64,000 bases of DNA from an uncultured Elusimicrobia bacterium (GCA_963702895.1 OY969767.1:1824001-1888000), one strand, 5' to 3'. Positions 1-64,000 are shown, counted from the stretch's first letter. The notes: generated by a model from the sequence alone, not told the origin. Translations and numbers: made by a program.

Positions 1-4
1 AGCG

Positions 5-259
5 TTAAATATCCCTGAGAACGTCCTTCGCGTTTTGCGCCAAAAAGAAGATGAGACCTGCCACGGCGATGGCGACAATCACTAAAATGGTCCAGTTGAA
101 TTCTGAGCTGGTCGCCTGCGCGATCGCATCGTATTTGGTGAGATTACCGCTGGCGATATTGTTCTCCCGCTCTTTCCACTTACTAAAAAACACACCGCAT
201 TTCGGGCATTCTTGATCGCTCTCGCTGACCATGGTCTGACACTGCGGGCAAGTTTCCAT
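5..259 (-). CDS. Small zinc-ribbon membrane protein
   Basis: CPQC...CPKC zinc-ribbon motif at the N-terminus and one hydrophobic C-terminal helix (WTILVIVAIAVAGLIFFLA). Confidence 0.7.
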   Translation of the reverse strand: METCPQCQTMVSESDQECPKCGVFFSKWKERENNIASGNLTKYDAIAQATSSEFNWTILVIVAIAVAGLIFFLAQNAKDVLRDI

Positions 260-298
260 GCCTAGAACTTACCAAACTTCGGCGCAGTTCGCAATCCT

Positions 299-1123
299 TC
301 AGACACGACGTCGCGCCTCGTCCAGCTCATGGACAACGGATTCAGGGACTGAAACGCACGCCAATGCGGAGCGCTGCGTCCTGGGCCCGTGAAAATCCGA
401 GCCCCCGGTCGCAATCAGCCGAAGATCTTGGGCCACCTCGAGGTAGCGTTTGATGAGCCCTGAGGAATGCTCTGGATAGTAGATTTCCACCCCCATGAGC
501 CCCAGCTGAGCCAGTCGCCCGAAGAGCTCAGGCGTCGTGTAATAGGAGGGATGCGCCAGGACGGGTATGCCTTTGGCGGACTTGATGAGACGGATGCATT
601 CCTCGGCGCTGGGCCCGGTGCCTGGGATATAAGCGGGTCCATCCTTCTTTAAGAAGCGCTCAAAGGCCTCTTTTCTCGTTTTGACATACCCTTTTTCGAC
701 CATGGCGTCCGCCAAGTGCGGCCGGCCGACCGCCCCTCCCGCCGCAAGCGCCCTCACACGCTCATCGTCGATGTCCATCCCCAGAGCCTTGACTTTTTCA
801 ATCATGGCCGCAATCCGGCCAAGACGATTCTCCCGCAGCTTGGCCAAGGCCGACTGCAAGGCACCATCGGAGACATCGATGAAATAACCCAGCAGGTGGC
901 AAGCCAGCTCGCCCTCGGCGCTCAATTCGATGCCTGGGATGATACGGATTTCAGGGTGTGAAGCCTCGAGCCCTGAAATCGCGCTCAGCCCTTCCGTGGA
1001 ATCATGGTCGGTGATGGCAAGCACCTTGATGTGGAGCTCAAGGGCTTTGGAAAAAAGGCCCTCGGGACGCAGGGTGCCGTCCGAGGCGGTGGTATGGGTG
1101 TGAAGGTCGATCGAGCTTGGCAA
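299..1123 (-). CDS. PHP-domain metallophosphoesterase (YciV/TrpH-like)
   Basis: DLHTHT-ASDG, AITDHD, GIELS, GRPHLA, LAHP and GGSDFHG PHP motifs. Confidence 0.92.
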   Translation of the reverse strand: MPSSIDLHTHTTASDGTLRPEGLFSKALELHIKVLAITDHDSTEGLSAISGLEASHPEIRIIPGIELSAEGELACHLLGYFIDVSDGALQSALAKLRENRLGRIAAMIEKVKALGMDIDDERVRALAAGGAVGRPHLADAMVEKGYVKTRKEAFERFLKKDGPAYIPGTGPSAEECIRLIKSAKGIPVLAHPSYYTTPELFGRLAQLGLMGVEIYYPEHSSGLIKRYLEVAQDLRLIATGGSDFHGPRTQRSALACVSVPESVVHELDEARRRV

Positions 1124-1135
1124 TCGGGAAAGGGG

Positions 1136-1687
1136 CTACTCTACGGACACAGAAGGGGTCTCGTTACGGGACTGGCAACCGATGCAGTACCGAGCCCAGG
1201 GCATGACTTCCAGACGCAATCGAGGAATGGCCTTCTGACAGGATTCGCAGCGGCCATAAACACCCTTCTCAATTTTTCGAAGCGCGGCCTCGACGCGATC
1301 CAGGGTCTGCTTTTCCGAATCCGCGATATCGAAGAGCAGCTCTTTTTCAACGGAACGCGTCGCGATGTCCGCCTCATCGCCAATTTCCGGCTCTTCCTGC
1401 TGAAACTCCTGTTCGGCCTTCTTCCGATGGACGATTTCGGAGAGTTCTTCTTGCTTTTCCAAGAGCATGTCGCGAAATTTTTGGATCTCGGAGGAAGAAA
1501 GGGGTCTTTCTTCGACCGCGCGCTCACGCCTGGGCGTCGGGGCCTTTTTGGTGATGATAATCAAGGGCTTTGCTTTCTTGCGCGCGGAAGCGCGTTTCTT
1601 TTTCGACGCCTTCACCCGTTTCGCTTTCGGCCGCGAAGATGATTTTGCCTTGTGGACGCGCCGGGTCTTCACTTTTTTCTTTTTCAT
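1136..1687 (-). CDS. dksA: TraR/DksA family C4 zinc-finger regulator with a Lys/Arg-rich N-terminal tail
   Basis: DEADIA (DxxDxA) coiled-coil tip and YGRCESC...RL...PWARYCIGC zinc finger; start placed at ATG 1687 (MKKKK). Confidence 0.85.
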   Translation of the reverse strand: MKKKKVKTRRVHKAKSSSRPKAKRVKASKKKRASARKKAKPLIIITKKAPTPRRERAVEERPLSSSEIQKFRDMLLEKQEELSEIVHRKKAEQEFQQEEPEIGDEADIATRSVEKELLFDIADSEKQTLDRVEAALRKIEKGVYGRCESCQKAIPRLRLEVMPWARYCIGCQSRNETPSVSVE

Positions 1688-1737
1688 GAGGTGATAAATT
1701 ACACGATTGCCAAGGCGGAAGTCAACCACTCTTTCAT

Positions 1738-3195
1738 TTAGCGGGTGGCGACCACTTTGATTGTGCGAAGTTCCTCGGTTTCTTGGCCGCTGATTCGGAT
1801 GTCCTTTCCAGCCAAATCCATAATAAATTCGACGATTTCCTGGGTGATGCGCTCGCCCGGGATCAGCACGGGGATCCCTGGCGGGTAAGGCGTGAGGGTC
1901 TGCGCGCAGATATGACCTGCGGCGCGCGACAAAGGAACGCGCTTGGTGCGCTGCGCGAGAAAAACGTCCCGCGGCGTCATCGCCATTTCGGTCGAAAGGG
2001 AGGGAAGCTGCAAGACCCAGTTTTTCTCATGCCCTGGTTCTTTTTTGTCCAGATCTTCCAGGGCCGCGATCAAGCGTTCGACGTCCTTGCGGGTCGTGCC
2101 AACCCCCATGATGGCGATGAGATTAAAAATGTCCGCGCAATCGACCTGGATCCCATATTCCTTGGCGAGGATCTCTTCGACATCATGACCGGCGAGGCCC
2201 GTCCGGGTCACATTGATAGAGAGCTTGGTGACATCCAGGTCGTAGCCCTTGGCTCGGATTTCCCCTTGCGTGATGCAATAGAAGCGCTGCAGGCGGTTAA
2301 TTCGCTCGCGCGCGTCTTCCGCCAGGCGCATGATGCGCGAGAAGATTTTTTTGCCTTGAAAGAACACCTGCCGGCGCGCTGCGTCCAGCGAAGCCATGAT
2401 GAAATAGTTGGGACTGGTGGTCTGGAGGAGCGAAAGAATCTTGCGGACCCGGCTGATATCGACTTGGTCCGAATTCACATGCAGCACGGACCCCTGGGAG
2501 AGGGCCGAAAGTATTTTGTGCGTGGATTGCACGCAAAGATCAGCCCCCGCCTCGATGGCCGAGATGGGCAGGTCGGGATGGAATTTCAGGTGGGGCCCAT
2601 GGGCCTCATCCACCAACAAGAGCTTCCCGCGCGCGTGGCAGAGCTCGGCGATTTTCTTCAGGTCGGTTGTAATACCGTGATAGGTCGGGCTGGTGACAAA
2701 CACAGCCTTGGCTTCGGGGAACTGCTGGAGGGCCTGTTCAATCTGCGCGGCGTCCGAATCAAAGATCACGTCCAAATGCTGGTCGATCTTGGGCTGGATC
2801 CAGATGGGCCACACCCCCGACATAATGATGCCCGAGAGCGTTGACTTATGAGCGTTGCGAGAGACAATAACAGAATCCCCCGGAAGGCAGCCGGCCATGA
2901 GCATGGCCATGTTGCCGACGGAGGAGCCGTTCACAAGGAATTGGGAGTACTTGACGCCGTAGGCGGCCGCCATGAGTTGCTGGGCTTTTTTGATGGGCCC
3001 CACAGGATCGTGCAGGGAATCCACCTCAGGAAAAACGGTGACGTCGAGCTTGTAGACATTTCGGCCGGTGAAACTTCTTAAACGCTTGTCGATGCCTTGG
3101 CCGTTCTTATGCCCCGGCGTATGAAAGGACGTCACCCCGCGGCGCGCGCGGGCCAGCAAAATGTCCATGAGGGGCGTGCGTTCCTGGTTTTTCAT
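1738..3195 (-). CDS. PLP-dependent Orn/Lys/Arg decarboxylase (AAT fold, Bacillus SpeA/YaaO-like)
   Basis: FHTPGHKNG, FLVNGSS, RNAHKS, VDEAHG, QSTHK (PLP lysine), TTSPNY, PYPPGIP; start is 3195 or 3222. Confidence 0.9.
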   Translation of the reverse strand: MKNQERTPLMDILLARARRGVTSFHTPGHKNGQGIDKRLRSFTGRNVYKLDVTVFPEVDSLHDPVGPIKKAQQLMAAAYGVKYSQFLVNGSSVGNMAMLMAGCLPGDSVIVSRNAHKSTLSGIIMSGVWPIWIQPKIDQHLDVIFDSDAAQIEQALQQFPEAKAVFVTSPTYHGITTDLKKIAELCHARGKLLLVDEAHGPHLKFHPDLPISAIEAGADLCVQSTHKILSALSQGSVLHVNSDQVDISRVRKILSLLQTTSPNYFIMASLDAARRQVFFQGKKIFSRIMRLAEDARERINRLQRFYCITQGEIRAKGYDLDVTKLSINVTRTGLAGHDVEEILAKEYGIQVDCADIFNLIAIMGVGTTRKDVERLIAALEDLDKKEPGHEKNWVLQLPSLSTEMAMTPRDVFLAQRTKRVPLSRAAGHICAQTLTPYPPGIPVLIPGERITQEIVEFIMDLAGKDIRISGQETEELRTIKVVATR

Positions 3196-3353
3196 TTTCC
3201 TCTCGGCAAGTGAGGTCTTCACAAGGCTTCCCTCCGCCTGTCCCTCATCACGCCCCAGCGATCGGGCGGGTGCTTTCGGGCCGAAGCGAATCTAACGAAG
3301 GGACATCATACTTTTCCACGGACCGCATGGCGTAAGTTTTTGTGGGAGCCGAT

Positions 3354-3852
3354 GCAGGAAATCTTTAGGGGCCCTTGCCGTGGGGGAGGGAGGCGACTCA
3401 CTCCGGCGCTCCCGGACACCCCGGCTGGGTGGATCGCGCAGCCTGCGGAACTCGCCTCTTCCCTGTACATCAAAGGTCGAGGCTCAACCATCCTCGGCTG
3501 GACGCGCTCACCACCCGGCCGCCGTCCGCGAGTCGTTCGCTGCCTCCCTCCCCCACGGCAAGAGATTTTAATGCTATCAAGATGGAGTTGCACCTCTTCC
3601 CCTGGAGCGGGAGCCTGGCAAGCGACTCGAAATTTCAAGCGTTTTGGCGAGGGCGAGTCCAGCCGAGGACTGTTTGAGGACCCACCGCTGCCCTTGTGGG
3701 AGAGGGTCCGAGTTCCGCAGGCTGCCCGAAGCCAAAACGCTGCCCCTCCGTGACCCTGCAGGGCTTGGGCCATGGAGGGGGAAATTTCGCTGGAGCGAGC
3801 AGGCTCCTGCTCCAGGGAAAGAGGAGAAAACCTACCCTCAAAGATTTCCTGC
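3354..3852. repeat. Nested palindromic element (MITE-like or structured-RNA-like) made of two related units in opposite orientation
   Basis: 13-bp terminal inverted repeats at 3354-3366/3840-3852; perfect 21-bp IR at 3374-3394/3542-3562; 25-bp IR with 2 mismatches at 3593-3617/3800-3824; shared core GCAGCCTGCGGAACTCG...TCCTCGGCTGGAC. Confidence 0.7.
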
Positions 3853-3873
3853 TACTTGTAAGAGCGCTTGTCT

Positions 3874-5859
3874 TTACCCCCAGAGCCGCAAGGAAGCGCC
3901 GCCAAAATACGTGCGTCCTGGCAGTGGATACCCCGAACGCTCGTGGTAGCGCTTGTCGGTGATGTTGTTGACGCCAAGATAGAACTCCAGCTGCCTCACT
4001 TGATAACCCAAACGCATGTCCCAGAGGAAGTGGTCTTCCAGTTTGTCGCCGCTTTCATCGTTTCCTTCGTAGCTGGCCGAGACATAACGAAGGTTGTTAT
4101 CCACCGTCCAATGCGAGTCGGGCTTCCAGGTGAGGAGGTCGTTGACCGTGTGATGAGGGCTCAAGCGAAGCGTCACGTAATCCTCGTACCCTTGGGGGAT
4201 GCCTTGATTGTCCAGATAGGTGTAGTTGACGCTATGCCGAAGGCCTGGCCCGGCGAAGTGAGCCACCTCAAATTCACCCCCCTGGCGTCTGGCGGTGCCG
4301 ACATTGACCGTCGTGTACGTCGGGCCTATGGTTGTCTGAATGAGATCGGTGACGTTCGCCCGGAAATAGGTCACTTTGACGCTCGCGGAATCTTCATGCA
4401 GCTCGAACCCCGCGTCGTAGGTCCAGGCTTCCTCTGGATTTAGGTTGGGGTTGCCTTGATAACTGAACCCATATCCAAAATCCGTGAAGGGCGTGTACAA
4501 ATCGTCGATGGTGGGCGCGCGGAAGGATTGGGCCGCGGAACCAGAAAGACGGAGCCAGGGGGTCGCATCGGCGATGGCAAGGAGGCGCGGGCTGGTGGAC
4601 TCCCCCGCCTGACTATGATGATCGTAGCGGAGGCTGGGGATCAAGGTGAGTTTCTTCCATGGCAGGGTGTCTTGGAGAAATACCCCCCAATTCTCGACCG
4701 AGGCGATAAAATTATTGGCAGGCGTCGTGTGGTCCTGGCTGTCCAACCGATCGCGGATAAAAGTACCTCCCACCATGAAGCCCATGGGCAAATCCACCTG
4801 AAGCTCGCCGCCCTTGCTTTGCTCATCACGGTCCGTATCAATGGAATAGTCGGGGTCCTTGTAGGCGACCTCGCGCTCGGAGCCGAAGAGTCGCAAGGCC
4901 GCCAAGCTGTTCATGGGGAGCGGCAGGAGATACGAGGTTCTCAGGTATCGCGAGTCCGTGATTTGTCGCGCGTTGGGGCTGGCGGCTTGTTTCTCCGTTT
5001 CGCCGTCATATTGATTGACCGGAAGATCGGGATAGATTTGGCCCGGGGAGCCCGCGTTGTTGTGATAGGAGGCGACATCAAGGAGGACTTTGCCGCCCTT
5101 GCCCATGGAGAACCCCGCGTTTCCTCCTAGATTGAAGGCTTTCGCGTCCGAATTATCGCGGAATCCGCTTTCCCGCTGCTGATTTCCGAAGAAGTAATAA
5201 TCCAGCGGGCCGATACGGGAACCGGCGTTGAGTCGATAGACGTCCCCGCCGAAGGAGCGGAGCTCATATCCAAAATGGGCGATCGGAAAACCCACGTGCG
5301 TCGAACGTTTGGAAATGACGTTGATCACGCCCCCCACGGCATTGGGTCCGTACAAGGCGGAGGCCCCGCCACGCACTATTTCAATCCGGTCGATCTGCTC
5401 GAGGGGTATTTCCGAGAGGTCCTGGCTCCCGCTTAAGCCCACGCCGCCGACAGGTCGACCGTCGAGAAGAACGAGGGTTTGATTGCTGGTCGCGCCGCGA
5501 ATCCCGGCGAGCCGGAAGGACCCCAGCCCGCCCTGATCTTTGAGTTGGACGCTGGTTTGCCGCGTGATGGCGTCCCCCGCGTTTTGAGCGTCGAAGCCGC
5601 GGAAGAGCTCGGGTGTTACGGTCGCCGCGTAGCTCGGCAAGGCTTCGCGGCCATAGGAACTTCGGGTGAGCGTGAGAAACACACCGGCCGATGAGGCATC
5701 GGTCATGGCTTGGGGGGCCTGCACCGAAACGGACTCTCCGGTGAGCGCGGCGCTCGTGGAGAGCACGGGCGCCTCTTCCGCACAGACGGACGAAGCGCAG
5801 GCCAGGAGGAAAAGCGCCACACGTATGCCTTCAGGAAAGGCGCGCTGAGGGTGGTTCAT
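3874..5859 (-). CDS. btuB: TonB-dependent receptor, vitamin B12 transporter BtuB-like
   Basis: Plug motifs (IRGATSNQTLVLLDGRP; IDRIEIVRGGASALYGPNAVGGVINVI), GNPNLNPE, C-terminal PGRTYFGG; preceded by a cobalamin riboswitch. Confidence 0.88.
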   Translation of the reverse strand: MNHPQRAFPEGIRVALFLLACASSVCAEEAPVLSTSAALTGESVSVQAPQAMTDASSAGVFLTLTRSSYGREALPSYAATVTPELFRGFDAQNAGDAITRQTSVQLKDQGGLGSFRLAGIRGATSNQTLVLLDGRPVGGVGLSGSQDLSEIPLEQIDRIEIVRGGASALYGPNAVGGVINVISKRSTHVGFPIAHFGYELRSFGGDVYRLNAGSRIGPLDYYFFGNQQRESGFRDNSDAKAFNLGGNAGFSMGKGGKVLLDVASYHNNAGSPGQIYPDLPVNQYDGETEKQAASPNARQITDSRYLRTSYLLPLPMNSLAALRLFGSEREVAYKDPDYSIDTDRDEQSKGGELQVDLPMGFMVGGTFIRDRLDSQDHTTPANNFIASVENWGVFLQDTLPWKKLTLIPSLRYDHHSQAGESTSPRLLAIADATPWLRLSGSAAQSFRAPTIDDLYTPFTDFGYGFSYQGNPNLNPEEAWTYDAGFELHEDSASVKVTYFRANVTDLIQTTIGPTYTTVNVGTARRQGGEFEVAHFAGPGLRHSVNYTYLDNQGIPQGYEDYVTLRLSPHHTVNDLLTWKPDSHWTVDNNLRYVSASYEGNDESGDKLEDHFLWDMRLGYQVRQLEFYLGVNNITDKRYHERSGYPLPGRTYFGGASLRLWG

Positions 5860-5944
5860 GATGAGGTCCTTTCTCAAAATCGTTACGAATAAAAAATCCC
5901 ATTCCAACGCGTAAGAGGAATGGGACGCACCCTTCATGGACATA

Positions 5945-6112
5945 CGAAGCAAGTCCGGTCCACCCAACCTTCCCGCGAAGGCCCTTACGTTATGGTGATC
6001 CATAGTAGATCGGGCTTTTACCGTTGCGGGGCAGTCCCGGAATTCCACCGGAGTTCCATATCCGCCATGAGTCGGGCGGACGAGCCCTCTCTCTCAACAA
6101 GAAGGCACTATG
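5945..6112 (-). promoter_or_regulatory. Cobalamin riboswitch
   Basis: Minus strand reads GGAACTCCGGTGGAATTCCGGGACTGCCCCGCAACGGTAA...GGGAAG, the conserved B12-element core, directly upstream of btuB; boundaries approximate. Confidence 0.85.
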
Positions 6113-6191
6113 GATCACAAATAAAGAACTGGCTGGATTATACCCTTGCGTTGACTTAACGTGTCAACCTGAAATTTGTAAAATGCAGCCT

Positions 6192-6710
6192 ATGAATACA
6201 AAAACGATTTCTCTTGTTGGGCTCATACTCTTGGCCGCTGTCCTTCGCCTGCTGCCTCACCCGTGGAATTTTTCACCCATCGCCGCGATGGCGCTCTTGG
6301 GAGGCGCGTCTTTGCGGACCCGAAGCGGTGCGCTGCTCGTCCCCCTGGCGGCTCTTTTCTTGAGTGATTGGGTCCTGGGCTTCTATCCCACGATGTTCGT
6401 CACTTACGCGGCCTTCGCCGCCGTGGTCATGATCGGAAGGCTCCTGAGCGACCAAGCCAAGGCGCCCAAGATTTTCCTCGCCTCCATGGCCGGCTCCATC
6501 ACTTTTTATGTGCTCAGCAATTTCGGAGTCTGGCTCTGGGATGGGCTCTATCCCCTGAACACGCAGGGCCTCGTCGCCTGCTACACCGCGGCGCTGCCCT
6601 TTTTCCAGGGGACGCTGGCTGGCGATCTGTTTTATGCCGCCGTGCTTTTTGGCGCGTTTCGTTTCGCGCAGGCCCGCTTCCCCGCCCTCCAACAGGCCTC
6701 GTCCATTTAG
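6192..6710 (+). CDS. BtuM-like (DUF6580) solitary S-component, putative cobalamin inner-membrane transporter
   Basis: RLLPHPWNFSPIAAMAL, LFLSD, SNFGVW, Y...LPFF..TL.GDL motifs; about 6 TM helices; divergent from btuB. Confidence 0.78.
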   Translation: MNTKTISLVGLILLAAVLRLLPHPWNFSPIAAMALLGGASLRTRSGALLVPLAALFLSDWVLGFYPTMFVTYAAFAAVVMIGRLLSDQAKAPKIFLASMAGSITFYVLSNFGVWLWDGLYPLNTQGLVACYTAALPFFQGTLAGDLFYAAVLFGAFRFAQARFPALQQASSI

Positions 6711-6722
6711 CACCCAATTTCG

Positions 6723-7874
6723 GTGATCGCCACGGAACCCTCCATCCAGGATTTTATTCTCCAAAATGAGCCGCGCCTGAGCACCCCCTACTACCTGCTG
6801 GACGAAGCACGACTGCGCCTGAATATGGAGAAGATCGCGCTGGTGCGTGAGCTCTCCGGCGCGAAATCCGTTCTGGCCCTGAAGTGCTTTTCGACTTGGG
6901 CGGCGTTCCCCCTCATGCGGCCCTACCTGGATGGCACGACCTCGAGCTCGCTCTTTGAGGCCCGCCTCGGTCATGAAAAATTCGGGAAGGAAGTCCACGC
7001 GTACAGCGTCGCCTTTCGTGAAGAGGAAGTGAAGGCGCTCCGGCCTTTTGCGACCAAGATCATTTTCAACTCCGTGTCCCAGCTGAAGCGTCTTTCCCCC
7101 CATGCCGCGGGTCTTCCCCTGGGCCTGCGGGTGAACCCCGGGGTGAGTTATTCTCATTTTGATTTGGCCGATCCCGCCCGAAAATGTTCCCGGCTAGGCG
7201 CCACGGACCCCGCGGAAATAGAAAGCGTCCTCGGCCAGATTTCGGGTGTGATGTTTCACTGCCATTGCGAAAACGATGACTTTGAAAAGTTCTGCCAGAT
7301 CCTCGAGCACATCGAGAAAACGCAGGCGCGCGTCCTCCAGAAAGTCCGCTGGGTGAGCCTCGGCGGCGGGATCTATTTTACGAAGGAAGGCTATCCGCTG
7401 GAGGCTTTTGCCCGGCGCCTGGCGGATTTCGCGAAGCGCTTCGACGTGCAAGTGTATCTCGAGCCCGGTGAAAGCGCGGTCACCCGCGCGGGGTTTCTCG
7501 TGACGCGGGTCCTCGACATCGTCCACAATGAAATGGACATCGCTATTGTGGACGCGGCCGTGGAAACCCATATGCTCGATCTTTTGATTTACAGGACGGA
7601 TGCTAAAATAGAACTTCCTGAAAATGGCCGGCATCGCTACATGATCGCCGGCCGCACGTGCCTTGCGGGAGACATCTTCGGAACATACAATTTCCCGGAA
7701 GCCCTGCGCGTGGGAAGCCTGGTCACGCTCTCAGACGCAGCCGGCTACACGATGGTGAAAAAGAACTGGTTTAACGGGGTCCCCATGCCCTCCATTGTCA
7801 TGAGGCGCTTGGATGGTCGCGCGGAGGTCGTCAAGACATTTACGTACGACGACTACCTCCGCACTTTATCCTAA
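6723..7874 (+). CDS. nspC: Carboxynorspermidine/carboxyspermidine decarboxylase
   Basis: TPYYLLDE, LALKCFS, SSLFEARLG, GLRVNP, SRLG, LGGG, LEPGE, TCLAGD, YTMVKKNWFNG. Confidence 0.93.
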   Translation: MIATEPSIQDFILQNEPRLSTPYYLLDEARLRLNMEKIALVRELSGAKSVLALKCFSTWAAFPLMRPYLDGTTSSSLFEARLGHEKFGKEVHAYSVAFREEEVKALRPFATKIIFNSVSQLKRLSPHAAGLPLGLRVNPGVSYSHFDLADPARKCSRLGATDPAEIESVLGQISGVMFHCHCENDDFEKFCQILEHIEKTQARVLQKVRWVSLGGGIYFTKEGYPLEAFARRLADFAKRFDVQVYLEPGESAVTRAGFLVTRVLDIVHNEMDIAIVDAAVETHMLDLLIYRTDAKIELPENGRHRYMIAGRTCLAGDIFGTYNFPEALRVGSLVTLSDAAGYTMVKKNWFNGVPMPSIVMRRLDGRAEVVKTFTYDDYLRTLS

Positions 7875-7894
7875 GGACGGGAGACAACAGCATC

Positions 7895-9130
7895 ATGAAA
7901 AAGAACGTACTGATTGTCGGAGCAGGCGGCGTCGCGCATGTGGCGGCCCATAAATGCGCGATGCACAACGATGTCCTCGGCGACATCTGCATCGCCTCGC
8001 GCAAAATCGATAAATGCGAGGCCATCCTCGAGAGCATCAAGCGCAAAGGCAATCTCAAGCTCAAGTCCAAGAAACTTTACGCTCGCCAGGTGGACGCGAT
8101 GGATGTGCCAGCCTTGGTCCGACTGATCCAAGACACCCGTTCCGAGATCGTCATCAATCTCGGAACGGCCTACATCAACATGTCCGTCCTGGAAGCCTGT
8201 ATCAACGCGGGCGTCGCCTACCTGGACACCGCCATCCACGAGGACCCCACGAAAGTCTGCGAGGACCCGCCGTGGTACGGCAACTACGAGTGGAAGCGCC
8301 GAAGCCGCTGCAAAGCCAAAGGCATCAACGCCATCCTGGGGATTGGGTTTGATCCCGGCGTGGTGAACGCCTACGCGGCGCTTGCGGCCAAAAAATATTT
8401 CGACAAGATCGACACGATTGACATCATGGACGTGAACGCCGGTTCGCATGGGAAGTTTTTCGCGACCAACTTCGACCCCGAGATCAACTTTCGCGAGTTT
8501 AAGAAGGTCTGGACCTGGATTGACCGCAAATGGGTCAGCCGGCCTGTTCACGCGGACAAGTGGACGTGGGATTTCCCGGTGGTCGGTAAGCAGACGGTCT
8601 ACCTCACGGGGCACGACGAGCTGCATTCGCTTTCCAAGAACATCGATGCGCAAAGCATCCGGTTTTGGATGGGCTTTAGCGAGCATTACATCAGCGTCTT
8701 TAATGTCCTCAAAAACGTGGGGATGCTCTCGGAAAAGCCCGTGCGCACCGCCGAAGGCGTCGACGTGATCCCCTTGAAGGTCCTCAAAGCCGTCCTGCCG
8801 GATCCCTTGTCCCTGGCGCCCAACTATAAGGGATTTACCTGCATCGGCAATCTCACGAAGGGCAAGAAAGACGGAGAGTACAGGGAGAACTTCATTTACA
8901 ACACCTGCGACCATGCCGCCTGCTACAAGGAAGTCGAATCCCAGGCCATTTGCTACACCGCAGGCGTCCCACCCGTGGCCGCGGCGATCCTGGTCGCCAA
9001 AGGGACCTGGAACCCCAAAACGATGGTCAATGTCGAGGAGTTGGAACCCGAGCCGCTCTTGAAGTTGTTGGATGGGATGGGACTTCCGACGAAAGTGCTC
9101 GACAAGACGCCCGCCGCCCAGCCGGCTTAA
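7895..9130 (+). CDS. Carboxynorspermidine/carboxyspermidine dehydrogenase (saccharopine dehydrogenase family)
   Basis: GAGGV Rossmann motif, YLDTA, GFDPG, FATNFDPEINFRE, HDELHSL; adjacent to nspC. Confidence 0.92.
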   Translation: MKKNVLIVGAGGVAHVAAHKCAMHNDVLGDICIASRKIDKCEAILESIKRKGNLKLKSKKLYARQVDAMDVPALVRLIQDTRSEIVINLGTAYINMSVLEACINAGVAYLDTAIHEDPTKVCEDPPWYGNYEWKRRSRCKAKGINAILGIGFDPGVVNAYAALAAKKYFDKIDTIDIMDVNAGSHGKFFATNFDPEINFREFKKVWTWIDRKWVSRPVHADKWTWDFPVVGKQTVYLTGHDELHSLSKNIDAQSIRFWMGFSEHYISVFNVLKNVGMLSEKPVRTAEGVDVIPLKVLKAVLPDPLSLAPNYKGFTCIGNLTKGKKDGEYRENFIYNTCDHAACYKEVESQAICYTAGVPPVAAAILVAKGTWNPKTMVNVEELEPEPLLKLLDGMGLPTKVLDKTPAAQPA

Positions 9131-9132
9131 AC

Positions 9133-11253
9133 TTAAGCAGCTTTGTTGGAGGCGGCCGGAGCTGCGATTTTTTCCATCACAAAGAAGAATTTGCTGCCTT
9201 TGCCGACCTCAGACTCCACCTGGATCGTGCTGTTGTGGGCCTCCACAATTCCCTTGCTGAAGGATAGACCGATACCGAAGCCGACCGCGCGGTCTTCGGA
9301 TTTGACCTGCTCAAATTTCCCAAAGAGTTTCTGGAGCGCCTCCGGGGGGATGCCGCGTCCATTGTCCTGAACGGCGATTTCCACGCCCGCGGGCACGGCG
9401 CGGGCGATGATCTTGACCCAGCCGCCTTCCATCGTATACTTGATGGCGTTTCCGGTGATGTTTTCCACGACACGTTCCATTAAGGAGGCGTCCGCCCGGA
9501 CCCAAAGCGTCGGATCATCGCACTCCGCGGTGAGGGTAATCTTTTTGGCCAGCGCCTGGAACTTCAGGTCCCCGGCGATTTTCTTGACCATCGCCTGGAC
9601 CTGCATCGGCACGGGATGGATGGCCAGCTTCCCGGCTCTTAAGCGCGCCAGGTTCAAGATGGTCTCCACGAGGCTCAAGGCCCGCTTGGCGGACTGCTTG
9701 GCGGATCCCACGAGTGTCCCCAGCTCCGCGTTGCTTTCCGGCACCTGGATTTCTCCCAATCCCAGATAGCCGATGGTCGCCGCCAGCGGCGTCCTCAAAT
9801 CGTGCGTGATGCCGTTAAAGAAGTCTTCCTTCATCTTGTCCAGCTCTTTGTCCTGCGTGATGTCATGGACCACGATCATCACGCCGAGCGCTCGGCCGTC
9901 CTCGGTATGGACCTGTTGGGCGATCACGCGCGCCCACCGCGAACGCCCGTGGACAGGAAACTCAAATTCGGCGGATTCGCTCTGCTTGGCATGGGAAAGG
10001 ACCGGCTCCAGAAGATCGGTCCACGGAGGGTACTCTTGCAGGGACTGCCAGGCCTTCTCAAAATCCGCTTTGCCGTGCCCTGCCACATCCATGGCCCATT
10101 GCCGGGAGGGCGCATTCGAAAAGAGAAGCTGGCCCTGGGCATCGACCATGACGATACCGTCTTGAATCGTAAAGAGGAGCGCTTCCACTTTCGACTTCTC
10201 ATCGATGATCTTTTCCACCTGCATCGCGTTATAGACCTGGAGCTCCTGCGTCATCTGATTAAAGGCCTTCCCTAAGGCTCGAAACTCCTCGAGCCCAAAG
10301 TTTTCCGGCACTTTAATATGGAATTCACGCTTGGACACGTGCCCGACGCCGCTCGCCAGTTTCGTAATGGGAGAGCTGATGTGGTGCAGCCAAAAATACC
10401 CGAAGAGGCCGATGCCGAGCACGCTTACGATCACCCAAAAGTAGGCCTGCGATTTTAATTTGGCGATTTTGGCGTAGGCCTCGGCTTGAGGCTGCGCGGA
10501 GAGGATAAACCAGCCGGCGCTCTCCACCCACTGGCCGGCCCCGACCGATGGCACGCCGCTCGGATTTTCAAACTCTCCCATCCAGATCTCGCGACCTTCC
10601 AAACGCTCACGGAAGAACTTCCACGCAGGCAGGAGCGCCTGGCCCACGCGGGTGTTTTGGGAGTCTCCCGCGATGGTCCCGGCGCTATCGATGAGCCAGA
10701 TATAACCCTGCTCGCCAGCTTGCTGGTCATAAAGAATTCTCTTCAAGGATTCCCAGCGGACCGACACATACAACCATTCGCCGCTCTCCAGAGGATAGAG
10801 GACGTCAAAAAAGGACCGGCCGTCCCGCTCGTAGACCGCGCCCGTATCCGCATGGCGGTCCGTGATCACGCTGAGAAATAATTTGTTAGCAGACAGGTCC
10901 AGGGGTGAACGGAACTCACGGATTTTCGTGTCGTAGGCCTTGGCGAGCTCACGGCCCCCAGCATTGAGCAAGGCGACACAAGCAAAATCATCATTGGAGA
11001 GGAGCGCATTGTTCAAGATCGCGATCTGCTCTCCCCACTGATGGCTCCTGGCGAGCAGCGGCGCAAAGGCCAAACGCATGTTGAGCTGCTGGAAATAGCT
11101 GCTCGTGTTCAAGGACAGGGCGTTGACAATGTGACGATGGAGATCGTAGATCTGCGCTTTGGATTCGCGCGTGTATTGGATGATTTTCACGCACGTCATG
11201 GTGACGGGAACGACGACGATCGCTAGGATAATGAGAAACCATCGGCTACGCAC
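9133..11253 (-). CDS. Membrane sensor histidine kinase (periplasmic Cache-like, HAMP, PAS, HisKA, HATPase)
   Basis: Two TM segments, HAMP (LGKAFNQM), ITHDLRTPL H-box, NAIKYT, DNGRGI, GFGIGL; likely GTG start at 11253 overlapping the upstream stop. Confidence 0.92.
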   Translation of the reverse strand: MRSRWFLIILAIVVVPVTMTCVKIIQYTRESKAQIYDLHRHIVNALSLNTSSYFQQLNMRLAFAPLLARSHQWGEQIAILNNALLSNDDFACVALLNAGGRELAKAYDTKIREFRSPLDLSANKLFLSVITDRHADTGAVYERDGRSFFDVLYPLESGEWLYVSVRWESLKRILYDQQAGEQGYIWLIDSAGTIAGDSQNTRVGQALLPAWKFFRERLEGREIWMGEFENPSGVPSVGAGQWVESAGWFILSAQPQAEAYAKIAKLKSQAYFWVIVSVLGIGLFGYFWLHHISSPITKLASGVGHVSKREFHIKVPENFGLEEFRALGKAFNQMTQELQVYNAMQVEKIIDEKSKVEALLFTIQDGIVMVDAQGQLLFSNAPSRQWAMDVAGHGKADFEKAWQSLQEYPPWTDLLEPVLSHAKQSESAEFEFPVHGRSRWARVIAQQVHTEDGRALGVMIVVHDITQDKELDKMKEDFFNGITHDLRTPLAATIGYLGLGEIQVPESNAELGTLVGSAKQSAKRALSLVETILNLARLRAGKLAIHPVPMQVQAMVKKIAGDLKFQALAKKITLTAECDDPTLWVRADASLMERVVENITGNAIKYTMEGGWVKIIARAVPAGVEIAVQDNGRGIPPEALQKLFGKFEQVKSEDRAVGFGIGLSFSKGIVEAHNSTIQVESEVGKGSKFFFVMEKIAAPAASNKAA

Positions 11254-11890
11254 GGCGTTTCTCCTTACGGGGGTTGAGCAGCACAATTTCAATGCGGCGG
11301 TTCAGTTCCCGGTTATCCTTCGAAATATTGGGCACCTTCGGCCGATAGGGACCATAGCCGCGGGCGGAGATCCGGGAGGGGTCGATCCCGGACTGCGTTA
11401 AAAAATGGATGACGCTAAAGGAGCGCGCCACGGAAAGCTCCCAATTGGAACGGTAGGCGGACCGGCGCCCCGGCGGGAGATCGTCCGTGTGGCCTTCCAC
11501 CACGAGCTCCCCGGGAAAGGCCCGCAATTCAGGGGCCAGTTTCTTGAGCAGCACCATGGCCTCGGGCTGCAGTTCCGCTCGGCCCGACGTGAACATGAGC
11601 CCGTCCGGCAGCTGAATATTGACGCGCTCCGCCTGGACGTCGAGCGCCGCCAATTTGTTCAGACGCTGCACCATGCCCACTTGAGCCTCTTGCGGGGCTC
11701 TGAGCTGCTGAAAGCGTCTTTCTTCCCAAGACACTTTTTTCGCCCAGAGCCGGTGCGCGAAGAGCATCAAAAAAAAGATCATGAGGATCGTCATGAAATC
11801 GCTAAAGGAGACGATCCAGATATGAGAGCTTTCGTCTTCGTGAGCTTCCAGGCTGCTGAAATCTTCCTCGGAATCGCGTACATTACTCAT
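11246..11890 (-). CDS. motB: MotB-like stator subunit 2 (TM Asp plus OmpA-like peptidoglycan-binding domain)
   Basis: WIVSFSDFMTILMIFF TM helix with the conserved Asp; VEGHTDD, SNWELSVARS, GYGPYRP, NRRIEI. Confidence 0.88.
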   Translation of the reverse strand: MSNVRDSEEDFSSLEAHEDESSHIWIVSFSDFMTILMIFFLMLFAHRLWAKKVSWEERRFQQLRAPQEAQVGMVQRLNKLAALDVQAERVNIQLPDGLMFTSGRAELQPEAMVLLKKLAPELRAFPGELVVEGHTDDLPPGRRSAYRSNWELSVARSFSVIHFLTQSGIDPSRISARGYGPYRPKVPNISKDNRELNRRIEIVLLNPRKEKRRA

Positions 11891-12518
11891 AGCGTAAGAT
11901 GCCGATCTCGATACGGCGGTTGGCGGCCCGGTGCTCGGGCGTGTCATTGGGAAGCTTGGGGTGGAACTCACCAAAAGCGGCGACGCCGAGGCGCTCCGGG
12001 GGAATGCCTTCCGCCGCGATCAAGTACTGCACCACGGACATCGCCCGCGACAGCGACAACTCCCAGTTGGACGCATAGCGGCTCCCGGGCCGAAGGGGCG
12101 TGTTGTCCGTGTGCCCTTCCACAAGGACGGTGTAGGGAACGCGCTTAATGGCCGTGGCCACGGTATGCAGGACCAGCTGGCTCTCGGCCCGGAGCTGCCC
12201 GGCGCCTGTCTCAAAAAGGATTTCGTCAGGAAGCGCCATTTGCAGGCGGTCTTCCCGCGCGACGACCGGAGCGGTCTGGTCCGAGACCATCTTCAAGTCG
12301 CGCGTGATGTCGTCGTACCAGGGGGCGGCTTTCTTCGAATACTCCATGCGCGACCTCATGGAGGCGATCGCGTCCGGAATCGCGTCGGGCCCAAAAAAGG
12401 ACAGCGCGTAAAGACTCAGGAAGAGCAGGAAGAGGTTCGTGATGAGATCGGAATAGATGGTCAGCCAGATAAACTGGTTGCGGCGCTCCACGAAGACAGC
12501 GGAAAGCTTATCAATCAT
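11883..12518 (-). CDS. motB: MotB-like stator subunit 1
   Basis: WLTIYSDLITNLFLLF TM helix with the conserved Asp; VEGHTDN, SNWELSLSRA, FGEFHP, NRRIEI. Confidence 0.88.
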   Translation of the reverse strand: MIDKLSAVFVERRNQFIWLTIYSDLITNLFLLFLSLYALSFFGPDAIPDAIASMRSRMEYSKKAAPWYDDITRDLKMVSDQTAPVVAREDRLQMALPDEILFETGAGQLRAESQLVLHTVATAIKRVPYTVLVEGHTDNTPLRPGSRYASNWELSLSRAMSVVQYLIAAEGIPPERLGVAAFGEFHPKLPNDTPEHRAANRRIEIGILRYE

Positions 12519-12577
12519 GGTTCGACTCGTTTTTCGGCTCGCTCACCATGACCCTGAGCGACACAGGAGTCGAAGGG

Positions 12578-13387
12578 TCATGCGGCCCTTCTGCCAGTGG
12601 ACGCCTGGGCGGTGCTCGGCGTGGTTTGGAGTTGCTCACGCTTGTGCGCGTCCGCAAACGTTCGCAGTTTACGCAGCGTGATGACGGGGACCTCGTTTTG
12701 CTGGATGCATTCCACGCCTTCAATAATGAGTTGCTTGAGATAGATCTCTTCCTGCGAATACACGTTGAGCTTGCCCGCGATCGGCAGGAAAAGAAAATTG
12801 GCGCTAAAGATTCCATAGAACGTCGCGGTCATCGCGACCGCCATCGCGGCGCCAATCGTTTTGGGGTCGGAGAGGGTCATCAAGACTTGGACCACCCCCA
12901 CGAGGGTCCCGAGGAGCCCAAAGATGGGCGCGTACGAGGCGGCGCTTCGGAACACATTGGACACCATCACATGGCGGTCACGGGCAAAACGGATTTCCTT
13001 GAGCAAATTACTGCGGACAATGTCCGCCGGGACGCCGTCGAGCACCATGCGCAGGCCGTCCACGAGATAGGTGATCCTGATTTGCGCTAAATCCGCCTCC
13101 AGGCTTTCCATACCCTGACGACGGGCTTTCTCGGAGAGCGCGACGATCGTCCGGATCACGAGGGTCGTGTCCGGCCTGTCTCCCGGGAAGAGAAAGATGA
13201 GGACCGCGCGCGCGGCGGGAAAAATGATGGCGCTCGGGTAGGTGAGGAGGATCGCGCCGAGCGTCCCCCCAAAAACCAGGAGGATCGCGTGCGTGTTCAG
13301 AATGAGCCCGACAGAATTCCCCTGAACCAGGACGTATCCGACGCTCCCCAGTCCAATCAGATAGCCGAGCGGCGTCATCCAATCCAT
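12578..13387 (-). CDS. motA: MotA/PomA-type stator subunit
   Basis: LVFGGTLGA, ARRQGMESLE (rotor-contact Arg/Glu positions), DGLRMVLDG, APIFGLLGTLVG, ATFYGIFSAN..FLPIAGKL. Confidence 0.92.
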   Translation of the reverse strand: MDWMTPLGYLIGLGSVGYVLVQGNSVGLILNTHAILLVFGGTLGAILLTYPSAIIFPAARAVLIFLFPGDRPDTTLVIRTIVALSEKARRQGMESLEADLAQIRITYLVDGLRMVLDGVPADIVRSNLLKEIRFARDRHVMVSNVFRSAASYAPIFGLLGTLVGVVQVLMTLSDPKTIGAAMAVAMTATFYGIFSANFLFLPIAGKLNVYSQEEIYLKQLIIEGVECIQQNEVPVITLRKLRTFADAHKREQLQTTPSTAQASTGRRAA

Positions 13388-14895
13388 TATTTACGCTCCG
13401 GCAAGGCGATGCGGCCGTCGACGAGGAGTCTCCGGCCGGTCTCCTGCATTTTCATTTTGGCATCCGCAATGGCCGTGCGGTCCTCCGCGGCCAAATCGAG
13501 TTCCTGCTGGAGGATTTCGCGAATCGCGACCGGGAGCCTCCTTAATATAGCTTCCCGAAAATCGGGTTTCTCGTCCCGCAAGGCCAGGGCCGTGGTCGGA
13601 TAACCGACTTCCTGGACCAAGAGCCTTAGCGCCCCCGCGCTGATGACCCCCAAGTCCTCAATAAAAAATGTCTTTCGCCGCAGGGCCTGGGCCAAGAGGG
13701 GCGACTCTTGATTAAGCGACCCTAAAAGGGTCCTTTGGGTCTGCGGCTGGGTGAGTTGATAGACCGATTGGATCCATTCCTCTCCCCCCACCAAGTAAGG
13801 GAGCTTGGACTTCACGTGTTCCTCCAGCTCCTTGACAACATCCGGCGGGACTTCGCGGGCCTGGCTGAGCTCCCGCATGATGGTGGTCTGAACAGAAGCG
13901 TCGAGCGAGCCGAGGACGCGGCTCGCCCACTCGGCAGGCAGGTAAGCCAAGATCAGGGCACACTGCGCCGGCGAGAGGCCGCGGCAAAGAATGGGGAGCT
14001 TGTTGAGCTGGTCCTCTCGAATAAACCGGAACGGGCGGGCGCCGGCCTCTTCGGGATCGAGAGAGCCATTGCCGTTGTTCCCCAAAGGGTACATTCCCCC
14101 GTTGGCGGCAGCGGCGGCGTTGGTTTTGCTTGGCGCGTTCGAAACCGTATAAGCGGCTTGCTCTCCCACGCGGGGCAGCACCGCGAGCAGCCTATTGAGA
14201 AAGGCGCGCATGGGGCCAAAGAGGAACGCGATAAAGAAGACAAACACCGCGACGAGCGCCCCGGCGATCATGAGGACGGGGGCGTTGGCCCGGTTCAAGA
14301 GGCTTCCCCAAAACGATTTCTCCCCGCCCGCGGCCTGGATTTTCCCTTCGGTGGTCGCCGGCTGCAGGAGGTTGGAGTTTTGAACCTGCATTTCGTCCCC
14401 GCGCAGAGGATTGAATGGGATGCTGGCCGTGATCACTTCGCGGATATTGCGGATCTGTTCCGCGGTCACGTCCCGGGCGACCAGAATCGAGATCGAGATT
14501 TTTTTAACGAGCGTCTCCGCGGAAAAAGCGCTCACCGTCGTTTCGCTCTGCTCTTCCGGATTGGCCACAAACTCCTTTTTTCCCGGCACGCCCGGCAGCA
14601 CGTATTGGTTTTGGCCCAAGAGGGTGTTGCCGCCCCGCCGCGCGGTGGTGGATTGGACCGAAGGACGCTCACGGTTTTCCATCTCCACTTTGACCGTCAC
14701 CAGATAACTGCTCGGCGGAAGGGTCTTGGCGAGGATCCCTTCGATCCGGTTCTGGATCTGGGTCTCAATCTGGATCTGTTCTTGTTCATACTTGGCCATG
14801 ACCCAGGCCGAAGCCGCCCCGATCAGACACAAGCTCGCCACGAACCCGAAGAGGCGCGCGCTAAGTCGTCTGGACCATGGAAGATTCATGTTCAT
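13387..14895 (-). CDS. FliF C-terminal ring domain - TM - FliG middle/C-terminal domain fusion protein
   Basis: N-terminal hydrophobic segment; FliF RBM3-like IQNRIEGIL..VTVKVEM..LPGVP..KKISISILV..RGDEMQV; TM; FliG-like PFRF..ALILAYL..GG..FFIEDL..ALALR..ELD..DGRI. Confidence 0.8.
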   Translation of the reverse strand: MNMNLPWSRRLSARLFGFVASLCLIGAASAWVMAKYEQEQIQIETQIQNRIEGILAKTLPPSSYLVTVKVEMENRERPSVQSTTARRGGNTLLGQNQYVLPGVPGKKEFVANPEEQSETTVSAFSAETLVKKISISILVARDVTAEQIRNIREVITASIPFNPLRGDEMQVQNSNLLQPATTEGKIQAAGGEKSFWGSLLNRANAPVLMIAGALVAVFVFFIAFLFGPMRAFLNRLLAVLPRVGEQAAYTVSNAPSKTNAAAAANGGMYPLGNNGNGSLDPEEAGARPFRFIREDQLNKLPILCRGLSPAQCALILAYLPAEWASRVLGSLDASVQTTIMRELSQAREVPPDVVKELEEHVKSKLPYLVGGEEWIQSVYQLTQPQTQRTLLGSLNQESPLLAQALRRKTFFIEDLGVISAGALRLLVQEVGYPTTALALRDEKPDFREAILRRLPVAIREILQQELDLAAEDRTAIADAKMKMQETGRRLLVDGRIALPERK

Positions 14896-14901
14896 CGTCC
14901 T

Positions 14902-16017
14902 TTAAGGTGTCCCGATCGCTCCCGGCGGCAGGACGAGCACCTGCCCCGCGTTGAGCTGATAGGGGTTCTTCAAATAGGCCCTGTTGGCGTCATAGAGTTT
15001 CCGCCAAACATTCTTGTCCTTGTAGATGCGCTGCGCGATCGACATGAGCGTGTCGCCTTTTTGGACCTTATAGGTGAGCGCCTGGGAAGGAGCGCGGTCG
15101 GCTTCTGCGGCGGTCTGGCTCATGAAGCTCTTGAGCACGTCGTTCTTCGGATCGCGCTCCAGGGCCTGCGTCCAATACTGGCGGGCCTGCTTCACTTGGC
15201 CCATCGCGTAATAGACGGAGCCCAGACGCGTCAGGGCCAAGGGATTCTCAGGCTCGAGGTCCAAGACCTCCTGGCATTCCTTCGCGGCGACGAGGTATTC
15301 TCCCGAATAGATTTTCTCGAGGGCCTTTTGCAGCTTCTGATCGATGAGGTTGAGCCTCGCGTCGAGGATCTCGGAGGACTCGTTGGGGAAGGTCCGTTTG
15401 ACCAGGTCGACGAGCTGCCCGATGACGGGGTTTTTCGTGTCTTTTTGCTGCGCGTACAAGAGGAAGTTGATCGACTTCGAGGGTTCGTTCTGCAGAAATT
15501 GTGTGACCCCCTTGATGACGAGGTCCCCGGACGCGGATTGCACTTCGCTCATCTGAGGAACGATCACCACCACCGAATCCATCTTCTGGCGGAGCTCGGT
15601 GATCGTCCGGTCGGTGGGATTGGTGCGCTCGGCTTCCCGGAACGTGTCCAAGGCCCCTTTGAAGTTGCCGGCCTGCACCGATGCAAACGCGCTCTGGAAG
15701 AGCTCCTGGGCTTTCTGGCGGGAAGCGGCGCTCACCGTCTGAACGGCCTGTTCATCCGCCAGGAGCTGGGCCCGCTCATCCTCGAGCGCCTTCGAGTCTT
15801 TCTTCCGGACCTTATGGAGTTTGATCAAGCGGTCCAAGAGCACAATGCGCTCTTGAAGGGAGATTCCCTGTTCCACCCGTTTCCTGTAATTCTCGGTTTG
15901 GATGTCGAGTTCATCTTTGGAGGCCGCTTCATCCTCGTCCCACCGCCAGGCATGCGCAGGCGGCGTGCAGGCGCTTCCCGCAAAGGACAAAAGGCAGATG
16001 AGGGTGAGCCATTTCAT
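14902..16017 (-). CDS. Secreted TPR-repeat protein with a C-terminal LysM domain
   Basis: Signal peptide MKWLTLICLLSFAGSAC..AHA with GGAG RBS; TPRs (ALTRLGSVYYAMGQ..A..YW..ALE.DP.N); LysM YKVQKGDTLMSIA..IY..W.KLYDAN; open frame extends to 16122. Confidence 0.85.
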   Translation of the reverse strand: MKWLTLICLLSFAGSACTPPAHAWRWDEDEAASKDELDIQTENYRKRVEQGISLQERIVLLDRLIKLHKVRKKDSKALEDERAQLLADEQAVQTVSAASRQKAQELFQSAFASVQAGNFKGALDTFREAERTNPTDRTITELRQKMDSVVVIVPQMSEVQSASGDLVIKGVTQFLQNEPSKSINFLLYAQQKDTKNPVIGQLVDLVKRTFPNESSEILDARLNLIDQKLQKALEKIYSGEYLVAAKECQEVLDLEPENPLALTRLGSVYYAMGQVKQARQYWTQALERDPKNDVLKSFMSQTAAEADRAPSQALTYKVQKGDTLMSIAQRIYKDKNVWRKLYDANRAYLKNPYQLNAGQVLVLPPGAIGTP

Positions 16018-16105
16018 CCTAGACTCCATCTTAAGTGTAAGGCGCTTTTGTAAAGCTCCTATCACATCGATGTAAAGACGTTGTAAATTTATCGGTGATT
16101 TCATA

Positions 16106-17116
16106 TCAATTCTTCCTTCCAAACCTAAACGACATGGACACCTGGTTCGTCCCGAAGGTCCCTTTTACGCCGGACAGGGGATAAATTAAAGCGTAATCGA
16201 CCTGGAGGTTATCCCACCGATAAGAAAATCCAAGGGAGGTCATCTGATATTGGCGCTGGCCGAAGCCCAGGCCGCCGCGGAACCCAAAGCCTCCTTTGAG
16301 CCACCGCTCCCCGCCGATCAGGAACCGGAATTCCCGAGAGGTGAACTCGCGGGCGGAAATCTCGACATTGACCGCTGAAATCTTGGTGCGCCGCGCCAGG
16401 GCCGCTTTGTAGATGGACCCCACTTTATCCGTGTCCGAGGTGGAGAGCGCCATGTTCGGGCTGTTCAGGTTGAGGATCGCCAAGCCCAGGCCGTAAATTC
16501 TCGAAATCCGGTACTGAGCGCCCAGATCAAAGCTCGCGGCTGATTTGGAGGTCCCGTTCTGCGCGAAGAGGGGATCTGGGGCCCCCAAGGAGGCGCCTGT
16601 ATCCGAGTTGATGGCGTTATCGGTATAAGCGTCGGTCCCAAAGGATTTTTTAAGAAATTTGAGGCTTCCCCCCAGGTTCCAGCGGTCCCGGACCGAATGC
16701 GCGTAATGCAAAGACATGGTGCTCTCGGAGTAGAGCCCTGCCAGGGAGAGCGACAGGTAGCTGACGCCAAAAGTGCCCCGTTTGGCCGTGGGGTGACCGT
16801 AAGCGACATACGAGCGGCTGATCGAGGAGCCATCCGTCAGGCCCGAATAGAGTTTGGAATAAGAGGCGTTCAACTCGGAACGGTTGAGCTGGGCAAGACC
16901 GGCGGGGTTGTAGTAAGAGGCCAGGACATCATCCGCGAGACCGGCAAAGCTGCCGCCGAGGCCCGCTTGACGGGCCCCCGTGGGGAGCTCTTCGAAGGAC
17001 GCCCAGGCGGAACGCGAGAGGGCAACCGAGGCAAGAACGATGAAAAGGAATCGGACGACAGAGGCCGCCCTGGGCACGAATTGGCTGACTTCTCTTGTAT
17101 AAGAGCCTACGCGCAC
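16106..17116 (-). CDS. Outer-membrane beta-barrel of the PorV/PorP-SprF/UPF0164 (FadL-like) type
   Basis: Signal peptide ending AWA, GARQAGLGGSFAGLADD..ASYYNPAGL hallmark, alternating beta-strands, C-terminal QVSMSFRFG. Confidence 0.8.
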   Translation of the reverse strand: MRVGSYTREVSQFVPRAASVVRFLFIVLASVALSRSAWASFEELPTGARQAGLGGSFAGLADDVLASYYNPAGLAQLNRSELNASYSKLYSGLTDGSSISRSYVAYGHPTAKRGTFGVSYLSLSLAGLYSESTMSLHYAHSVRDRWNLGGSLKFLKKSFGTDAYTDNAINSDTGASLGAPDPLFAQNGTSKSAASFDLGAQYRISRIYGLGLAILNLNSPNMALSTSDTDKVGSIYKAALARRTKISAVNVEISAREFTSREFRFLIGGERWLKGGFGFRGGLGFGQRQYQMTSLGFSYRWDNLQVDYALIYPLSGVKGTFGTNQVSMSFRFGRKN

Positions 17117-17296
17117 GTTCCCTTGTACAGGGGGACCTTCTCAAAGGAAAGTAAATTATGTGTAACAATAGATCAGATCGATAAATCAATCCGTTTGAGA
17201 AGCTGGTGAGATTCTTGTGACGTGCGCTGTGAGGTTCTTGTGAGCGGGGTGGTTCTCTCTAAGAACGACCCCGAAAGATTCGGTTGCGCAAGATCA

Positions 17297-17545
17297 CCCT
17301 CTCCCGCCGCGAGGCGGGAGAGGGCGATGCCCAAAGGGCAACGGGTGAGGGCACGCTCATTCCTCTCGACGAAAATCTGCCCTCATCCTTCCCTTCTCCC
17401 ACCTTCGGCGGGAGAAGGAAGACTTCAGTTCCCCTCTCCCGCCGTGAGGCGGGAGAGGATTAGGGTGAGGGCCAAGTGTGCCCTCATCCTTCCCTTCTCC
17501 CACGTTCCGCGGGAGAGGGAGGAAAAGTCTTCCTTCTCCCAACTA
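17297..17545. repeat. Cluster of REP-like palindromes (CCCTCTCCCGC...GCGGGAGAGGG family)
   Basis: Four hairpin units; near-identical copy at 22446-22549. Confidence 0.75.
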
Positions 17546-17672
17546 GCGGCGGTAGAGGGGGTTACCGAGAACCAAAGATACCCGGCCGAAGAGATGACGT
17601 AAAAGGAGCACCCTCGGGGACGACGGTTTTTGTTCCATTCCAATCGACAGGTTTCGTTGATATAATCGCTCT

Positions 17673-17912
17673 ATGTTTAAGCGAATTGTGACGGATCACC
17701 GCATTTGCCATGGGAAGGCATGCATTAAGGGCACGCGCGTCATGGTTTCCACCCTTGTCGATTGCGTGGCTGGCGGCATGACCTTTGCCGAAATTCGCGC
17801 ATCTTTTCCCTCTGTGACAGACAAAGACATCCAGGCGGCTCTTTCCTACGCCGCGGCGCTCGCCCGGGAAAGTGTCTTCCCTTACCTGCAAGGCCTGAAG
17901 AAAGCTATTTAA
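17673..17912 (+). CDS. DUF433 family antitoxin
   Basis: RIVTDHRICHGKACIKGTRV...I...FP.VT..DI.AAL.YA. Confidence 0.88.
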   Translation: MFKRIVTDHRICHGKACIKGTRVMVSTLVDCVAGGMTFAEIRASFPSVTDKDIQAALSYAAALARESVFPYLQGLKKAI

Positions 17913-18281
17913 GTGCGCTTCCTGGTGGATGAAAACCTCCCCCTGGAGATCGTCCATCTCCTGAAAAAGAATGGCCACCACGCGGTCCATGCCCTCGACC
18001 GCCTAAGACCGGGAGGATCCGACTTGGCGGTCTTCCGCCTGGCGCAGCGTGAACGCCGGATTTTGATCACCTGCGATCTTGACTTCTCCGATATCCGCCT
18101 TTTCCCTCCTGGGCGCCACGCCGGCATTTTACTCTTGCGCGTGGAGCCTCAAAGCGTCGCCAACTTTTGTCGCGTTCTCGACGGGTTTCTCCGCTCCTCT
18201 CTTGTCTCTCATGGCGCTCGAGCCATCACCATCCTGGACGAAAATGGCTTCAGGATTCGCACAGCTCACACTCCCGAATAA
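17913..18281 (+). CDS. DUF5615/Mut7-C PIN-like toxin
   Basis: MRFLVDENLP, SD..V...A..ERRILITCDLDF, HAGILLLR; abuts the DUF433 gene. Confidence 0.88.
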   Translation: MRFLVDENLPLEIVHLLKKNGHHAVHALDRLRPGGSDLAVFRLAQRERRILITCDLDFSDIRLFPPGRHAGILLLRVEPQSVANFCRVLDGFLRSSLVSHGARAITILDENGFRIRTAHTPE

Positions 18282-18403
18282 CTCTTCCGCTCCTCGCTTG
18301 ATGTCGCGCACCCTCACGGACCGCACCACAGGGGATGACGACTTACCCGAAAAGTTCGGTTGAGCGTGGTTAATCGACTGACATGTCTGGTCTTTTTAGT
18401 GCC

Positions 18404-18472
18404 GTCATACCGGCGGAAGCCGGTATCTAGTACATCGACGATGGACTGGGCCCCGGCTTTCGCCGGGGTGAC
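18404..18472. repeat. GTCATNCC...GG(A/G)TGAC palindromic element (RPE/REP-like)
   Basis: GTCATACCGGCGGAAGCCGGTATC...CCCCGGCTTTCGCCGGGGTGAC; relatives at 20313-20700 and 21560-21622. Confidence 0.7.
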
Positions 18473-18507
18473 GTCAACAGAAGATTCCCTGCTTATAAAG
18501 TTTATGG

Positions 18508-19155
18508 CTATTTGAAAAATCGGATCAAATCTGTCATGTGATGGATGATCCGATCAGGCCTGGACATCAATAGGTTTTGATGATCCGTAATATTCGACAG
18601 GATGCCGCACGTCCGCACTTTCGCCGCTTTTCCGGACCGCACATCATTCGGCCCGTCACCGACGACGAGGATTTTTTTCGATGGGCGTAATCCCAAAGTT
18701 CGCAAGGCATTCGTGACCGGCTCGGGATGAGGTTTCTTTCGCGGGAGGGAATCTCCCCCCACGAGGACTTGAAAATAGTGGCTGATGCGAAGCTTTTCGA
18801 GGATCAGTCCAGAGACCCGGACCGGCTTGTTTGTCACCACGGCCATTTTCTTCTCTTTGAAATGTTCGAGCGTTCTGCGCACGCCGGGATAGAGCCGCGT
18901 GCGGTCAAGACAATGCGCCCGGTAATACTTTTTAAACAGGTCGACGGCCGCGCCGAGACGCCCCGGCGCAAGCTCAGGCAAAGCGCGTCGCACGAGTTTC
19001 ACGACACCATCCCCAATGAAGCGGGCCACCTCTTCATGGCTGCTGAGCTTGGCTTTGTAGCGCCGCTGGAGGAACTGCACGGAGCGCGCCAAGTCGTCCT
19101 TGGAATCGATGAGCGTTCCGTCCAGGTCAAAAAGGATGGCTTCGACGAAAATCAT
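18508..19155 (-). CDS. HAD-family hydrolase, phosphoglycolate phosphatase-like
   Basis: FDLDGTLIDS, LYPGV, VVTNK, KKPHPEP, VGDGPND; ATGA overlap with the upstream gene. Confidence 0.9.
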   Translation of the reverse strand: MIFVEAILFDLDGTLIDSKDDLARSVQFLQRRYKAKLSSHEEVARFIGDGVVKLVRRALPELAPGRLGAAVDLFKKYYRAHCLDRTRLYPGVRRTLEHFKEKKMAVVTNKPVRVSGLILEKLRISHYFQVLVGGDSLPRKKPHPEPVTNALRTLGLRPSKKILVVGDGPNDVRSGKAAKVRTCGILSNITDHQNLLMSRPDRIIHHMTDLIRFFK

Positions 19156-20279
19156 GCGGCGGGAAGCCCGAGTCTGGCGAGGCGGTTGTGCGCGAAGCGC
19201 CACGCGGCCGGGTCGATATTTTTCCCCAGGATGAGCACGTGGAAGGCGGCGCCGAGCCCCTCGGGATGCAGTAAATACTTCAGGGACGCGCGATGAGAAA
19301 TGAGGGTCGAGAAATTTTCGAAATTTCTCTCGGGCTTTGCCGCTTCGGCCTCGCGCGGGCCTTGCCGTCTCTCCTCTCTCTTCTCTCGTCTCTCTTCTCT
19401 CGTTTCTCGTTTCTCTTCTCTGATCCCTGCCATGAGAAACGTTCCCATCTCCATAAACGCGAGGGGTTCCAGGCCCGCTTCCCTGGCGTCAAGCGCAAGG
19501 CTTGTGAAGTCGACATCGGCGGTGAGGTCCGTTTCGCCGCTTGCGCTCAGAAAATCGGCGCTGACGTGATGTCGGGAGAAGGCTCGTAGTGTCCCGCGGG
19601 TCCGCTCCGGGTGATAATACTCGTGCGCGGGACGCCCGTAATCGATCAGGACCACGAGCCCCGACGCCAAAACGCGCGAGGCTTCTTGGAGCCAGTCTCG
19701 CATCCCGAGGTTCACTTCCGTTTCGTAGCCTTCCGGCAGGGAAATCCCCAGACGCTGGAAATAAGATTCGAGTCGCGCGGTGGAGGGCTCTTTCCAAAGA
19801 GATTTTCGCCTTTTACCGTCGATCTCAGAGTAGAGCTCCTGTAGTTTCCCCTCGTGGAATCGGACACGGTGGACCGGGAAGGCGTCGAGGAGTTCATTGC
19901 CGAAGAGCACGCCGTGAAAGGGGCCAAGCTCCTGGAGTCCAGCGCGGACCTCAAAGGCGGGGTTGTGCTGCTTGAAGCGTTCCAGCTCAGCCCGGCGCGC
20001 GGGACTTTTTTCCACCGCGATGTAGCGGAAGGGCCGCGTTTCGAGGATGTCCCCGGCGAGGCGCCCTTCGCCGGCGCCGGCCTCGACCAGGCAAAAGTCT
20101 GCCTTTCCAAGCTTTTCCTTCCAGTCCCAAAAGATCATGGACAGGAGCCCGCCGAAGACTTTGCCGACATCGGGCGACGTGAAATAGTCCCCCGCTTTCC
20201 CGCTCTGCGCGGCGCCGGTCGAATAATAGCCCGCGGGGCCGTAGAGGACCTGCTCCATAAAATCGGCAAAAGTTTGCAT
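19152..20279 (-). CDS. MidA/NDUFAF7-family SAM-dependent methyltransferase with a repeat-derived insertion
   Basis: FADFM..LY.P.GYY, GDYFTSP, EAGAGEG, NELLDAFP, IDYG, DLTADVDF, LGAAFHVL. Confidence 0.9.
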   Translation of the reverse strand: MQTFADFMEQVLYGPAGYYSTGAAQSGKAGDYFTSPDVGKVFGGLLSMIFWDWKEKLGKADFCLVEAGAGEGRLAGDILETRPFRYIAVEKSPARRAELERFKQHNPAFEVRAGLQELGPFHGVLFGNELLDAFPVHRVRFHEGKLQELYSEIDGKRRKSLWKEPSTARLESYFQRLGISLPEGYETEVNLGMRDWLQEASRVLASGLVVLIDYGRPAHEYYHPERTRGTLRAFSRHHVSADFLSASGETDLTADVDFTSLALDAREAGLEPLAFMEMGTFLMAGIREEKRETREERREKREERRQGPREAEAAKPERNFENFSTLISHRASLKYLLHPEGLGAAFHVLILGKNIDPAAWRFAHNRLARLGLPAA

Positions 20280-20312
20280 GAAGTCGTTTTTGTGAGATTG
20301 GCGAAACACTAC

Positions 20313-20700
20313 GCCGTCATCCCCCGCGGTCTACCCTATGTCATCCCCCGCGGTGTCTATTTTTCGTCATCCCCCCCGGTCGTAAGGGGGGGATCCATCA
20401 TGTTTTGTCCGTCGATGATAGACCCCGGCTGACGACCGCCGGGGTGACGTCAACGCCGGGATGACGTCAATAACGTGATGCCGTCATCCCCGCGGTCTAC
20501 CTTACGTCATCCCCCGCGGTGTCTATTTTTCGTCATCCCCCCCGGTCGTAAGGGGGGGATCCATCATGTTTTGTCCGTCGATGATAGACCCCGGCTGACG
20601 ACCGCCGGGGTGACGTCAACGCCGGGATGACGTCAATAACGTGATGCCGTCATCCCCGCGGTCTACCTTACGTCATCCCCCGCGGGTGTCAGCGGGGGAC
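20313..20700. repeat. Tandem ~166-bp duplication built from GTCATCCCC palindromic elements
   Basis: Unit starts at about 20316, 20483 and 20649 (period 166-167); two full copies and one partial. Confidence 0.85.
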
Positions 20701-20774
20701 GCCACACTACAGGCGTCCGACTGTAGTGTGTCGGATCCATCGTGACAGAAGCAATTCATCAGTGTCATTGTATA

Positions 20775-21524
20775 ATGCTGCCCGTGAAAGTCATTCCCGG
20801 AAAGCCGCAGTTTGTGAGTTTCCCCATCTATAAGCTCGACGCTGCCTGGCGCCGCCTGCCGGAACGGGAGCGCGCCGCGGGGAAGCAGGAGTTTGGCGAG
20901 GTGGTCGAGTCCTACCAGGACCGCATGATCGTCCTGGCCTACAGCCTGGTGGGCATCCGGGGCGACTCCGATTTCTTCCTGTGGCGCGTGAGCTACGACC
21001 TGGAAAGTCTCGAGCAGATGTCCGCGGAGCTCATGAACACGGGACTCGGCCACTACTTGAGCCTTCCGTATTCCTATCTCTCGATGACGCGGCGCTCGAC
21101 CTACGTCGAAGAACACCAGAAAGAAGATCCGGACGGCCACGGCTCGAGGCTCCAGATTGTTCCCGGGCAATCGAAATATATATTTGTCTACCCTTTCATC
21201 AAGAGCCGGGCCTGGTACGCCTTAAGCGAGCGCGCGCGCGGCGAGGCCATGAAGGAGCACATCGTGACCGGCCATAAATACCAGTCCGTGCGCATCAACA
21301 CGACGTATTCGTTTGGGTTGGACGATCAGGAATTCGTGCTCGCCTTTGAAAGCGATGAACCGAAGGATTTTCTGGACCTCATGATGGATCTGCGCGAGAC
21401 GCGCGCGAGCTCCTACACCGTCAAAGACACCCCCACCTTCACCGGGATTTTGCATCCCTTGCGGGACGTCCTGGATCTTCTCGACAAACAACCCATCGCC
21501 AAAAAGACTCCCGTCCAAGCGTAA
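20775..21524 (+). CDS. Chlorite dismutase-like family heme protein, probably coproheme decarboxylase (ChdC/HemQ)
   Basis: YSLVGIRGDSDF, SYLS, VYPFIKSRAWY, M.EH..TG, YSFGLDDQEF, LRET.AS; no signal peptide; GTG 20784 is an alternative start. Confidence 0.8.
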   Translation: MLPVKVIPGKPQFVSFPIYKLDAAWRRLPERERAAGKQEFGEVVESYQDRMIVLAYSLVGIRGDSDFFLWRVSYDLESLEQMSAELMNTGLGHYLSLPYSYLSMTRRSTYVEEHQKEDPDGHGSRLQIVPGQSKYIFVYPFIKSRAWYALSERARGEAMKEHIVTGHKYQSVRINTTYSFGLDDQEFVLAFESDEPKDFLDLMMDLRETRASSYTVKDTPTFTGILHPLRDVLDLLDKQPIAKKTPVQA

Positions 21525-21559
21525 AAAGCAACTTCATCATAGTCACGATCTGATTTGAC

Positions 21560-21622
21560 GTCACCCCGGCGTAAGCCGGGGTCTATCATGATGGATCCCG
21601 GCTAACGACGCGCCGGGATGAC
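21560..21622. repeat. GTCACCCCGG...CCGGGATGAC palindromic element
   Basis: Same family as the elements at 18404 and 20313. Confidence 0.7.
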
Positions 21623-21821
21623 AGCACGATATGCGCACAGTGTTAGACACAGGGCTGCAGCGGAGACTGACACCAACCGACTGGACACCGACTGAGTGCG
21701 AGTTCTAACGCTAAGAGCGATGATTGCAGAACTCCAACAGAGCGTTGGAGAATTGGGCCTCATAAGCTTAGACACCTTGGGGACAGTCCCGACAAACCTA
21801 CACTCGAACGATCCGCTTACG

Positions 21822-21916
21822 ATAGTATCGGAGTTGCGGAGTATCGGCGTATCGGAGTAACGGCATAAAAGCCTTGACGCCGTCGCTCTTACTCCGATAC
21901 CCCGTTACCCCGATAC
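21822..21916. repeat. Octamer repeats (GGAGTATC-type) followed by inverted copies
   Basis: GTATCGGA GTTGCGGA GTATCGGC GTATCGGA GTAACGG ... TACTCCGA TACCCCGT TACCCCGA. Confidence 0.75.
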
Positions 21917-21931
21917 TTTGATTTTGGCGGG

Positions 21932-22321
21932 CTATCGGGCGACGGCGAGGGTGCCTGTGGCGTGTTCGCCTTGAAATTCCAGCTGGTAAATGTAGATGCC
22001 GCCCGCGACGGTCTTGCCGTCTTCGTCTTTGCCATCCCAAAGGAGAACGTCGGGCGTGGTGCCCTGCTGGAGGCTGGCGACGCGCGCGCCGCTTAAGTCG
22101 AAGACCGAGCCCGTCACCGGCAACTGTTCGGGATTGTCGAGCTCAAAGCGCGCTTTGTCGTTAAAGCCGTCGCCGTTGGGCGTCAAGATCCGGCAGGCCA
22201 CCGCCGTCAAAGTGACCGAACCCAGCGAGGCGAGCGCCTCCACGGACGAGGGACGAGCAAGCAGAGACGAGAACAACAGTATCCCTACGATGATGAGTCG
22301 CGTTGCTGAATAGATCTTCAT
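21932..22321 (-). CDS. Small secreted protein consisting of a gliding-motility-associated (CHU_C/type-B CTD-like, FlgD-like) domain only
   Basis: Signal peptide followed by ILTPNGDGFND...VFDLSGARV...WDGKDEDG..V.GGIYIYQ; GGAGG RBS. Confidence 0.82.
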   Translation of the reverse strand: MKIYSATRLIIVGILLFSSLLARPSSVEALASLGSVTLTAVACRILTPNGDGFNDKARFELDNPEQLPVTGSVFDLSGARVASLQQGTTPDVLLWDGKDEDGKTVAGGIYIYQLEFQGEHATGTLAVAR

Positions 22322-22445
22322 ATAGAGTCCCTCCTAAGGTTAAGCCCAGTTAAGCCTTTTGTCAACACATCAGATTCTCACGAGAATTCAGATCGATTTC
22401 GCAATCCCATTCTTACAGCCAAAAACATAGTCCCTGGGTGGAGTC

Positions 22446-22549
22446 CCCTCTCCCGCCGCCAGGTGGGAGAGGGCGATGCCAAAAGGGCAACGGGTGAGGG
22501 CTAGGCGTGCCCTCATCCTAGCCTTCTCCCGCCTTCGGCGGGAGAAGGA
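22446..22549. repeat. REP-like palindrome pair, copy of the 17297 element
   Basis: CCCTCTCCCGCCGCCAGGTGGGAGAGGGCGATGCCAAAAGGGCAACGGGTGAGGGC. Confidence 0.75.
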
Positions 22550-22581
22550 AGCTCCTACGACAAGGGAACGTCCCCAAGACG

Positions 22582-25500
22582 TCACCGTGCCACCACAATC
22601 GTGCCGGTTTCGGGCGTGCCGCCGACGTCGACCTGATACACATAGATCCCGCCCGGCACCGCCTTGCCGCCGCCGTCTTTGCCGTCCCAGGCGAGTGACG
22701 AATCGGGGTTCGGCCCTGCCACAAGGCTCGCGACATAGGCCCCCGTGATGTCATACACCTTGCCCGAAAGCGGCAAGAGCTCAGGGTTGTCAAACTGGAA
22801 GATGGCCTTGTCGTTCCAGCCGTCGCCGTTCGGCGTGATGATGCGCGGATAGACCCGCGTGAGCGTCACCCCCGGCGCGTGCGTCGCTGCGCGGATCTGG
22901 AAAGAGCCCGCGCGCGAGCCGGTGGCGCTCACCGTCTGATCGGCCGTGTTCACGAGGCCCGTCGTTTTCACCCACTCCAGGCCGTTAAACCAGAAGAGCG
23001 AAAGCTGCTCGGCGGCGTTCTCCGCGGTGATGACCGGCGCCCGCGCCGGTGCTCCCCAGATCGTTCGCCCCATCGCCGATTCGCCGCCTCGTCCCTCCGG
23101 GGCCCCGGCCACGACGTGCCCGCCCATCACGGTATAGCCTATCACCACGCGTAGTGACGCCGGGTTAAAGAGCAAGTCCGTCACGTCCGTGCCCGTCACG
23201 CCGTTTTCAATCGCAAAACGCACCGAGCGCAAAACGCGCCCCGTTTCTTCCGACGTCACCTCGTCCACACCCATCCAGAGGTCCGCCCCATAGTTGTTTT
23301 GGCTCCCCCGCAGAACGTTCGCCACGGCCTGCGGCATCTGCGCGTGCGTGATGTTGTCCGGCCCCATGAAGAAGTGGTGGATGTCGGAGGTGTCATCGAT
23401 GATTTGGCCCCATGCGGAAACCCGGGCGCTCGTGTCGATCGCGCGCAGACAGTAATACTTGACGTCACTCGCCAGAGCCACCCCTTGCCATTCTTCGGTC
23501 GCCACCGTCGTCAGAAGCGTCCAGAGCGCCCTCGGCAAATGGACGCTCGAAGAGGTGTAGACCTGGTAACCCGCCAGGTTGATAAGGGCCGTGCCGTCTT
23601 CGCGCTGCGTCACGCGGCTCCAGCGGTACGTCATCTGATACGTCCCGCCGCCCAAATCGACGCGCTCACCCCAGAGGCCCAGCGGCCGTTTGGGAACGCT
23701 CGCCACGCCTGCGGTCATCACGAGCACCGTGTTCGTGTAAGCGGTGGGGACTCCTCCTTCGCTGATCGCGCGCACGCGGTAGACGTAAGCGGTGCCCGCG
23801 CTCACCGTGTAATCCTGATAAGCGGTCGCGCGGATGGCGCCCGCCTGCGTGAAGGTGGAGCCGTCGGTCGAGCGCTCAATGGAATAAAGCGTAACGGGTG
23901 GATTGGCCCCGCCGTTCCACGTGAGCCACACGTACGTGCTGCTCACGCCCGTCGTGGAAAGAACGGTCGGCGCTTCGGCCCAGGTGTAGGTGCTCCTGTA
24001 ATTCGACCAGCCGGAGACGCGCCCGCTCGTGAGGCTGTGCGCGCGCACGCGCGCGGTGTATTGGGCGTTGACGTTTAAGCCCAGCACGGCCGTCGTCGGG
24101 CCCGCCACGACGTTCGAAGTGACATGCGTGCCGAACGGATCGGCCGGGGCGAGGTCCACGTCGTAAACGATCTGCGGGCCTCCGGTCAGGCCCCAGGCCA
24201 CCGTGACGCTCGTGCGCTGAACATCGGGGAAACCCGTCAAAGTCGGAATGAGGAGCGGCGTGATGGTGCCGGTGATCGAGCTCCCAATGAAGAGATACGG
24301 ACTGTCTGCGCCCGCCCAGCCGAGCGCCTGCACGCGCGCCCAGTAGGTGGTGTCTTGGTTCAAGGCGGTGAGTGTCGCCGTCACGTCCGACGTCGTGGCG
24401 GTGGCGGTGGAGGCGCCCAGCGCCGAGATGCTGGAGAGCTCCACGCGGAAGTTCGTGCCCGCGGCGTTGATCGAGCCTGACCAGCTGGCCGTGATGCTGG
24501 AGGGGCTCACGTTATCGAAGGCTCCGCCCGTGGGAACGGCCGCCACGGTGATCGTGGAAGCCGGCACGGTGTTGGCGTAGGCGGTCGTGTCGTCATAGAG
24601 ACTGCCCACGCGCAGGTAATAGGTGGCGTTGGCCATGAGGCTCTGGATCGTGAGCGTGCTCAAGGCGACGTCCGTCGTGACCGAGGAGCGCGCGATCGGG
24701 GTGAAGCTTGCGCCCGTGGAGGCTTCGGCGCTGTAGCCCACGTCCGGCGTGACGCCGCCCCAAGTGAGACTGATGCTAGACGCATAGACCGCCGTAAACG
24801 TCGGGGTGGCGGGCGGCGGACCCGGCAAGGTGATCGTGCTCACCCAGGTCGTAAAGTACGGCACATCGTTCCAGTTGAGTCCGCCGACCCGCAGATACGT
24901 GAGCTTGCCGCGGCGCAACGAAAAGACGGTGAGGCTTGTTTGGAAGGTGTCCGAGGTGGCGCTCGAGCGGACCGTGCCGCTAAAGCTCGGGAGTGTCGAA
25001 GCATGCACCAAATACCCTTGGGAGCCCGCGGCGCCAAGGCCCGTCCAAGCAAGCGTCACGCTGCTTTGGCCGACGTCGGTGATCGTGACGTCCGGTACCT
25101 CATCGGTAAGCGTGGCCGCGCCGGCGTTGTTCGACAAATACCCGGTGTTGCCGGCCGCGTCCGCTCCTTTGATCGCAAAGTAGTACGTGGTGTTAAAGGC
25201 CAAGTTCCCGGCGGTCTTGGCTTCGAGGCCCCCGGGCGGAAGCGGCGACCAGGTGTTCGTGTAGATCGGCGCGCTCACGAAAGCGACTTCGTCTGCAAAC
25301 GGGGTGTTCTTGTAGCGCGCCGAGTACGAAGTGGCCTGGCCGTTCGAACCGAAAGCGGTCGGCGCCGTCCACGAGAGGACCAAGGTGCCCGTGCTCGGGC
25401 CCGTGATGACGGCGAGGTCTTCGATCGAATCGGGGTGCGACACGAGGTTCGCGAAGCCCGAATAGACAAAGTAGGTGGTGCCGGTGAAGAGGCTTCCTCC

Positions 25501-25857
25501 CGGTTTGCCGACGGTCGAGGTGAGCTTGTAGCTCGCCGAGGTCCCGCGGGCCGATCCCGCGCTTGTCACGTCGCTGCGCCGGATGCGGTAGTTCGTCGAC
25601 GACATATCGCTTCCGGCGAAAACGGGGAAAACGCAGAACGAACAAAGCAGAGACACGAGAGCAAAGAAACGAAAGCAGAGAGCTCTGCTTTGCATGCTTT
25701 GCTTTCGTCGGTCTGCTCTGCGTGCTCTGCTTTGATGGCTGAACGCAAAGATCTCAGAGCAGAAGATCCAAAGCAGAGACACGAAAGCAAAGAAACGAAA
25801 GCAGAGCTTTCTGCTCTCGTTTCTCTGCTCTCGTTTCTCTGCTCTGACCTTGGTCAT
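22582..25857 (-). CDS. Secreted multi-fibronectin type III protein with a C-terminal gliding-motility-associated (type-B CTD-like) domain
   Basis: About 6-7 FN3 modules (LSWTAP, L..NTTYY...), C-terminal IITPNGDGWND..WDGKDGGG..VPGGIYVYQ; start chosen at ATG 25857 after GGAG/GAGG, uncertain. Confidence 0.85.
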   Translation of the reverse strand: MTKVRAEKREQRNESRKLCFRFFAFVSLLWIFCSEIFAFSHQSRARRADRRKQSMQSRALCFRFFALVSLLCSFCVFPVFAGSDMSSTNYRIRRSDVTSAGSARGTSASYKLTSTVGKPGGSLFTGTTYFVYSGFANLVSHPDSIEDLAVITGPSTGTLVLSWTAPTAFGSNGQATSYSARYKNTPFADEVAFVSAPIYTNTWSPLPPGGLEAKTAGNLAFNTTYYFAIKGADAAGNTGYLSNNAGAATLTDEVPDVTITDVGQSSVTLAWTGLGAAGSQGYLVHASTLPSFSGTVRSSATSDTFQTSLTVFSLRRGKLTYLRVGGLNWNDVPYFTTWVSTITLPGPPPATPTFTAVYASSISLTWGGVTPDVGYSAEASTGASFTPIARSSVTTDVALSTLTIQSLMANATYYLRVGSLYDDTTAYANTVPASTITVAAVPTGGAFDNVSPSSITASWSGSINAAGTNFRVELSSISALGASTATATTSDVTATLTALNQDTTYWARVQALGWAGADSPYLFIGSSITGTITPLLIPTLTGFPDVQRTSVTVAWGLTGGPQIVYDVDLAPADPFGTHVTSNVVAGPTTAVLGLNVNAQYTARVRAHSLTSGRVSGWSNYRSTYTWAEAPTVLSTTGVSSTYVWLTWNGGANPPVTLYSIERSTDGSTFTQAGAIRATAYQDYTVSAGTAYVYRVRAISEGGVPTAYTNTVLVMTAGVASVPKRPLGLWGERVDLGGGTYQMTYRWSRVTQREDGTALINLAGYQVYTSSSVHLPRALWTLLTTVATEEWQGVALASDVKYYCLRAIDTSARVSAWGQIIDDTSDIHHFFMGPDNITHAQMPQAVANVLRGSQNNYGADLWMGVDEVTSEETGRVLRSVRFAIENGVTGTDVTDLLFNPASLRVVIGYTVMGGHVVAGAPEGRGGESAMGRTIWGAPARAPVITAENAAEQLSLFWFNGLEWVKTTGLVNTADQTVSATGSRAGSFQIRAATHAPGVTLTRVYPRIITPNGDGWNDKAIFQFDNPELLPLSGKVYDITGAYVASLVAGPNPDSSLAWDGKDGGGKAVPGGIYVYQVDVGGTPETGTIVVAR

Positions 25858-26100
25858 TTCGTCCTCTCCGTCTCTGCGCAAAGGGTCTCGTCGCACAACA
25901 GCAGTAACGGCAGCGCAAAGCGATCAGAGAAAAGCGCAGAGCTCTCAGCTTGACGCTGTTCGCTTCTCGCTGCTCGCTGCCGTGGCTTATCCGATGATCG
26001 CTCGTCTCTCATCTCTCGTCTCTCGTTTCTCTGCTCTCGTTTCTCTGCTCTCGCTTCTCCGCTCTCGTTTCTCTGCTTTCGTTTCTCTGCTCTGACCTTT
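25640..26100. repeat. Heptamer repeat tract (TCTCGTT/TCTCTGC/TCTCATC) with inverted purine-rich copies
   Basis: Direct reading of the sequence; related tracts at 19290-19430, 28725-29015, 31185-31265 and 32445-32670. Confidence 0.8.
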
Positions 26101-26231
26101 GTCATTTCGTCCTCTCCATCCCCGCCCAAAGGGTCCCAGCGCACTTTGATGAAAACTGAGAACTGAAGGACGCCTTATCCAAAAAGCGTATAATGATCTC
26201 GCTTCAAAAATATCCATAGGAGACATGATCC

Positions 26232-26483
26232 ATGCAGAATAACATGACCGCGCGTCTTGAACACCTCGCCAAACTGCGTCACGAGCCCCCGCAACATGTG
26301 ATTGCGCAGGCCATCGAGATCGGTGTGACGCGTCTCTACACAGAATCCATACTGGCGAATTATCTGAAAAAACGCCTCTCTCGGCGCCGCGCCATCCAAG
26401 CCGTTGGCCTGGAAGCCGTTCAAATCGCTGAAGCGCAGCATTCCGCCGTGCATAAGGATATTGCCTGGGGTGTAAGTGCCTAG
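26232..26483 (+). CDS. Putative antitoxin paired with the DUF3368 PIN toxin
   Basis: 83 aa, AGGAG upstream, overlaps the toxin start; RHH-like N-terminus and YL...LSR..A...VG. Confidence 0.7.
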   Translation: MQNNMTARLEHLAKLRHEPPQHVIAQAIEIGVTRLYTESILANYLKKRLSRRRAIQAVGLEAVQIAEAQHSAVHKDIAWGVSA

Positions 26484-26967
26484 ATTTGTTGTTGATACAG
26501 GCCCTTTCATCCACTTGGAACAGATCGGCCATCTTCCACTGCTCGCCAGGCTCCCTGCTCTTCTTGTTCCTTCCGGTGTGGTATCCGAGCTCAGAGACAC
26601 GCGTCTTCGCACCATCATCGAAAGCTGGCCGCACACGCAAGTCTTGACCCTCGCACCCATGGCCAAGAAGCTCTCCTCGCTCAAGCGGATGGGCTTGGAC
26701 CGCGGTGAAATCGAATGCCTGAGGCTGGCGCTTGATCATGCTCCCTGCATTTTCTTGACCGATGATTTGGCCGCCAGGCGGTCTGCCGAAAGACTGTCCA
26801 TCGAAGTTCATGGAACCGTCGGCCTGATTGCCTACGCCGCCAGACACCGGTGGCTGAGCCTTCCGCAAGCGGAGAAAGCCCTCCACCAGCTCTACGAAAA
26901 GAGCTCGCTCTTCATCACCTTCGAGATTATCGACAGCGCGATCCTTGCTTTGCGCCATCGGCTCTAG
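26476..26967 (+). CDS. PIN-domain toxin, DUF3368 family
   Basis: VVDTGPFIHL, VP..V..EL, LDRGE, LTDDLAARR.A, HGTVGL. Confidence 0.85.
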   Translation: MPRFVVDTGPFIHLEQIGHLPLLARLPALLVPSGVVSELRDTRLRTIIESWPHTQVLTLAPMAKKLSSLKRMGLDRGEIECLRLALDHAPCIFLTDDLAARRSAERLSIEVHGTVGLIAYAARHRWLSLPQAEKALHQLYEKSSLFITFEIIDSAILALRHRL

Positions 26968-27078
26968 TCTCTCCGATTGGTTCGGTCGGCCTTCCCCAGA
27001 AAGAACGTCGGAAAGCCTCCCTCGCCATGACGGCATAAGGCTCCATTTCTGTGACGTATCTGCTAAAATGAGCTCGTT

Positions 27079-27459
27079 ATGGGCGTTTTCAAATCGCAAA
27101 TTACCCTTCGCAATCCGGTTCACCCGAAACTGAAATCTCTGACGGTTTCCGCGTTGGTCGACACTGGCGCTCTGCATTTGTGTCTTCCCGAACATGTGGC
27201 GCTCCAGCTGGAACTCCGGGAACTGGAGAAGCGCGAGGTGACGCTCGCGGATGGCAAGAAACACTTGGCCCCTTATATGGGTCCTATTGAGGTTTCTTTC
27301 GAGAACCGCCGCTGTTTCGTCGGGGCTATGATCTTGGGGGACGAACCTCTCTTGGGAGCGATCCCTTTGGAAGATATGGATCTGATCATCGATCCCGGCA
27401 AGCGTCGACTGACCGTCAACCCCGAAAATCCCAACATTCCCGGCTCGCTCGCTAAATAA
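27079..27459 (+). CDS. Clan AA (retropepsin-like) aspartic protease
   Basis: ALVDTGA, TLADG, PLLGAIPLEDMDL.IDP. Confidence 0.88.
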   Translation: MGVFKSQITLRNPVHPKLKSLTVSALVDTGALHLCLPEHVALQLELRELEKREVTLADGKKHLAPYMGPIEVSFENRRCFVGAMILGDEPLLGAIPLEDMDLIIDPGKRRLTVNPENPNIPGSLAK

Positions 27460-27586
27460 CATCGTTTCGTTGCGTCCTTTCCGTGCTGTCGACAACAAGG
27501 GGACGGTCGCCAGAAATTTGGAGACTGTTCCCAAGCCGTAGCGGCACGACGGCCCCGCTGTTCGGTGTCTCCGCCGCGCGCTGTCT

Positions 27587-27700
27587 CCGTCCCGCACACG
27601 CTTCCCGCCACTGAGACACAGGCGGGCCCGCCTTGCAGTAGTGGCGGGCGCGTGTAGGGACTGTCCCTGCCTCGGCCGCAGGCCGATGGCCGGGACGCCG
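27587..27700. repeat. ~115-bp dispersed repeat; copies at ~29838-29952, ~33432-33547 and a partial copy at ~30382-30452
   Basis: CCGTCCCGCACACGCTTCCCGCCACTGAGACACAGGCGGGCCCGCCTTGCAGTAGTGGCGGGCGCGTGTAGGGACTGTCCCTGCCTCGGCCGCAGGCCGATGGCCGGGACGCCGT. Confidence 0.85.
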
Positions 27701-27866
27701 TTCGGCATATCCGCTCTGAGCCCAAGATGTACCACAGGCCCTCCGAAACGTCGCGCGTTTACATGAATCGTCCTCATGACGCCGCCCGCCGTCTAAAATG
27801 GATCTCTTGACATCGCCCTTGTTTCGGCCTAATATAATGTAACACACTGTAACAAAGGAGAGAACC

Positions 27867-28115
27867 ATGCGCACCGACCGCCTGAGCTATACGACCACCA
27901 TCTCTCTGCCTCCGCCGCTCTACCGGGAAATCCTCAAGCGCGCCAAAGCGAGCGCCATGAGCACCTCCGAGCTCCTGCGGGAGGCGTTCCGGCGCTATGT
28001 CCGCGAAGAGCGTGAATGGGAAGAGCTCCTGTCCTATGGCCGTTCCAGGGCGAGGAAAAGTGGCGTCCTGACAGACCGAGACGTTGAACGGCTGATCGAT
28101 GCGTCCCGAAAGTAA
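27867..28115 (+). CDS. CopG/ribbon-helix-helix antitoxin
   Basis: TISLPP.L...I...AK....STSELLREAFRRY; AAGGAG RBS; TTGACA at 27807 and TGTAACA direct repeats upstream. Confidence 0.85.
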   Translation: MRTDRLSYTTTISLPPPLYREILKRAKASAMSTSELLREAFRRYVREEREWEELLSYGRSRARKSGVLTDRDVERLIDASRK

Positions 28116-28536
28116 ACGCCTTCGCGTTGTCCTCGATACGAACGTCCTCTTTTCCGCCGTCGCGTTTCGCAAAAACAGCCCGTCTTCCTTGATCTTGAAG
28201 CTGGCGCGCGCCCGTAAATTCGAGGGGTTTCTTTCACGCTTCATCTTGAGCGAACTGCTCAAGAATCTGGAACACAAGGCCTTCTGGGACGAAGAGGCGC
28301 TCTTGAGGCTCCGCAAGCGGCTGCGCATGACGTTCATCATCATCGACCCCCGCCTGCGGATCAACGTCATCCAACGCGTCGAAGCGGACAACCGTATCCT
28401 GGAATGCGCCGCAGCCGCCAAAGCCGACGTCTTAGTCACCGGAGACCTCCGTGATATCCGCCCCTTGGGCCATTCCCAGGGGACGGAAATTCTGACCCCC
28501 AAAGAATTTCTTCAAAAATATTTCCCTCACGCTTAG
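28099..28536 (+). CDS. PIN-family toxin (PIN_3 type)
   Basis: RVVLDTNVLFSA, DNRILECA..AKADVLVTGD, ILTPKEF. Confidence 0.88.
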   Translation: MRPESKRLRVVLDTNVLFSAVAFRKNSPSSLILKLARARKFEGFLSRFILSELLKNLEHKAFWDEEALLRLRKRLRMTFIIIDPRLRINVIQRVEADNRILECAAAAKADVLVTGDLRDIRPLGHSQGTEILTPKEFLQKYFPHA

Positions 28537-28539
28537 TGT

Positions 28540-28720
28540 TGGTATCGGAGCAACGGGGTATCGGGGTAACGCCCGCCACTGAATCCTGGCGGGCCCGCCA
28601 AAGATGTTGTGGCGGGGTGTAACGGAGTATCGGGGTAACGGAGTATCGGGGTAACGTCGTAACGGCGTCGACGTGACTCCGGCACTCCGAAACTCCGCTA
28701 CTCCGATGCTCCGATACGGC
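28540..28720. repeat. Octamer repeats (GGAGTATC/GGGGTAAC) with inverted copies
   Basis: GTATCGGA..GGGGTATC GGGGTAAC..GGAGTATC GGGGTAAC ... ACTCCG repeats. Confidence 0.75.
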
Positions 28721-29058
28721 CGTTTCGCTCTTCACTCTTTTTCCCTCACTCATCTCTCGTCTCTCATCTCTCGTTTCTCTGCTCTCGTTTCTCTGCTCTC
28801 GTTTCTCTGCTCTCGCTTCTCATCTCTGCTCGCTCTTCGCTGCTCGCTTTGCGCTGCCGTGCCGTAAGTCCATGATGTGCCACAGGCCCTCCAAAGACCG
28901 ATCCATTCTCTCCTCTTTCAGTTCTCACTTCTCGCCTTTCTGCTCTCTGGTCTCTGCCCTCTTGAAAGCTTGAAAGCTCGAGGGCAGAAAGAAGAGAACT
29001 GAAAACTGAGAGACACCGTCTTCGTCCCTCATCTTTCGTCTATGGTATACTGCTTCCC

Positions 29059-29292
29059 ATGAAGCGCATTTCCATTAATCCTCGTATTCGCTTCGGCAAG
29101 CCCTGCATCAAAGGGACGCGGATTGCCGTGGTCGATATTTTGAATCTCGTTTCTGCCGGTTACTCCGTTCATGAAATTCCGGGCCAGCTTCCCCGCCTGA
29201 CGAGGAAAGACGTGCTCGCCGCCCTGGCTTTTGCCAGCCGTCTCTCCGAAGAACCCACGAAGATCTTCGCCCGCTCCAGCGCCTCGAGATAG
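29059..29292 (+). CDS. DUF433 family antitoxin (copy 1)
   Basis: RISINPRIRFGKPCIKGTRIAV..IL...G.S..EI...P.LT..DV.AAL.FA. Confidence 0.88.
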   Translation: MKRISINPRIRFGKPCIKGTRIAVVDILNLVSAGYSVHEIPGQLPRLTRKDVLAALAFASRLSEEPTKIFARSSASR

Positions 29293-29295
29293 CCG

Positions 29296-29652
29296 ATGCG
29301 TCTTTTTGCAGATCAGTGCGTGCATGCTGATCTGGTCAAGGCGCTTCGTCAGCAGGGCCACCGCATACAGCTGGCGGCTGAAGCAGGACTCGCCCGAGCG
29401 GATGATGACGCGATCTTTCACCATGCCGTGAAAACCTCGCAGATTCTTCTGACCATGGACAAAGACTTCGGCAATATTGTGCGATTTGATGTTCGGCACT
29501 GCCGGGGCATCGTGCTGATCGACATCGATCGGATGTCCAGAAGCTTTCTGATCCGCCGTGCTCTGGATTTTTTCAGCCGGACCGCTGAAGAGCGCCTCCA
29601 GGGATCGCTCTGGATGATCGGCATCAAAGGCATCAAAAACTGGCCGCGGTAA
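29296..29652 (+). CDS. DUF5615 PIN-like toxin (copy 1)
   Basis: MRLFADQCV, GH, DDDAI, ILLTMDKDFG, GIVLI. Confidence 0.85.
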   Translation: MRLFADQCVHADLVKALRQQGHRIQLAAEAGLARADDDAIFHHAVKTSQILLTMDKDFGNIVRFDVRHCRGIVLIDIDRMSRSFLIRRALDFFSRTAEERLQGSLWMIGIKGIKNWPR

Positions 29653-30204
29653 CGCACCGGTCTTCCCTTTGTGATTTGCAACACCTTGGGGACCGTCCCC
29701 AAGCCGTAAAGGGCCGTCTTTTGCTGTCTCTGCCTCATGCTGCCTCCGCCGTTCTGGCCATTCTGCCGTCCTGGCTTTTCCGCCGTTCGGCTGATCCGCT
29801 GTTTGGTACCGAAGATCCGCCGTATGGTACTGGAGATCCGTCCCACACACGCTTCCCGCCACTGAGACACAGGCGGGCCCGCCTTGCAGTAGTGGCGGGC
29901 GCGTGTAGGGACTGTCCCTGCCTCGGCCGCAGGCCGATGGCCGGGACGCCGTACGGAACCGAGGATCCGCCGTTCGCTTGATCAATCCATGATATGCCAC
30001 ATGCCCTCCGAAGAATGGCGGCACTGCAGAACGGCGGCATTCCAGAACGTCGGCACTCCAGAGTGGCAGCGTGTGGTAATTTCATAAGAACCTCCACTCC
30101 CCGCCGCTCGGGTCAGCCGCTGTTCTGGTAAGCCGCCGTTCGGGTTTGCCGCCTCTCGTTTCACTAATCCATGATATACCACATGCCCTCCGAGTAGCGC
30201 TCCA

Positions 30205-30385
30205 TACAGCGGATCTTTGGCACCGTGAGGCAGATCTTTCGCACCGTGAGGCAGATCTTCAGTACCATGAGGCGGATCTTGAGTTCCGTGGGGCGGATTC
30301 GCCGTACCGTGAGGCAGATCTTTAGCACCGTAAGGCGGATCCGATGTACGGTACCGAAAATCCGCCGTACGGAACCGGAGATCCG
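30205..30385. repeat. Degenerate 21-nt tandem repeats with a GATC core (e.g. GCACCGTGAGGCAGATCTTTA, CCGTACGGAACCGAGGATCCG)
   Basis: About 8 contiguous units with no spacers; related arrays at 32140-32310, 33544-33612, 29795-29840 and 30450-30497. Confidence 0.8.
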
Positions 30386-30526
30386 TCCCGCACACGCTTC
30401 GCGTGTAGGGACTGTCCCTGCCTCGGCCGCAGGCCGATGGCCGGGACGCCGTACGGTACCCAGAATCCGCCGCATGGTTCCGAGGATCTGCCGTACGCCT
30501 TGTTCCCGTGCTATACTCATGACGTT

Positions 30527-30808
30527 ATGAGCCCTCTCGTCAACCAGGTGTCGAAAGCGTTGAACATCAAACCCTCGGACTTGATTCGAAATGGTCTGCT
30601 ATCGTACGTGGAGCGTGAAATTCGATTAACCGAAGAAGACATCGCGGACTTCCGGGAAAAATATCTGGTTTCTTCGCGCTCCGCGCTCCAGAAGAAAATC
30701 AAATCGGGCGCCACACCCAACCACCCAGGGTGGGAAGACGTCATCGCCTGGGAAAACCTGGAAGACCACCTCACCAAACTCCGCAAAACACTGAAGAAGC
30801 TGCATTGA
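30527..30808 (+). CDS. Putative antitoxin paired with the DUF6516/TumE-like toxin
   Basis: I..FREKY..S...L...I..G....HPGWED.I.WE motif typical of small TA partners; extended -10 upstream. Confidence 0.7.
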   Translation: MSPLVNQVSKALNIKPSDLIRNGLLSYVEREIRLTEEDIADFREKYLVSSRSALQKKIKSGATPNHPGWEDVIAWENLEDHLTKLRKTLKKLH

Positions 30809-30811
30809 CAC

Positions 30812-31174
30812 GTGCTCCCCGTATACCAGAAGCTCGCCCAGATCGCACGACGTGAATTTTCGGATATCATAGCGTCGCATGAATACCCCGGCAAGCGGAG
30901 CCTTGGCTCGATCAAGCTCCGATTGCGTCTGCGCGATAGAAGTTTTATCGACATTTGGCTAAGCCCTCGCGGCAAATATTCTTATCATTGGGACCACCGT
31001 TCGCACTCCGGCCACATCTACCGTTTTGATAACGCCCCGCACCATCCCCACCTTCCTCATCACCCTCACCATTGGCACGACGGAGAAGAGGCTTCCGTGC
31101 GATCCAGCCGCTTTCCGAAAACATCTCCGGAACAACTTCGCTTCTTCCTGAAATTCGTTCGCGACCGTTTTTAG
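30812..31174 (+). CDS. DUF6516/TumE-like toxin
   Basis: KLRL.L.D.SFIDIW, KYSYHW, YRFDNAPHHP...PHHWH. Confidence 0.8.
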   Translation: MLPVYQKLAQIARREFSDIIASHEYPGKRSLGSIKLRLRLRDRSFIDIWLSPRGKYSYHWDHRSHSGHIYRFDNAPHHPHLPHHPHHWHDGEEASVRSSRFPKTSPEQLRFFLKFVRDRF

Positions 31175-31305
31175 TTTCGCCCTTCACTCTTCGCTCCTCA
31201 CTCTGTTCCCCTCCCTCATCTGTCGTCTCTCATCTCTCGTTTCTCTGCTCTGACCTTTATCATCTCATCCTCTCCGTCCCCGCCTCATGTTGTCTTCGCC
31301 GCTCT

Positions 31306-31442
31306 TGTCATTGCGAGGAGGCCTTCCCCCGCTGTCATTGCGAGGCCCTCCTTGCAGCCGAAGCAATCTCGACGTTGACCACGACAGCCTGCTTCGTCGG
31401 CCTTTCTCAAAAAGTACGTCGGAAGGCCTCCTCGCCATGACG
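31306..31442. repeat. TGTCATTGCGAG...GCAATC...CTCGCCATGAC palindromic element; 3' half also at ~26981-27032
   Basis: Direct reading of the sequence; RPE/REP-like. Confidence 0.65.
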
Positions 31443-31540
31443 TCCTACGTTCTCCCGTTGTACCAGGCAGCCTGTCTGACACGTTTGATTCGGATGCATA
31501 CCTTAGGTAGAATGTGTATGCATCGCTCAAGGAGGCTTTT

Positions 31541-31735
31541 ATGCGCACCACGTTCAATTTGCCGTTCGACCTTCTCAGCAAGGCCCAGAAAGCTTGCCGG
31601 GCCAGGACCAAAACTGAGACGGTCCTGCAAGGGCTCCAGGCGCTCCTGAAGCGCGAGAAAATCGCGGCGCTCATAGCCCTGCGCGGGAGACTTCCCCTGC
31701 GGTTGGATATCGGTAAAGCCCGCCAACGCTCGTGA
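31541..31735 (+). CDS. vapB: VapB-type antitoxin
   Basis: MRTTFNLP..LL..A......TKTE.V..GL..L; AGGAGG RBS; GTGA overlap with the toxin. Confidence 0.85.
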   Translation: MRTTFNLPFDLLSKAQKACRARTKTETVLQGLQALLKREKIAALIALRGRLPLRLDIGKARQRS

Positions 31736-32130
31736 GGGGCAAGGTCCTGGTGGACACCTCGGTCTGGATCAGTTACTTCCGCGGCGCTTCGTCCCGGTTC
31801 ACCGACCACCTCGACGAACTCCTTCGCCATGACGCTGCTTGCCTCACCGCGATCATTCGGGCGGAGCTCCTCTCCGGGACCCGCCATGAAAAGGAGTTCC
31901 TGCAGCTCTCCGATCGCCTGGGCGCTGTCGACAGGCTTCCGGAGCCCGAGGACCTTTGGGACCGCGTCGCTTATGCTCGTTTTCTTCTGGCCAGGCGCGG
32001 CGTCCAGGCATCCCTGACGGATTTGTCGATTGCCGAAATGGCGCGCCATCACCGCTGTCTCCTTCTCACCGAAGATAAGGAATTCCGACCCATAGCCCGC
32101 GTGATCTCTTTTCAATTCTTTCTCTCCTGA
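31732..32130 (+). CDS. vapC: VapC PIN-domain ribonuclease toxin
   Basis: VLVDTSVWISYFR, ELLSG, D..IA..A, LLTEDKEF. Confidence 0.9.
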   Translation: MRGKVLVDTSVWISYFRGASSRFTDHLDELLRHDAACLTAIIRAELLSGTRHEKEFLQLSDRLGAVDRLPEPEDLWDRVAYARFLLARRGVQASLTDLSIAEMARHHRCLLLTEDKEFRPIARVISFQFFLS

Positions 32131-32695
32131 ACACACAACACCTTGGGGCGGATCTTTAGCACCATGGGGCGGAGCTTTGGCACCGTGGGGCGGATTCGCC
32201 GTACCGTGAGGCAGATCTTTAGCACCGTAAGGCGGATCCGATGTACGGTACCGAAAATCCGCCGTACGGAACCGAGAATCCGCCGTACGGAACCGAGAAT
32301 CCGCCGTTCGCTTGATCAATCCATGATATGCCACATTCCGTCCGAATACCGGCGATAACGGCAGCGCAGAGCGATCAGAGAAAAGCGCAGAGCTCTCAGC
32401 TTGCCGCTGTTCGCTTCTCGCTGCTTGCTGCCGTGACTTATCCGATGATCGCTCGTCTCTCATCGCTCGTCTCTCATCTCTCGTTTCTCTGCTCTCGTTT
32501 CTCGTCTCTCATCTCTCTGCTCTCGTTTCTCGTCTCTCATCTCTCGTTTCTCTGCTCTCGTTTCTCTGCTCTCGTTTCTCTGCTCTCGTTTCTCATCTCT
32601 GCTCGCTCTTCGCTGCTCGCTACCGCGACTTGTCTGATGAGCGCTCGTTTCTCATCTGTCGTCCCTCATCTTTCGTCTATGGTATACTGCTTCCC

Positions 32696-32929
32696 ATGAA
32701 GCGCATTTCCATTAATCCTCGTATTCGCTTCGGCAAGCCCTGCATCAAAGGGACGCGGATTGCCGTGGTCGATATTTTGAATCTCGTTTCTGCCGGTTAC
32801 TCCGTTCATGAAATTCCGGGCCAGCTTCCCCGCCTGACGAGGAAAGACGTGCTCGCCGCCCTGGCTTTTGCCAGCCGTCTCTCCGAAGAGCCCACGAAGA
32901 TCTTCGCCCGCTCCAGCGCCTCGAGATAG
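32696..32929 (+). CDS. DUF433 family antitoxin (copy 2)
   Basis: Protein identical to 29059-29292; offset 3637 bp. Confidence 0.88.
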   Translation: MKRISINPRIRFGKPCIKGTRIAVVDILNLVSAGYSVHEIPGQLPRLTRKDVLAALAFASRLSEEPTKIFARSSASR

Positions 32930-32932
32930 CCG

Positions 32933-33289
32933 ATGCGTCTTTTTGCAGATCAGTGCGTGCATGCTGATCTGGTCGAGGCGCTTCGTCAGCAGGGCCACCG
33001 CATACAGCTGGCGGCTGAAGCAGGACTCGCCCGAGCGGATGATGACGCGATCTTTCACCATGCCGTGAAAACCTCGCAGATTCTTCTGACCATGGACAAA
33101 GACTTCGGCAATATTGTGCGATTTGATGTTCGGCACTGCCGGGGCATTGTGCTGATCGACATCGATCGGATGTCCAGAAGCTTTCTGATTCGCCGTGCTC
33201 TGGATTTTTTCAGCCGGACCGCTGAAGAGCGCCTCCAGGGATCGCTCTGGATGATCGGCATCAAAGGCATCAAAAACTGGCCGCGGTAA
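32933..33289 (+). CDS. DUF5615 PIN-like toxin (copy 2)
   Basis: Differs from 29296-29652 by one K-to-E change plus silent changes. Confidence 0.85.
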   Translation: MRLFADQCVHADLVEALRQQGHRIQLAAEAGLARADDDAIFHHAVKTSQILLTMDKDFGNIVRFDVRHCRGIVLIDIDRMSRSFLIRRALDFFSRTAEERLQGSLWMIGIKGIKNWPR

Positions 33290-33618
33290 CGCACCGGTCT
33301 TCCCTTTGTGATTTGCAACACCTTGGGGACCGTCCCCAAGCCGTAAAGGGCCGTCTTTTGCTGTCTCTGCCTCATGCTGCCTCCGCCGTTCTGGCCATTC
33401 TGCCGTCCTGGCTTTTCCGCCGTTCGGCTGATCCGTCCCGCACACGCTTCCCGCCACTGAGACACAGGCGGGCCCGCCTTGCAGTAGTGGCGGGCGCGTG
33501 TAGGGACTGTCCCTGCCTCGGCCGCAGGCCGATGGCCGGGACGCCGTACGGAACCGAGGATCCGCCGTACGGAACCGAGGATCCGCCGTACGGAACCGAG
33601 AATCCGCCGTACGCTTGA

Positions 33619-36600
33619 TCAATCCATGATATGCCACATTCCCTCCGAATATTTGTGCATTCCCCAGCGCACCTTGTTCGACGGATCGTTGCGCTCAAAG
33701 TTTTCCCCGCCCAGGATACCCGAATAGCGCTGCAGCGTCCAGAGCAGCCCGGCGTCTGATCCTACCACCGAGATATTGTAGTTCGCGCCGTTGGAGCGGC
33801 TCTTCAGAAATTCCAGAGAATTGAACGTCGCGGTCGACACCACGGCGCTTGCCGTGATATAGGTGCTCGTCGAACTGACGCCCGAGCCTGCGTAGTCAAA
33901 GGTCGCGTTGTTCAGGCTGATGCCGTCTGAGCCACTGAGCCACAAGCCATTTTCATCGACGTTGGTGAAGGTGGCATATTGGACGGTGAAGGTGCCGGAG
34001 GACACAAAGGTGTAGTAGGTGCTTGAACTATCTAACCAACTAACCAACGTTGGAGAAGTCGACACCCCCACCGCCTGGAACCCGGCGCCGGGCGCGACAG
34101 CTATTTTGGAGCGGCCGTTGTTGAAGGTCGAGCTCGAAGGTCCGAAGAGGAGCCTCTTCTGCCAATTGGCGTCGCCCGCGCCGGTGTAGGTTTCACTCGC
34201 ATACGAAAGCGTGAAGGTCGCGCCCGACACTGTGTAATCACCCCAGACCCGCACGGTGCCGGTGTCAAAGCTTTGGTTGTAGGAGATCAGATAGTTGCCG
34301 GCCTTGTTGAAGCCGGTGATGGGCAGGGCGAAGGTCGGGTTGACCCGGACTGCTTTCAGGGTCAGGTTGTCCGTATAGCCTTCATGTAGATAAATTTCCG
34401 TCGTGTTAGGCCGGCTGTTCCCGAGAGCGTCGTACCCCAGACTACCGCCAGTCAGAACATTCCCGGTGGTATTTTGCACTCGAACGCCGTTGGTGTTGCC
34501 GTAAATGGTATTGGAACTGATGGTATTGCCTCCACCTGAGCCCACCTGCAAGAAAAGTCCCACTACATTCGAATAGATATTGTTAAAAGAGATGTTATTG
34601 TTGTTCGAATTGTATGACGCAATACCGCCATCGATAGCCGTTTGTTTGAAGACGTTATTGCCGCGGACCGTATGACCACCGCTGGTGCTATTCAACATGA
34701 TGCCTTCCTTGCCATTGGCATAGATGTTATTGCCGGTCACGACATTCCCCGACCCGCCCGTGACCATCACGCCAATGTCGGCACAGGCGTAGATATTGTT
34801 CGACGCGAAAGTCCCGTTAGTCGACTGCGGAACGAGGCCTCGGTAGCCGTGGTGGATCGTCGAGCTGGAAACTGATCCGGTCGCGCCGGTCCTTAACCAG
34901 ACGCCTTGTTGGTACCATATGTCGGCGCCCAAATATGCGAACTCACCGTAGTTGACGTCGAAGCTGGTGGTGTGCGCCGCAAGGCTGTAGAGATAGGCGG
35001 TGTTGGTGGCCGTACTCGTGCCCGAGGACCGGATGACAGCGTTACGTGAAAGATTGCCCACCCTCACGGTCATCGTTGCGTAATGAATTTGGCCCAGTCC
35101 CGGCGCGTAGCTGCTGATGGTCGTGCCGCTGATCGCCGCGATGGTGACGGCCTCGGTGTCGATCGTGATCGTATCGCCGACCTGCCACCCGGTGGCGTCC
35201 CCGACCGAGAAACTGGTCACACCCGGTCCGACGGTCCCGGCGCCGGTCACCGTGGTGAACGGCGTCTTGGTGCTGCCGCGCACGACAAAGTTGCCGCCGT
35301 TGTTCACGATGAGGCCATACTGCCCCGCGTAAGTTCCTGAAGACAAGATGAGGGTGGCCGTGGACCCCGCCACGATGGGGTTGGCCGCGGTGCCCAGGGT
35401 GAGGGTCCCGCCCGCGGCCACCGTCATGTCGCCGCCCACCATGGTGAGGGTGCTCGAGTCCACCGTGCTAAACGCCAGGGTGCCGTTAATCGTGGTGGTG
35501 GAGGCCGTGGCACTGGAAATATCGAGGGTCACCGTGTGGCCCGCGGCGATCACCACCGGGTTACAGGAAGTCGGCACATAGCCCTTGTCCCAGGTGCTCT
35601 CCAAGCCCCAGGAGCCCGTCCCCACACTGGTCACGGTTTCGCAGCCGTAGCCCCAGGTGATCTTGTTCGAGGTGTCGTTTTGTTCAAAGGCGTCGCCCGC
35701 CAGGGCCCCTTCGTAGCCGCCGTTGGCCCACTGGAGACCCGTGCTGGAACCTGCGATCGTGTAGTTGTATTTGTTCGTGAGCGCCGCATCGCCATTATTG
35801 CCGTAGTGGACGCCGATCAAGGTGACGGTGCTTTGGGTGACGTCGTTCAAGCTCAGGAGCCTTCCCGCTGTGACCCCGGCGCGTCCGCCGACATAGTCAA
35901 ACGTCGAATACCGGACAAAGAAAGGCCCGGTGCCAGAAAGCTGGATGCCGTCTTCGTCCATGCGAGTGAAGGAAGCGTGCTGCACGGTGAACATCCCGGA
36001 GGAGACAAAGGTGTAGTAGGTGGCGGAGCTGTCCAGCCAATCCACGATGGTCGGGTACCCCGATACTCCGATACTCCGATACCCCGCTCCGGGCGCTATG
36101 GTGATTTTTGAGCGGCCGGTGTTGTTGTTCCATGTCGATCCAGTTGTTGCCGATTTTCCAAATAACAATTTCTTCTGGACGTTCTGGTCCTGGGAAGCGG
36201 CCAAGAGCGCGAAGTCAAGGAAGTCGCCATCAACCGGCGTCGCGCCGACCACGGTGAGATGGAACTGGGGACCCGCGGCGGGGCAGTCTGTGCTGCCGCC
36301 CGCAGCGCCCGAAATTGTGCAGAGCGTGCCCGGCGTGCTGGATCCTGTCACTTCCCAGCGCGTCAAGGCGCTGTTGTAGGTGATCGTGATGAGTTGGCTC
36401 ACGGCATTGGCGTCGCTTGTCCAGGTGACGCTGGAAGTGTGCGTGCCGCCGACGGCGCGCTTGAGGCTCGGCATCGTGGCGCTCGACTGGTAGAGCCTGG
36501 ACGCGTAATCCAAGGCCATGGTGGATCCGGAAACCGCGTAATTACCGTAGACGCGGACCGTGCCGGTCGCAAAGTCCTGGTTGTAGGAGAGGACGTAATT

Positions 36601-39600
36601 CCCGGGGTTGTTAAAACCATTCAGAAAGATGCCCGGTGAAGGGTTCACCCGGGTGTTTTTCATCAGGAGGGTTTCGGCATTGGAAGAGTTGTTGAAATAG
36701 ATCTCGGCCGTCCCATTCGCGCTGGGTGCGCCGGCCGCGTCGTAGCCGAAGCGGCTGTCGATCACGACGTTGTGGGTCGAGTTCTCAACATGAATCCCGA
36801 TGTTGCTATTTCCCCAGACATTGTTTCCGATCAAGGTGTTGTTCGTGACAGCGTTATAGAGCTGCAATCCGTAGCTCGTATTCCCCGACACTTGGTTGCC
36901 GATCAGGATAATGTTGCTCACCGAATCTCGAATATTGATTCCCAGGCCTTGATTCCCTACCACGTTGTTGCCGCTCAAGGTGTTGTTGGAGCCCGTAATC
37001 CTGATTGCGTCACCCCCGCTATTGCCCGACACGGTGTTTCCACTGAGGGTGTTGTTCGCCGAGGCGATGCTGATGCCTCCGTCCGTATTGCCCGACACGA
37101 TGTTTCCGCTGTAGGTGTTTTGTGTGGAAGTGCCGTAGTGAGAGATTCCGGCGAGGAGGTTCCCCAGCACCCGGTTGCCGCTAAAGATGTTATGGATAGA
37201 GCTGTTGGAGACTAGAATGCCAGACGCGGCGTTTCCGGACACGATGTTGCCGCTGACGGTGTTGGTGGACGCGTTGCTGAACACTATCCCGATATACGCC
37301 ATCCGATAGATCACGTTCTGGTTGATGTGGATACCTTGCGCTCCCGATCTGAGAGTGACCCCGCTGTAGCCGTCATGCACCGTGGAGCTCGAAATTGATC
37401 CCTTCGCCGCAGTCCCATCCCAGGCGAGGCCGTATCGGCGCGCGTCGAACGCTGCCCCCAGAAAGGTGAACTCGCCGTAGGTCAGACTGAAGCTCGTGGC
37501 GCTTCTTGCCAGGTTCTGGATGTAAGCCGTGTTGGCCAGGGTGTCGGTCCCCGAGGAACGCACGACGGCGTTCCGCGTGAGGTTGGCCACGATGGTCGGC
37601 GTCGAGGCGTAATGGTTGATCGTCAAGGCCGGCGTAAAGCTCAAGTTTCCGCCGTCAATCGAGGTAAGGGTCACGGCTTCGGTGTCGATGGTGATCAGGT
37701 CGCCGTTCGACCAGCCGGTGACCGGCGCGACGACGGACACGGAGGTCGCGCCGGGTCCGACGTCCGACGTCGCCGTCGTGTAGGGGGTTTTGGTACTGCC
37801 GTAAACCACGAAGTTGCCGCCGTTGTTGACGATGAGACCGTACTGCCCAGCATAAGTACCAGAAGCGAGAATTAGAGAAGCGAGAGCAGGAGAAACGAGA
37901 GGGTCGGCTGCCGTGCCCAGGGTCAGGGTCCCGCCGGCGGCCACCGTCATGCCGCCGCCCACCATCGTCAAGGTGCTCGAGTTCACCGTGCTGAATTGCA
38001 GCGTGCCGTTAATGGTGGTGGTCGAGGCCGTGGCACTGGAAATATCGAGGGTCACCGTGTGGCCCGCCGCAATCACCACCGGATTGCAGGAGGTCGGCAC
38101 ATACCCTTTGTCCCAGGTGCTGTCGAGTCCCCAGCTCGCGCTTGCCACTGAGGTCACGGTTTCGCAGCCGTAGCCCCAGGTGATCTTGTTCGAGGTGTCG
38201 TTTTGTTCAAAGGCGTCGCCCGCCAAGGCCCCTTCGTAGCCGCCGTTGGCCCACTGGAGACCCGTGCTGGAACCTAGGATCGTGTAGTTGTATTTGTTTG
38301 TGAGCGCCGCGTCGCCATTATTGCCGTAGTGGACGCCGATCAAGGTGACGGTGCTTTGGGTGACGTCGTTCAAGCTCAGGAGCCTTCCCGCCGTGACGCC
38401 GGCGCGTCCGCCGACATAGTCAAACGTCGAATACCGGACAAAGAAAGGCCCGGTGCCAGAAAGCTGGATGCCGTCTTCGTCCATGCGAGTGAAGGAAGCG
38501 TGCTGCACGGTGAACATCCCGGAGGAGACAAAGGTGTAGTAGGTGCTCGAACTACCCAACCAACTCACGAGCGTCGGCGCCGCAGGCACTCCCACTGCTC
38601 TGAACCCGGCTCCGGGTGCAACCGTGATCTTGGATCTCCCCGTATTGTTGTTCCAGGTCGATCCCGACGTCGCCGACTTGCCAAAGAGGAGCTTCTTCTG
38701 CACGCCGGCGTCTTGCGAAGCGGCCAGAAGCGCAAAGTCGGCCATGTCCCCCGCGGCCGGCGTGGTGTAGGTGACGGTGAGCATGAACTGCGTGGGTCCG
38801 GCCGCGGGGAAAGGCTTACTCACTCCTGAGGTGTTGTAACTCCCCATGTATCCCGTGCTGCTCCCCTGCACTTCCCATGCGAGCCCTGTCCAAGTGATGG
38901 TCACAAGCTGCGAAACGGCGGTTGTGTCCGAGGTGGAGTTCACCGCGAAGGTGGAGCCTGAACCCCACATCACTTTGAGGTTCGTGGCCGTTGAGGTGTA
39001 GAGTTGGGAAGCGTAGTCCAGCGTGAGTGTGGAACCCACAATGTTGTAGTCCCCATAGACCTGGAGAGTACCGGGGTTTGTGCTGTAGTTCACGAGGTAT
39101 GAGCCGGCTGTCGTAAAGCCTGTGGTCTGAATGCCAGGGGTGGGATTGACCCATGAGTTTTTCAGGACCAGGGTCGTTGAACTGGCCCCATGCAGTTCGA
39201 TTTCGGGGTTGCCATTAGGGAGAGAAACCGCCGCGCTCGAATAGCCGATGAAGCAGTCGACACAAATATTATCTTTGGAGCCACCCCAACTGTCGATTCC
39301 CGCTACGTTCGAATACAGGCTGTTGGCTATCAGGATGTTGCTGTTAACGCCTTCGAGAGCAAATCCATCGTTGTTGCCATACACTAAATTTGAAACGATC
39401 GTATTGTTGTTGGCACTTCCAACCATATAAAGCCCGCTGCTGGTATTGGAGAAGATCCGGTTGAGGGTTAGGCTGTTGTTGGTTGCCCCATTCATGCCGA
39501 ATCCCCCGGCGCCGTTCCGATAGACATAGTTCGAGTTGAAGGTGTTGTAGTGAGAACCAAACCCGACATCAAAACCGCCGCCGCTACTCGCATAAACGTT

Positions 39601-42600
39601 GTTCGAGGTGAACGCTGTGCTTAAGGTGCTGCGGACGTAATAGCCTTGTGTGTTGTTGTAGATATTGTTCATCAACATGAGCGCGCTGTTCGCCCCATAT
39701 AAATGTATTCCATAGTAACCATTTCGCACCGTTGAACTGGAAATGGAGCCCCTAGGGTACCCTAGCCCGACATAAGTCAAGGAGACGCCGCAGGTGTTAT
39801 TTCCAGTACAGCTATTGCTGTTACCTAAGTAAATGAATTCTCCGTAGGTCACAACGAAACTGGTCGCGTTTTCGACTAGACTCTTGAGGTAAGCGGTGTT
39901 CGCTGATGTATTGGTACCGGAAGAGCGCACGACCGCGTTGCGCGTGAGGTTGGCCACGATGAGCGGCATGGTCGAATAATAGGCTGAGATGGTCCCCGGC
40001 GTGAAGTCGACGCCCGAGCCCGAGAAGCCGGTGATCGTGGCAGTCACCGAGTCGATCGTGATCAGGTCGCCCACGTTCCAACCGGTCATCGGTCCCACGA
40101 CATCCACATGCGTGGCGGATTTCGCTACATCCGCGGTGGCCGTGGTGTAAGGTGTCTTCGTAGCTCCATAAACAACGAAGTTCCCGCCGTTGTTCACGAT
40201 GAGACCGTACTGCCCAGCATAAGTACCAGAAGCGAGAATTAGAGAAGCGAGAGCAGGAGAAACGAGAGGGGCGGCTGCCGTGCCCAGCGTAAGGGTCCCA
40301 CCCGCGGCGACTGTCATATTGCCGCCGACCATGGTGAGGGTGCTCGAGTTCACTGTGCTAAACGCCAGGGTGCCGTTAATCGTGGTGGTCGAGGCCGTGG
40401 CACTGGAAATATCGAGGGTCACCGTGTGGCCCGCCGCGATCACGACCGGGTTGCAGGAGGTCGGCACGTACCCTTTGTCCCAGGTGCTGTCGAGTCCCCA
40501 GCTCGCGCTTGCCACTGAGGTCACGGTTTCACAGCCTCTCCCCCACAAGATCTTGTTGGAGGTGTCGTTCTGCTCAAAGGCGTCGCCCGCCAGGGCTCCC
40601 TCGTAGCCGCCGTTGGCCCACTGGAGACCCGTGCTGGAACCTAGGATCGTGTAGTTGTATTTGTTTGTGAGCGCCGCGTCGCCATTATTGCCGTAGTGGA
40701 CGCCGATCAAGGTGACGGTGCTTTGGGTGACGTCGTTCAAGCTCAGGAGCCTTCCCGCCGTGACGCCGGCGCGTCCGCCGACATAGTCAAACGTCGAATA
40801 CCGGACAAAGAAAGGCCCGGTGCCAGAAAGCTGGATGCCGTCTTCGTCCATGCGAGTGAAGGAAGCGTGCTGCACGGTGAACATCCCGGAGGAGACAAAG
40901 GTGTAGTAGGTGCTTGAACTATCTAACCAACTAACCAACGTTGGAGAAGTCGACACCCCCACCGCCTGGAACCCGGCGCCAGGGGCGACTGTCAACTTAG
41001 AACGGCCGGTGTTGTTGTTCCAGGTGGAACCAGAACTGGCTGATTTCCCAAACTTGAGTTTCTTCTGGAGGTTCTGGTCCTGGGAAGCGGCCAAGAGCGC
41101 GAAGTCAAGGAAGTCGCCATCAACCGGCGTCGCGCCGACCACGGTGAGATGGAACTGGGGACCCGCGGCGGGGCAGTCTGTGCTGCCGCCCGCAGCGCCC
41201 GAAATTGTGCAGAGCGTGCCCGGAGTAGACGACCCGGAGACCTCCCAGCGCGTCAAGGCGCTGTTGTAGGTGATCGTGATGAGCTGGCTCACGGCATTGG
41301 CGTCGCTCGTCCAGGTGACGCTGGAAGTGTGCGTGCCGCCGACCGCGCGCTTTAAGCTCGGTGTCGTAGCGCTCGATAGATAGAGCCTGGAGGCATAGTC
41401 CAGCGCCAGCGTCGAGCCGGAGACCGTGTAGTCGCCATACACCCGAACGGTGCCGGTATCCAAGTCCTGGTTGTAGGAGAGGAGGTAATTGCCGGGGCGG
41501 TTAAAGCCCGTAAGGTTGATCCCCACGGTGGGGTTGACGCGCGTGTTTTTCAGGAGGAGGGTTTCGGCGTTCGCGGTGTTGAAGGAGATCTCGGCCGTGC
41601 CATCCGCGCTGGGTGCGCCGGCCGCGTCGTAGCCGAAGCGGCTGTCGATCACGACGTTGTGGGTCGAGTTCTCAACATGAATCCCGATGTTGCTATTTCC
41701 CCAGACATTGTTTCCGATCAAGGTGTTGTTCGTGACAGCGTTATAGAGCTGCAATCCGTAGCTCGTATTCCCCGACACTTGGTTGCCGATCAGGATAATG
41801 TTGCTCACCGAATCTCGAATATTGATTCCCAGGCCTTGATTCCCTACCACGTTGTTGCCGCTCAAGGTGTTGTTGGAGCCCGTAATCCTGATTGCGTCAC
41901 CCCCGCTATTGCCCGACACGGTGTTTCCACTGAGGGTGTTGTTCGCCGAGGCGATGCTGATGCCTCCGTCCGTATTGCCCGACACGAGGTTTCCGCTGTA
42001 GGTGTTTTGTGTGGAAGTGCCGTAGTGAGAGATTCCGGCGAGGAGGTTCCCCAGCACCCGGTTGCCGCTAAAGATGTTATGGATAGAGCTGTTGGAGACT
42101 AGAATGCCAGACGCGGCGTTTCCGGACACGATGTTGCCGCTGACGGTGTTGGTGGACGCGTTGCTGAACACTATCCCGATATACGCCATCCGATAGATCA
42201 CGTTCTGGTTGATGTGGATACCTTGCGCTCCCGATCTGAGAGTGACCCCGCTGTAGCCGTCATGCACCGTGGAGCTCGAAATTGATCCCTTCGCCGCAGT
42301 CCCATCCCAGGCGAGGCCGTATCGGCGCGCGTCGAACGCTGCCCCCAGAAAGGCGAACTCGCCGTAGGTCAGACTGAAGCTCGTGGCGCTTCTTGCCAGG
42401 TTCTGGATGTAAGCCGTGTTGGCCAGGGTGTCGGTCCCCGAGGAACGCACGACGGCGTTCCGCGTGAGGTTGGCCACGATGGTCGGCGTCGAGGCGTAAT
42501 GGTTGATCGTCAAGGCCGGCGTAAAGCTCAAGTTTCCGCCGTCAATCGAGGTAAGGGTCACGGCTTCGGTGTCGATCGTGATCAGGTCGCCGTTCTGCCA

Positions 42601-45600
42601 TCCGGTGATCGGCGCGACGACGGACACGGACGTCGCGCCGGGTCCGACGTCCGACGTCGCAGACGTGTAGGGTGTTTTGGTGGAGCCATAGACGACGAAG
42701 TTGCCGCCGTTGTTGATGGTCAGCCCGTATTGTCCTGCGGTTCCCCCATAGGCCAAGACCAAGGTCGCGGTCGAGCCCGCCGGAATCGGCGTGGCCGCGG
42801 TGCCCAGGGTGAGGGTCCCGCCCGCGGCCACCGTCATCGAGCCTTTGACCAACGTAAAGGTGCTTGACTGGACCGTGCTGAACTGCAGGGTGCCGTTCAC
42901 CGTCGTCGTTGACGCCGTCCCGAGTCCCGTGTCCAGCGTCACAACGTCGCCGGCCAGGATCGTCACCGCATTGCAGGTGCCAGGCACTTTCGCCGTTTTC
43001 CAGGTGGAGGCGCTCGACCAGTTGCCGCCGCCCGTGCCGTTCGAGGTGATGGGACCGCCAAAACTCCACCAGAGATTGTTTCCGGCATTGACGCTCTCGC
43101 AATCGGTCACGATTTGAATGCCGCCCGAGGCATTGGAGTCTTTCACGTTGACGTTCTGCACCGACTGCGTAGCCCCGGTGGCCAGGACGATGAGCCACTG
43201 CGAGCTGTCCTTCACGCTCCGCAGGCCGAGCTTCGTCCCGGAGGGTGGTCCGAGCGAGAGAGAGTTGAGAGCAGAGAAACTAGAGGGGGCAACGGCAAAC
43301 TGCAGCGTCGTGCCTTGGGCGAGTGCGGTGAAGGTACCGACCACCAAGCTGTCGCGGAAGCGCACGCCGCCCGCTGAGGTGTTCGTGATATCCAGCCAGG
43401 CGTACGTGCGGGTGGAGGACCAGACGTTTTGGACGGCGGAACCGCTGAGCGTCATGGTGCTGGTTCCGGCGTTAAAGACTGTGTTCGTGCTGATCGTCAC
43501 GTCTCCGGCGACCGTAATGGAGGAGCTTCCGGCCGTGAACGTCCCGGAGGAAAGCGTGAGACTCCCTGCTGTTTGGAGTGCGTCCTTCAAAGTGAGGCCA
43601 GCGCCCGTCACCTGCATGTGATAGAAGGATTTTCCGGCACAGGTGGACTGCTGCACCGAAGCGCCGGCGAAGATGACGGTGCTCGTCCCGGCGTCAAAAT
43701 TGCCGGAGCCGGTGAGGTCGATCCCGGAACCATTTAAGGTGACGACGGACGTCCCGAGCTGGACCACGCCGGTCTGGCGCCAAACGCCATTCACCGTGAC
43801 CGAGCTTCCTTCGGGCTGGAGGCCACCAGCGATAACCAGGTTCTGGTTGGTGGTGAGCTGACCTTTGGGTTTGTAGCTGGTAGCGGGCCAAACATAGAGC
43901 GATTTTCCCGAGGCCGTGGTGAGGGCCGTGCCGGTGACGGAGTAGATCGCGGTCATGTCGGCGTTGCCGTTGTTCGCCGCGGCCAAGAGCGCGTTGGTGA
44001 CCGGAGTTCCCTCCGGAACATCGGAGCGAACGATCAAGTGGTCTTGGTAGAGATCGATTTGGGCATTGGATTCACCCGAGGCCAACACGGCGGTGACCGC
44101 TTTTTCACTTGCCCCGGAGAGATACAGCGCAATGGTGGCACCAGGGGTGAGGTTTAAGCCGCTGAAAGTGAACTGGCCGCTTGTGTCGGTCGTAGCCGTG
44201 TAAGCGGGCGCGGCGCCATTCACGGAAAGCGCCACCGTGCGCCCCGAGCCCAAAGGCGTCGTGCCGGTGTCGGCGTAGGCGGTTCCGGAGATGCCCGGCA
44301 AAGAGATCATTGCAAAGAATCCCACCTGCCGTCCGCCGATGGCGCTAAAATTACCACCCACATACGCCGTTCCGCCGGAAACCACGAGGGCTTTAACCTC
44401 GCCATTCGCGTTGGGGTTCCAGGAAGTGGCGTTGCCGCTGGAGTCCAAGGCCGCAATACGATTGCGCGTCTGGCCGCCAATCGTGGTGAAATTGCCTCCC
44501 GCATAGACCACACCACCCGAAACCGCAAGGGCGTTGACACCGATGTTGACGTTGCCAACGTTCCAGGCGGTGGCGTTGCCGCTGGAGTCCAAGGCCGCAA
44601 TACGATTGCGCGTCTGGCCGCCAATCGTGGTGAAATTGCCTCCCGCATAGACCACACCACCCGAAACCGCGAGGGCGCTGACGGTGTTATTGACGGTGCC
44701 AGCGTTCCAGGACGTGGCGTTGCCGCTGGAGTCCAAGGCCGCGATATAGTTGCGCGTCTGGCCGCCAATCGTGGTGAAATTGCCTCCCGCATAGACCACA
44801 CCACCCGAAACCGCGAGGGCGCTGACGGTGTTATTGACGGTGCCAGCGTTCCAGGACGTGGCGTTGCCGCTGGAGTCCAAGGCCGCGATATAGTTGCGCG
44901 TCTGACCTCCGATGGTGGTGAAAGAGCCTCCCGCATACACCACACCACCCGAAACCGCAAGGGCCACGACGCTGCTGTTGACAGCGCCAGCGTTCCAGGA
45001 AGTGGCGTTGCCACTGGCGTCTAAGGCCGCGATATAGTTTCGCGTCTGACCTCCGATGGTGGTGAAATTGCCTCCCGCATAGACCACACCACCCGAAACC
45101 GCGAGGGCGCTGACGGTGTTATTGACGGTGCCAGCGTTCCAGGACGTGGCGTTGCCGCTGGAGTCCAAGGCCGCGATATAGTTGCGCGACTGGCCACCGA
45201 TCGTGGTGAAAGAGCCTCCCGCATACACCACACCGCCCGAAACCGCGAGGGCGCTGACGACAGCACTGGCGTTGGGGTTCCAGGACGTGGCGTTGCCGCT
45301 GGAGTCCAAGGCGGCAATAGAGTTGCGCGTCTGGCCGCCGATCGTGGTAAAGCCCCCTCCCGCATACACCACACCATCCGAAACCGCAAGGGCCACGACG
45401 CCGCTGTTGACAGCGCCAGCGTTCCAGGAAGTGGCGTTGCCACTGGCGTCCAAGGCCGCGATGCGGTTGCGCGTCTGGCCGCCGATCGTGGTGAAGTAGC
45501 CTCCCGCATACACCACACCACCCGAAACCGCGAGGGCGTTGACGTCGTTGTTGACGGCGCCAGCGTTCCAGGAAGTAGCGTTGCCGCTGGCGTCGAGTGC

Positions 45601-48600
45601 GGCGATGCGGTTGCGGGTCTGGCCGCCGATCGTGGTGAAAGAGCCTCCCGCATACACCACGCCACCCGAAACCGCGACGGCGCGGACGCTGTCGTTGACG
45701 GCGCCAGCGTTCCAGGAAGTGGCGTTGCCGCTGGCGTCGAGTGCGGCGATGCGGTTGCGGGTCTGGCCGCCGATCGTGGTGAAATTGCCTCCCGCATACA
45801 CCACGCCGCCCGAAACCGCAAGGGCCCTGACGAAGTTGTTGACGGCGCCAGCGTTCCAGGAAGTAGCGTTGCCGCTTAAGTCCAAGGCCGCGATACGATT
45901 GCGCGTCTGGCCGCCGATCGTGGTGAACTCACCTCCCACGTAAACTGTTCCACCGGAGAATGCAAGAGCCACTACCCCGCTGCCCTCGGCATTCGGATTC
46001 CAGGCGGGGTCCACCTGTCCGCTGGGTAGTATATGGGCGATGTTGTTGCGGGCCAGACCGCCTACGTGCGTAAACCATCCCCCGATATACCATCCACCTC
46101 TTCCATCCGGCACCGCCGCGTAGACCGCCCCTGCCACCTTGGCATAGGGCGAAACAGGCAGGCCGGTTGCCTCGGAAATCGGCACCCCTGAGCCCGTGTT
46201 GGGGCCCACCATGGTGAAAGACCCGCCAATATAGGTCGTGGTGCCGTCACGCAGCACCGCAATGACAGTACCGTTGGTCGTCCAGGCCTGGTCGTTCGGG
46301 ATGTCCGACATCGGCACGATCACCCAATTGACGTTGTTGCCGGAATCCACACAGCCTTGGTTGTTGGTCGTGCAGTAAAGCGTCTGGCCGCCGGAGGCGT
46401 TGTTGTCCTTGACGTCCAAGTAGCCGAGGCTCTGCACACCCGAGGTGGACAGAGCCAGATACGCCTGCGTGCTCGGGGTGCTCGAGCGCAAGGACAAGCG
46501 CGTCGTGACCGAAGACCCCTGCAGGGTGAGCGTCCCCAAGACGGTCTGCGTGGAGTTCGCCGGCAGCGTCAAGGTGTAGGGCGAGGTGGCGATCTTGACC
46601 AAGTCGAAGAACGTGGTCGAACCCGTCAAGCTCTGGTGGGTGCCGTTGAACGTCACGGAAGAGCCGCGGGCGGTGAAGGCGCCGCCGCTTGCCGCCCAAT
46701 TGGAGCTGATCGTGACGCTGTAGCTGCTCGTGGTCATGTCGAGCGTCCCGGCTGAAAGGGTGAGGTTCTCTTGGATGGTGAGTCCGCCGGTCGCATTGAA
46801 GGTGCCGCCGGAGCCATTAATAAGGAGATTGCGATAAGTCCATGTCGAGAGCACCACCGAAGCCCCGGTGGCATTGTAGGTGACGGTGGAGCCGGCGAGC
46901 GTATTGGGGGCCAGGGTGACGGTCTCGCTTCCCTTTAAGACGAGCGTGCCGGACAAGGTAAAGCTGGACGGCGTGAAGTTATACCCGGCCAGGGTCAAGG
47001 TCCCGCCGGCGTTCACGGCGGCGGTGCTGATGACGGTCGCCGCGCCCAGCGTCACGGCGTCATTGTTCAGGATCACCACCGCGTCGCAGGACCCCGGCGT
47101 ACCCGAGGGACTCCAAGTCGCGGCGCTCGACCAGTTTCCACCTCCGGTGCCGTTCGAGTTGTAAGCGGTGCCGCCACCACTAAAGGTCCAATTGACCGTG
47201 TGCCCCAGATTTTGGGACGGGCAACCGGCCGCGATCGTTTGGCCGCCCGCGGCGCCGGCGTCGTTGTCGATGACTTCCACGTAGCTGACGTTGTTCGACC
47301 CCGTGTTGTTGAAGTAGGCGTAAGTCCCGGGAGCTGTGGAGCGAATCGCGACGCGTTTGCCGCTCGCGCCGTTCAAGGACAGAGTGGTGAAGGTGAACGT
47401 GGAATTGGCTTGGAAGTAAACCGTGGTGGCGCTCGAGAGTCCCGCGCCATTCAAATAGAAGGTGTTCGCGGTGAAGCTGGAGGCAAACGTCACGCCGCCG
47501 GAGGTGGTGTTGGAATCTACCAACATCGTGAAGCTCGTGCCGCTCGGTTCATTAAAGGTTTGGGCGGCGCTGCCACTGAAGGTGAGGGTGCTCGTGTTCG
47601 GGATGAACTTGCCGCCGCCGTTGGTCCAGTTACCGCCCAACACGATCGCGGCGCTCGAGGTGTCGAGTGTGCCGGCATTCAAGGCCAGGCTCCCGGTCAA
47701 GGTGATCGCGTCCTTGAGCGTGAGCCCAGCGCCACTCACCGTCACGCTGTAGAAGGACTTGCCGGCGGAGGTGGACTGCTGGACCGAAGCGCCGGCGAAG
47801 ATGACGGTGCTGGTCCCCGCGTCAAAGGTGCTCGAGCTCGAAAGCACAATGCCCGAGCCGTTCAAGGTGACCACGGAGGTCCCCAAATAGACCGCGCCCG
47901 TCTGGCGCCACTCGCCGTTCACAGTCACCGAGCTGCCCTGGGGCTGTAAGATGCCGGCAATAACCAGGTTGTTGCCGGTCGTGAGCTGGCCTTTAGGTTG
48001 GTAAACGCGGTTCGACATGACATAGAGCGATTTGCCGCTTGCGGTGGTGAGTGCGTTGCCGGTGACCGAATAGATTGCGCTCATGTCGACGTTGCCGTTG
48101 TGCGCGGCGGCAAGCAGGGCGTTCGTGACCGGCGTTCCCTCCGGAACATCAGAGCGAACGATCAGGTGGTCTTGGTAGAGATCGATTTGGGCATTGGATT
48201 CACCCGAGGCCAGGACAGCGGTGACGGCTTTCTCAGACGCCCCGGAGAGGTAGAGCGCGATCGTGGTGCCGGGGGTGAGGTTCAATCCGGTGAAAGTGAA
48301 CTGGCCACTCCCATTGGTTGTGGCGGTGTAGGCGGGGGCGGCGCCGTTCACGGAGAGAGCGACGGTCCGCCCCGACCCCAAAGGCGTTGTGCCGGTGTCG
48401 GCGTAAGCGGTCCCGGTGATGCCGGGGACCGAGAGCATCGCGAAACCTCTTGCCGGCCGTCCGCCGATGGCAGTGAACTGGCCTCCCACATACATTATTC
48501 CGCCGGAGACCGTCAGTGCTTTGACCTCATCATTCGCATTGGGGTTCCACGAAGTGGCGGTGCCGGTGCCACTCAGGTTTATCACCGCGAGGCGCTCGCG

Positions 48601-51600
48601 CGACTGTGGGCCAATCGTGTGAAAGGCTCCTCCCACATAGACCACACCACCTGAAATCTCTAGGGTCCAGACAGGGTCACTGGGATCAGGGTCCCAAGAG
48701 GTGGCAGAGCCGGTACCGCTCACGTTCAGCGCGGCAAGATGGGAGCGCGATTGACCGCCGATCCCTAGGAAGTATCCTCCCGCATACACCAAACCGCCGG
48801 AAAACGCGAAGTCGTCAATGTCGAATCCATTGATAGTGTCTGGATTCCAGGAGGTGGCGTTGCCGGAAGCGTCCAAAGCGGCAATTCGGTTGCGCGTCTG
48901 ACCACCGATCGAGCTGAAGGAGCCTCCCACATAGACCAAGTTGTCCGAAACCGCTAGGGCGAGTACCGAGCTATCTCCGTCAGGATTCCAGGAGGTGGCG
49001 TTGCCGCTCCCGTCCAGCGCGGCGATACGATTGCGCGTCTGGCCGCCGATGGAATTGAAGTTTCCTCCCACATACATCAAGCCGCCAGAGAGGGCGAGGG
49101 TGTATATCGTGCTGCTGGCATTCGGGTTCCAGGAGGTGGCATTGCCGGAAGCGTCCAGAGCGGCGATGTAGTTGCGCGTCTGGCCGCCGATGGAACTGAA
49201 ATTTCCTCCCGCATACACCGTTCCGCCGGAGGCGACAAGTGCCCGAACCGTGCTGTTAGCATTCGGATTCCACGCGGTGGGATTGCCCGAGGCATCCAAA
49301 GCGGCGATATAGTTGCGCGTCTGGCCGCCGATGGAACTGAAGTAACCTCCCGCATACAACACCCCGCCCGAAACCGCGAGGGCATAGACGGTGCTATCCA
49401 CATTGCCAGCGTTCCAGGAAGAAGCGTTGCCGCTGGCATCAAGTGCAGCCATGCGGTTGCGCGTCTGGCCACCGATCGTGGTGAAGTAACCTCCCGCATA
49501 CATCGTTCCGCCGGAGAGGGCAAGAGCCGATACCGTGTTATTGGCATTCGGATTCCACGAGGTGGCATTGCCGGAAGCGTTCAAAGCGGCTATGCGGTTG
49601 CGCGTCTGGCCACCGATCGTGATGAACTCACCTGCCACATACACCGTTCCGCCGGAGGCGACAAGAGCATGCACGTAGTAACTGGCATTCGGATTCCAGG
49701 AGGTGGCGTTGCCGGAAGCGTCCAATGCGGCGATGTAGTTTCGCGTCTGGCCGCCGATGGTGGTAAAGTGGCCTCCCGCATACACCGTTCCGCCGGAGAC
49801 GGCAAGAGCGTGTACGTAGGGCCAGAAGCCTCCGGCGTTGGGGTTCCAGGAGGTGGCATTGCCGGTGGTAGTGTCCAAGGCGGCGATGCCGCTACGGGTT
49901 TGGCCGCCGATCGTGGTGAAGCTGCCTCCCGCGTAGACCAAGCTGCCGGAAACCGCCAAGGCCTGAACATAGGCAACGCCACCACTGGCGTTGGGGTTCC
50001 AGGACGTGGCGTTGCCCGTGGCGGTGTCCAGGGCGGCGATGCGGTTGCGCGTCTGGCCGCCGATGGTGGTGAAGAAGCCTCCCGCATACACCACACCACC
50101 CGAAACCGCGAGGGCGTAGACGATGCTGCTGGCGTTGGGGTTCCACGCCGGGTCCACCTGGCCGCTGGGCAGGATATGGGCGATGTTGTTGCGCGCGACG
50201 CCTCCGACATGGGTGAAGTTGCCTCCGATATACCAGCCGCCGCTTCCATCCGGCACCGCCGCCCTGATCCCTCCGTATTGCGATACTGTCACCTTGGGGT
50301 AAGGCAAAACCGGCAAACCGGTGGCCTCGGAAAGGGGCACCCCCGCGCCGATGTTCGGGCCCACCTGGGTGAAAGATCCGCCAATATAGGTGGTCGTACC
50401 GTCATGCAGGACCGCATAGACAGTGCCGTTAGTCCCCCACGCTTGTTCATTCGGAATGTCCGACATCGGCGCAAAGACCCAGTTCGTGTTGTTCCCGGAG
50501 TCCAAGCATCCCTGGTTATTCGTCGTGCAGACCAGCTGCTGACCGCCGGAGGCGTTGTTGTCCTTGACGTCCAAATAGCTCAGGCTCTGCACACCCGAAG
50601 TGGACAGCGCCAGATACGCCTGGGTGCTCGGGGTGCTCGAGCGCAAGTACAGGCGTGTGGTCGTGGACACGCCAACGAGCGTGAGCGTCCCCTGCACGGT
50701 CTGCGTGGAGTTCGCTGGGAAGGTGATCGTGTCCGTGGCCACGGCATACTTCACGAAGTCGTAGAAGGTGGTCGAGCCCGTCAGACGCTGGTACGTGCCG
50801 TTGAACGTCACGGAAGATGCGCGCGCGGTGAAGGTGCCGCCGCTTGCGATCCAGTTGGAACTGATCGTGACGCTGTAGCTGCTCGTGGTCATGTCGAGCG
50901 TCCCGGCTGAAAGGGTGAGGTTCTCTCGGATGGTGAGTCCGCCGGTCGCGCTAAACGTCCCTCCGCTCCCATTAATAAGGAGATTACGATAAGTCCAGGT
51001 AGAAAGTACCACGGAGGCCCCTGTGGCGTTGTAGGTGACGGTGGAGCCGGCGAGCGTATTGGGGGCCAGGGTCACGGTCTCGCTTCCTTTTAAGACGAGC
51101 GTTCCGGACAAGGTAAAGCTCGACGGCGTGAAGTTATACCCGGCCAGGGTCAAGGTCCCGCCGGCGTTCACGGCGGCGGTGCTGATGACGGTCGCCGCGC
51201 CCAGCGTCACGGCGTCATTGTTCAGGATCACCACCGCGTCGCAGGACCCCGGCGTACCCGAGGGACTCCAAGTCGCGGCGCTCGACCAGTTTCCACCTCC
51301 GGTGCCGTTCGAGTTGTAAGCGGTGCCGCCACCACTAAAGGTCCAATTGACCGTGTGCCCCAGATTTTGGGACGGGCAACCGGCCGCGATCGTTTGGCCG
51401 CCCGCGGCGCCGGCGTCGTTGTCGATGACTTCCACGTAGCTGACGTTGTTCGACCCCGTGTTGTTGAAGTAGGCGTAAGTCCCGGGAGCTGTGGAGCGAA
51501 TCGCGACGCGTTTGCCGCTCGCGCCGTTCAAGGACAGAGTGGTGAAGGTGAACGTGGAATTGGCTTGGAAGTAAACCGTGGTGGCGCTCGAGAGTCCCGC

Positions 51601-54600
51601 GCCATTCAAATAGAAGGTGTTCGCGGTGAAGCTGGAGGCAAACGTCACGCCGCCGGAGGAGGTGTTGGAATCGACCAACATCGTGAAGCTTGTGCCGCTC
51701 GGTTCATTAAAGGTTTGGGTGGCGCTGCCAATGAAGGTGATGGTGCTGGTGTTAGGGATGAACTTGCCGCCGCCGTTGGTCCAGTTACCGCCCAACACGA
51801 TCGCGGCGCTCGAGGTGTCCAGCGTCCCGGCGTTTAAGGCCAGGCTTCCGGTCATGGTAATCGCGTCCTTGAGTGTGAGTCCCGCACCATCAACCGTGAC
51901 GCTGTAGAAAGACTTGCCGGCGGAGGTGGACTGCTGCACGGAAGCCCCGGCGAAGATGACGGTGCTTGTCCCCGCGTCAAAGGTGCTCGAGCTCGTGAGG
52001 ACGATGCCGGCGCCATTTAAGGTAACCACGGAGGTCCCCAAATAGACCGCGCCGGTCTGATTCCAGAGGCCGTTCACCGTGACGGAGCTGCCTTGGGATT
52101 GGAAGGCCCCGGCGACGACGAGGTTCTGGTTGGTCGTGACCTGGCCTTGAGGTTGGTAGACCCTCCCCGGCCAAACATAGAGCGACTTGCCGGAGGCGGT
52201 CGTGAGCGAATTGCCCGAAACCGAGTAGATCGCCGTCATGTCGGCATTGCCGTTGTGTGCGGCGGCGAGCAGGGCGTTGGTGATCGGAGTCCCCTCCGGA
52301 ACATCGGAGCGGACAATGAGATGGTCTTGGTAGAGATCGATCTGGGCGTTGGATTCAGCGGAGGCAAGCACAGCCGTGACCGCTTTCTCGGCGGCCCCCG
52401 AGAGATAGAGCGCGATCGTGGTGCCGGCGGTGAGGTTGAGGCCTGTGAAGTTAAACTGGCCGCTCGAGTTGGTGACGGTGGTGTAGGCGGGGGTCGCGCC
52501 GTTCACGGAAAGCGCCACCGTGCGTCCCGAGCCCAACGGCGTGGTACCGGTGTCGGCGTAAGCGGTCCCGGAGATACCCGGCACGGAGATCATGGCGAAG
52601 CCTTGCGCCGGCCGGCCGCCGATGGTCGTGAAGGAGCCTCCCACATACGCCGTCCCGCCCGAAACCGCAAGGGCGTAGACGCCGCTGCCGGCGTTGGGGT
52701 CCCAGGACGTGGCGTTGCCGCTCGCGTCTAAGGCCGCGATCCGGTTGCGCGTCTGGCCGCCGATCGTGGTAAACCAACCTCCCGCATAGACCACGCCGCC
52801 CGAAACTGCGAGGGCGTTGACGCCGCTGCCGGCGTTGGGGTCCCAGGACGTGGCGGCTCCGCCGCCGCTCGCGTCTAAGGCCGCAATACGGTTGCGCGTC
52901 TGGCCGCCGATCGTGGTAAAGAAGCCTCCCGCATAGACCACCCCACCGGAAACAGCGAGGGCGCTGACGCTGCTGCCAGCGTTGGGGTCCCAGGACGTGG
53001 CGGCTCCGCCGCCGCTCGCGTCTAAGGCCGCAATACGGTTGCGCGTCTGGCCGCCGATCGTGGTGAAGGCGCCTCCCGCATAGACCACCCCACCGGAAAC
53101 AGCGAGGGCGCTGACGCCGCTGCCGGCGTTGGGGTCCCAGGACGTGGCGGCTCCGCCGCCGCTCGCGTCTAAGGCCGCGATCCGGTTGCGCGTCTGGCCG
53201 CCGATCGTGGTGAAGGAGCCTCCCGCATAGACCACACCACCCGAAACCGCGAGGGCGTTGACGGGGTTGCCAGCGTTGGGGTTCCAGGAGGTGGCGTTGC
53301 CGCTCGAGTCTAAGGCCGCGATCCGATTGCGCGTCTGGCCGCCGATCGTGGTAAAGGAGCCTCCCGCATAGACCACACCACCGGAAACAGCGAGGGCGTA
53401 GACGATGTTGTCGACGGCGCCAGCGTTCCAGGACGTGGCGTTGCCGCTCGAGTCCAGGGCGGCGATACGATTGCGCGTCTGGCCGCCGATCGTGGTGAAG
53501 TAGCCTCCCGCATAGACCACCCCGCCCGAAACCGCAAGGGCGTAGACGCTGTTGTCGACGGCGCCAGCGTTCCAGGAGGTGGCGGCTCCGCCGCCGCTGG
53601 CGTCTAAGGCCGCGATCCGGTTGCGCGTCTGGCCGCCGATGGTGGTGAAGGAGCCTCCCGCATAGACCACACCACCGGAAACAGCGAGGGCGCTGACGCT
53701 GCTGCCAGCGTTGGGGTTCCAGGAGGTGGCGTTGCCGCTCGCGTCTAAGGCCGCGATCCGGTTGCGCGTCTGGCCGCCAATCGTGTTGAAGGAGCCTCCC
53801 GCATAGACCACACCACCGGAAACAGCGAGGGCGCTGACGGGGTTGCCAGCGTTGGGGTTCCAGGACGTGGCGTTGCCGCTCGCGTCTAAGGCCGCGATAT
53901 AGTTGCGGGTCTGGCCGCCGATCGTGGTGAAGGCGCCTCCCGCATAGACCACAGCACCCGAAACCGCGAGGGCGCTGACGTTGCTAACGGCGTTGGGGTT
54001 CCAGGAGGTGGCGTTGCCGCTGGCATCGAGCGCCGCGATATAGTTGCGCGCCTGGCCGCCGATCGTGGTGAAGTAGCCTCCCGCATAGACCACACCACCC
54101 GAAACCGCAAGGGCGTAGACGCTGTTGTCGACGGCGCCAGCGTTCCAGGAGGTGGCGGCTCCGCCGCCGCTGGCGTCTAAGGCCGCGATCCGGTTGCGCG
54201 TCTGGCCGCCGATGGTGGTAAAGGAGCCTCCCGCATACACCACACCACCCGAAACCGCGAGGGCGTTGACGCTGCTGCCAGCGTTGGGGTTCCAAGAAGG
54301 GTCCACCTGGCCGCTCGGCAGGATATGGGCGATGCGGTTGCGCGCGACCCCGCCAACGTGCGTGAAAGAACCGCCGATATACCAGCCGCCGCTTCCATCC
54401 GGCACCGCCGCGTTGACGGACCCTGCCACCTTAGGATAAGGCGACACCATTAGGCCGGTGGTTTCGGAAATCGGCACCCCTGAGCCTGTGTTCGGGCCCA
54501 CCTGGGTGAAATCGCCTCCGATATAGGTCGTCGTGCCATCGCGCAGGATGGCGTAAACCGTGCCGTTAGTCACCCAGGCCTGGTCGTTCGGGACGTCCGA

Positions 54601-57600
54601 CATGGAGGCGAACACCCAGTTCACGTTGTTGCCGGAGTCCGCGCAGCCCTGGTTGTTTGTGGTGCAGTAAAGCGTTTGGCCGCCCGAGGCGTTGTTGTCC
54701 TTGACGTCCAAGTAGGCGAGGCTCTGGACACCGGAGGTGGACAGAGCCAGATAGGCTTGGGTGCTCGGGGTGCTCGAGCGCAGGTACAGGCGCGTCGTCG
54801 TGGACACCCCCACCAGGGTGAGCGTGCCCTGCACCGTTTGCGTGGAGCCCGCCGGGAAGGTCACCGTGTCTGTTCCGACCGCGTATTTCACGAAGTCGTA
54901 GAAAGTGGTCGAGCCCATGAGGCGCTGGTTTGTGCCGTTGAAGGTTACGGAGGACGCTCGGGCGTTGAAGGTGCCGCCCGCAGCGATCCAGTTGGAGCTC
55001 ACTGTGAGGCTGTAGCTGCTGGTCGTGACATCGAGCGTCCCCGCCGAAAGGGTCAGGTTCTCTTTGATGGTGAGTCCGCCGGTGGCGCTAAAGGTCCCGC
55101 CCGAGCCATTAATAAGGAGATTGCGATACGTCCAGGTCGAGAGCACCACCGAAGCCCCGGTGGCGTTGTAGGTGACGGTGGAGCCGGCGAGCGTCTCGGG
55201 GGCCAGGGCCACGGTCTCGCTTCCTTTTAAGACGAGTGTCCCCGAAACGGTGAAACTGGACGGGGTGAAGTTGTACCCGGCCAGGGTCAAGGTCCCGCCG
55301 GCGTTCACGGCGGCCGTGCTGATGACGGTCGCCGCGCCCAGCGTCACGGCGTCATTGTTCAGGATCACCACCGCGTCGCAGACCCCCGGCGTGCCCGAGG
55401 GACTCCAGGTGGCGGCGCTTGACCAGTTGCCGCCGCCCGTGCCGTTCGAGTTGTAGGTGCTGCCTCCCCCCGCGAACGTCCAATTGACCGTGTGCCCCAG
55501 GTTTTGGGACGGGCAGCCGGCATTGATCGTTTGGCCGCCGTTCGAGCCGGCGTCATTGTCGATCACTTCCACGTAACTGACGTTGTTCGACCCGGTGTTG
55601 TTGAAGTAGGCGTAGGTGCCGGGGACCGTTGAGCGGATCGCGACACGCTTGCCGCTGGAGCCGTTCAAGGACAGAGTGGTGAAGGTGAACGTTGAATTGG
55701 CCTGGAAGTAGACCGTGGTCGCGCTGGCAAGACCTGCGCCATTCAAATAGAAGGTGCTTGCGGTGAAGCTGGAGGCAAACGTCACGCCGCCGGAGGAGGT
55801 GTTGGAATCGACCAAAATAGTGAAGCTCGTGCCGCTGGGTTCATTAAAGGTTTGCGCGGCGCTGCCACTCAAGGTGATGGTGCTGGTGTTGGCGACGAAT
55901 TTCCCACCGCCATTGGTCCAGTTGCCACCCAGGGTGATCGCGGCACTCGAGGTGTCCAGAGTTCCAGCGTTCAGGGCCATGGTGCCGGTGAGTGTCAGGG
56001 TGTCCTTCATGGTCAACCCGGCGCCGTTGACGGTGACGCTATAGAACGATTTGCCGGCAGAGGTGGACTGCTGGACCGAAGCCCCCGCGAAGATCACGGT
56101 GCTCGTCCCGGCGTCAAAATTGCCGGAGCCGGTGAGGTCGATCCCGGAACCATTTAAGGTGACGACGGACGTCCCGAGCTGGACCACGCCGGTCTGGCGC
56201 CAAATACCGTTCACCGTGACGGAACTGCCGGCCGGCTGCAAGGCTCCCGCGATGACTAAATTGTTGTTGGTTGTGATCTGACCTTTGGGTTGATAAGGGG
56301 TGCCGCCCCAGACGTAGAGCGATTTGCCAGAAGCCGTCGTGAGCGCCGTGCCGGCGACGGAGTAGATCGCGCTCATATCGGCGTTGCCGTTGTGCGCGGC
56401 GGCCAAGAGGGCGTTGGTGGCCGGGGTGCCGTCGGCAAGATCCGAGCGTACGATCAGGTGGTCCTGGTAGAGATCGATCATGGCCTTCGATTCAGCGGAG
56501 GCCAGCACGGCCGTGACCGCTTTCTCAGACGCCCCGGAGAGATAGAGCGCGATCGTGGTGCCGGCTGTTAAATTCAAACCGCTGAATGTAAACTTCCCGC
56601 TGGAATCAGTCGTGGCGGTGTAAGCCGGCGCGGCGCCGTTGACCGAGAGCGCCACCGTGCGGCCCGACCCCAACGGCGTAGTGCCGGTGTCCGCATAAGC
56701 AGTGCCCGAGATGCCGGGCACTGAAATCATCGCGAACCCTACCGCCGGCCGGCCGCCGATGGCGGTGAAGTCGCCTCCCACGTACGCCGTCCCGCCCGAA
56801 ACCACCAAGGCCCTGACGGCGTTATTGGCGCTGGGGTTCCAAGAGGTGGCGTTGCCTGAGGCATCCAAGGCGGCGATCTTGTTGCGCGTCTGGCCGCCGA
56901 TGGAGGTGAAGTCGCCTCCCACATACGCCGTCCCACCCGAAACCGCCAAGGCTCTGACGGTGCCGCCGGCGTTGGGGTTCCAGGAGGTCGCGTTGCCTGA
57001 GGCATCCAAGGCGGCGATTCGGTTGCGGGTCTGGCCGCCGATCGTGGCAAAGCTGCCTCCTGCGTACACCACGCCGCCTGAAACCGCCAGAGCGCTGACG
57101 GTGCCGCCGGCGTTGGGGTTCCACGAAGTGGCGTTGCCTGAGGCATCCAAGGCGGCGATGCGGCTGCGGGTCTGGCCGCCGATCGTGGCAAAGCTGCCTC
57201 CTGCGTACACCACGCCGCCTGAAACCGCAAGAGCGCTGACGGCGCTGCCGGCGACGGGGTTCCAGGAAGTGGCGTTGCCTGAGGCATTCAAGGCGGCGAT
57301 GTAGCTGCGGGTCTGGCCGCCGATCGTGGTGAATTGGCCTCCCGCATAGACCACTCCGCCGGAGACGGCGAGAGCTGCGACATTATTGTCCACATTGCCG
57401 GCATCCCAGGAAGTGGCGTTGCCTGAGGCATCCAAGGCGGCGATCTTGTTGCGCGTCTGGCCGCCGATCGTGCTGAAGCTTCCTCCCGCATAGACCACTC
57501 CGCCGGAAACCGCCAAGGCTCTGACAGTGTTATTGGCGTTGGGGTTCCAGGAAATGGCGTTGCCGCTTGAGTCCAAGGCGGCGATATTGTTGCGCGTCTG

Positions 57601-59400
57601 GCTTCCCATCATGACAAAGTCGCCTCCCACATACGTCGTCCCGCCCGAAACCGCCAAGGCTCTGACGGTGCCGCCGGCGTTGGGGTTCCAGGAGGTCGCG
57701 TTGCCTGAGGCATCCAAGGCGGCGACGTAGTTGCGCGTCTGGCCGCCGATCGCGGTGAACAAACCGCCTGCATACACCACGCTGCCGGAAACCGCTAGGG
57801 CGCCGATGTTGCCACTGGGGTCGGGGTTCCAGGAAGTGGCGTTGCCACTTGAGTCCAAGGCGGCGATATTGTTGCGCGTCTGGCCGCCGATCGCGGCGAA
57901 GTTTCCTCCCGCATACACCACCCCGCCTGACACCACCAGGGCGGAGACGGCGCCGCTGACGTTGCCAGCGTTCCAGGAGGTGGCGTTGCCTGAGGCATCC
58001 AAGGCGGCGATACTGTTGCGCGTCTGGCCGCCAATCGAGGTGAACCAACCTCCCGCATAAATCACCCCGCCCGAAACAGCCAGGGCGTAGACGCTGGGAG
58101 GACTCTCGACGGGGTTGGGGTTCCAGGAGGTGGCGTTGCCTGAGGCATCCAAGGCGGCGATCTTGTTGCGCGTCTGGCCGCCGATGGAGGTGAAGTCTCC
58201 TCCCGCATACACCACGCCGCCCGAAATCGCCAGGGCTCTGACAGACATATTGGCGTTGGGGTTCCAGGAGGTGGCGGCTCCGCCGCCGCTTGAGTCCAGG
58301 GCGGCGATGTAGTTGCGCGTCTGGCCGCCGATGGAGGTGAAGTCTCCTCCCGCATACACCACGCCGCCCGAAACCGCAAGGGCTAAGACGGCGCTGTTGG
58401 GGTTGGGATTCCAGACCGGATCGACCTGACCACTGGGCAGGATGTGCGCGATGCGGTTGCGCGCGACACCTCCGACAGAGGTGAAGTCGCCTCCGATGTA
58501 CCATCCGCCGCTTCCATCCGGCACCGCCGCGTTGACCACCGTTCCGTAGTCCGATACTGTCACCTTGGGGTAAGGCGAAACCGGCAGCCCGGTGGCCTCG
58601 GAAATCGGCACCCCAGACCCGGTGTTCGGCCCCACCTCCGTGAAAGTCCCGCCAATATAGGTCGTGGTCCCGTCGCGCAGCACGGCGTAAACACTACCGT
58701 TGGTCGTCCAGGCCTGGTTGTTCGGGACGTCCGACATCGGGGCAATCACCCAATTGACGTTGTTGCCGGAATCCGCGCAGCCTTGGTTGTTCGTGGTGCA
58801 GGTTAGCGTCTGGCCGCCCGAGGCGTTGTTGTCTTTGACGTCTAAATAGCCGAGGCTCTGGACACCAGAGGTAGACAGAGCAAGGTAGGCTTGCGTGCTC
58901 GGCGCGCTCGAGCGCAAGGACAAGCGCGTCGTGACCGAAGACCCTTGCAGGGTGAGCGTCCCCAAGACCGTCTGCGTGGAGTTCGCCGGCAGCGTCAAGG
59001 TGTAGGGTGAGGTGGCGATCTTGACTAAATCGAAGAACGTGGTCGAACCCGTCAGGTACTGGTTGGTGCCGTTCAAGGTCACCGCGTTCTGGTTCGGCAC
59101 GAACACCCCGCCGCTGACCACCCAGCCGCCCGCGACCGCAATGCCGTAGTTGCCGCTCGCACTTGTGTTCAATGTTCCTGCCGTGAGCGTCATGGTGGAG
59201 GTGACCGTCATGGAATCCACGAGCGTGTAGTAGCCGCCGGAGCCGTTTAAGTGCAGGTAGCCGAAGGGTTTGCCGTTGGTCTGAAGCCGCTGGCCGGCGG
59301 AGGTGGCGGCCAGCGTAACGGTTGAAGACCTCGCCGTATAGGTGCTGGTCGTGTTGTACCAGCTCCCGCCCAGCCAGATGCCGAAATTGGAGGTGGAAGG
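33619..59400 (-). CDS. Giant repetitive surface protein/adhesin, C-terminal ~8590 codons (four beta-propeller-like blocks, beta-solenoid linkers, G8-like and parallel beta-helix modules)
   Basis: Open frame from 59400 to the stop at 33619; S/T/G/N-rich; WSSA.TW..VP..C..V.I G8-like starts; N.V.GN PbH1-like repeats; continues from the upstream frame across a 1-nt shift. Confidence 0.88.
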   Translation of the reverse strand, partial: PSTSNFGIWLGGSWYNTTSTYTARSSTVTLAATSAGQRLQTNGKPFGYLHLNGSGGYYTLVDSMTVTSTMTLTAGTLNTSASGNYGIAVAGGWVVSGGVFVPNQNAVTLNGTNQYLTGSTTFFDLVKIATSPYTLTLPANSTQTVLGTLTLQGSSVTTRLSLRSSAPSTQAYLALSTSGVQSLGYLDVKDNNASGGQTLTCTTNNQGCADSGNNVNWVIAPMSDVPNNQAWTTNGSVYAVLRDGTTTYIGGTFTEVGPNTGSGVPISEATGLPVSPYPKVTVSDYGTVVNAAVPDGSGGWYIGGDFTSVGGVARNRIAHILPSGQVDPVWNPNPNSAVLALAVSGGVVYAGGDFTSIGGQTRNYIAALDSSGGGAATSWNPNANMSVRALAISGGVVYAGGDFTSIGGQTRNKIAALDASGNATSWNPNPVESPPSVYALAVSGGVIYAGGWFTSIGGQTRNSIAALDASGNATSWNAGNVSGAVSALVVSGGVVYAGGNFAAIGGQTRNNIAALDSSGNATSWNPDPSGNIGALAVSGSVVYAGGLFTAIGGQTRNYVAALDASGNATSWNPNAGGTVRALAVSGGTTYVGGDFVMMGSQTRNNIAALDSSGNAISWNPNANNTVRALAVSGGVVYAGGSFSTIGGQTRNKIAALDASGNATSWDAGNVDNNVAALAVSGGVVYAGGQFTTIGGQTRSYIAALNASGNATSWNPVAGSAVSALAVSGGVVYAGGSFATIGGQTRSRIAALDASGNATSWNPNAGGTVSALAVSGGVVYAGGSFATIGGQTRNRIAALDASGNATSWNPNAGGTVRALAVSGGTAYVGGDFTSIGGQTRNKIAALDASGNATSWNPSANNAVRALVVSGGTAYVGGDFTAIGGRPAVGFAMISVPGISGTAYADTGTTPLGSGRTVALSVNGAAPAYTATTDSSGKFTFSGLNLTAGTTIALYLSGASEKAVTAVLASAESKAMIDLYQDHLIVRSDLADGTPATNALLAAAHNGNADMSAIYSVAGTALTTASGKSLYVWGGTPYQPKGQITTNNNLVIAGALQPAGSSVTVNGIWRQTGVVQLGTSVVTLNGSGIDLTGSGNFDAGTSTVIFAGASVQQSTSAGKSFYSVTVNGAGLTMKDTLTLTGTMALNAGTLDTSSAAITLGGNWTNGGGKFVANTSTITLSGSAAQTFNEPSGTSFTILVDSNTSSGGVTFASSFTASTFYLNGAGLASATTVYFQANSTFTFTTLSLNGSSGKRVAIRSTVPGTYAYFNNTGSNNVSYVEVIDNDAGSNGGQTINAGCPSQNLGHTVNWTFAGGGSTYNSNGTGGGNWSSAATWSPSGTPGVCDAVVILNNDAVTLGAATVISTAAVNAGGTLTLAGYNFTPSSFTVSGTLVLKGSETVALAPETLAGSTVTYNATGASVVLSTWTYRNLLINGSGGTFSATGGLTIKENLTLSAGTLDVTTSSYSLTVSSNWIAAGGTFNARASSVTFNGTNQRLMGSTTFYDFVKYAVGTDTVTFPAGSTQTVQGTLTLVGVSTTTRLYLRSSTPSTQAYLALSTSGVQSLAYLDVKDNNASGGQTLYCTTNNQGCADSGNNVNWVFASMSDVPNDQAWVTNGTVYAILRDGTTTYIGGDFTQVGPNTGSGVPISETTGLMVSPYPKVAGSVNAAVPDGSGGWYIGGSFTHVGGVARNRIAHILPSGQVDPSWNPNAGSSVNALAVSGGVVYAGGSFTTIGGQTRNRIAALDASGGGAATSWNAGAVDNSVYALAVSGGVVYAGGYFTTIGGQARNYIAALDASGNATSWNPNAVSNVSALAVSGAVVYAGGAFTTIGGQTRNYIAALDASGNATSWNPNAGNPVSALAVSGGVVYAGGSFNTIGGQTRNRIAALDASGNATSWNPNAGSSVSALAVSGGVVYAGGSFTTIGGQTRNRIAALDASGGGAATSWNAGAVDNSVYALAVSGGVVYAGGYFTTIGGQTRNRIAALDSSGNATSWNAGAVDNIVYALAVSGGVVYAGGSFTTIGGQTRNRIAALDSSGNATSWNPNAGNPVNALAVSGGVVYAGGSFTTIGGQTRNRIAALDASGGGAATSWDPNAGSGVSALAVSGGVVYAGGAFTTIGGQTRNRIAALDASGGGAATSWDPNAGSSVSALAVSGGVVYAGGFFTTIGGQTRNRIAALDASGGGAATSWDPNAGSGVNALAVSGGVVYAGGWFTTIGGQTRNRIAALDASGNATSWDPNAGSGVYALAVSGGTAYVGGSFTTIGGRPAQGFAMISVPGISGTAYADTGTTPLGSGRTVALSVNGATPAYTTVTNSSGQFNFTGLNLTAGTTIALYLSGAAEKAVTAVLASAESNAQIDLYQDHLIVRSDVPEGTPITNALLAAAHNGNADMTAIYSVSGNSLTTASGKSLYVWPGRVYQPQGQVTTNQNLVVAGAFQSQGSSVTVNGLWNQTGAVYLGTSVVTLNGAGIVLTSSSTFDAGTSTVIFAGASVQQSTSAGKSFYSVTVDGAGLTLKDAITMTGSLALNAGTLDTSSAAIVLGGNWTNGGGKFIPNTSTITFIGSATQTFNEPSGTSFTMLVDSNTSSGGVTFASSFTANTFYLNGAGLSSATTVYFQANSTFTFTTLSLNGASGKRVAIRSTAPGTYAYFNNTGSNNVSYVEVIDNDAGAAGGQTIAAGCPSQNLGHTVNWTFSGGGTAYNSNGTGGGNWSSAATWSPSGTPGSCDAVVILNNDAVTLGAATVISTAAVNAGGTLTLAGYNFTPSSFTLSGTLVLKGSETVTLAPNTLAGSTVTYNATGASVVLSTWTYRNLLINGSGGTFSATGGLTIRENLTLSAGTLDMTTSSYSVTISSNWIASGGTFTARASSVTFNGTYQRLTGSTTFYDFVKYAVATDTITFPANSTQTVQGTLTLVGVSTTTRLYLRSSTPSTQAYLALSTSGVQSLSYLDVKDNNASGGQQLVCTTNNQGCLDSGNNTNWVFAPMSDIPNEQAWGTNGTVYAVLHDGTTTYIGGSFTQVGPNIGAGVPLSEATGLPVLPYPKVTVSQYGGIRAAVPDGSGGWYIGGNFTHVGGVARNNIAHILPSGQVDPAWNPNASSIVYALAVSGGVVYAGGFFTTIGGQTRNRIAALDTATGNATSWNPNASGGVAYVQALAVSGSLVYAGGSFTTIGGQTRSGIAALDTTTGNATSWNPNAGGFWPYVHALAVSGGTVYAGGHFTTIGGQTRNYIAALDASGNATSWNPNASYYVHALVASGGTVYVAGEFITIGGQTRNRIAALNASGNATSWNPNANNTVSALALSGGTMYAGGYFTTIGGQTRNRMAALDASGNASSWNAGNVDSTVYALAVSGGVLYAGGYFSSIGGQTRNYIAALDASGNPTAWNPNANSTVRALVASGGTVYAGGNFSSIGGQTRNYIAALDASGNATSWNPNASSTIYTLALSGGLMYVGGNFNSIGGQTRNRIAALDGSGNATSWNPDGDSSVLALAVSDNLVYVGGSFSSIGGQTRNRIAALDASGNATSWNPDTINGFDIDDFAFSGGLVYAGGYFLGIGGQSRSHLAALNVSGTGSATSWDPDPSDPVWTLEISGGVVYVGGAFHTIGPQSRERLAVINLSGTGTATSWNPNANDEVKALTVSGGIMYVGGQFTAIGGRPARGFAMLSVPGITGTAYADTGTTPLGSGRTVALSVNGAAPAYTATTNGSGQFTFTGLNLTPGTTIALYLSGASEKAVTAVLASGESNAQIDLYQDHLIVRSDVPEGTPVTNALLAAAHNGNVDMSAIYSVTGNALTTASGKSLYVMSNRVYQPKGQLTTGNNLVIAGILQPQGSSVTVNGEWRQTGAVYLGTSVVTLNGSGIVLSSSSTFDAGTSTVIFAGASVQQSTSAGKSFYSVTVSGAGLTLKDAITLTGSLALNAGTLDTSSAAIVLGGNWTNGGGKFIPNTSTLTFSGSAAQTFNEPSGTSFTMLVDSNTTSGGVTFASSFTANTFYLNGAGLSSATTVYFQANSTFTFTTLSLNGASGKRVAIRSTAPGTYAYFNNTGSNNVSYVEVIDNDAGAAGGQTIAAGCPSQNLGHTVNWTFSGGGTAYNSNGTGGGNWSSAATWSPSGTPGSCDAVVILNNDAVTLGAATVISTAAVNAGGTLTLAGYNFTPSSFTLSGTLVLKGSETVTLAPNTLAGSTVTYNATGASVVLSTWTYRNLLINGSGGTFNATGGLTIQENLTLSAGTLDMTTSSYSVTISSNWAASGGAFTARGSSVTFNGTHQSLTGSTTFFDLVKIATSPYTLTLPANSTQTVLGTLTLQGSSVTTRLSLRSSTPSTQAYLALSTSGVQSLGYLDVKDNNASGGQTLYCTTNNQGCVDSGNNVNWVIVPMSDIPNDQAWTTNGTVIAVLRDGTTTYIGGSFTMVGPNTGSGVPISEATGLPVSPYAKVAGAVYAAVPDGRGGWYIGGWFTHVGGLARNNIAHILPSGQVDPAWNPNAEGSGVVALAFSGGTVYVGGEFTTIGGQTRNRIAALDLSGNATSWNAGAVNNFVRALAVSGGVVYAGGNFTTIGGQTRNRIAALDASGNATSWNAGAVNDSVRAVAVSGGVVYAGGSFTTIGGQTRNRIAALDASGNATSWNAGAVNNDVNALAVSGGVVYAGGYFTTIGGQTRNRIAALDASGNATSWNAGAVNSGVVALAVSDGVVYAGGGFTTIGGQTRNSIAALDSSGNATSWNPNASAVVSALAVSGGVVYAGGSFTTIGGQSRNYIAALDSSGNATSWNAGTVNNTVSALAVSGGVVYAGGNFTTIGGQTRNYIAALDASGNATSWNAGAVNSSVVALAVSGGVVYAGGSFTTIGGQTRNYIAALDSSGNATSWNAGTVNNTVSALAVSGGVVYAGGNFTTIGGQTRNYIAALDSSGNATSWNAGTVNNTVSALAVSGGVVYAGGNFTTIGGQTRNRIAALDSSGNATAWNVGNVNIGVNALAVSGGVVYAGGNFTTIGGQTRNRIAALDSSGNATSWNPNANGEVKALVVSGGTAYVGGNFSAIGGRQVGFFAMISLPGISGTAYADTGTTPLGSGRTVALSVNGAAPAYTATTDTSGQFTFSGLNLTPGATIALYLSGASEKAVTAVLASGESNAQIDLYQDHLIVRSDVPEGTPVTNALLAAANNGNADMTAIYSVTGTALTTASGKSLYVWPATSYKPKGQLTTNQNLVIAGGLQPEGSSVTVNGVWRQTGVVQLGTSVVTLNGSGIDLTGSGNFDAGTSTVIFAGASVQQSTCAGKSFYHMQVTGAGLTLKDALQTAGSLTLSSGTFTAGSSSITVAGDVTISTNTVFNAGTSTMTLSGSAVQNVWSSTRTYAWLDITNTSAGGVRFRDSLVVGTFTALAQGTTLQFAVAPSSFSALNSLSLGPPSGTKLGLRSVKDSSQWLIVLATGATQSVQNVNVKDSNASGGIQIVTDCESVNAGNNLWWSFGGPITSNGTGGGNWSSASTWKTAKVPGTCNAVTILAGDVVTLDTGLGTASTTTVNGTLQFSTVQSSTFTLVKGSMTVAAGGTLTLGTAATPIPAGSTATLVLAYGGTAGQYGLTINNGGNFVVYGSTKTPYTSATSDVGPGATSVSVVAPITGWQNGDLITIDTEAVTLTSIDGGNLSFTPALTINHYASTPTIVANLTRNAVVRSSGTDTLANTAYIQNLARSATSFSLTYGEFAFLGAAFDARRYGLAWDGTAAKGSISSSTVHDGYSGVTLRSGAQGIHINQNVIYRMAYIGIVFSNASTNTVSGNIVSGNAASGILVSNSSIHNIFSGNRVLGNLLAGISHYGTSTQNTYSGNLVSGNTDGGISIASANNTLSGNTVSGNSGGDAIRITGSNNTLSGNNVVGNQGLGINIRDSVSNIILIGNQVSGNTSYGLQLYNAVTNNTLIGNNVWGNSNIGIHVENSTHNVVIDSRFGYDAAGAPSADGTAEISFNTANAETLLLKNTRVNPTVGINLTGFNRPGNYLLSYNQDLDTGTVRVYGDYTVSGSTLALDYASRLYLSSATTPSLKRAVGGTHTSSVTWTSDANAVSQLITITYNSALTRWEVSGSSTPGTLCTISGAAGGSTDCPAAGPQFHLTVVGATPVDGDFLDFALLAASQDQNLQKKLKFGKSASSGSTWNNNTGRSKLTVAPGAGFQAVGVSTSPTLVSWLDSSSTYYTFVSSGMFTVQHASFTRMDEDGIQLSGTGPFFVRYSTFDYVGGRAGVTAGRLLSLNDVTQSTVTLIGVHYGNNGDAALTNKYNYTILGSSTGLQWANGGYEGALAGDAFEQNDTSNKILWGRGCETVTSVASASWGLDSTWDKGYVPTSCNPVVIAAGHTVTLDISSATASTTTINGTLAFSTVNSSTLTMVGGNMTVAAGGTLTLGTAAAPLVSPALASLILASGTYAGQYGLIVNNGGNFVVYGATKTPYTTATADVAKSATHVDVVGPMTGWNVGDLITIDSVTATITGFSGSGVDFTPGTISAYYSTMPLIVANLTRNAVVRSSGTNTSANTAYLKSLVENATSFVVTYGEFIYLGNSNSCTGNNTCGVSLTYVGLGYPRGSISSSTVRNGYYGIHLYGANSALMLMNNIYNNTQGYYVRSTLSTAFTSNNVYASSGGGFDVGFGSHYNTFNSNYVYRNGAGGFGMNGATNNSLTLNRIFSNTSSGLYMVGSANNNTIVSNLVYGNNDGFALEGVNSNILIANSLYSNVAGIDSWGGSKDNICVDCFIGYSSAAVSLPNGNPEIELHGASSTTLVLKNSWVNPTPGIQTTGFTTAGSYLVNYSTNPGTLQVYGDYNIVGSTLTLDYASQLYTSTATNLKVMWGSGSTFAVNSTSDTTAVSQLVTITWTGLAWEVQGSSTGYMGSYNTSGVSKPFPAAGPTQFMLTVTYTTPAAGDMADFALLAASQDAGVQKKLLFGKSATSGSTWNNNTGRSKITVAPGAGFRAVGVPAAPTLVSWLGSSSTYYTFVSSGMFTVQHASFTRMDEDGIQLSGTGPFFVRYSTFDYVGGRAGVTAGRLLSLNDVTQSTVTLIGVHYGNNGDAALTNKYNYTILGSSTGLQWANGGYEGALAGDAFEQNDTSNKITWGYGCETVTSVASASWGLDSTWDKGYVPTSCNPVVIAAGHTVTLDISSATASTTTINGTLQFSTVNSSTLTMVGGGMTVAAGGTLTLGTAADPLVSPALASLILASGTYAGQYGLIVNNGGNFVVYGSTKTPYTTATSDVGPGATSVSVVAPVTGWSNGDLITIDTEAVTLTSIDGGNLSFTPALTINHYASTPTIVANLTRNAVVRSSGTDTLANTAYIQNLARSATSFSLTYGEFTFLGAAFDARRYGLAWDGTAAKGSISSSTVHDGYSGVTLRSGAQGIHINQNVIYRMAYIGIVFSNASTNTVSGNIVSGNAASGILVSNSSIHNIFSGNRVLGNLLAGISHYGTSTQNTYSGNIVSGNTDGGISIASANNTLSGNTVSGNSGGDAIRITGSNNTLSGNNVVGNQGLGINIRDSVSNIILIGNQVSGNTSYGLQLYNAVTNNTLIGNNVWGNSNIGIHVENSTHNVVIDSRFGYDAAGAPSANGTAEIYFNNSSNAETLLMKNTRVNPSPGIFLNGFNNPGNYVLSYNQDFATGTVRVYGNYAVSGSTMALDYASRLYQSSATMPSLKRAVGGTHTSSVTWTSDANAVSQLITITYNSALTRWEVTGSSTPGTLCTISGAAGGSTDCPAAGPQFHLTVVGATPVDGDFLDFALLAASQDQNVQKKLLFGKSATTGSTWNNNTGRSKITIAPGAGYRSIGVSGYPTIVDWLDSSATYYTFVSSGMFTVQHASFTRMDEDGIQLSGTGPFFVRYSTFDYVGGRAGVTAGRLLSLNDVTQSTVTLIGVHYGNNGDAALTNKYNYTIAGSSTGLQWANGGYEGALAGDAFEQNDTSNKITWGYGCETVTSVGTGSWGLESTWDKGYVPTSCNPVVIAAGHTVTLDISSATASTTTINGTLAFSTVDSSTLTMVGGDMTVAAGGTLTLGTAANPIVAGSTATLILSSGTYAGQYGLIVNNGGNFVVRGSTKTPFTTVTGAGTVGPGVTSFSVGDATGWQVGDTITIDTEAVTIAAISGTTISSYAPGLGQIHYATMTVRVGNLSRNAVIRSSGTSTATNTAYLYSLAAHTTSFDVNYGEFAYLGADIWYQQGVWLRTGATGSVSSSTIHHGYRGLVPQSTNGTFASNNIYACADIGVMVTGGSGNVVTGNNIYANGKEGIMLNSTSGGHTVRGNNVFKQTAIDGGIASYNSNNNNISFNNIYSNVVGLFLQVGSGGGNTISSNTIYGNTNGVRVQNTTGNVLTGGSLGYDALGNSRPNTTEIYLHEGYTDNLTLKAVRVNPTFALPITGFNKAGNYLISYNQSFDTGTVRVWGDYTVSGATFTLSYASETYTGAGDANWQKRLLFGPSSSTFNNGRSKIAVAPGAGFQAVGVSTSPTLVSWLDSSSTYYTFVSSGTFTVQYATFTNVDENGLWLSGSDGISLNNATFDYAGSGVSSTSTYITASAVVSTATFNSLEFLKSRSNGANYNISVVGSDAGLLWTLQRYSGILGGENFERNDPSNKVRWGMHKYSEGMWHIMD
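36700..42660. repeat. Near-identical ~1-kb internal duplication of a beta-helix module (~36710-37780 and ~41600-42660)
   Basis: Offset 4887 bp; further triplicated ~550-bp block at ~35500-36020, ~38020-38545 and ~40390-40915. Confidence 0.85.
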
Positions 59401-62400
59401 CGTCCAGGGTGCCGGCGGTGAGCGTCATCGTGGAGGTCACGGTCATGGAATCGACCAGCGTATAGTAGCCGGTGCCGCTGAGCTGCAGGTTGGAGAAGGG
59501 ATAGCCCTTTGACTTCATGCTCAGGCCCACGCGCGCGCCGGCAAGCGTCACCGTGGAGGCGCGCGCGGTGAAGACGCCGCCCGTGTTGAGCCAGCTTGAG
59601 CTCACCGTGACGCTGTAGTTCGAGGCGGAGGGATCAAGGGTCCCCGCGGTGAGGGCGAGATTCCCTCCGGCCTGGAAGTTGTCCATGAGGGTGAGGCCGG
59701 CGCCGTTTACTTCCACATGGAAGAAGGACTTGCCGGCGGAGGTGGACTGCTGGACGGAAGCGCCCTTAAAGATCACGGTGCTCGTTCCCGCGTCAAAGTT
59801 TCCGGAACCCGTCAAATCGATCCCGCCGCCGTTTAAGGTGACCACGGAAGTCCCGAGCTGGACCACACCGGTCTGGCGCCAGAGGCCGTTCACGGTGACG
59901 GAGCTGCCTTGCGGCTGCAAGGCCCCCGCGATCACTAAATTGTTGTTGGTGGTGATCTGACCTTTGGGTTGATAAGAGGTGCCGCCCCAGACATAGAGCG
60001 ATTTGCCGCTGGCGGTCGTGAGCGCGGTACCAGCGACGGAGTAGATCGCGGTCATGTCGGCGTTGCCATTGTTCGCCGCGGCAAGCAAGGCGTTGGTGGC
60101 CGGGGTGCCGTCGGTAAGATCGGAGCGGACGATCAGGTGGTCCTGGTAGAGATCGATCTGGGCGTTGGATTCAGCGGAGGCCAGCACGGCCGTGACGGCT
60201 TTCTCGCTCGCTCCAGAAAGATAGAGCGCGATCGTGGTGCCGGCCGTCAAATTCAAGCCGCTGAAGGTGAACTGGCCGCTTGCATTAATGGTGGCCGTGT
60301 AGGCGGGCGCCGCGCCGTTAACGGAAAGCGCGACCGTGCGTCCCGATCCCAACGGCGTGGTGCCGGTGTCCGCGTAAGCGGTGCCGGTGATGCCGGGGAC
60401 CGAAATCATCGCGAACCCTACCGCCGGCCGGCCGCTAATGGCGGTGAAGTCGCCTCCCACATACGCCGTCCCGCCCGAAACCACCAGGGCCCTGACGGAG
60501 CCATTGGCACTGGGATTCCAGGCGGAGGCGATGCCATTGGCGTCCAAGGCGGCGATATAGTTGCGGCTCTGGCCGCCGATCGTGGTGAAGGTGCCTCCCG
60601 CATAGACCAAGCCGCCGGATACGAAAAGGGATCGTACGTCGCGAGATGTTGGCGTCGCGTCAGGGTTCCAGGTGGTGGCGTTTCCGCTCGAGTCCAAGGC
60701 TGCGATATTATTGCGCGTTTGACCGCCGATCGTGTCGAAGTCGCCTCCCGCATACACCACACCACCCGAAACCGCGAGGGCGTTGACGCTGTTGTTCACG
60801 TTGCCAGCGTTCCAGGACGTGGCGTTGCCGCTTGCGTCCAGAGCGGCAAGAAAGTTGCGCGCCTGGCCGCCGATCGTCGTGAAGTCACCTCCCGCATAGA
60901 CCACACCACCCGAAAGAGCGAGCGCCCGAACACTATCACTCGCATTGGGATTCCAACTCGTGGCGTTGCCGCTGGCGTCGAGTGCGGCGATAAAATTGCG
61001 GTCCTGGCCGCCGATCCAGGTGAATTGGCCTCCCGCATAGACCAGTCCTCCCGACACCGCCAAACCGGCGACGGTAGAATCTGCCATGGGATTCCAGGGA
61101 GTCGCGTTACCGCTTGAGTCTAACGCGGCGATATAGAAACGGGTCTGGCCGCCGATCGTGGTGAAGTAGCCTCCCGCATAGACCACCCCCCCCGAAACCG
61201 CGAGGGATTCAACAGAACTACTTGCGTTGGGATTCCAGGATGTGACGTTGCCGCTTGCGTCTAAGGCCGCAATACGATTGCGCGTCTGGCCGCCAATCAT
61301 GGTGAAGGAACCTCCCGCGTAGACCAGGCCCCCCGAAGCCGCGAGGGCATAAACATAATTATTTGCGATGGGGTTCCAGGACGTGACGTTGCCGGTGGCG
61401 GTGTCGAGCGCTGCAATGCTGCTGCGCGTCTGGCCGCCGATCGCAGTGAAGTTGCCTCCCGCATAGACTACACCGCCCGATACCGCGAGAGCGAAGACGT
61501 TGGCGCTCACGGCACCAGCGGTCCAGGAGGTGGCGTTGCCGCTCGCGTCGAGTGCGGCAATAGCGTCGCGCGTCTGGCCGCCGATCGTGCCGAACTCGCC
61601 TCCCGCATACACTACGCCACCCGAAAGCGCGAGGGCATTGACGTTGTTATCGGCGTTGGGGTTCCAGGACGTGGCGTTGCCGCTGGCATCCAGGGCGGCG
61701 ATCTTGTTACGCGTCTGGCCGCCGATCGTGGTGAAGGCTCCTCCCGCATACACCACGCCGCCCGAAACCGCGAGGGCGAAGACATTGCCGTTGACGTTGC
61801 CGGCGGTCCAGGAGGTGGCGGTGCCGGTGCCGCTTGCGTTCAGTGCCGCGATGCGGTTGCGGGACTGGCCGCCGATCGTCGTGAATCGTCCTCCCGCATA
61901 CACCAAGCCGCCCGAAACTGCGAGGGCCTCTATGGTCGCCGAAGTGCCGCTGGGACTAGGGTTCCAGGAAGTGGCGGCTCCGCTGCCGCTCGAGTCTAAG
62001 GCCGCGAGTAAACTTCGGCTCTGGCCGCCGATGGTGGTGAAGCTGCCTCCCGCATAAACCACACCACCCGAAACCGCGAGGGCTTGGACCGTGTTATTGG
62101 CGTTCGGGTTCCACGCCGGGTCCACCTGGCCGCTGGGCAGGATGTGCGCGATGCGGTTGCGCGCGACCCCGCCAACGTGCGTGAAAGTACCTCCGATATA
62201 CCAGCCTCCCGAGCCGTCCGGCACCGCTGCGTTGATCGTCCCTGCGACTTTAGGATAAGGCGACACCGGCAGCCCGGTGGTTTCGGAAATCGGCACCCCG
62301 TTCCCTGTATTCGGGCCCACCCGGGTGAAATTGCCTCCGATATAGGTCGTGGTGCCATCGCGCAGGATGGCGAAAACCGAACCGTCAGTCGCCCAAGCCT

Positions 62401-62422
62401 GGTCATTCGGGATGTCCGACAT
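44320..62422 (-). repeat. Five ~3.7-4.15-kb macro-modules, each containing 14 ~46-aa repeats (VxALAVSGGVVYAGGxFTTIGGQTRNxIAALDASGNATSWNP)
   Basis: MSDxPNxQAW module starts at 62422, 58737, 54603, 50466 and 46311; repeats counted in the translation. Confidence 0.88.
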
Positions 62423-64000
62423 CGGGACAATCACCCAGTTTGTGTTGTTGCCGGAGTCCGCGCAGCCTTGGTTGTTCGTCGTGCAGTAAAGCGTCTGTCC
62501 GCCGGAGGCGTTGTTGTCCTGGACGTCCAAATAGCCGAGGCTCTGGACACCGGAGGTGGACAGAGCCAGATACGCCTGTGTGCTCGGGATGCTCGAGCGC
62601 AAGGACAGGCGTGTCGTGACCGATGACCCCTGCAGGGTGAGCGTCCCCAAGACCGTCTGCGTGGAGTTCGCCGGCAGCGTCAAGGTGTAGGGTGAGGTGG
62701 CGATCTTGACCAAGTCGAAGAACGTGGTCGAACCCGTCAAGCTCTGGTGAGTGCCGTTGAACGTCACGGAAGAGCCGCGGGCGGTGAAGGCGCCGCCGCT
62801 TGCCGCCCAATTGGAGCTGATCGTGATGCTGTAGCTGCTCGTGGTCATGTCGAGCGTCCCGGCTGAAAGGGTGAGGTTCTCTTTGATGGTGAGTCCGCCG
62901 GTCGCGCTAAAGGTACCTCCGCTCCCATTCACATGGAGATTGCGATACGTCCAGGTGGACAAGAGCGGCAGCGTCGAGGTGATGCCGTTGTAAGTGACGC
63001 TTGATCCAACAAGGTTGTTCGGAGGCGTCGAGACTCGCTCGCTGCCTTTCAAATAGAAATTACCGGCGTTGGTGAAGCTCGAGAGCGTGAGGTGATAGCC
63101 GTCGAGCGTGACCGTCGCTGTTCCGCTGTTGATGGTGAGGCTCGAGATCGTCACGTCCTGCGTGAGAATGGGCATCACGGTGGCGGTCGTCACGATGAGC
63201 GCGCTGTCGGAGGCCCCCGGACCGGAATAGCCGCAAGCCAGGCTCGGGTTCCAGTTCGAAGCGTTCGACCAGTTGTTGTTGGCGGTCCCCCGCCAGGTGT
63301 AGAGCGTTCCCGAACCCAAGCCACTATTAGCACTCCAAGTGACTTTATCGAGACCGGGATCTTCCCGTTCAGAACAGGAACCGCCGCGCGTGCCCGACCA
63401 GCCAGTGAAGTACCAGGCGAGATTCGTCTCGGTACTTGCCCAAACGTTGTAGTTGGCATAAGGCGCCGATGACCAGCTGTTCATGAAGGTCATGCCGTAG
63501 AAGGTGGCATTCGACGTCAGGCTGATGGCGGAAATATAGGTCGACGTGGAACTGCCGCCGCCCGTCCCGGCAAAATCGAACACGGAGCTCGACATCGTCA
63601 CGCCGCCCGTGCCGGAGAGCCAGAGACCCTTTTCATCCGCGCGCGTCACCGAGCTGTAGACGAGCCTAAAGGTCCCGGAAGAGACAAAGGTGTAGAAGGT
63701 GGAGGAGCTGTCCAGCCAATCGATGATCGTGGGGGCGGTGGACACGCCGACGGCGCTAAACCCGGCGCCGGGGGCGACCCGCAGGCGCGAACGTCCGGTG
63801 TTGCCGTTCCAGGTGGAGCTGGCCGACGCCGCCTTCCCGAACCGGAGCTGCTTTTGGAACTCGGTGTCTTGGGACGCCGCCATCAAAACAAAATCCGCGC
63901 TGTCGCCTGAGGCCGGGGTGGTGTAGGTGATCTTGAGCATGAATTGGGTGGGGCCGGAGCTGGGGAAGGGCTTCGAGACATCCGACGTGTTGTAAGCGCC
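59402..64000 (-). CDS. Giant surface protein, upstream part (5' end lies beyond the window)
   Basis: Same modules as the downstream part; frame open to base 64000; homology switches frame at 59401. Confidence 0.85.

Follow-up and report, generated by a model that had tools for sequence, protein, structure and literature searches.

A flagellum-independent Elusimicrobia operon that points to an ion-driven rotary machine coupled to type IX secretion-type surface proteins

In an uncultured Elusimicrobia genome we find an operon of seven genes, all on the minus strand, that suggests a hitherto undescribed rotary machine driven by ions, probably one that pulls or moves surface proteins. The operon lies at 9133..17116 of a 64,000-nucleotide stretch of OY969767.1 (hereafter the window), in a genome that encodes no flagellum. 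It carries a FliF–FliG rotor fusion, a flagellar-type stator with two different MotB proteins, a TPR-LysM protein, a PorV-like outer-membrane barrel, and a sensor kinase. We put the probability that these genes encode an ion-driven rotary machine that works without a flagellum and is coupled to type IX secretion system (T9SS)-type surface proteins at about 0.45.

Gene content and domain anatomy

A sequence-only reading had described seven co-directional, tightly packed genes. All seven are present, and their junctions can be read directly: the barrel stop lies at 16106 and the TPR-LysM ATG at 16104 (the longest frame opens at 16122, and the database form has 400 aa), 6 nt separate the TPR-LysM end (14902) from the fusion start (14895), the fusion and motA overlap in a TAATG at 13387, motA and motB1 are 59 nt apart, and the motB1/motB2 and motB2/kinase pairs overlap by 8 nt each (11890/11883 and 11253/11246). 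Two further genes, the fn3 gene lying outside the coordinates of that reading, probably belong to the motor system as well. The features are as follows.

22582..25896, minus: fn3-repeat surface protein of about 1100 aa with a type B-like T9SS C-terminal domain (CTD); four fn3 repeats, weak CHU_C
21932..22321, minus: 129-aa protein consisting of just a signal peptide plus a type B-like CTD; TIGR04131 below cut-off at E 2e-4
16106..17116, minus: PorV-fold outer-membrane barrel, 14 strands; NF033709 (PorV_fam) E 5e-18, under cut-off
14902..16104, minus: periplasmic TPR-LysM protein; Pfam TPR and LysM, hydrophobic N-terminus, ATG at 16104
15115..15735, minus: TPR module of ~200 aa, candidate rotor-barrel coupler, common to all operon subtypes
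14926..15072, minus: LysM peptidoglycan-binding domain; PF01476 E 1e-8, limited to this subtype
13387..14895, minus: rotor fusion, 502 aa; signal peptide, RBM3 with a short collar, one TM helix, linker, FliG M and C
14362..14793, minus: FliF RBM3 ring-building domain with collar insertion, residues 35-178; structure and alignment
14221..14277, minus: single inner-membrane helix, residues 207-225, equivalent of FliF TM2; hydropathy scan and alignment
13402..14037, minus: FliG middle and C-terminal (torque) domains, residues 287-498; PF14841 E 6e-12, PF01706 E 5e-12
12578..13387, minus: flagellar-type MotA; equivalents of E. coli R90, E98, P173, and P222 kept
11883..12518, minus: MotB1, TM helix with channel Asp and OmpA-like domain; MotB_plug and OmpA
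11246..11890, minus: MotB2, Asp present here; MotB_plug and OmpA
9133..11253, minus: membrane sensor histidine kinase; dCache-HAMP-PAS-HisKA-HATPase

Profile searches matched FliF_C, FliG_M/C, MotA, MotB_plug, and PorV-family models in the operon, PorV_fam and MotP/PomA under cut-off. The proposed FliF–FliG fusion contains both parts, although in doubly truncated form, without RBM1/RBM2 and without FliG-N; by alignment, FliF 237-494 is joined to FliG 119-325 (E. coli numbering). The RBM3/collar and TM helix of the flagellar rotor are present, with YscJ_FliF_C at 24.4 bits against a cut-off of 23.8, and FliG M and C are retained whole across all operon subtypes. In the predicted structures the RBM3 and FliG folds are intact: the RBM3 model matches 8z5v (VIA Z 13.2, rmsd 1.7 Å, 101 residues), and the FliG part matches 3usw and 8wiw (Z 14.5). 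Across 73 sequences, Pro101 is invariant and Gly102 is kept in at least 90%, and in the alignment this pair is matched to GVPG in E. coli FliF. A Pfam FliG_N match (23.1 bits, under cut-off) overlies FliG_M and is not a real N domain.

At the rotor-stator interface, the sites of FliG R281, D288, and D289 are Ala, Gln, and Glu in the window; among 83 fusions they are most often Gly (56, with Arg outside the six commonest residues there), Gln (45), and Glu (51), respectively. The MotA R90 site is Lys or Arg in 56/63 relatives and the E98 site is Glu in 13/63, while P173 and P222 are conserved in all 63. Of the two charge pairs, R90/D289 is largely kept, and E98/R281 has mostly disappeared from both proteins. 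Of the FliM-binding EHPQ motif, Glu and Pro are kept, Gln occurs in 9/83 fusions, and His is outside the six commonest residues. The FliG part of the monomer model lies closer to clockwise-state structures (rmsd about 6 versus 13 Å), but one monomer model cannot show direction, so this fit was not used.

The stator is of the flagellar type. MotA matches Pfam MotA_ExbB and the NCBIfam MotP/PomA models (E 2e-53 and 3e-52, under cut-off), with TolQ at E 0.015. The channel Asp and an OmpA-like domain are present in both window MotB proteins. Across 36 tandem motB pairs, the Asp is found in every first gene, while the second gene carries Asp in 18, Asn in 16, and Ser in 2; a heterodimeric stator may need only one channel aspartate. 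An orphan 227-aa OmpA protein (C1:1.588 Mb) was considered as a MotB of the system and proved to be a lipoprotein-like gene.

Of the earlier PorV/PorP-like assignment of the barrel, the PorV half held. Its profile matches PorV 6h3i_F at E 3e-31, and its model (pLDDT 89) has the same protein as best Foldseek match (TM 0.67), with FadL-family barrels scoring close behind; the models listed at E<=0.1 and the listed fold matches included no PorP/SprF entry, though a kinship of that kind may exist.

Distribution, absence of a flagellum, and partner genes

The absence of flagellar genes from the window extends to the genome, a single contig that is 98% complete. It gave no match for FlhA (PF00771), which alone represented the export gate and matched in 4/14 controls, nor for rod and filament proteins (PF00460, PF00669), FliM/FliN and CheW (PF01052, PF01584), or full FliF with RBM1/RBM2 (PF01514), all matched in controls. 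Among 301 genomes of the phylum, FliG_C occurs in 106 and FlhA in 6. A few members have true flagella, which could suggest a decaying remnant of a lost flagellum, but this is largely refuted and its chance close to negligible: the fusion frames are intact (450-700 codons) in at least 30 families with up to 6 copies per genome, the fusions group apart from flagellar FliG (tree support 0.88), and FlhA occurs together with two fusion loci in each of two genomes (G064 and G242). Look-alike clusters in the Atlas most often came from Cloacimonadota, Bdellovibrionota, and Bacteroidota, and serve as leads only; of 20 cluster representatives looked up, 7 had an organism name, all Elusimicrobiota. A single-protein metagenome scan found nothing.

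Neighborhoods were counted around the 83 fusion genes, with 80 regions taken from the listed best matches and not at random. The sequence-only reading had placed the barrel and TPR genes in one system with the motor, and their synteny with the motor genes in relatives bears this out. A barrel lies directly upstream of 31/83 fusions and within four genes upstream of 44/83; the other 39 have none within four genes, and 27/83 have no motA nearby, although some surveyed loci end at contig edges. The genome holds 12 strong PorV-like barrels in 2.72 Mb, yet 31/83 fusions have one directly upstream, so the pairing is not due to chance. In most relatives the barrel is fused to the TPR module, which is found within -4 to +5 genes of 65/83 fusions, and the genome has exactly two strong copies of the module (236 and 198 bits; next 31.5) for its two fusion genes. 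Operon partners track the fusion subtype rather than the genome (23/23, 27/29, and 28/29). Matching partner trees are also expected from simple operon inheritance.

The TPR module may touch the rotor. A predicted RBM3-TPR contact is weakly supported by a score of 0.33 (best of three controls 0.00), on a scale where the mark is reached by 116/157 solved and 2/215 mismatched pairs, and scores at the mark but no higher than 0.60 by 18/157 solved pairs and both mismatches; runs shared at least 45% of contacts, with partner pLDDT at least 80.

The fn3 protein is probably the barrel's cargo. In one locus (L136), a 55% identical fn3 gene and a CTD-only gene stand directly before the barrel, and relatives of the fn3 protein sit in fusion operons L040, L041, L045, L090, L093, and L100. 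Of 11 close metagenome loci that extend far enough upstream, one has the fn3 cargo as the immediate neighbor; in the other ten, HAD genes, mostly with methyltransferase genes, take that position, as in the window. CTD-only relatives of 128-142 aa directly precede the barrel-TPR-LysM gene in L040, L041, L042, L043, and L045; taken at one point for response regulators, these are CTD-only proteins. Overall, a T9SS-type CTD gene directly precedes 32/44 linked barrels, 19 of them encoding 604-2539 aa and 13, without an adhesive domain, 128-225 aa. The cargo of L058 passes the Por_Secre_tail cut-off, while the window CTDs score under the cut-offs of the CTD models that they match.

A working model and its rivals

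We propose that the fusion protein would form an inner-membrane ring, with RBM3 outside and FliG inside, and that MotA5 would turn it together with what is probably a MotB1/MotB2 pair, held to the wall through OmpA-like domains. Because no FliM, FliN, or CheW is present, rotation would probably be unidirectional. Without an export gate or rod, its periplasmic face would engage the conserved TPR module, fused to or partnered with the PorV-like barrel, which in turn may hold its own CTD-bearing cargo after export through an SprA-like translocon. Across the phylum, the most likely job would be to pull or move this cargo, in surface motility or actuated adhesion.

In the window's own subtype, a LysM on the TPR protein would fasten the barrel end of the system to the wall, which runs against moving cargo. 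LysM had been read as one of the envelope-spanning parts; it is present in the window protein but is not core, occurring on 9 TPR-module proteins among 66 loci of that gene type. The LysM tether and kinase suggest that, in this subtype, a pull on a wall-held complex is also read as a signal.

Because of the LysM and the fixed kinase in this subtype, load sensing stays a strong rival, if an unlikely one by our estimate. The stator would load the ring against a wall-anchored barrel-cargo complex, touching a surface would alter the load or the flow of ions, and the change would be reported by a linked kinase, diguanylate cyclase, or adenylate cyclase, with little net movement. In every one of the nine metagenome loci extending beyond motB2, and also in L001 and L033, the kinase comes next after motB2; a receiver-GGDEF gene takes this place in L035-L037, FecR and CHASE2-cyclase genes occur in another subtype, and four loci fuse a kinase in frame to the rotor protein with consistent membrane topology. 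The 13/32 CTD-only cargo genes fit such a sensor, as does the precedent from Bacteroidota, where cargo-carrier-PorE operons form static complexes (PMC12618676, in the parts consulted). However, only 28/83 loci have a kinase nearby or fused, in several unrelated layouts, most subtypes lack LysM, and cargo of at least 2000 aa, reaching about 14,800 codons in this genome, resembles an adhesin more than a sensor. Regulation was also surveyed. In favor of the motor model, a c-di-GMP-I riboswitch precedes 4/5 tested operons of the coiled-coil subtype; against it, none was found near the window's own subtype. Rfam gave no match in the window, L002, L114, L033, or L034, a promoter scan was uninformative (2 sites versus 2.4 by chance), and a search of sequencing runs listed no RNA dataset carrying this sequence (best share 0.11).

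A dedicated secretion helper, in which the motor replaces GldLM/GldKN for some substrates and pulls TPR-bearing carrier-cargo pairs from the SprA-like translocon, is in our judgement improbable. The sequence-only reading had suggested repurposing for secretion and had looked to SprA-like translocons in such genomes. An SprA-like protein of 1811 aa is indeed encoded here (TIGR04189 E 2.5e-50, 171 bits versus a cut-off of 200), along with 25 CTD ORFs (home-made CTD profile) and the 12 barrels, and barrel clades pair with CTD types. In Bacteroidota, ejection of the carrier-substrate complex is the step that needs energy (PMC12635249, in the parts consulted). GldM and GldN gave no matches in a search that covered these two, though positive controls also gave none. 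A general role is weakened, however, by the distribution of the SprA-like gene, present in 261/301 genomes and in 86/88 and 52/89 members of two families with FliG_C in 1/88 and 1/89. PorV-like barrels likewise persist in 21/31 FliG_C-negative genomes, and flagellar-type MotA was found in 4/5 FliG_C-positive versus 1/31 FliG_C-negative genomes (36 hand-picked). Loss of the rotor goes with loss of the stator, whereas SprA remains, so the motor is not a general secretion engine, and we rejected an essential role as a general T9SS energizer.

It is very doubtful that the fusion is a static ring scaffold or channel like SpoIIIAG, with MotAB pulling in a Ton/Tol-like manner and FliG as only a docking site. 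RBM3-only rings exist, the fusion matches the SpoIIIAG profile (E 9e-5), R281 is lost, and the second MotB often lacks its Asp; against this stand the whole FliG M and C domains in all subtypes, the largely kept R90/D289 pair, and a MotA that is flagellar-type and not ExbB/TolQ.

Relation to known systems and significance

The rotary machine we favor would share with the flagellar motor core the RBM3/collar fold, TM2, FliG M and C, a flagellar-type MotA, and a MotB with a plug-region TM Asp and OmpA-like domain, and FlbD adjoins the second fusion copy of the genome. Unlike the flagellar motor, the rotor here is one polypeptide in which a signal peptide replaces TM1-RBM1-RBM2, FliG-N, FliM/N, export gate, rod, and filament are absent, two different MotB proteins are present, the R281/E98 pair is largely lost, and the set is linked to a TPR module and PorV-like barrel. 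The Myxococcus Agl-Glt system likewise has one A and two B subunits, TPR proteins, and outer-membrane barrels, as well as the long cytoplasmic coiled coils found in one subtype here. Its AglRQS motor is of the TolQR type without a FliG ring, whereas the window MotA scores E 0.015 to TolQ versus 2e-53 to MotP. In T9SS, PorE has a TPR domain.

The next three comparisons draw on parts of the cited papers. A laboratory FliF-FliG deletion fusion without FliG-N still rotates, with a clockwise bias; it keeps RBM1/2, FliM/N, and the whole flagellum, whereas the Elusimicrobia fusion is natural and lacks these (PMC6445934). T9SS and gliding in Bacteroidota share the SprA-like translocon, CTD cargo, a cargo gene directly before the carrier barrel, and an ion-driven 5:2 motor nearby, but there GldLM acts on an outer-membrane track and carriers are SprF with a cysteine tail, in contrast to MotAB on an inner-membrane FliF/FliG ring and PorV-fold carriers with a TPR tail (PMC12635249, PMC12618676); in Flavobacterium, a dedicated carrier barrel connects the adhesin to the moving part (PMC12635249). 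The type B cargo-PorP-PorE complex has the same order of cargo gene, carrier barrel, and peptidoglycan-binding partner, which here is LysM rather than an OmpA-like anchor and is followed by rotor and stator (PMC12618676).

We searched the literature for this operon and for any natural FliF-FliG fusion and found no paper, and the main text of 10.1101/765248 does not mention PorV, type IX, motA, fliG, or gliding. In the sections of PMC12505986 available to us, flagellar-type stators are treated as flagellum-specific and Elusimicrobia are never named. A preprint notes orphan motAB/fliG and flagellum-less magnetotactic Elusimicrobiota (10.1101/2022.07.08.499144), which the proposed machine, if real, would explain.

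Around one hundred genomes of this single phylum that lack a flagellum keep flagellar-type stators and a minimal rotor, as several paralogous subtypes linked to T9SS parts that, to our knowledge, are usually described in Bacteroidota only. Tentatively, bacteria could have here a third sort of surface motor, in which one gene supplies an MS/C-ring lacking export gate and rod, a heterodimeric MotA5-MotB1-MotB2 stator drives it, and a TPR clutch on T9SS carrier barrels lets it move or spin adhesins. If it rotates, no natural rotor-stator set would be simpler than these four small genes, which could be tried out in E. coli. One could then ask if FliG-MotAB can produce torque without the remainder of the basal body, if a single aspartate suffices for a stator, and how a motor might exist separately from the export apparatus. 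The FliF-RBM3/FliG/MotAB module would then be a stand-alone engine and would serve as a living model of how a motor does without type III export.

Rotor and stator in one operon

Seven minus-strand frames were read directly from the sequence at the positions of the sequence-only reading, with abutting or overlapping junctions as it had described, and Pfam and NCBIfam searches, following its proposal of HMM searches, returned matches to the PorV/PorQ family, YscJ_FliF_C, FliG_M, FliG_C, MotA and two MotB. The parts of the system are these:

9133..17116, minus strand: operon for a barrel (PorV/PorQ-family match, E 5e-18, below the model cut-off), a TPR and LysM protein, the rotor fusion, MotA, MotB1, MotB2 and a dCache-HAMP-PAS histidine kinase as last product
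13387..14895, minus strand: rotor fusion, with YscJ_FliF_C, FliG_M and FliG_C in a single protein of 502 aa
21932-22321: protein consisting of a type IX secretion (T9SS)-type C-terminal domain (CTD) only, probable part
22582-25896: fn3 protein with a CTD, probable part
G000:C1:18564-72714 (contig C1 of the window's genome, G000): cargo half of a second motor (regions L114, L118 and L119), with giant Ig-like protein, barrel-TPR and coiled-coil genes

A relative on an Elusimicrobiota contig is 77% identical and keeps the order from TPR-LysM to kinase. Four copies of a REP-like, 27-nt palindromic repeat (17293-17558) separate the barrel gene from a PIN-like toxin gene. Adjoining the kinase end (1738-9130) are decarboxylase and saccharopine-dehydrogenase-like genes, probably for polyamine synthesis, and a TonB-dependent receptor gene; these neighbours are also present in the related region L001.

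Built from 73 fusions, a profile matches E. coli FliF over 237-494 (E 1e-16) and FliG over 119-325 (E 4e-39). The protein thus starts with a signal peptide, followed by RBM3 and its short collar, a single membrane helix, a linker, and FliG M and C. Unlike flagellar FliF and FliG, the fusion lacks RBM1, RBM2 and FliG-N. RBM1 and RBM2 of FliF hold the export gate. The structure model has a mean pLDDT of 81 and does not resolve the linker or the collar insertion; it superposes on FliF RBM3 with Z 13.2 and rmsd 1.7 A, and on FliG with Z 14.5. A Salmonella mutant with FliF fused to FliG without FliG-N rotates nonetheless, according to the accessible text of PMC6445934. The Pro-Gly of the collar insertion, invariant or almost so, aligns with the FliF GVPG stretch. 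In the flagellum, FliF densities at the collar top extend into the rod, with sequence not assigned in the available part of the source (10.1101/2020.12.05.413195); we infer that the loop of the fusion would grip some partner other than the rod. One related locus (L088:7017-10751) holds the fusion inside a 1244-aa frame with a weak CHU_C CTD match at its end and a long tree branch. In four others (L101, L104, L109, L110), a histidine kinase is fused in frame onto the rotor N-terminus.

The window's MotA is a far stronger match to MotP/PomA than to TolQ (NCBIfam). Both MotA prolines are conserved (63/63); K or R occupies the R90 site in 56/63, and its partner, the FliG D289 site, is Glu in 51/83 fusions. 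The second charge pair has drifted on both sides, with E98 being Glu in only 13/63 MotA and R281 being Gly in 56/83 fusions. Among 36 tandem motB pairs (12 rows missed or misread by the pattern were taken from a separate residue reading), the channel Asp is present in all 36 first genes and varies in the second (Asp 18, Asn 16, Ser 2), which suggests a MotB1/MotB2 heterodimer.

Occurrence and inheritance without a flagellum

G000 is a single 2.72 Mb contig, 98% complete. Models for FlhA, flagellin, FliM/N, rod, N-terminal FliF and CheW, every one of which matched in control genomes, gave no match in it, in keeping with the lack of a flagellum expected beforehand. FliG_C occurs in 106 of 301 phylum genomes, and FlhA in 6, all within the 106. 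Two large families of small genomes, probably gut lineages, are nearly without FliG_C (1/88 and 1/89); it is present in 104 of the remaining 124. The window's fusion protein matched 78 of 80 genomes taken from 105 FliG_C-positive ones, mostly across residues 30-500. In a survey of 36 hand-picked genomes, strong MotA matches (E<1e-38) were found in 4/5 FliG_C-positive versus 1/31 FliG_C-negative genomes, two weak matches near 1e-4 being set aside. Fusion subclades correspond to operon types and are set apart (support 0.88) from flagellar-type FliG, represented by five from the phylum and that of E. coli. One genome, G123 (region L003), has a single flagellar-type FliG on a short contig and no FlhA or MotA match, possibly through contamination.

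Synteny was counted in 80 regions picked from 150 listed matches of the fusion, which, with the window, L001 and L002 counted in and the L098 fusion left out, gave 83 fusion genes. Of these, 31 have a PorV-like barrel immediately upstream and 44 have one no more than four genes away; 56 have motA nearby, 54 have one or more motB and 36 have two, and in 28 a kinase is nearby or fused. A TPR module of ~200 aa, common to every operon subtype, is near 65, with 6 more farther off in the same region and 1 weak; G000 has exactly two strong copies. The barrel is mostly fused to the TPR part and is split into two genes in the window's clade. Among 33 metagenome loci, the order barrel, TPR-LysM, fusion holds in 13/14 with upstream room; the kinase follows motB2 in 9/9 with room. 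The sole exception to the former order, L152, is a distant subtype. It carries (2064-15357) an AAA ATPase gene followed by a tandem pair of rotor fusions and a coiled-coil gene, adjoined by a divergent cluster that is chemotaxis-like by eye. Partner-gene trees follow the fusion tree (rho 0.57-0.79, permutation maximum 0.27), and paralog tests placed partners with the fusion in 23/23, 27/29 and 28/29; operon inheritance alone could be the source of this tracking.

One study reported that most free-living Elusimicrobiota, though devoid of flagellar structural genes, carry motAB, flbD and fliG, whose role it called "enigmatic"; its main-text passages do not mention the fusion, operon or PorV, and its supplement may show more (10.1101/2022.07.08.499144). 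Another regards the stator type as flagellar and, in its accessible text, never names the phylum (PMC12505986). The sequence-only reading knew of no described system of such composition, and our literature searches, with most subscription journals and supplements outside their scope, likewise found none.

Link to type IX secretion and surface proteins

The barrel is 14-stranded, and its best match is PorV. G000 carries the SprA-like translocon component that had been anticipated (1811 aa), together with 25 CTD proteins and 12 PorV-like barrels; GldM and GldN models, for which no positive control matched, gave 0 matches in G000. A CTD gene precedes 32 of 44 motor-linked barrels, just as type B cargo genes precede their carriers in Bacteroidota (accessible part of PMC12618676). 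Barrel clades pair with particular CTD types, the window's with that of the fn3 and CTD-only proteins, and in L136 these two genes stand directly before the barrel; consequently, both are taken as probable parts. At 10 other close loci, a HAD gene, not cargo genes, takes that position. The SprA-like gene occurs in 261/301 genomes, rotor-less families included, and PorV-like barrels are still found in 21/31 FliG_C-negative genomes; thus, the translocon is not dependent on this motor.

The second G000 system is split. Its fusion (649 aa, TPR tail) lies with flbD, motA and motB at C1:2.30 Mb, and its cargo half at C1:19-73 kb. The Ig-like protein there spans ~14,800 codons in two frames (13,707 codons, a one-base frame break and a 1099-aa CTD frame) and is followed by barrel-TPR and then two coiled-coil genes (1609 and 762 aa). 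A subtype lacking the PorV barrel (L046, L067, L079, L085 and kin) has a free-standing TPR module, a protein of 640 aa outside known families with a beta-barrel-like end, and FecR genes; L046 additionally carries a CHASE2 cyclase.

Other large proteins were seen. G000:C1:2185276-2232109 encodes 12 with near-identical CTDs, 11 in tandem on one strand. In the window, an 8601-codon frame (33619-59424, minus strand) has G8, parallel beta-helix and DUF5122 repeats and a repeat-rich end without a CTD; a further long frame upstream (58694-64000, minus strand) overlaps it, and the two look like a single giant gene for a surface protein, split by frame shifts. Among 31 G000 frames of at least 1500 codons, 16, including one of 12,935 codons, have a short tail ending in Ala, mostly Ala-Ala following basic residues; MotA, the kinase and the second fusion likewise end in Ala-Ala. 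The tails resemble an ssrA-type degradation tag or an unknown export signal.

What the motor may drive

The reading that we favor, at a probability of about 0.45, is that the stator would rotate the fusion ring, and the ring would act via the TPR module on surface proteins held by carrier barrels, with Bacteroidota secretion and gliding as the comparison (accessible text of PMC12635249). A complex prediction for the periplasmic domain and TPR module lends weak support: it scored 0.33, whereas the best of 3 controls scored 0.00. The mark is reached by 116/157 solved and 2/215 mismatched pairs, of which only 18 solved pairs and both mismatches lie at or below 0.60. Runs had at least 45% of contacts in common and partner pLDDT of at least 80; the predicted contact agrees with synteny without proving binding. 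A c-di-GMP-I riboswitch precedes 4/5 tested operons of the coiled-coil subtype, where it fits a motility or adhesion role; the search in the window's subtype found none.

The main tension with moving cargo comes from LysM, present on 9 TPR-module proteins, which by analogy with PorE and static cargo should immobilise the barrel side. Such anchoring would suit load sensing as the system's job, as would the kinase in its fixed place, the GGDEF, FecR and cyclase neighbours, and the four kinase-rotor fusions; we consider this a serious, though less probable, alternative. Ranked third, and less probable again, is a helper that extracts selected cargo from SprA.

The system is neither a flagellum nor a standard T9SS motor, and it is general across the phylum. 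Most plausibly, it works like a flagellar rotor and stator harnessed to T9SS carriers, with a putative output.
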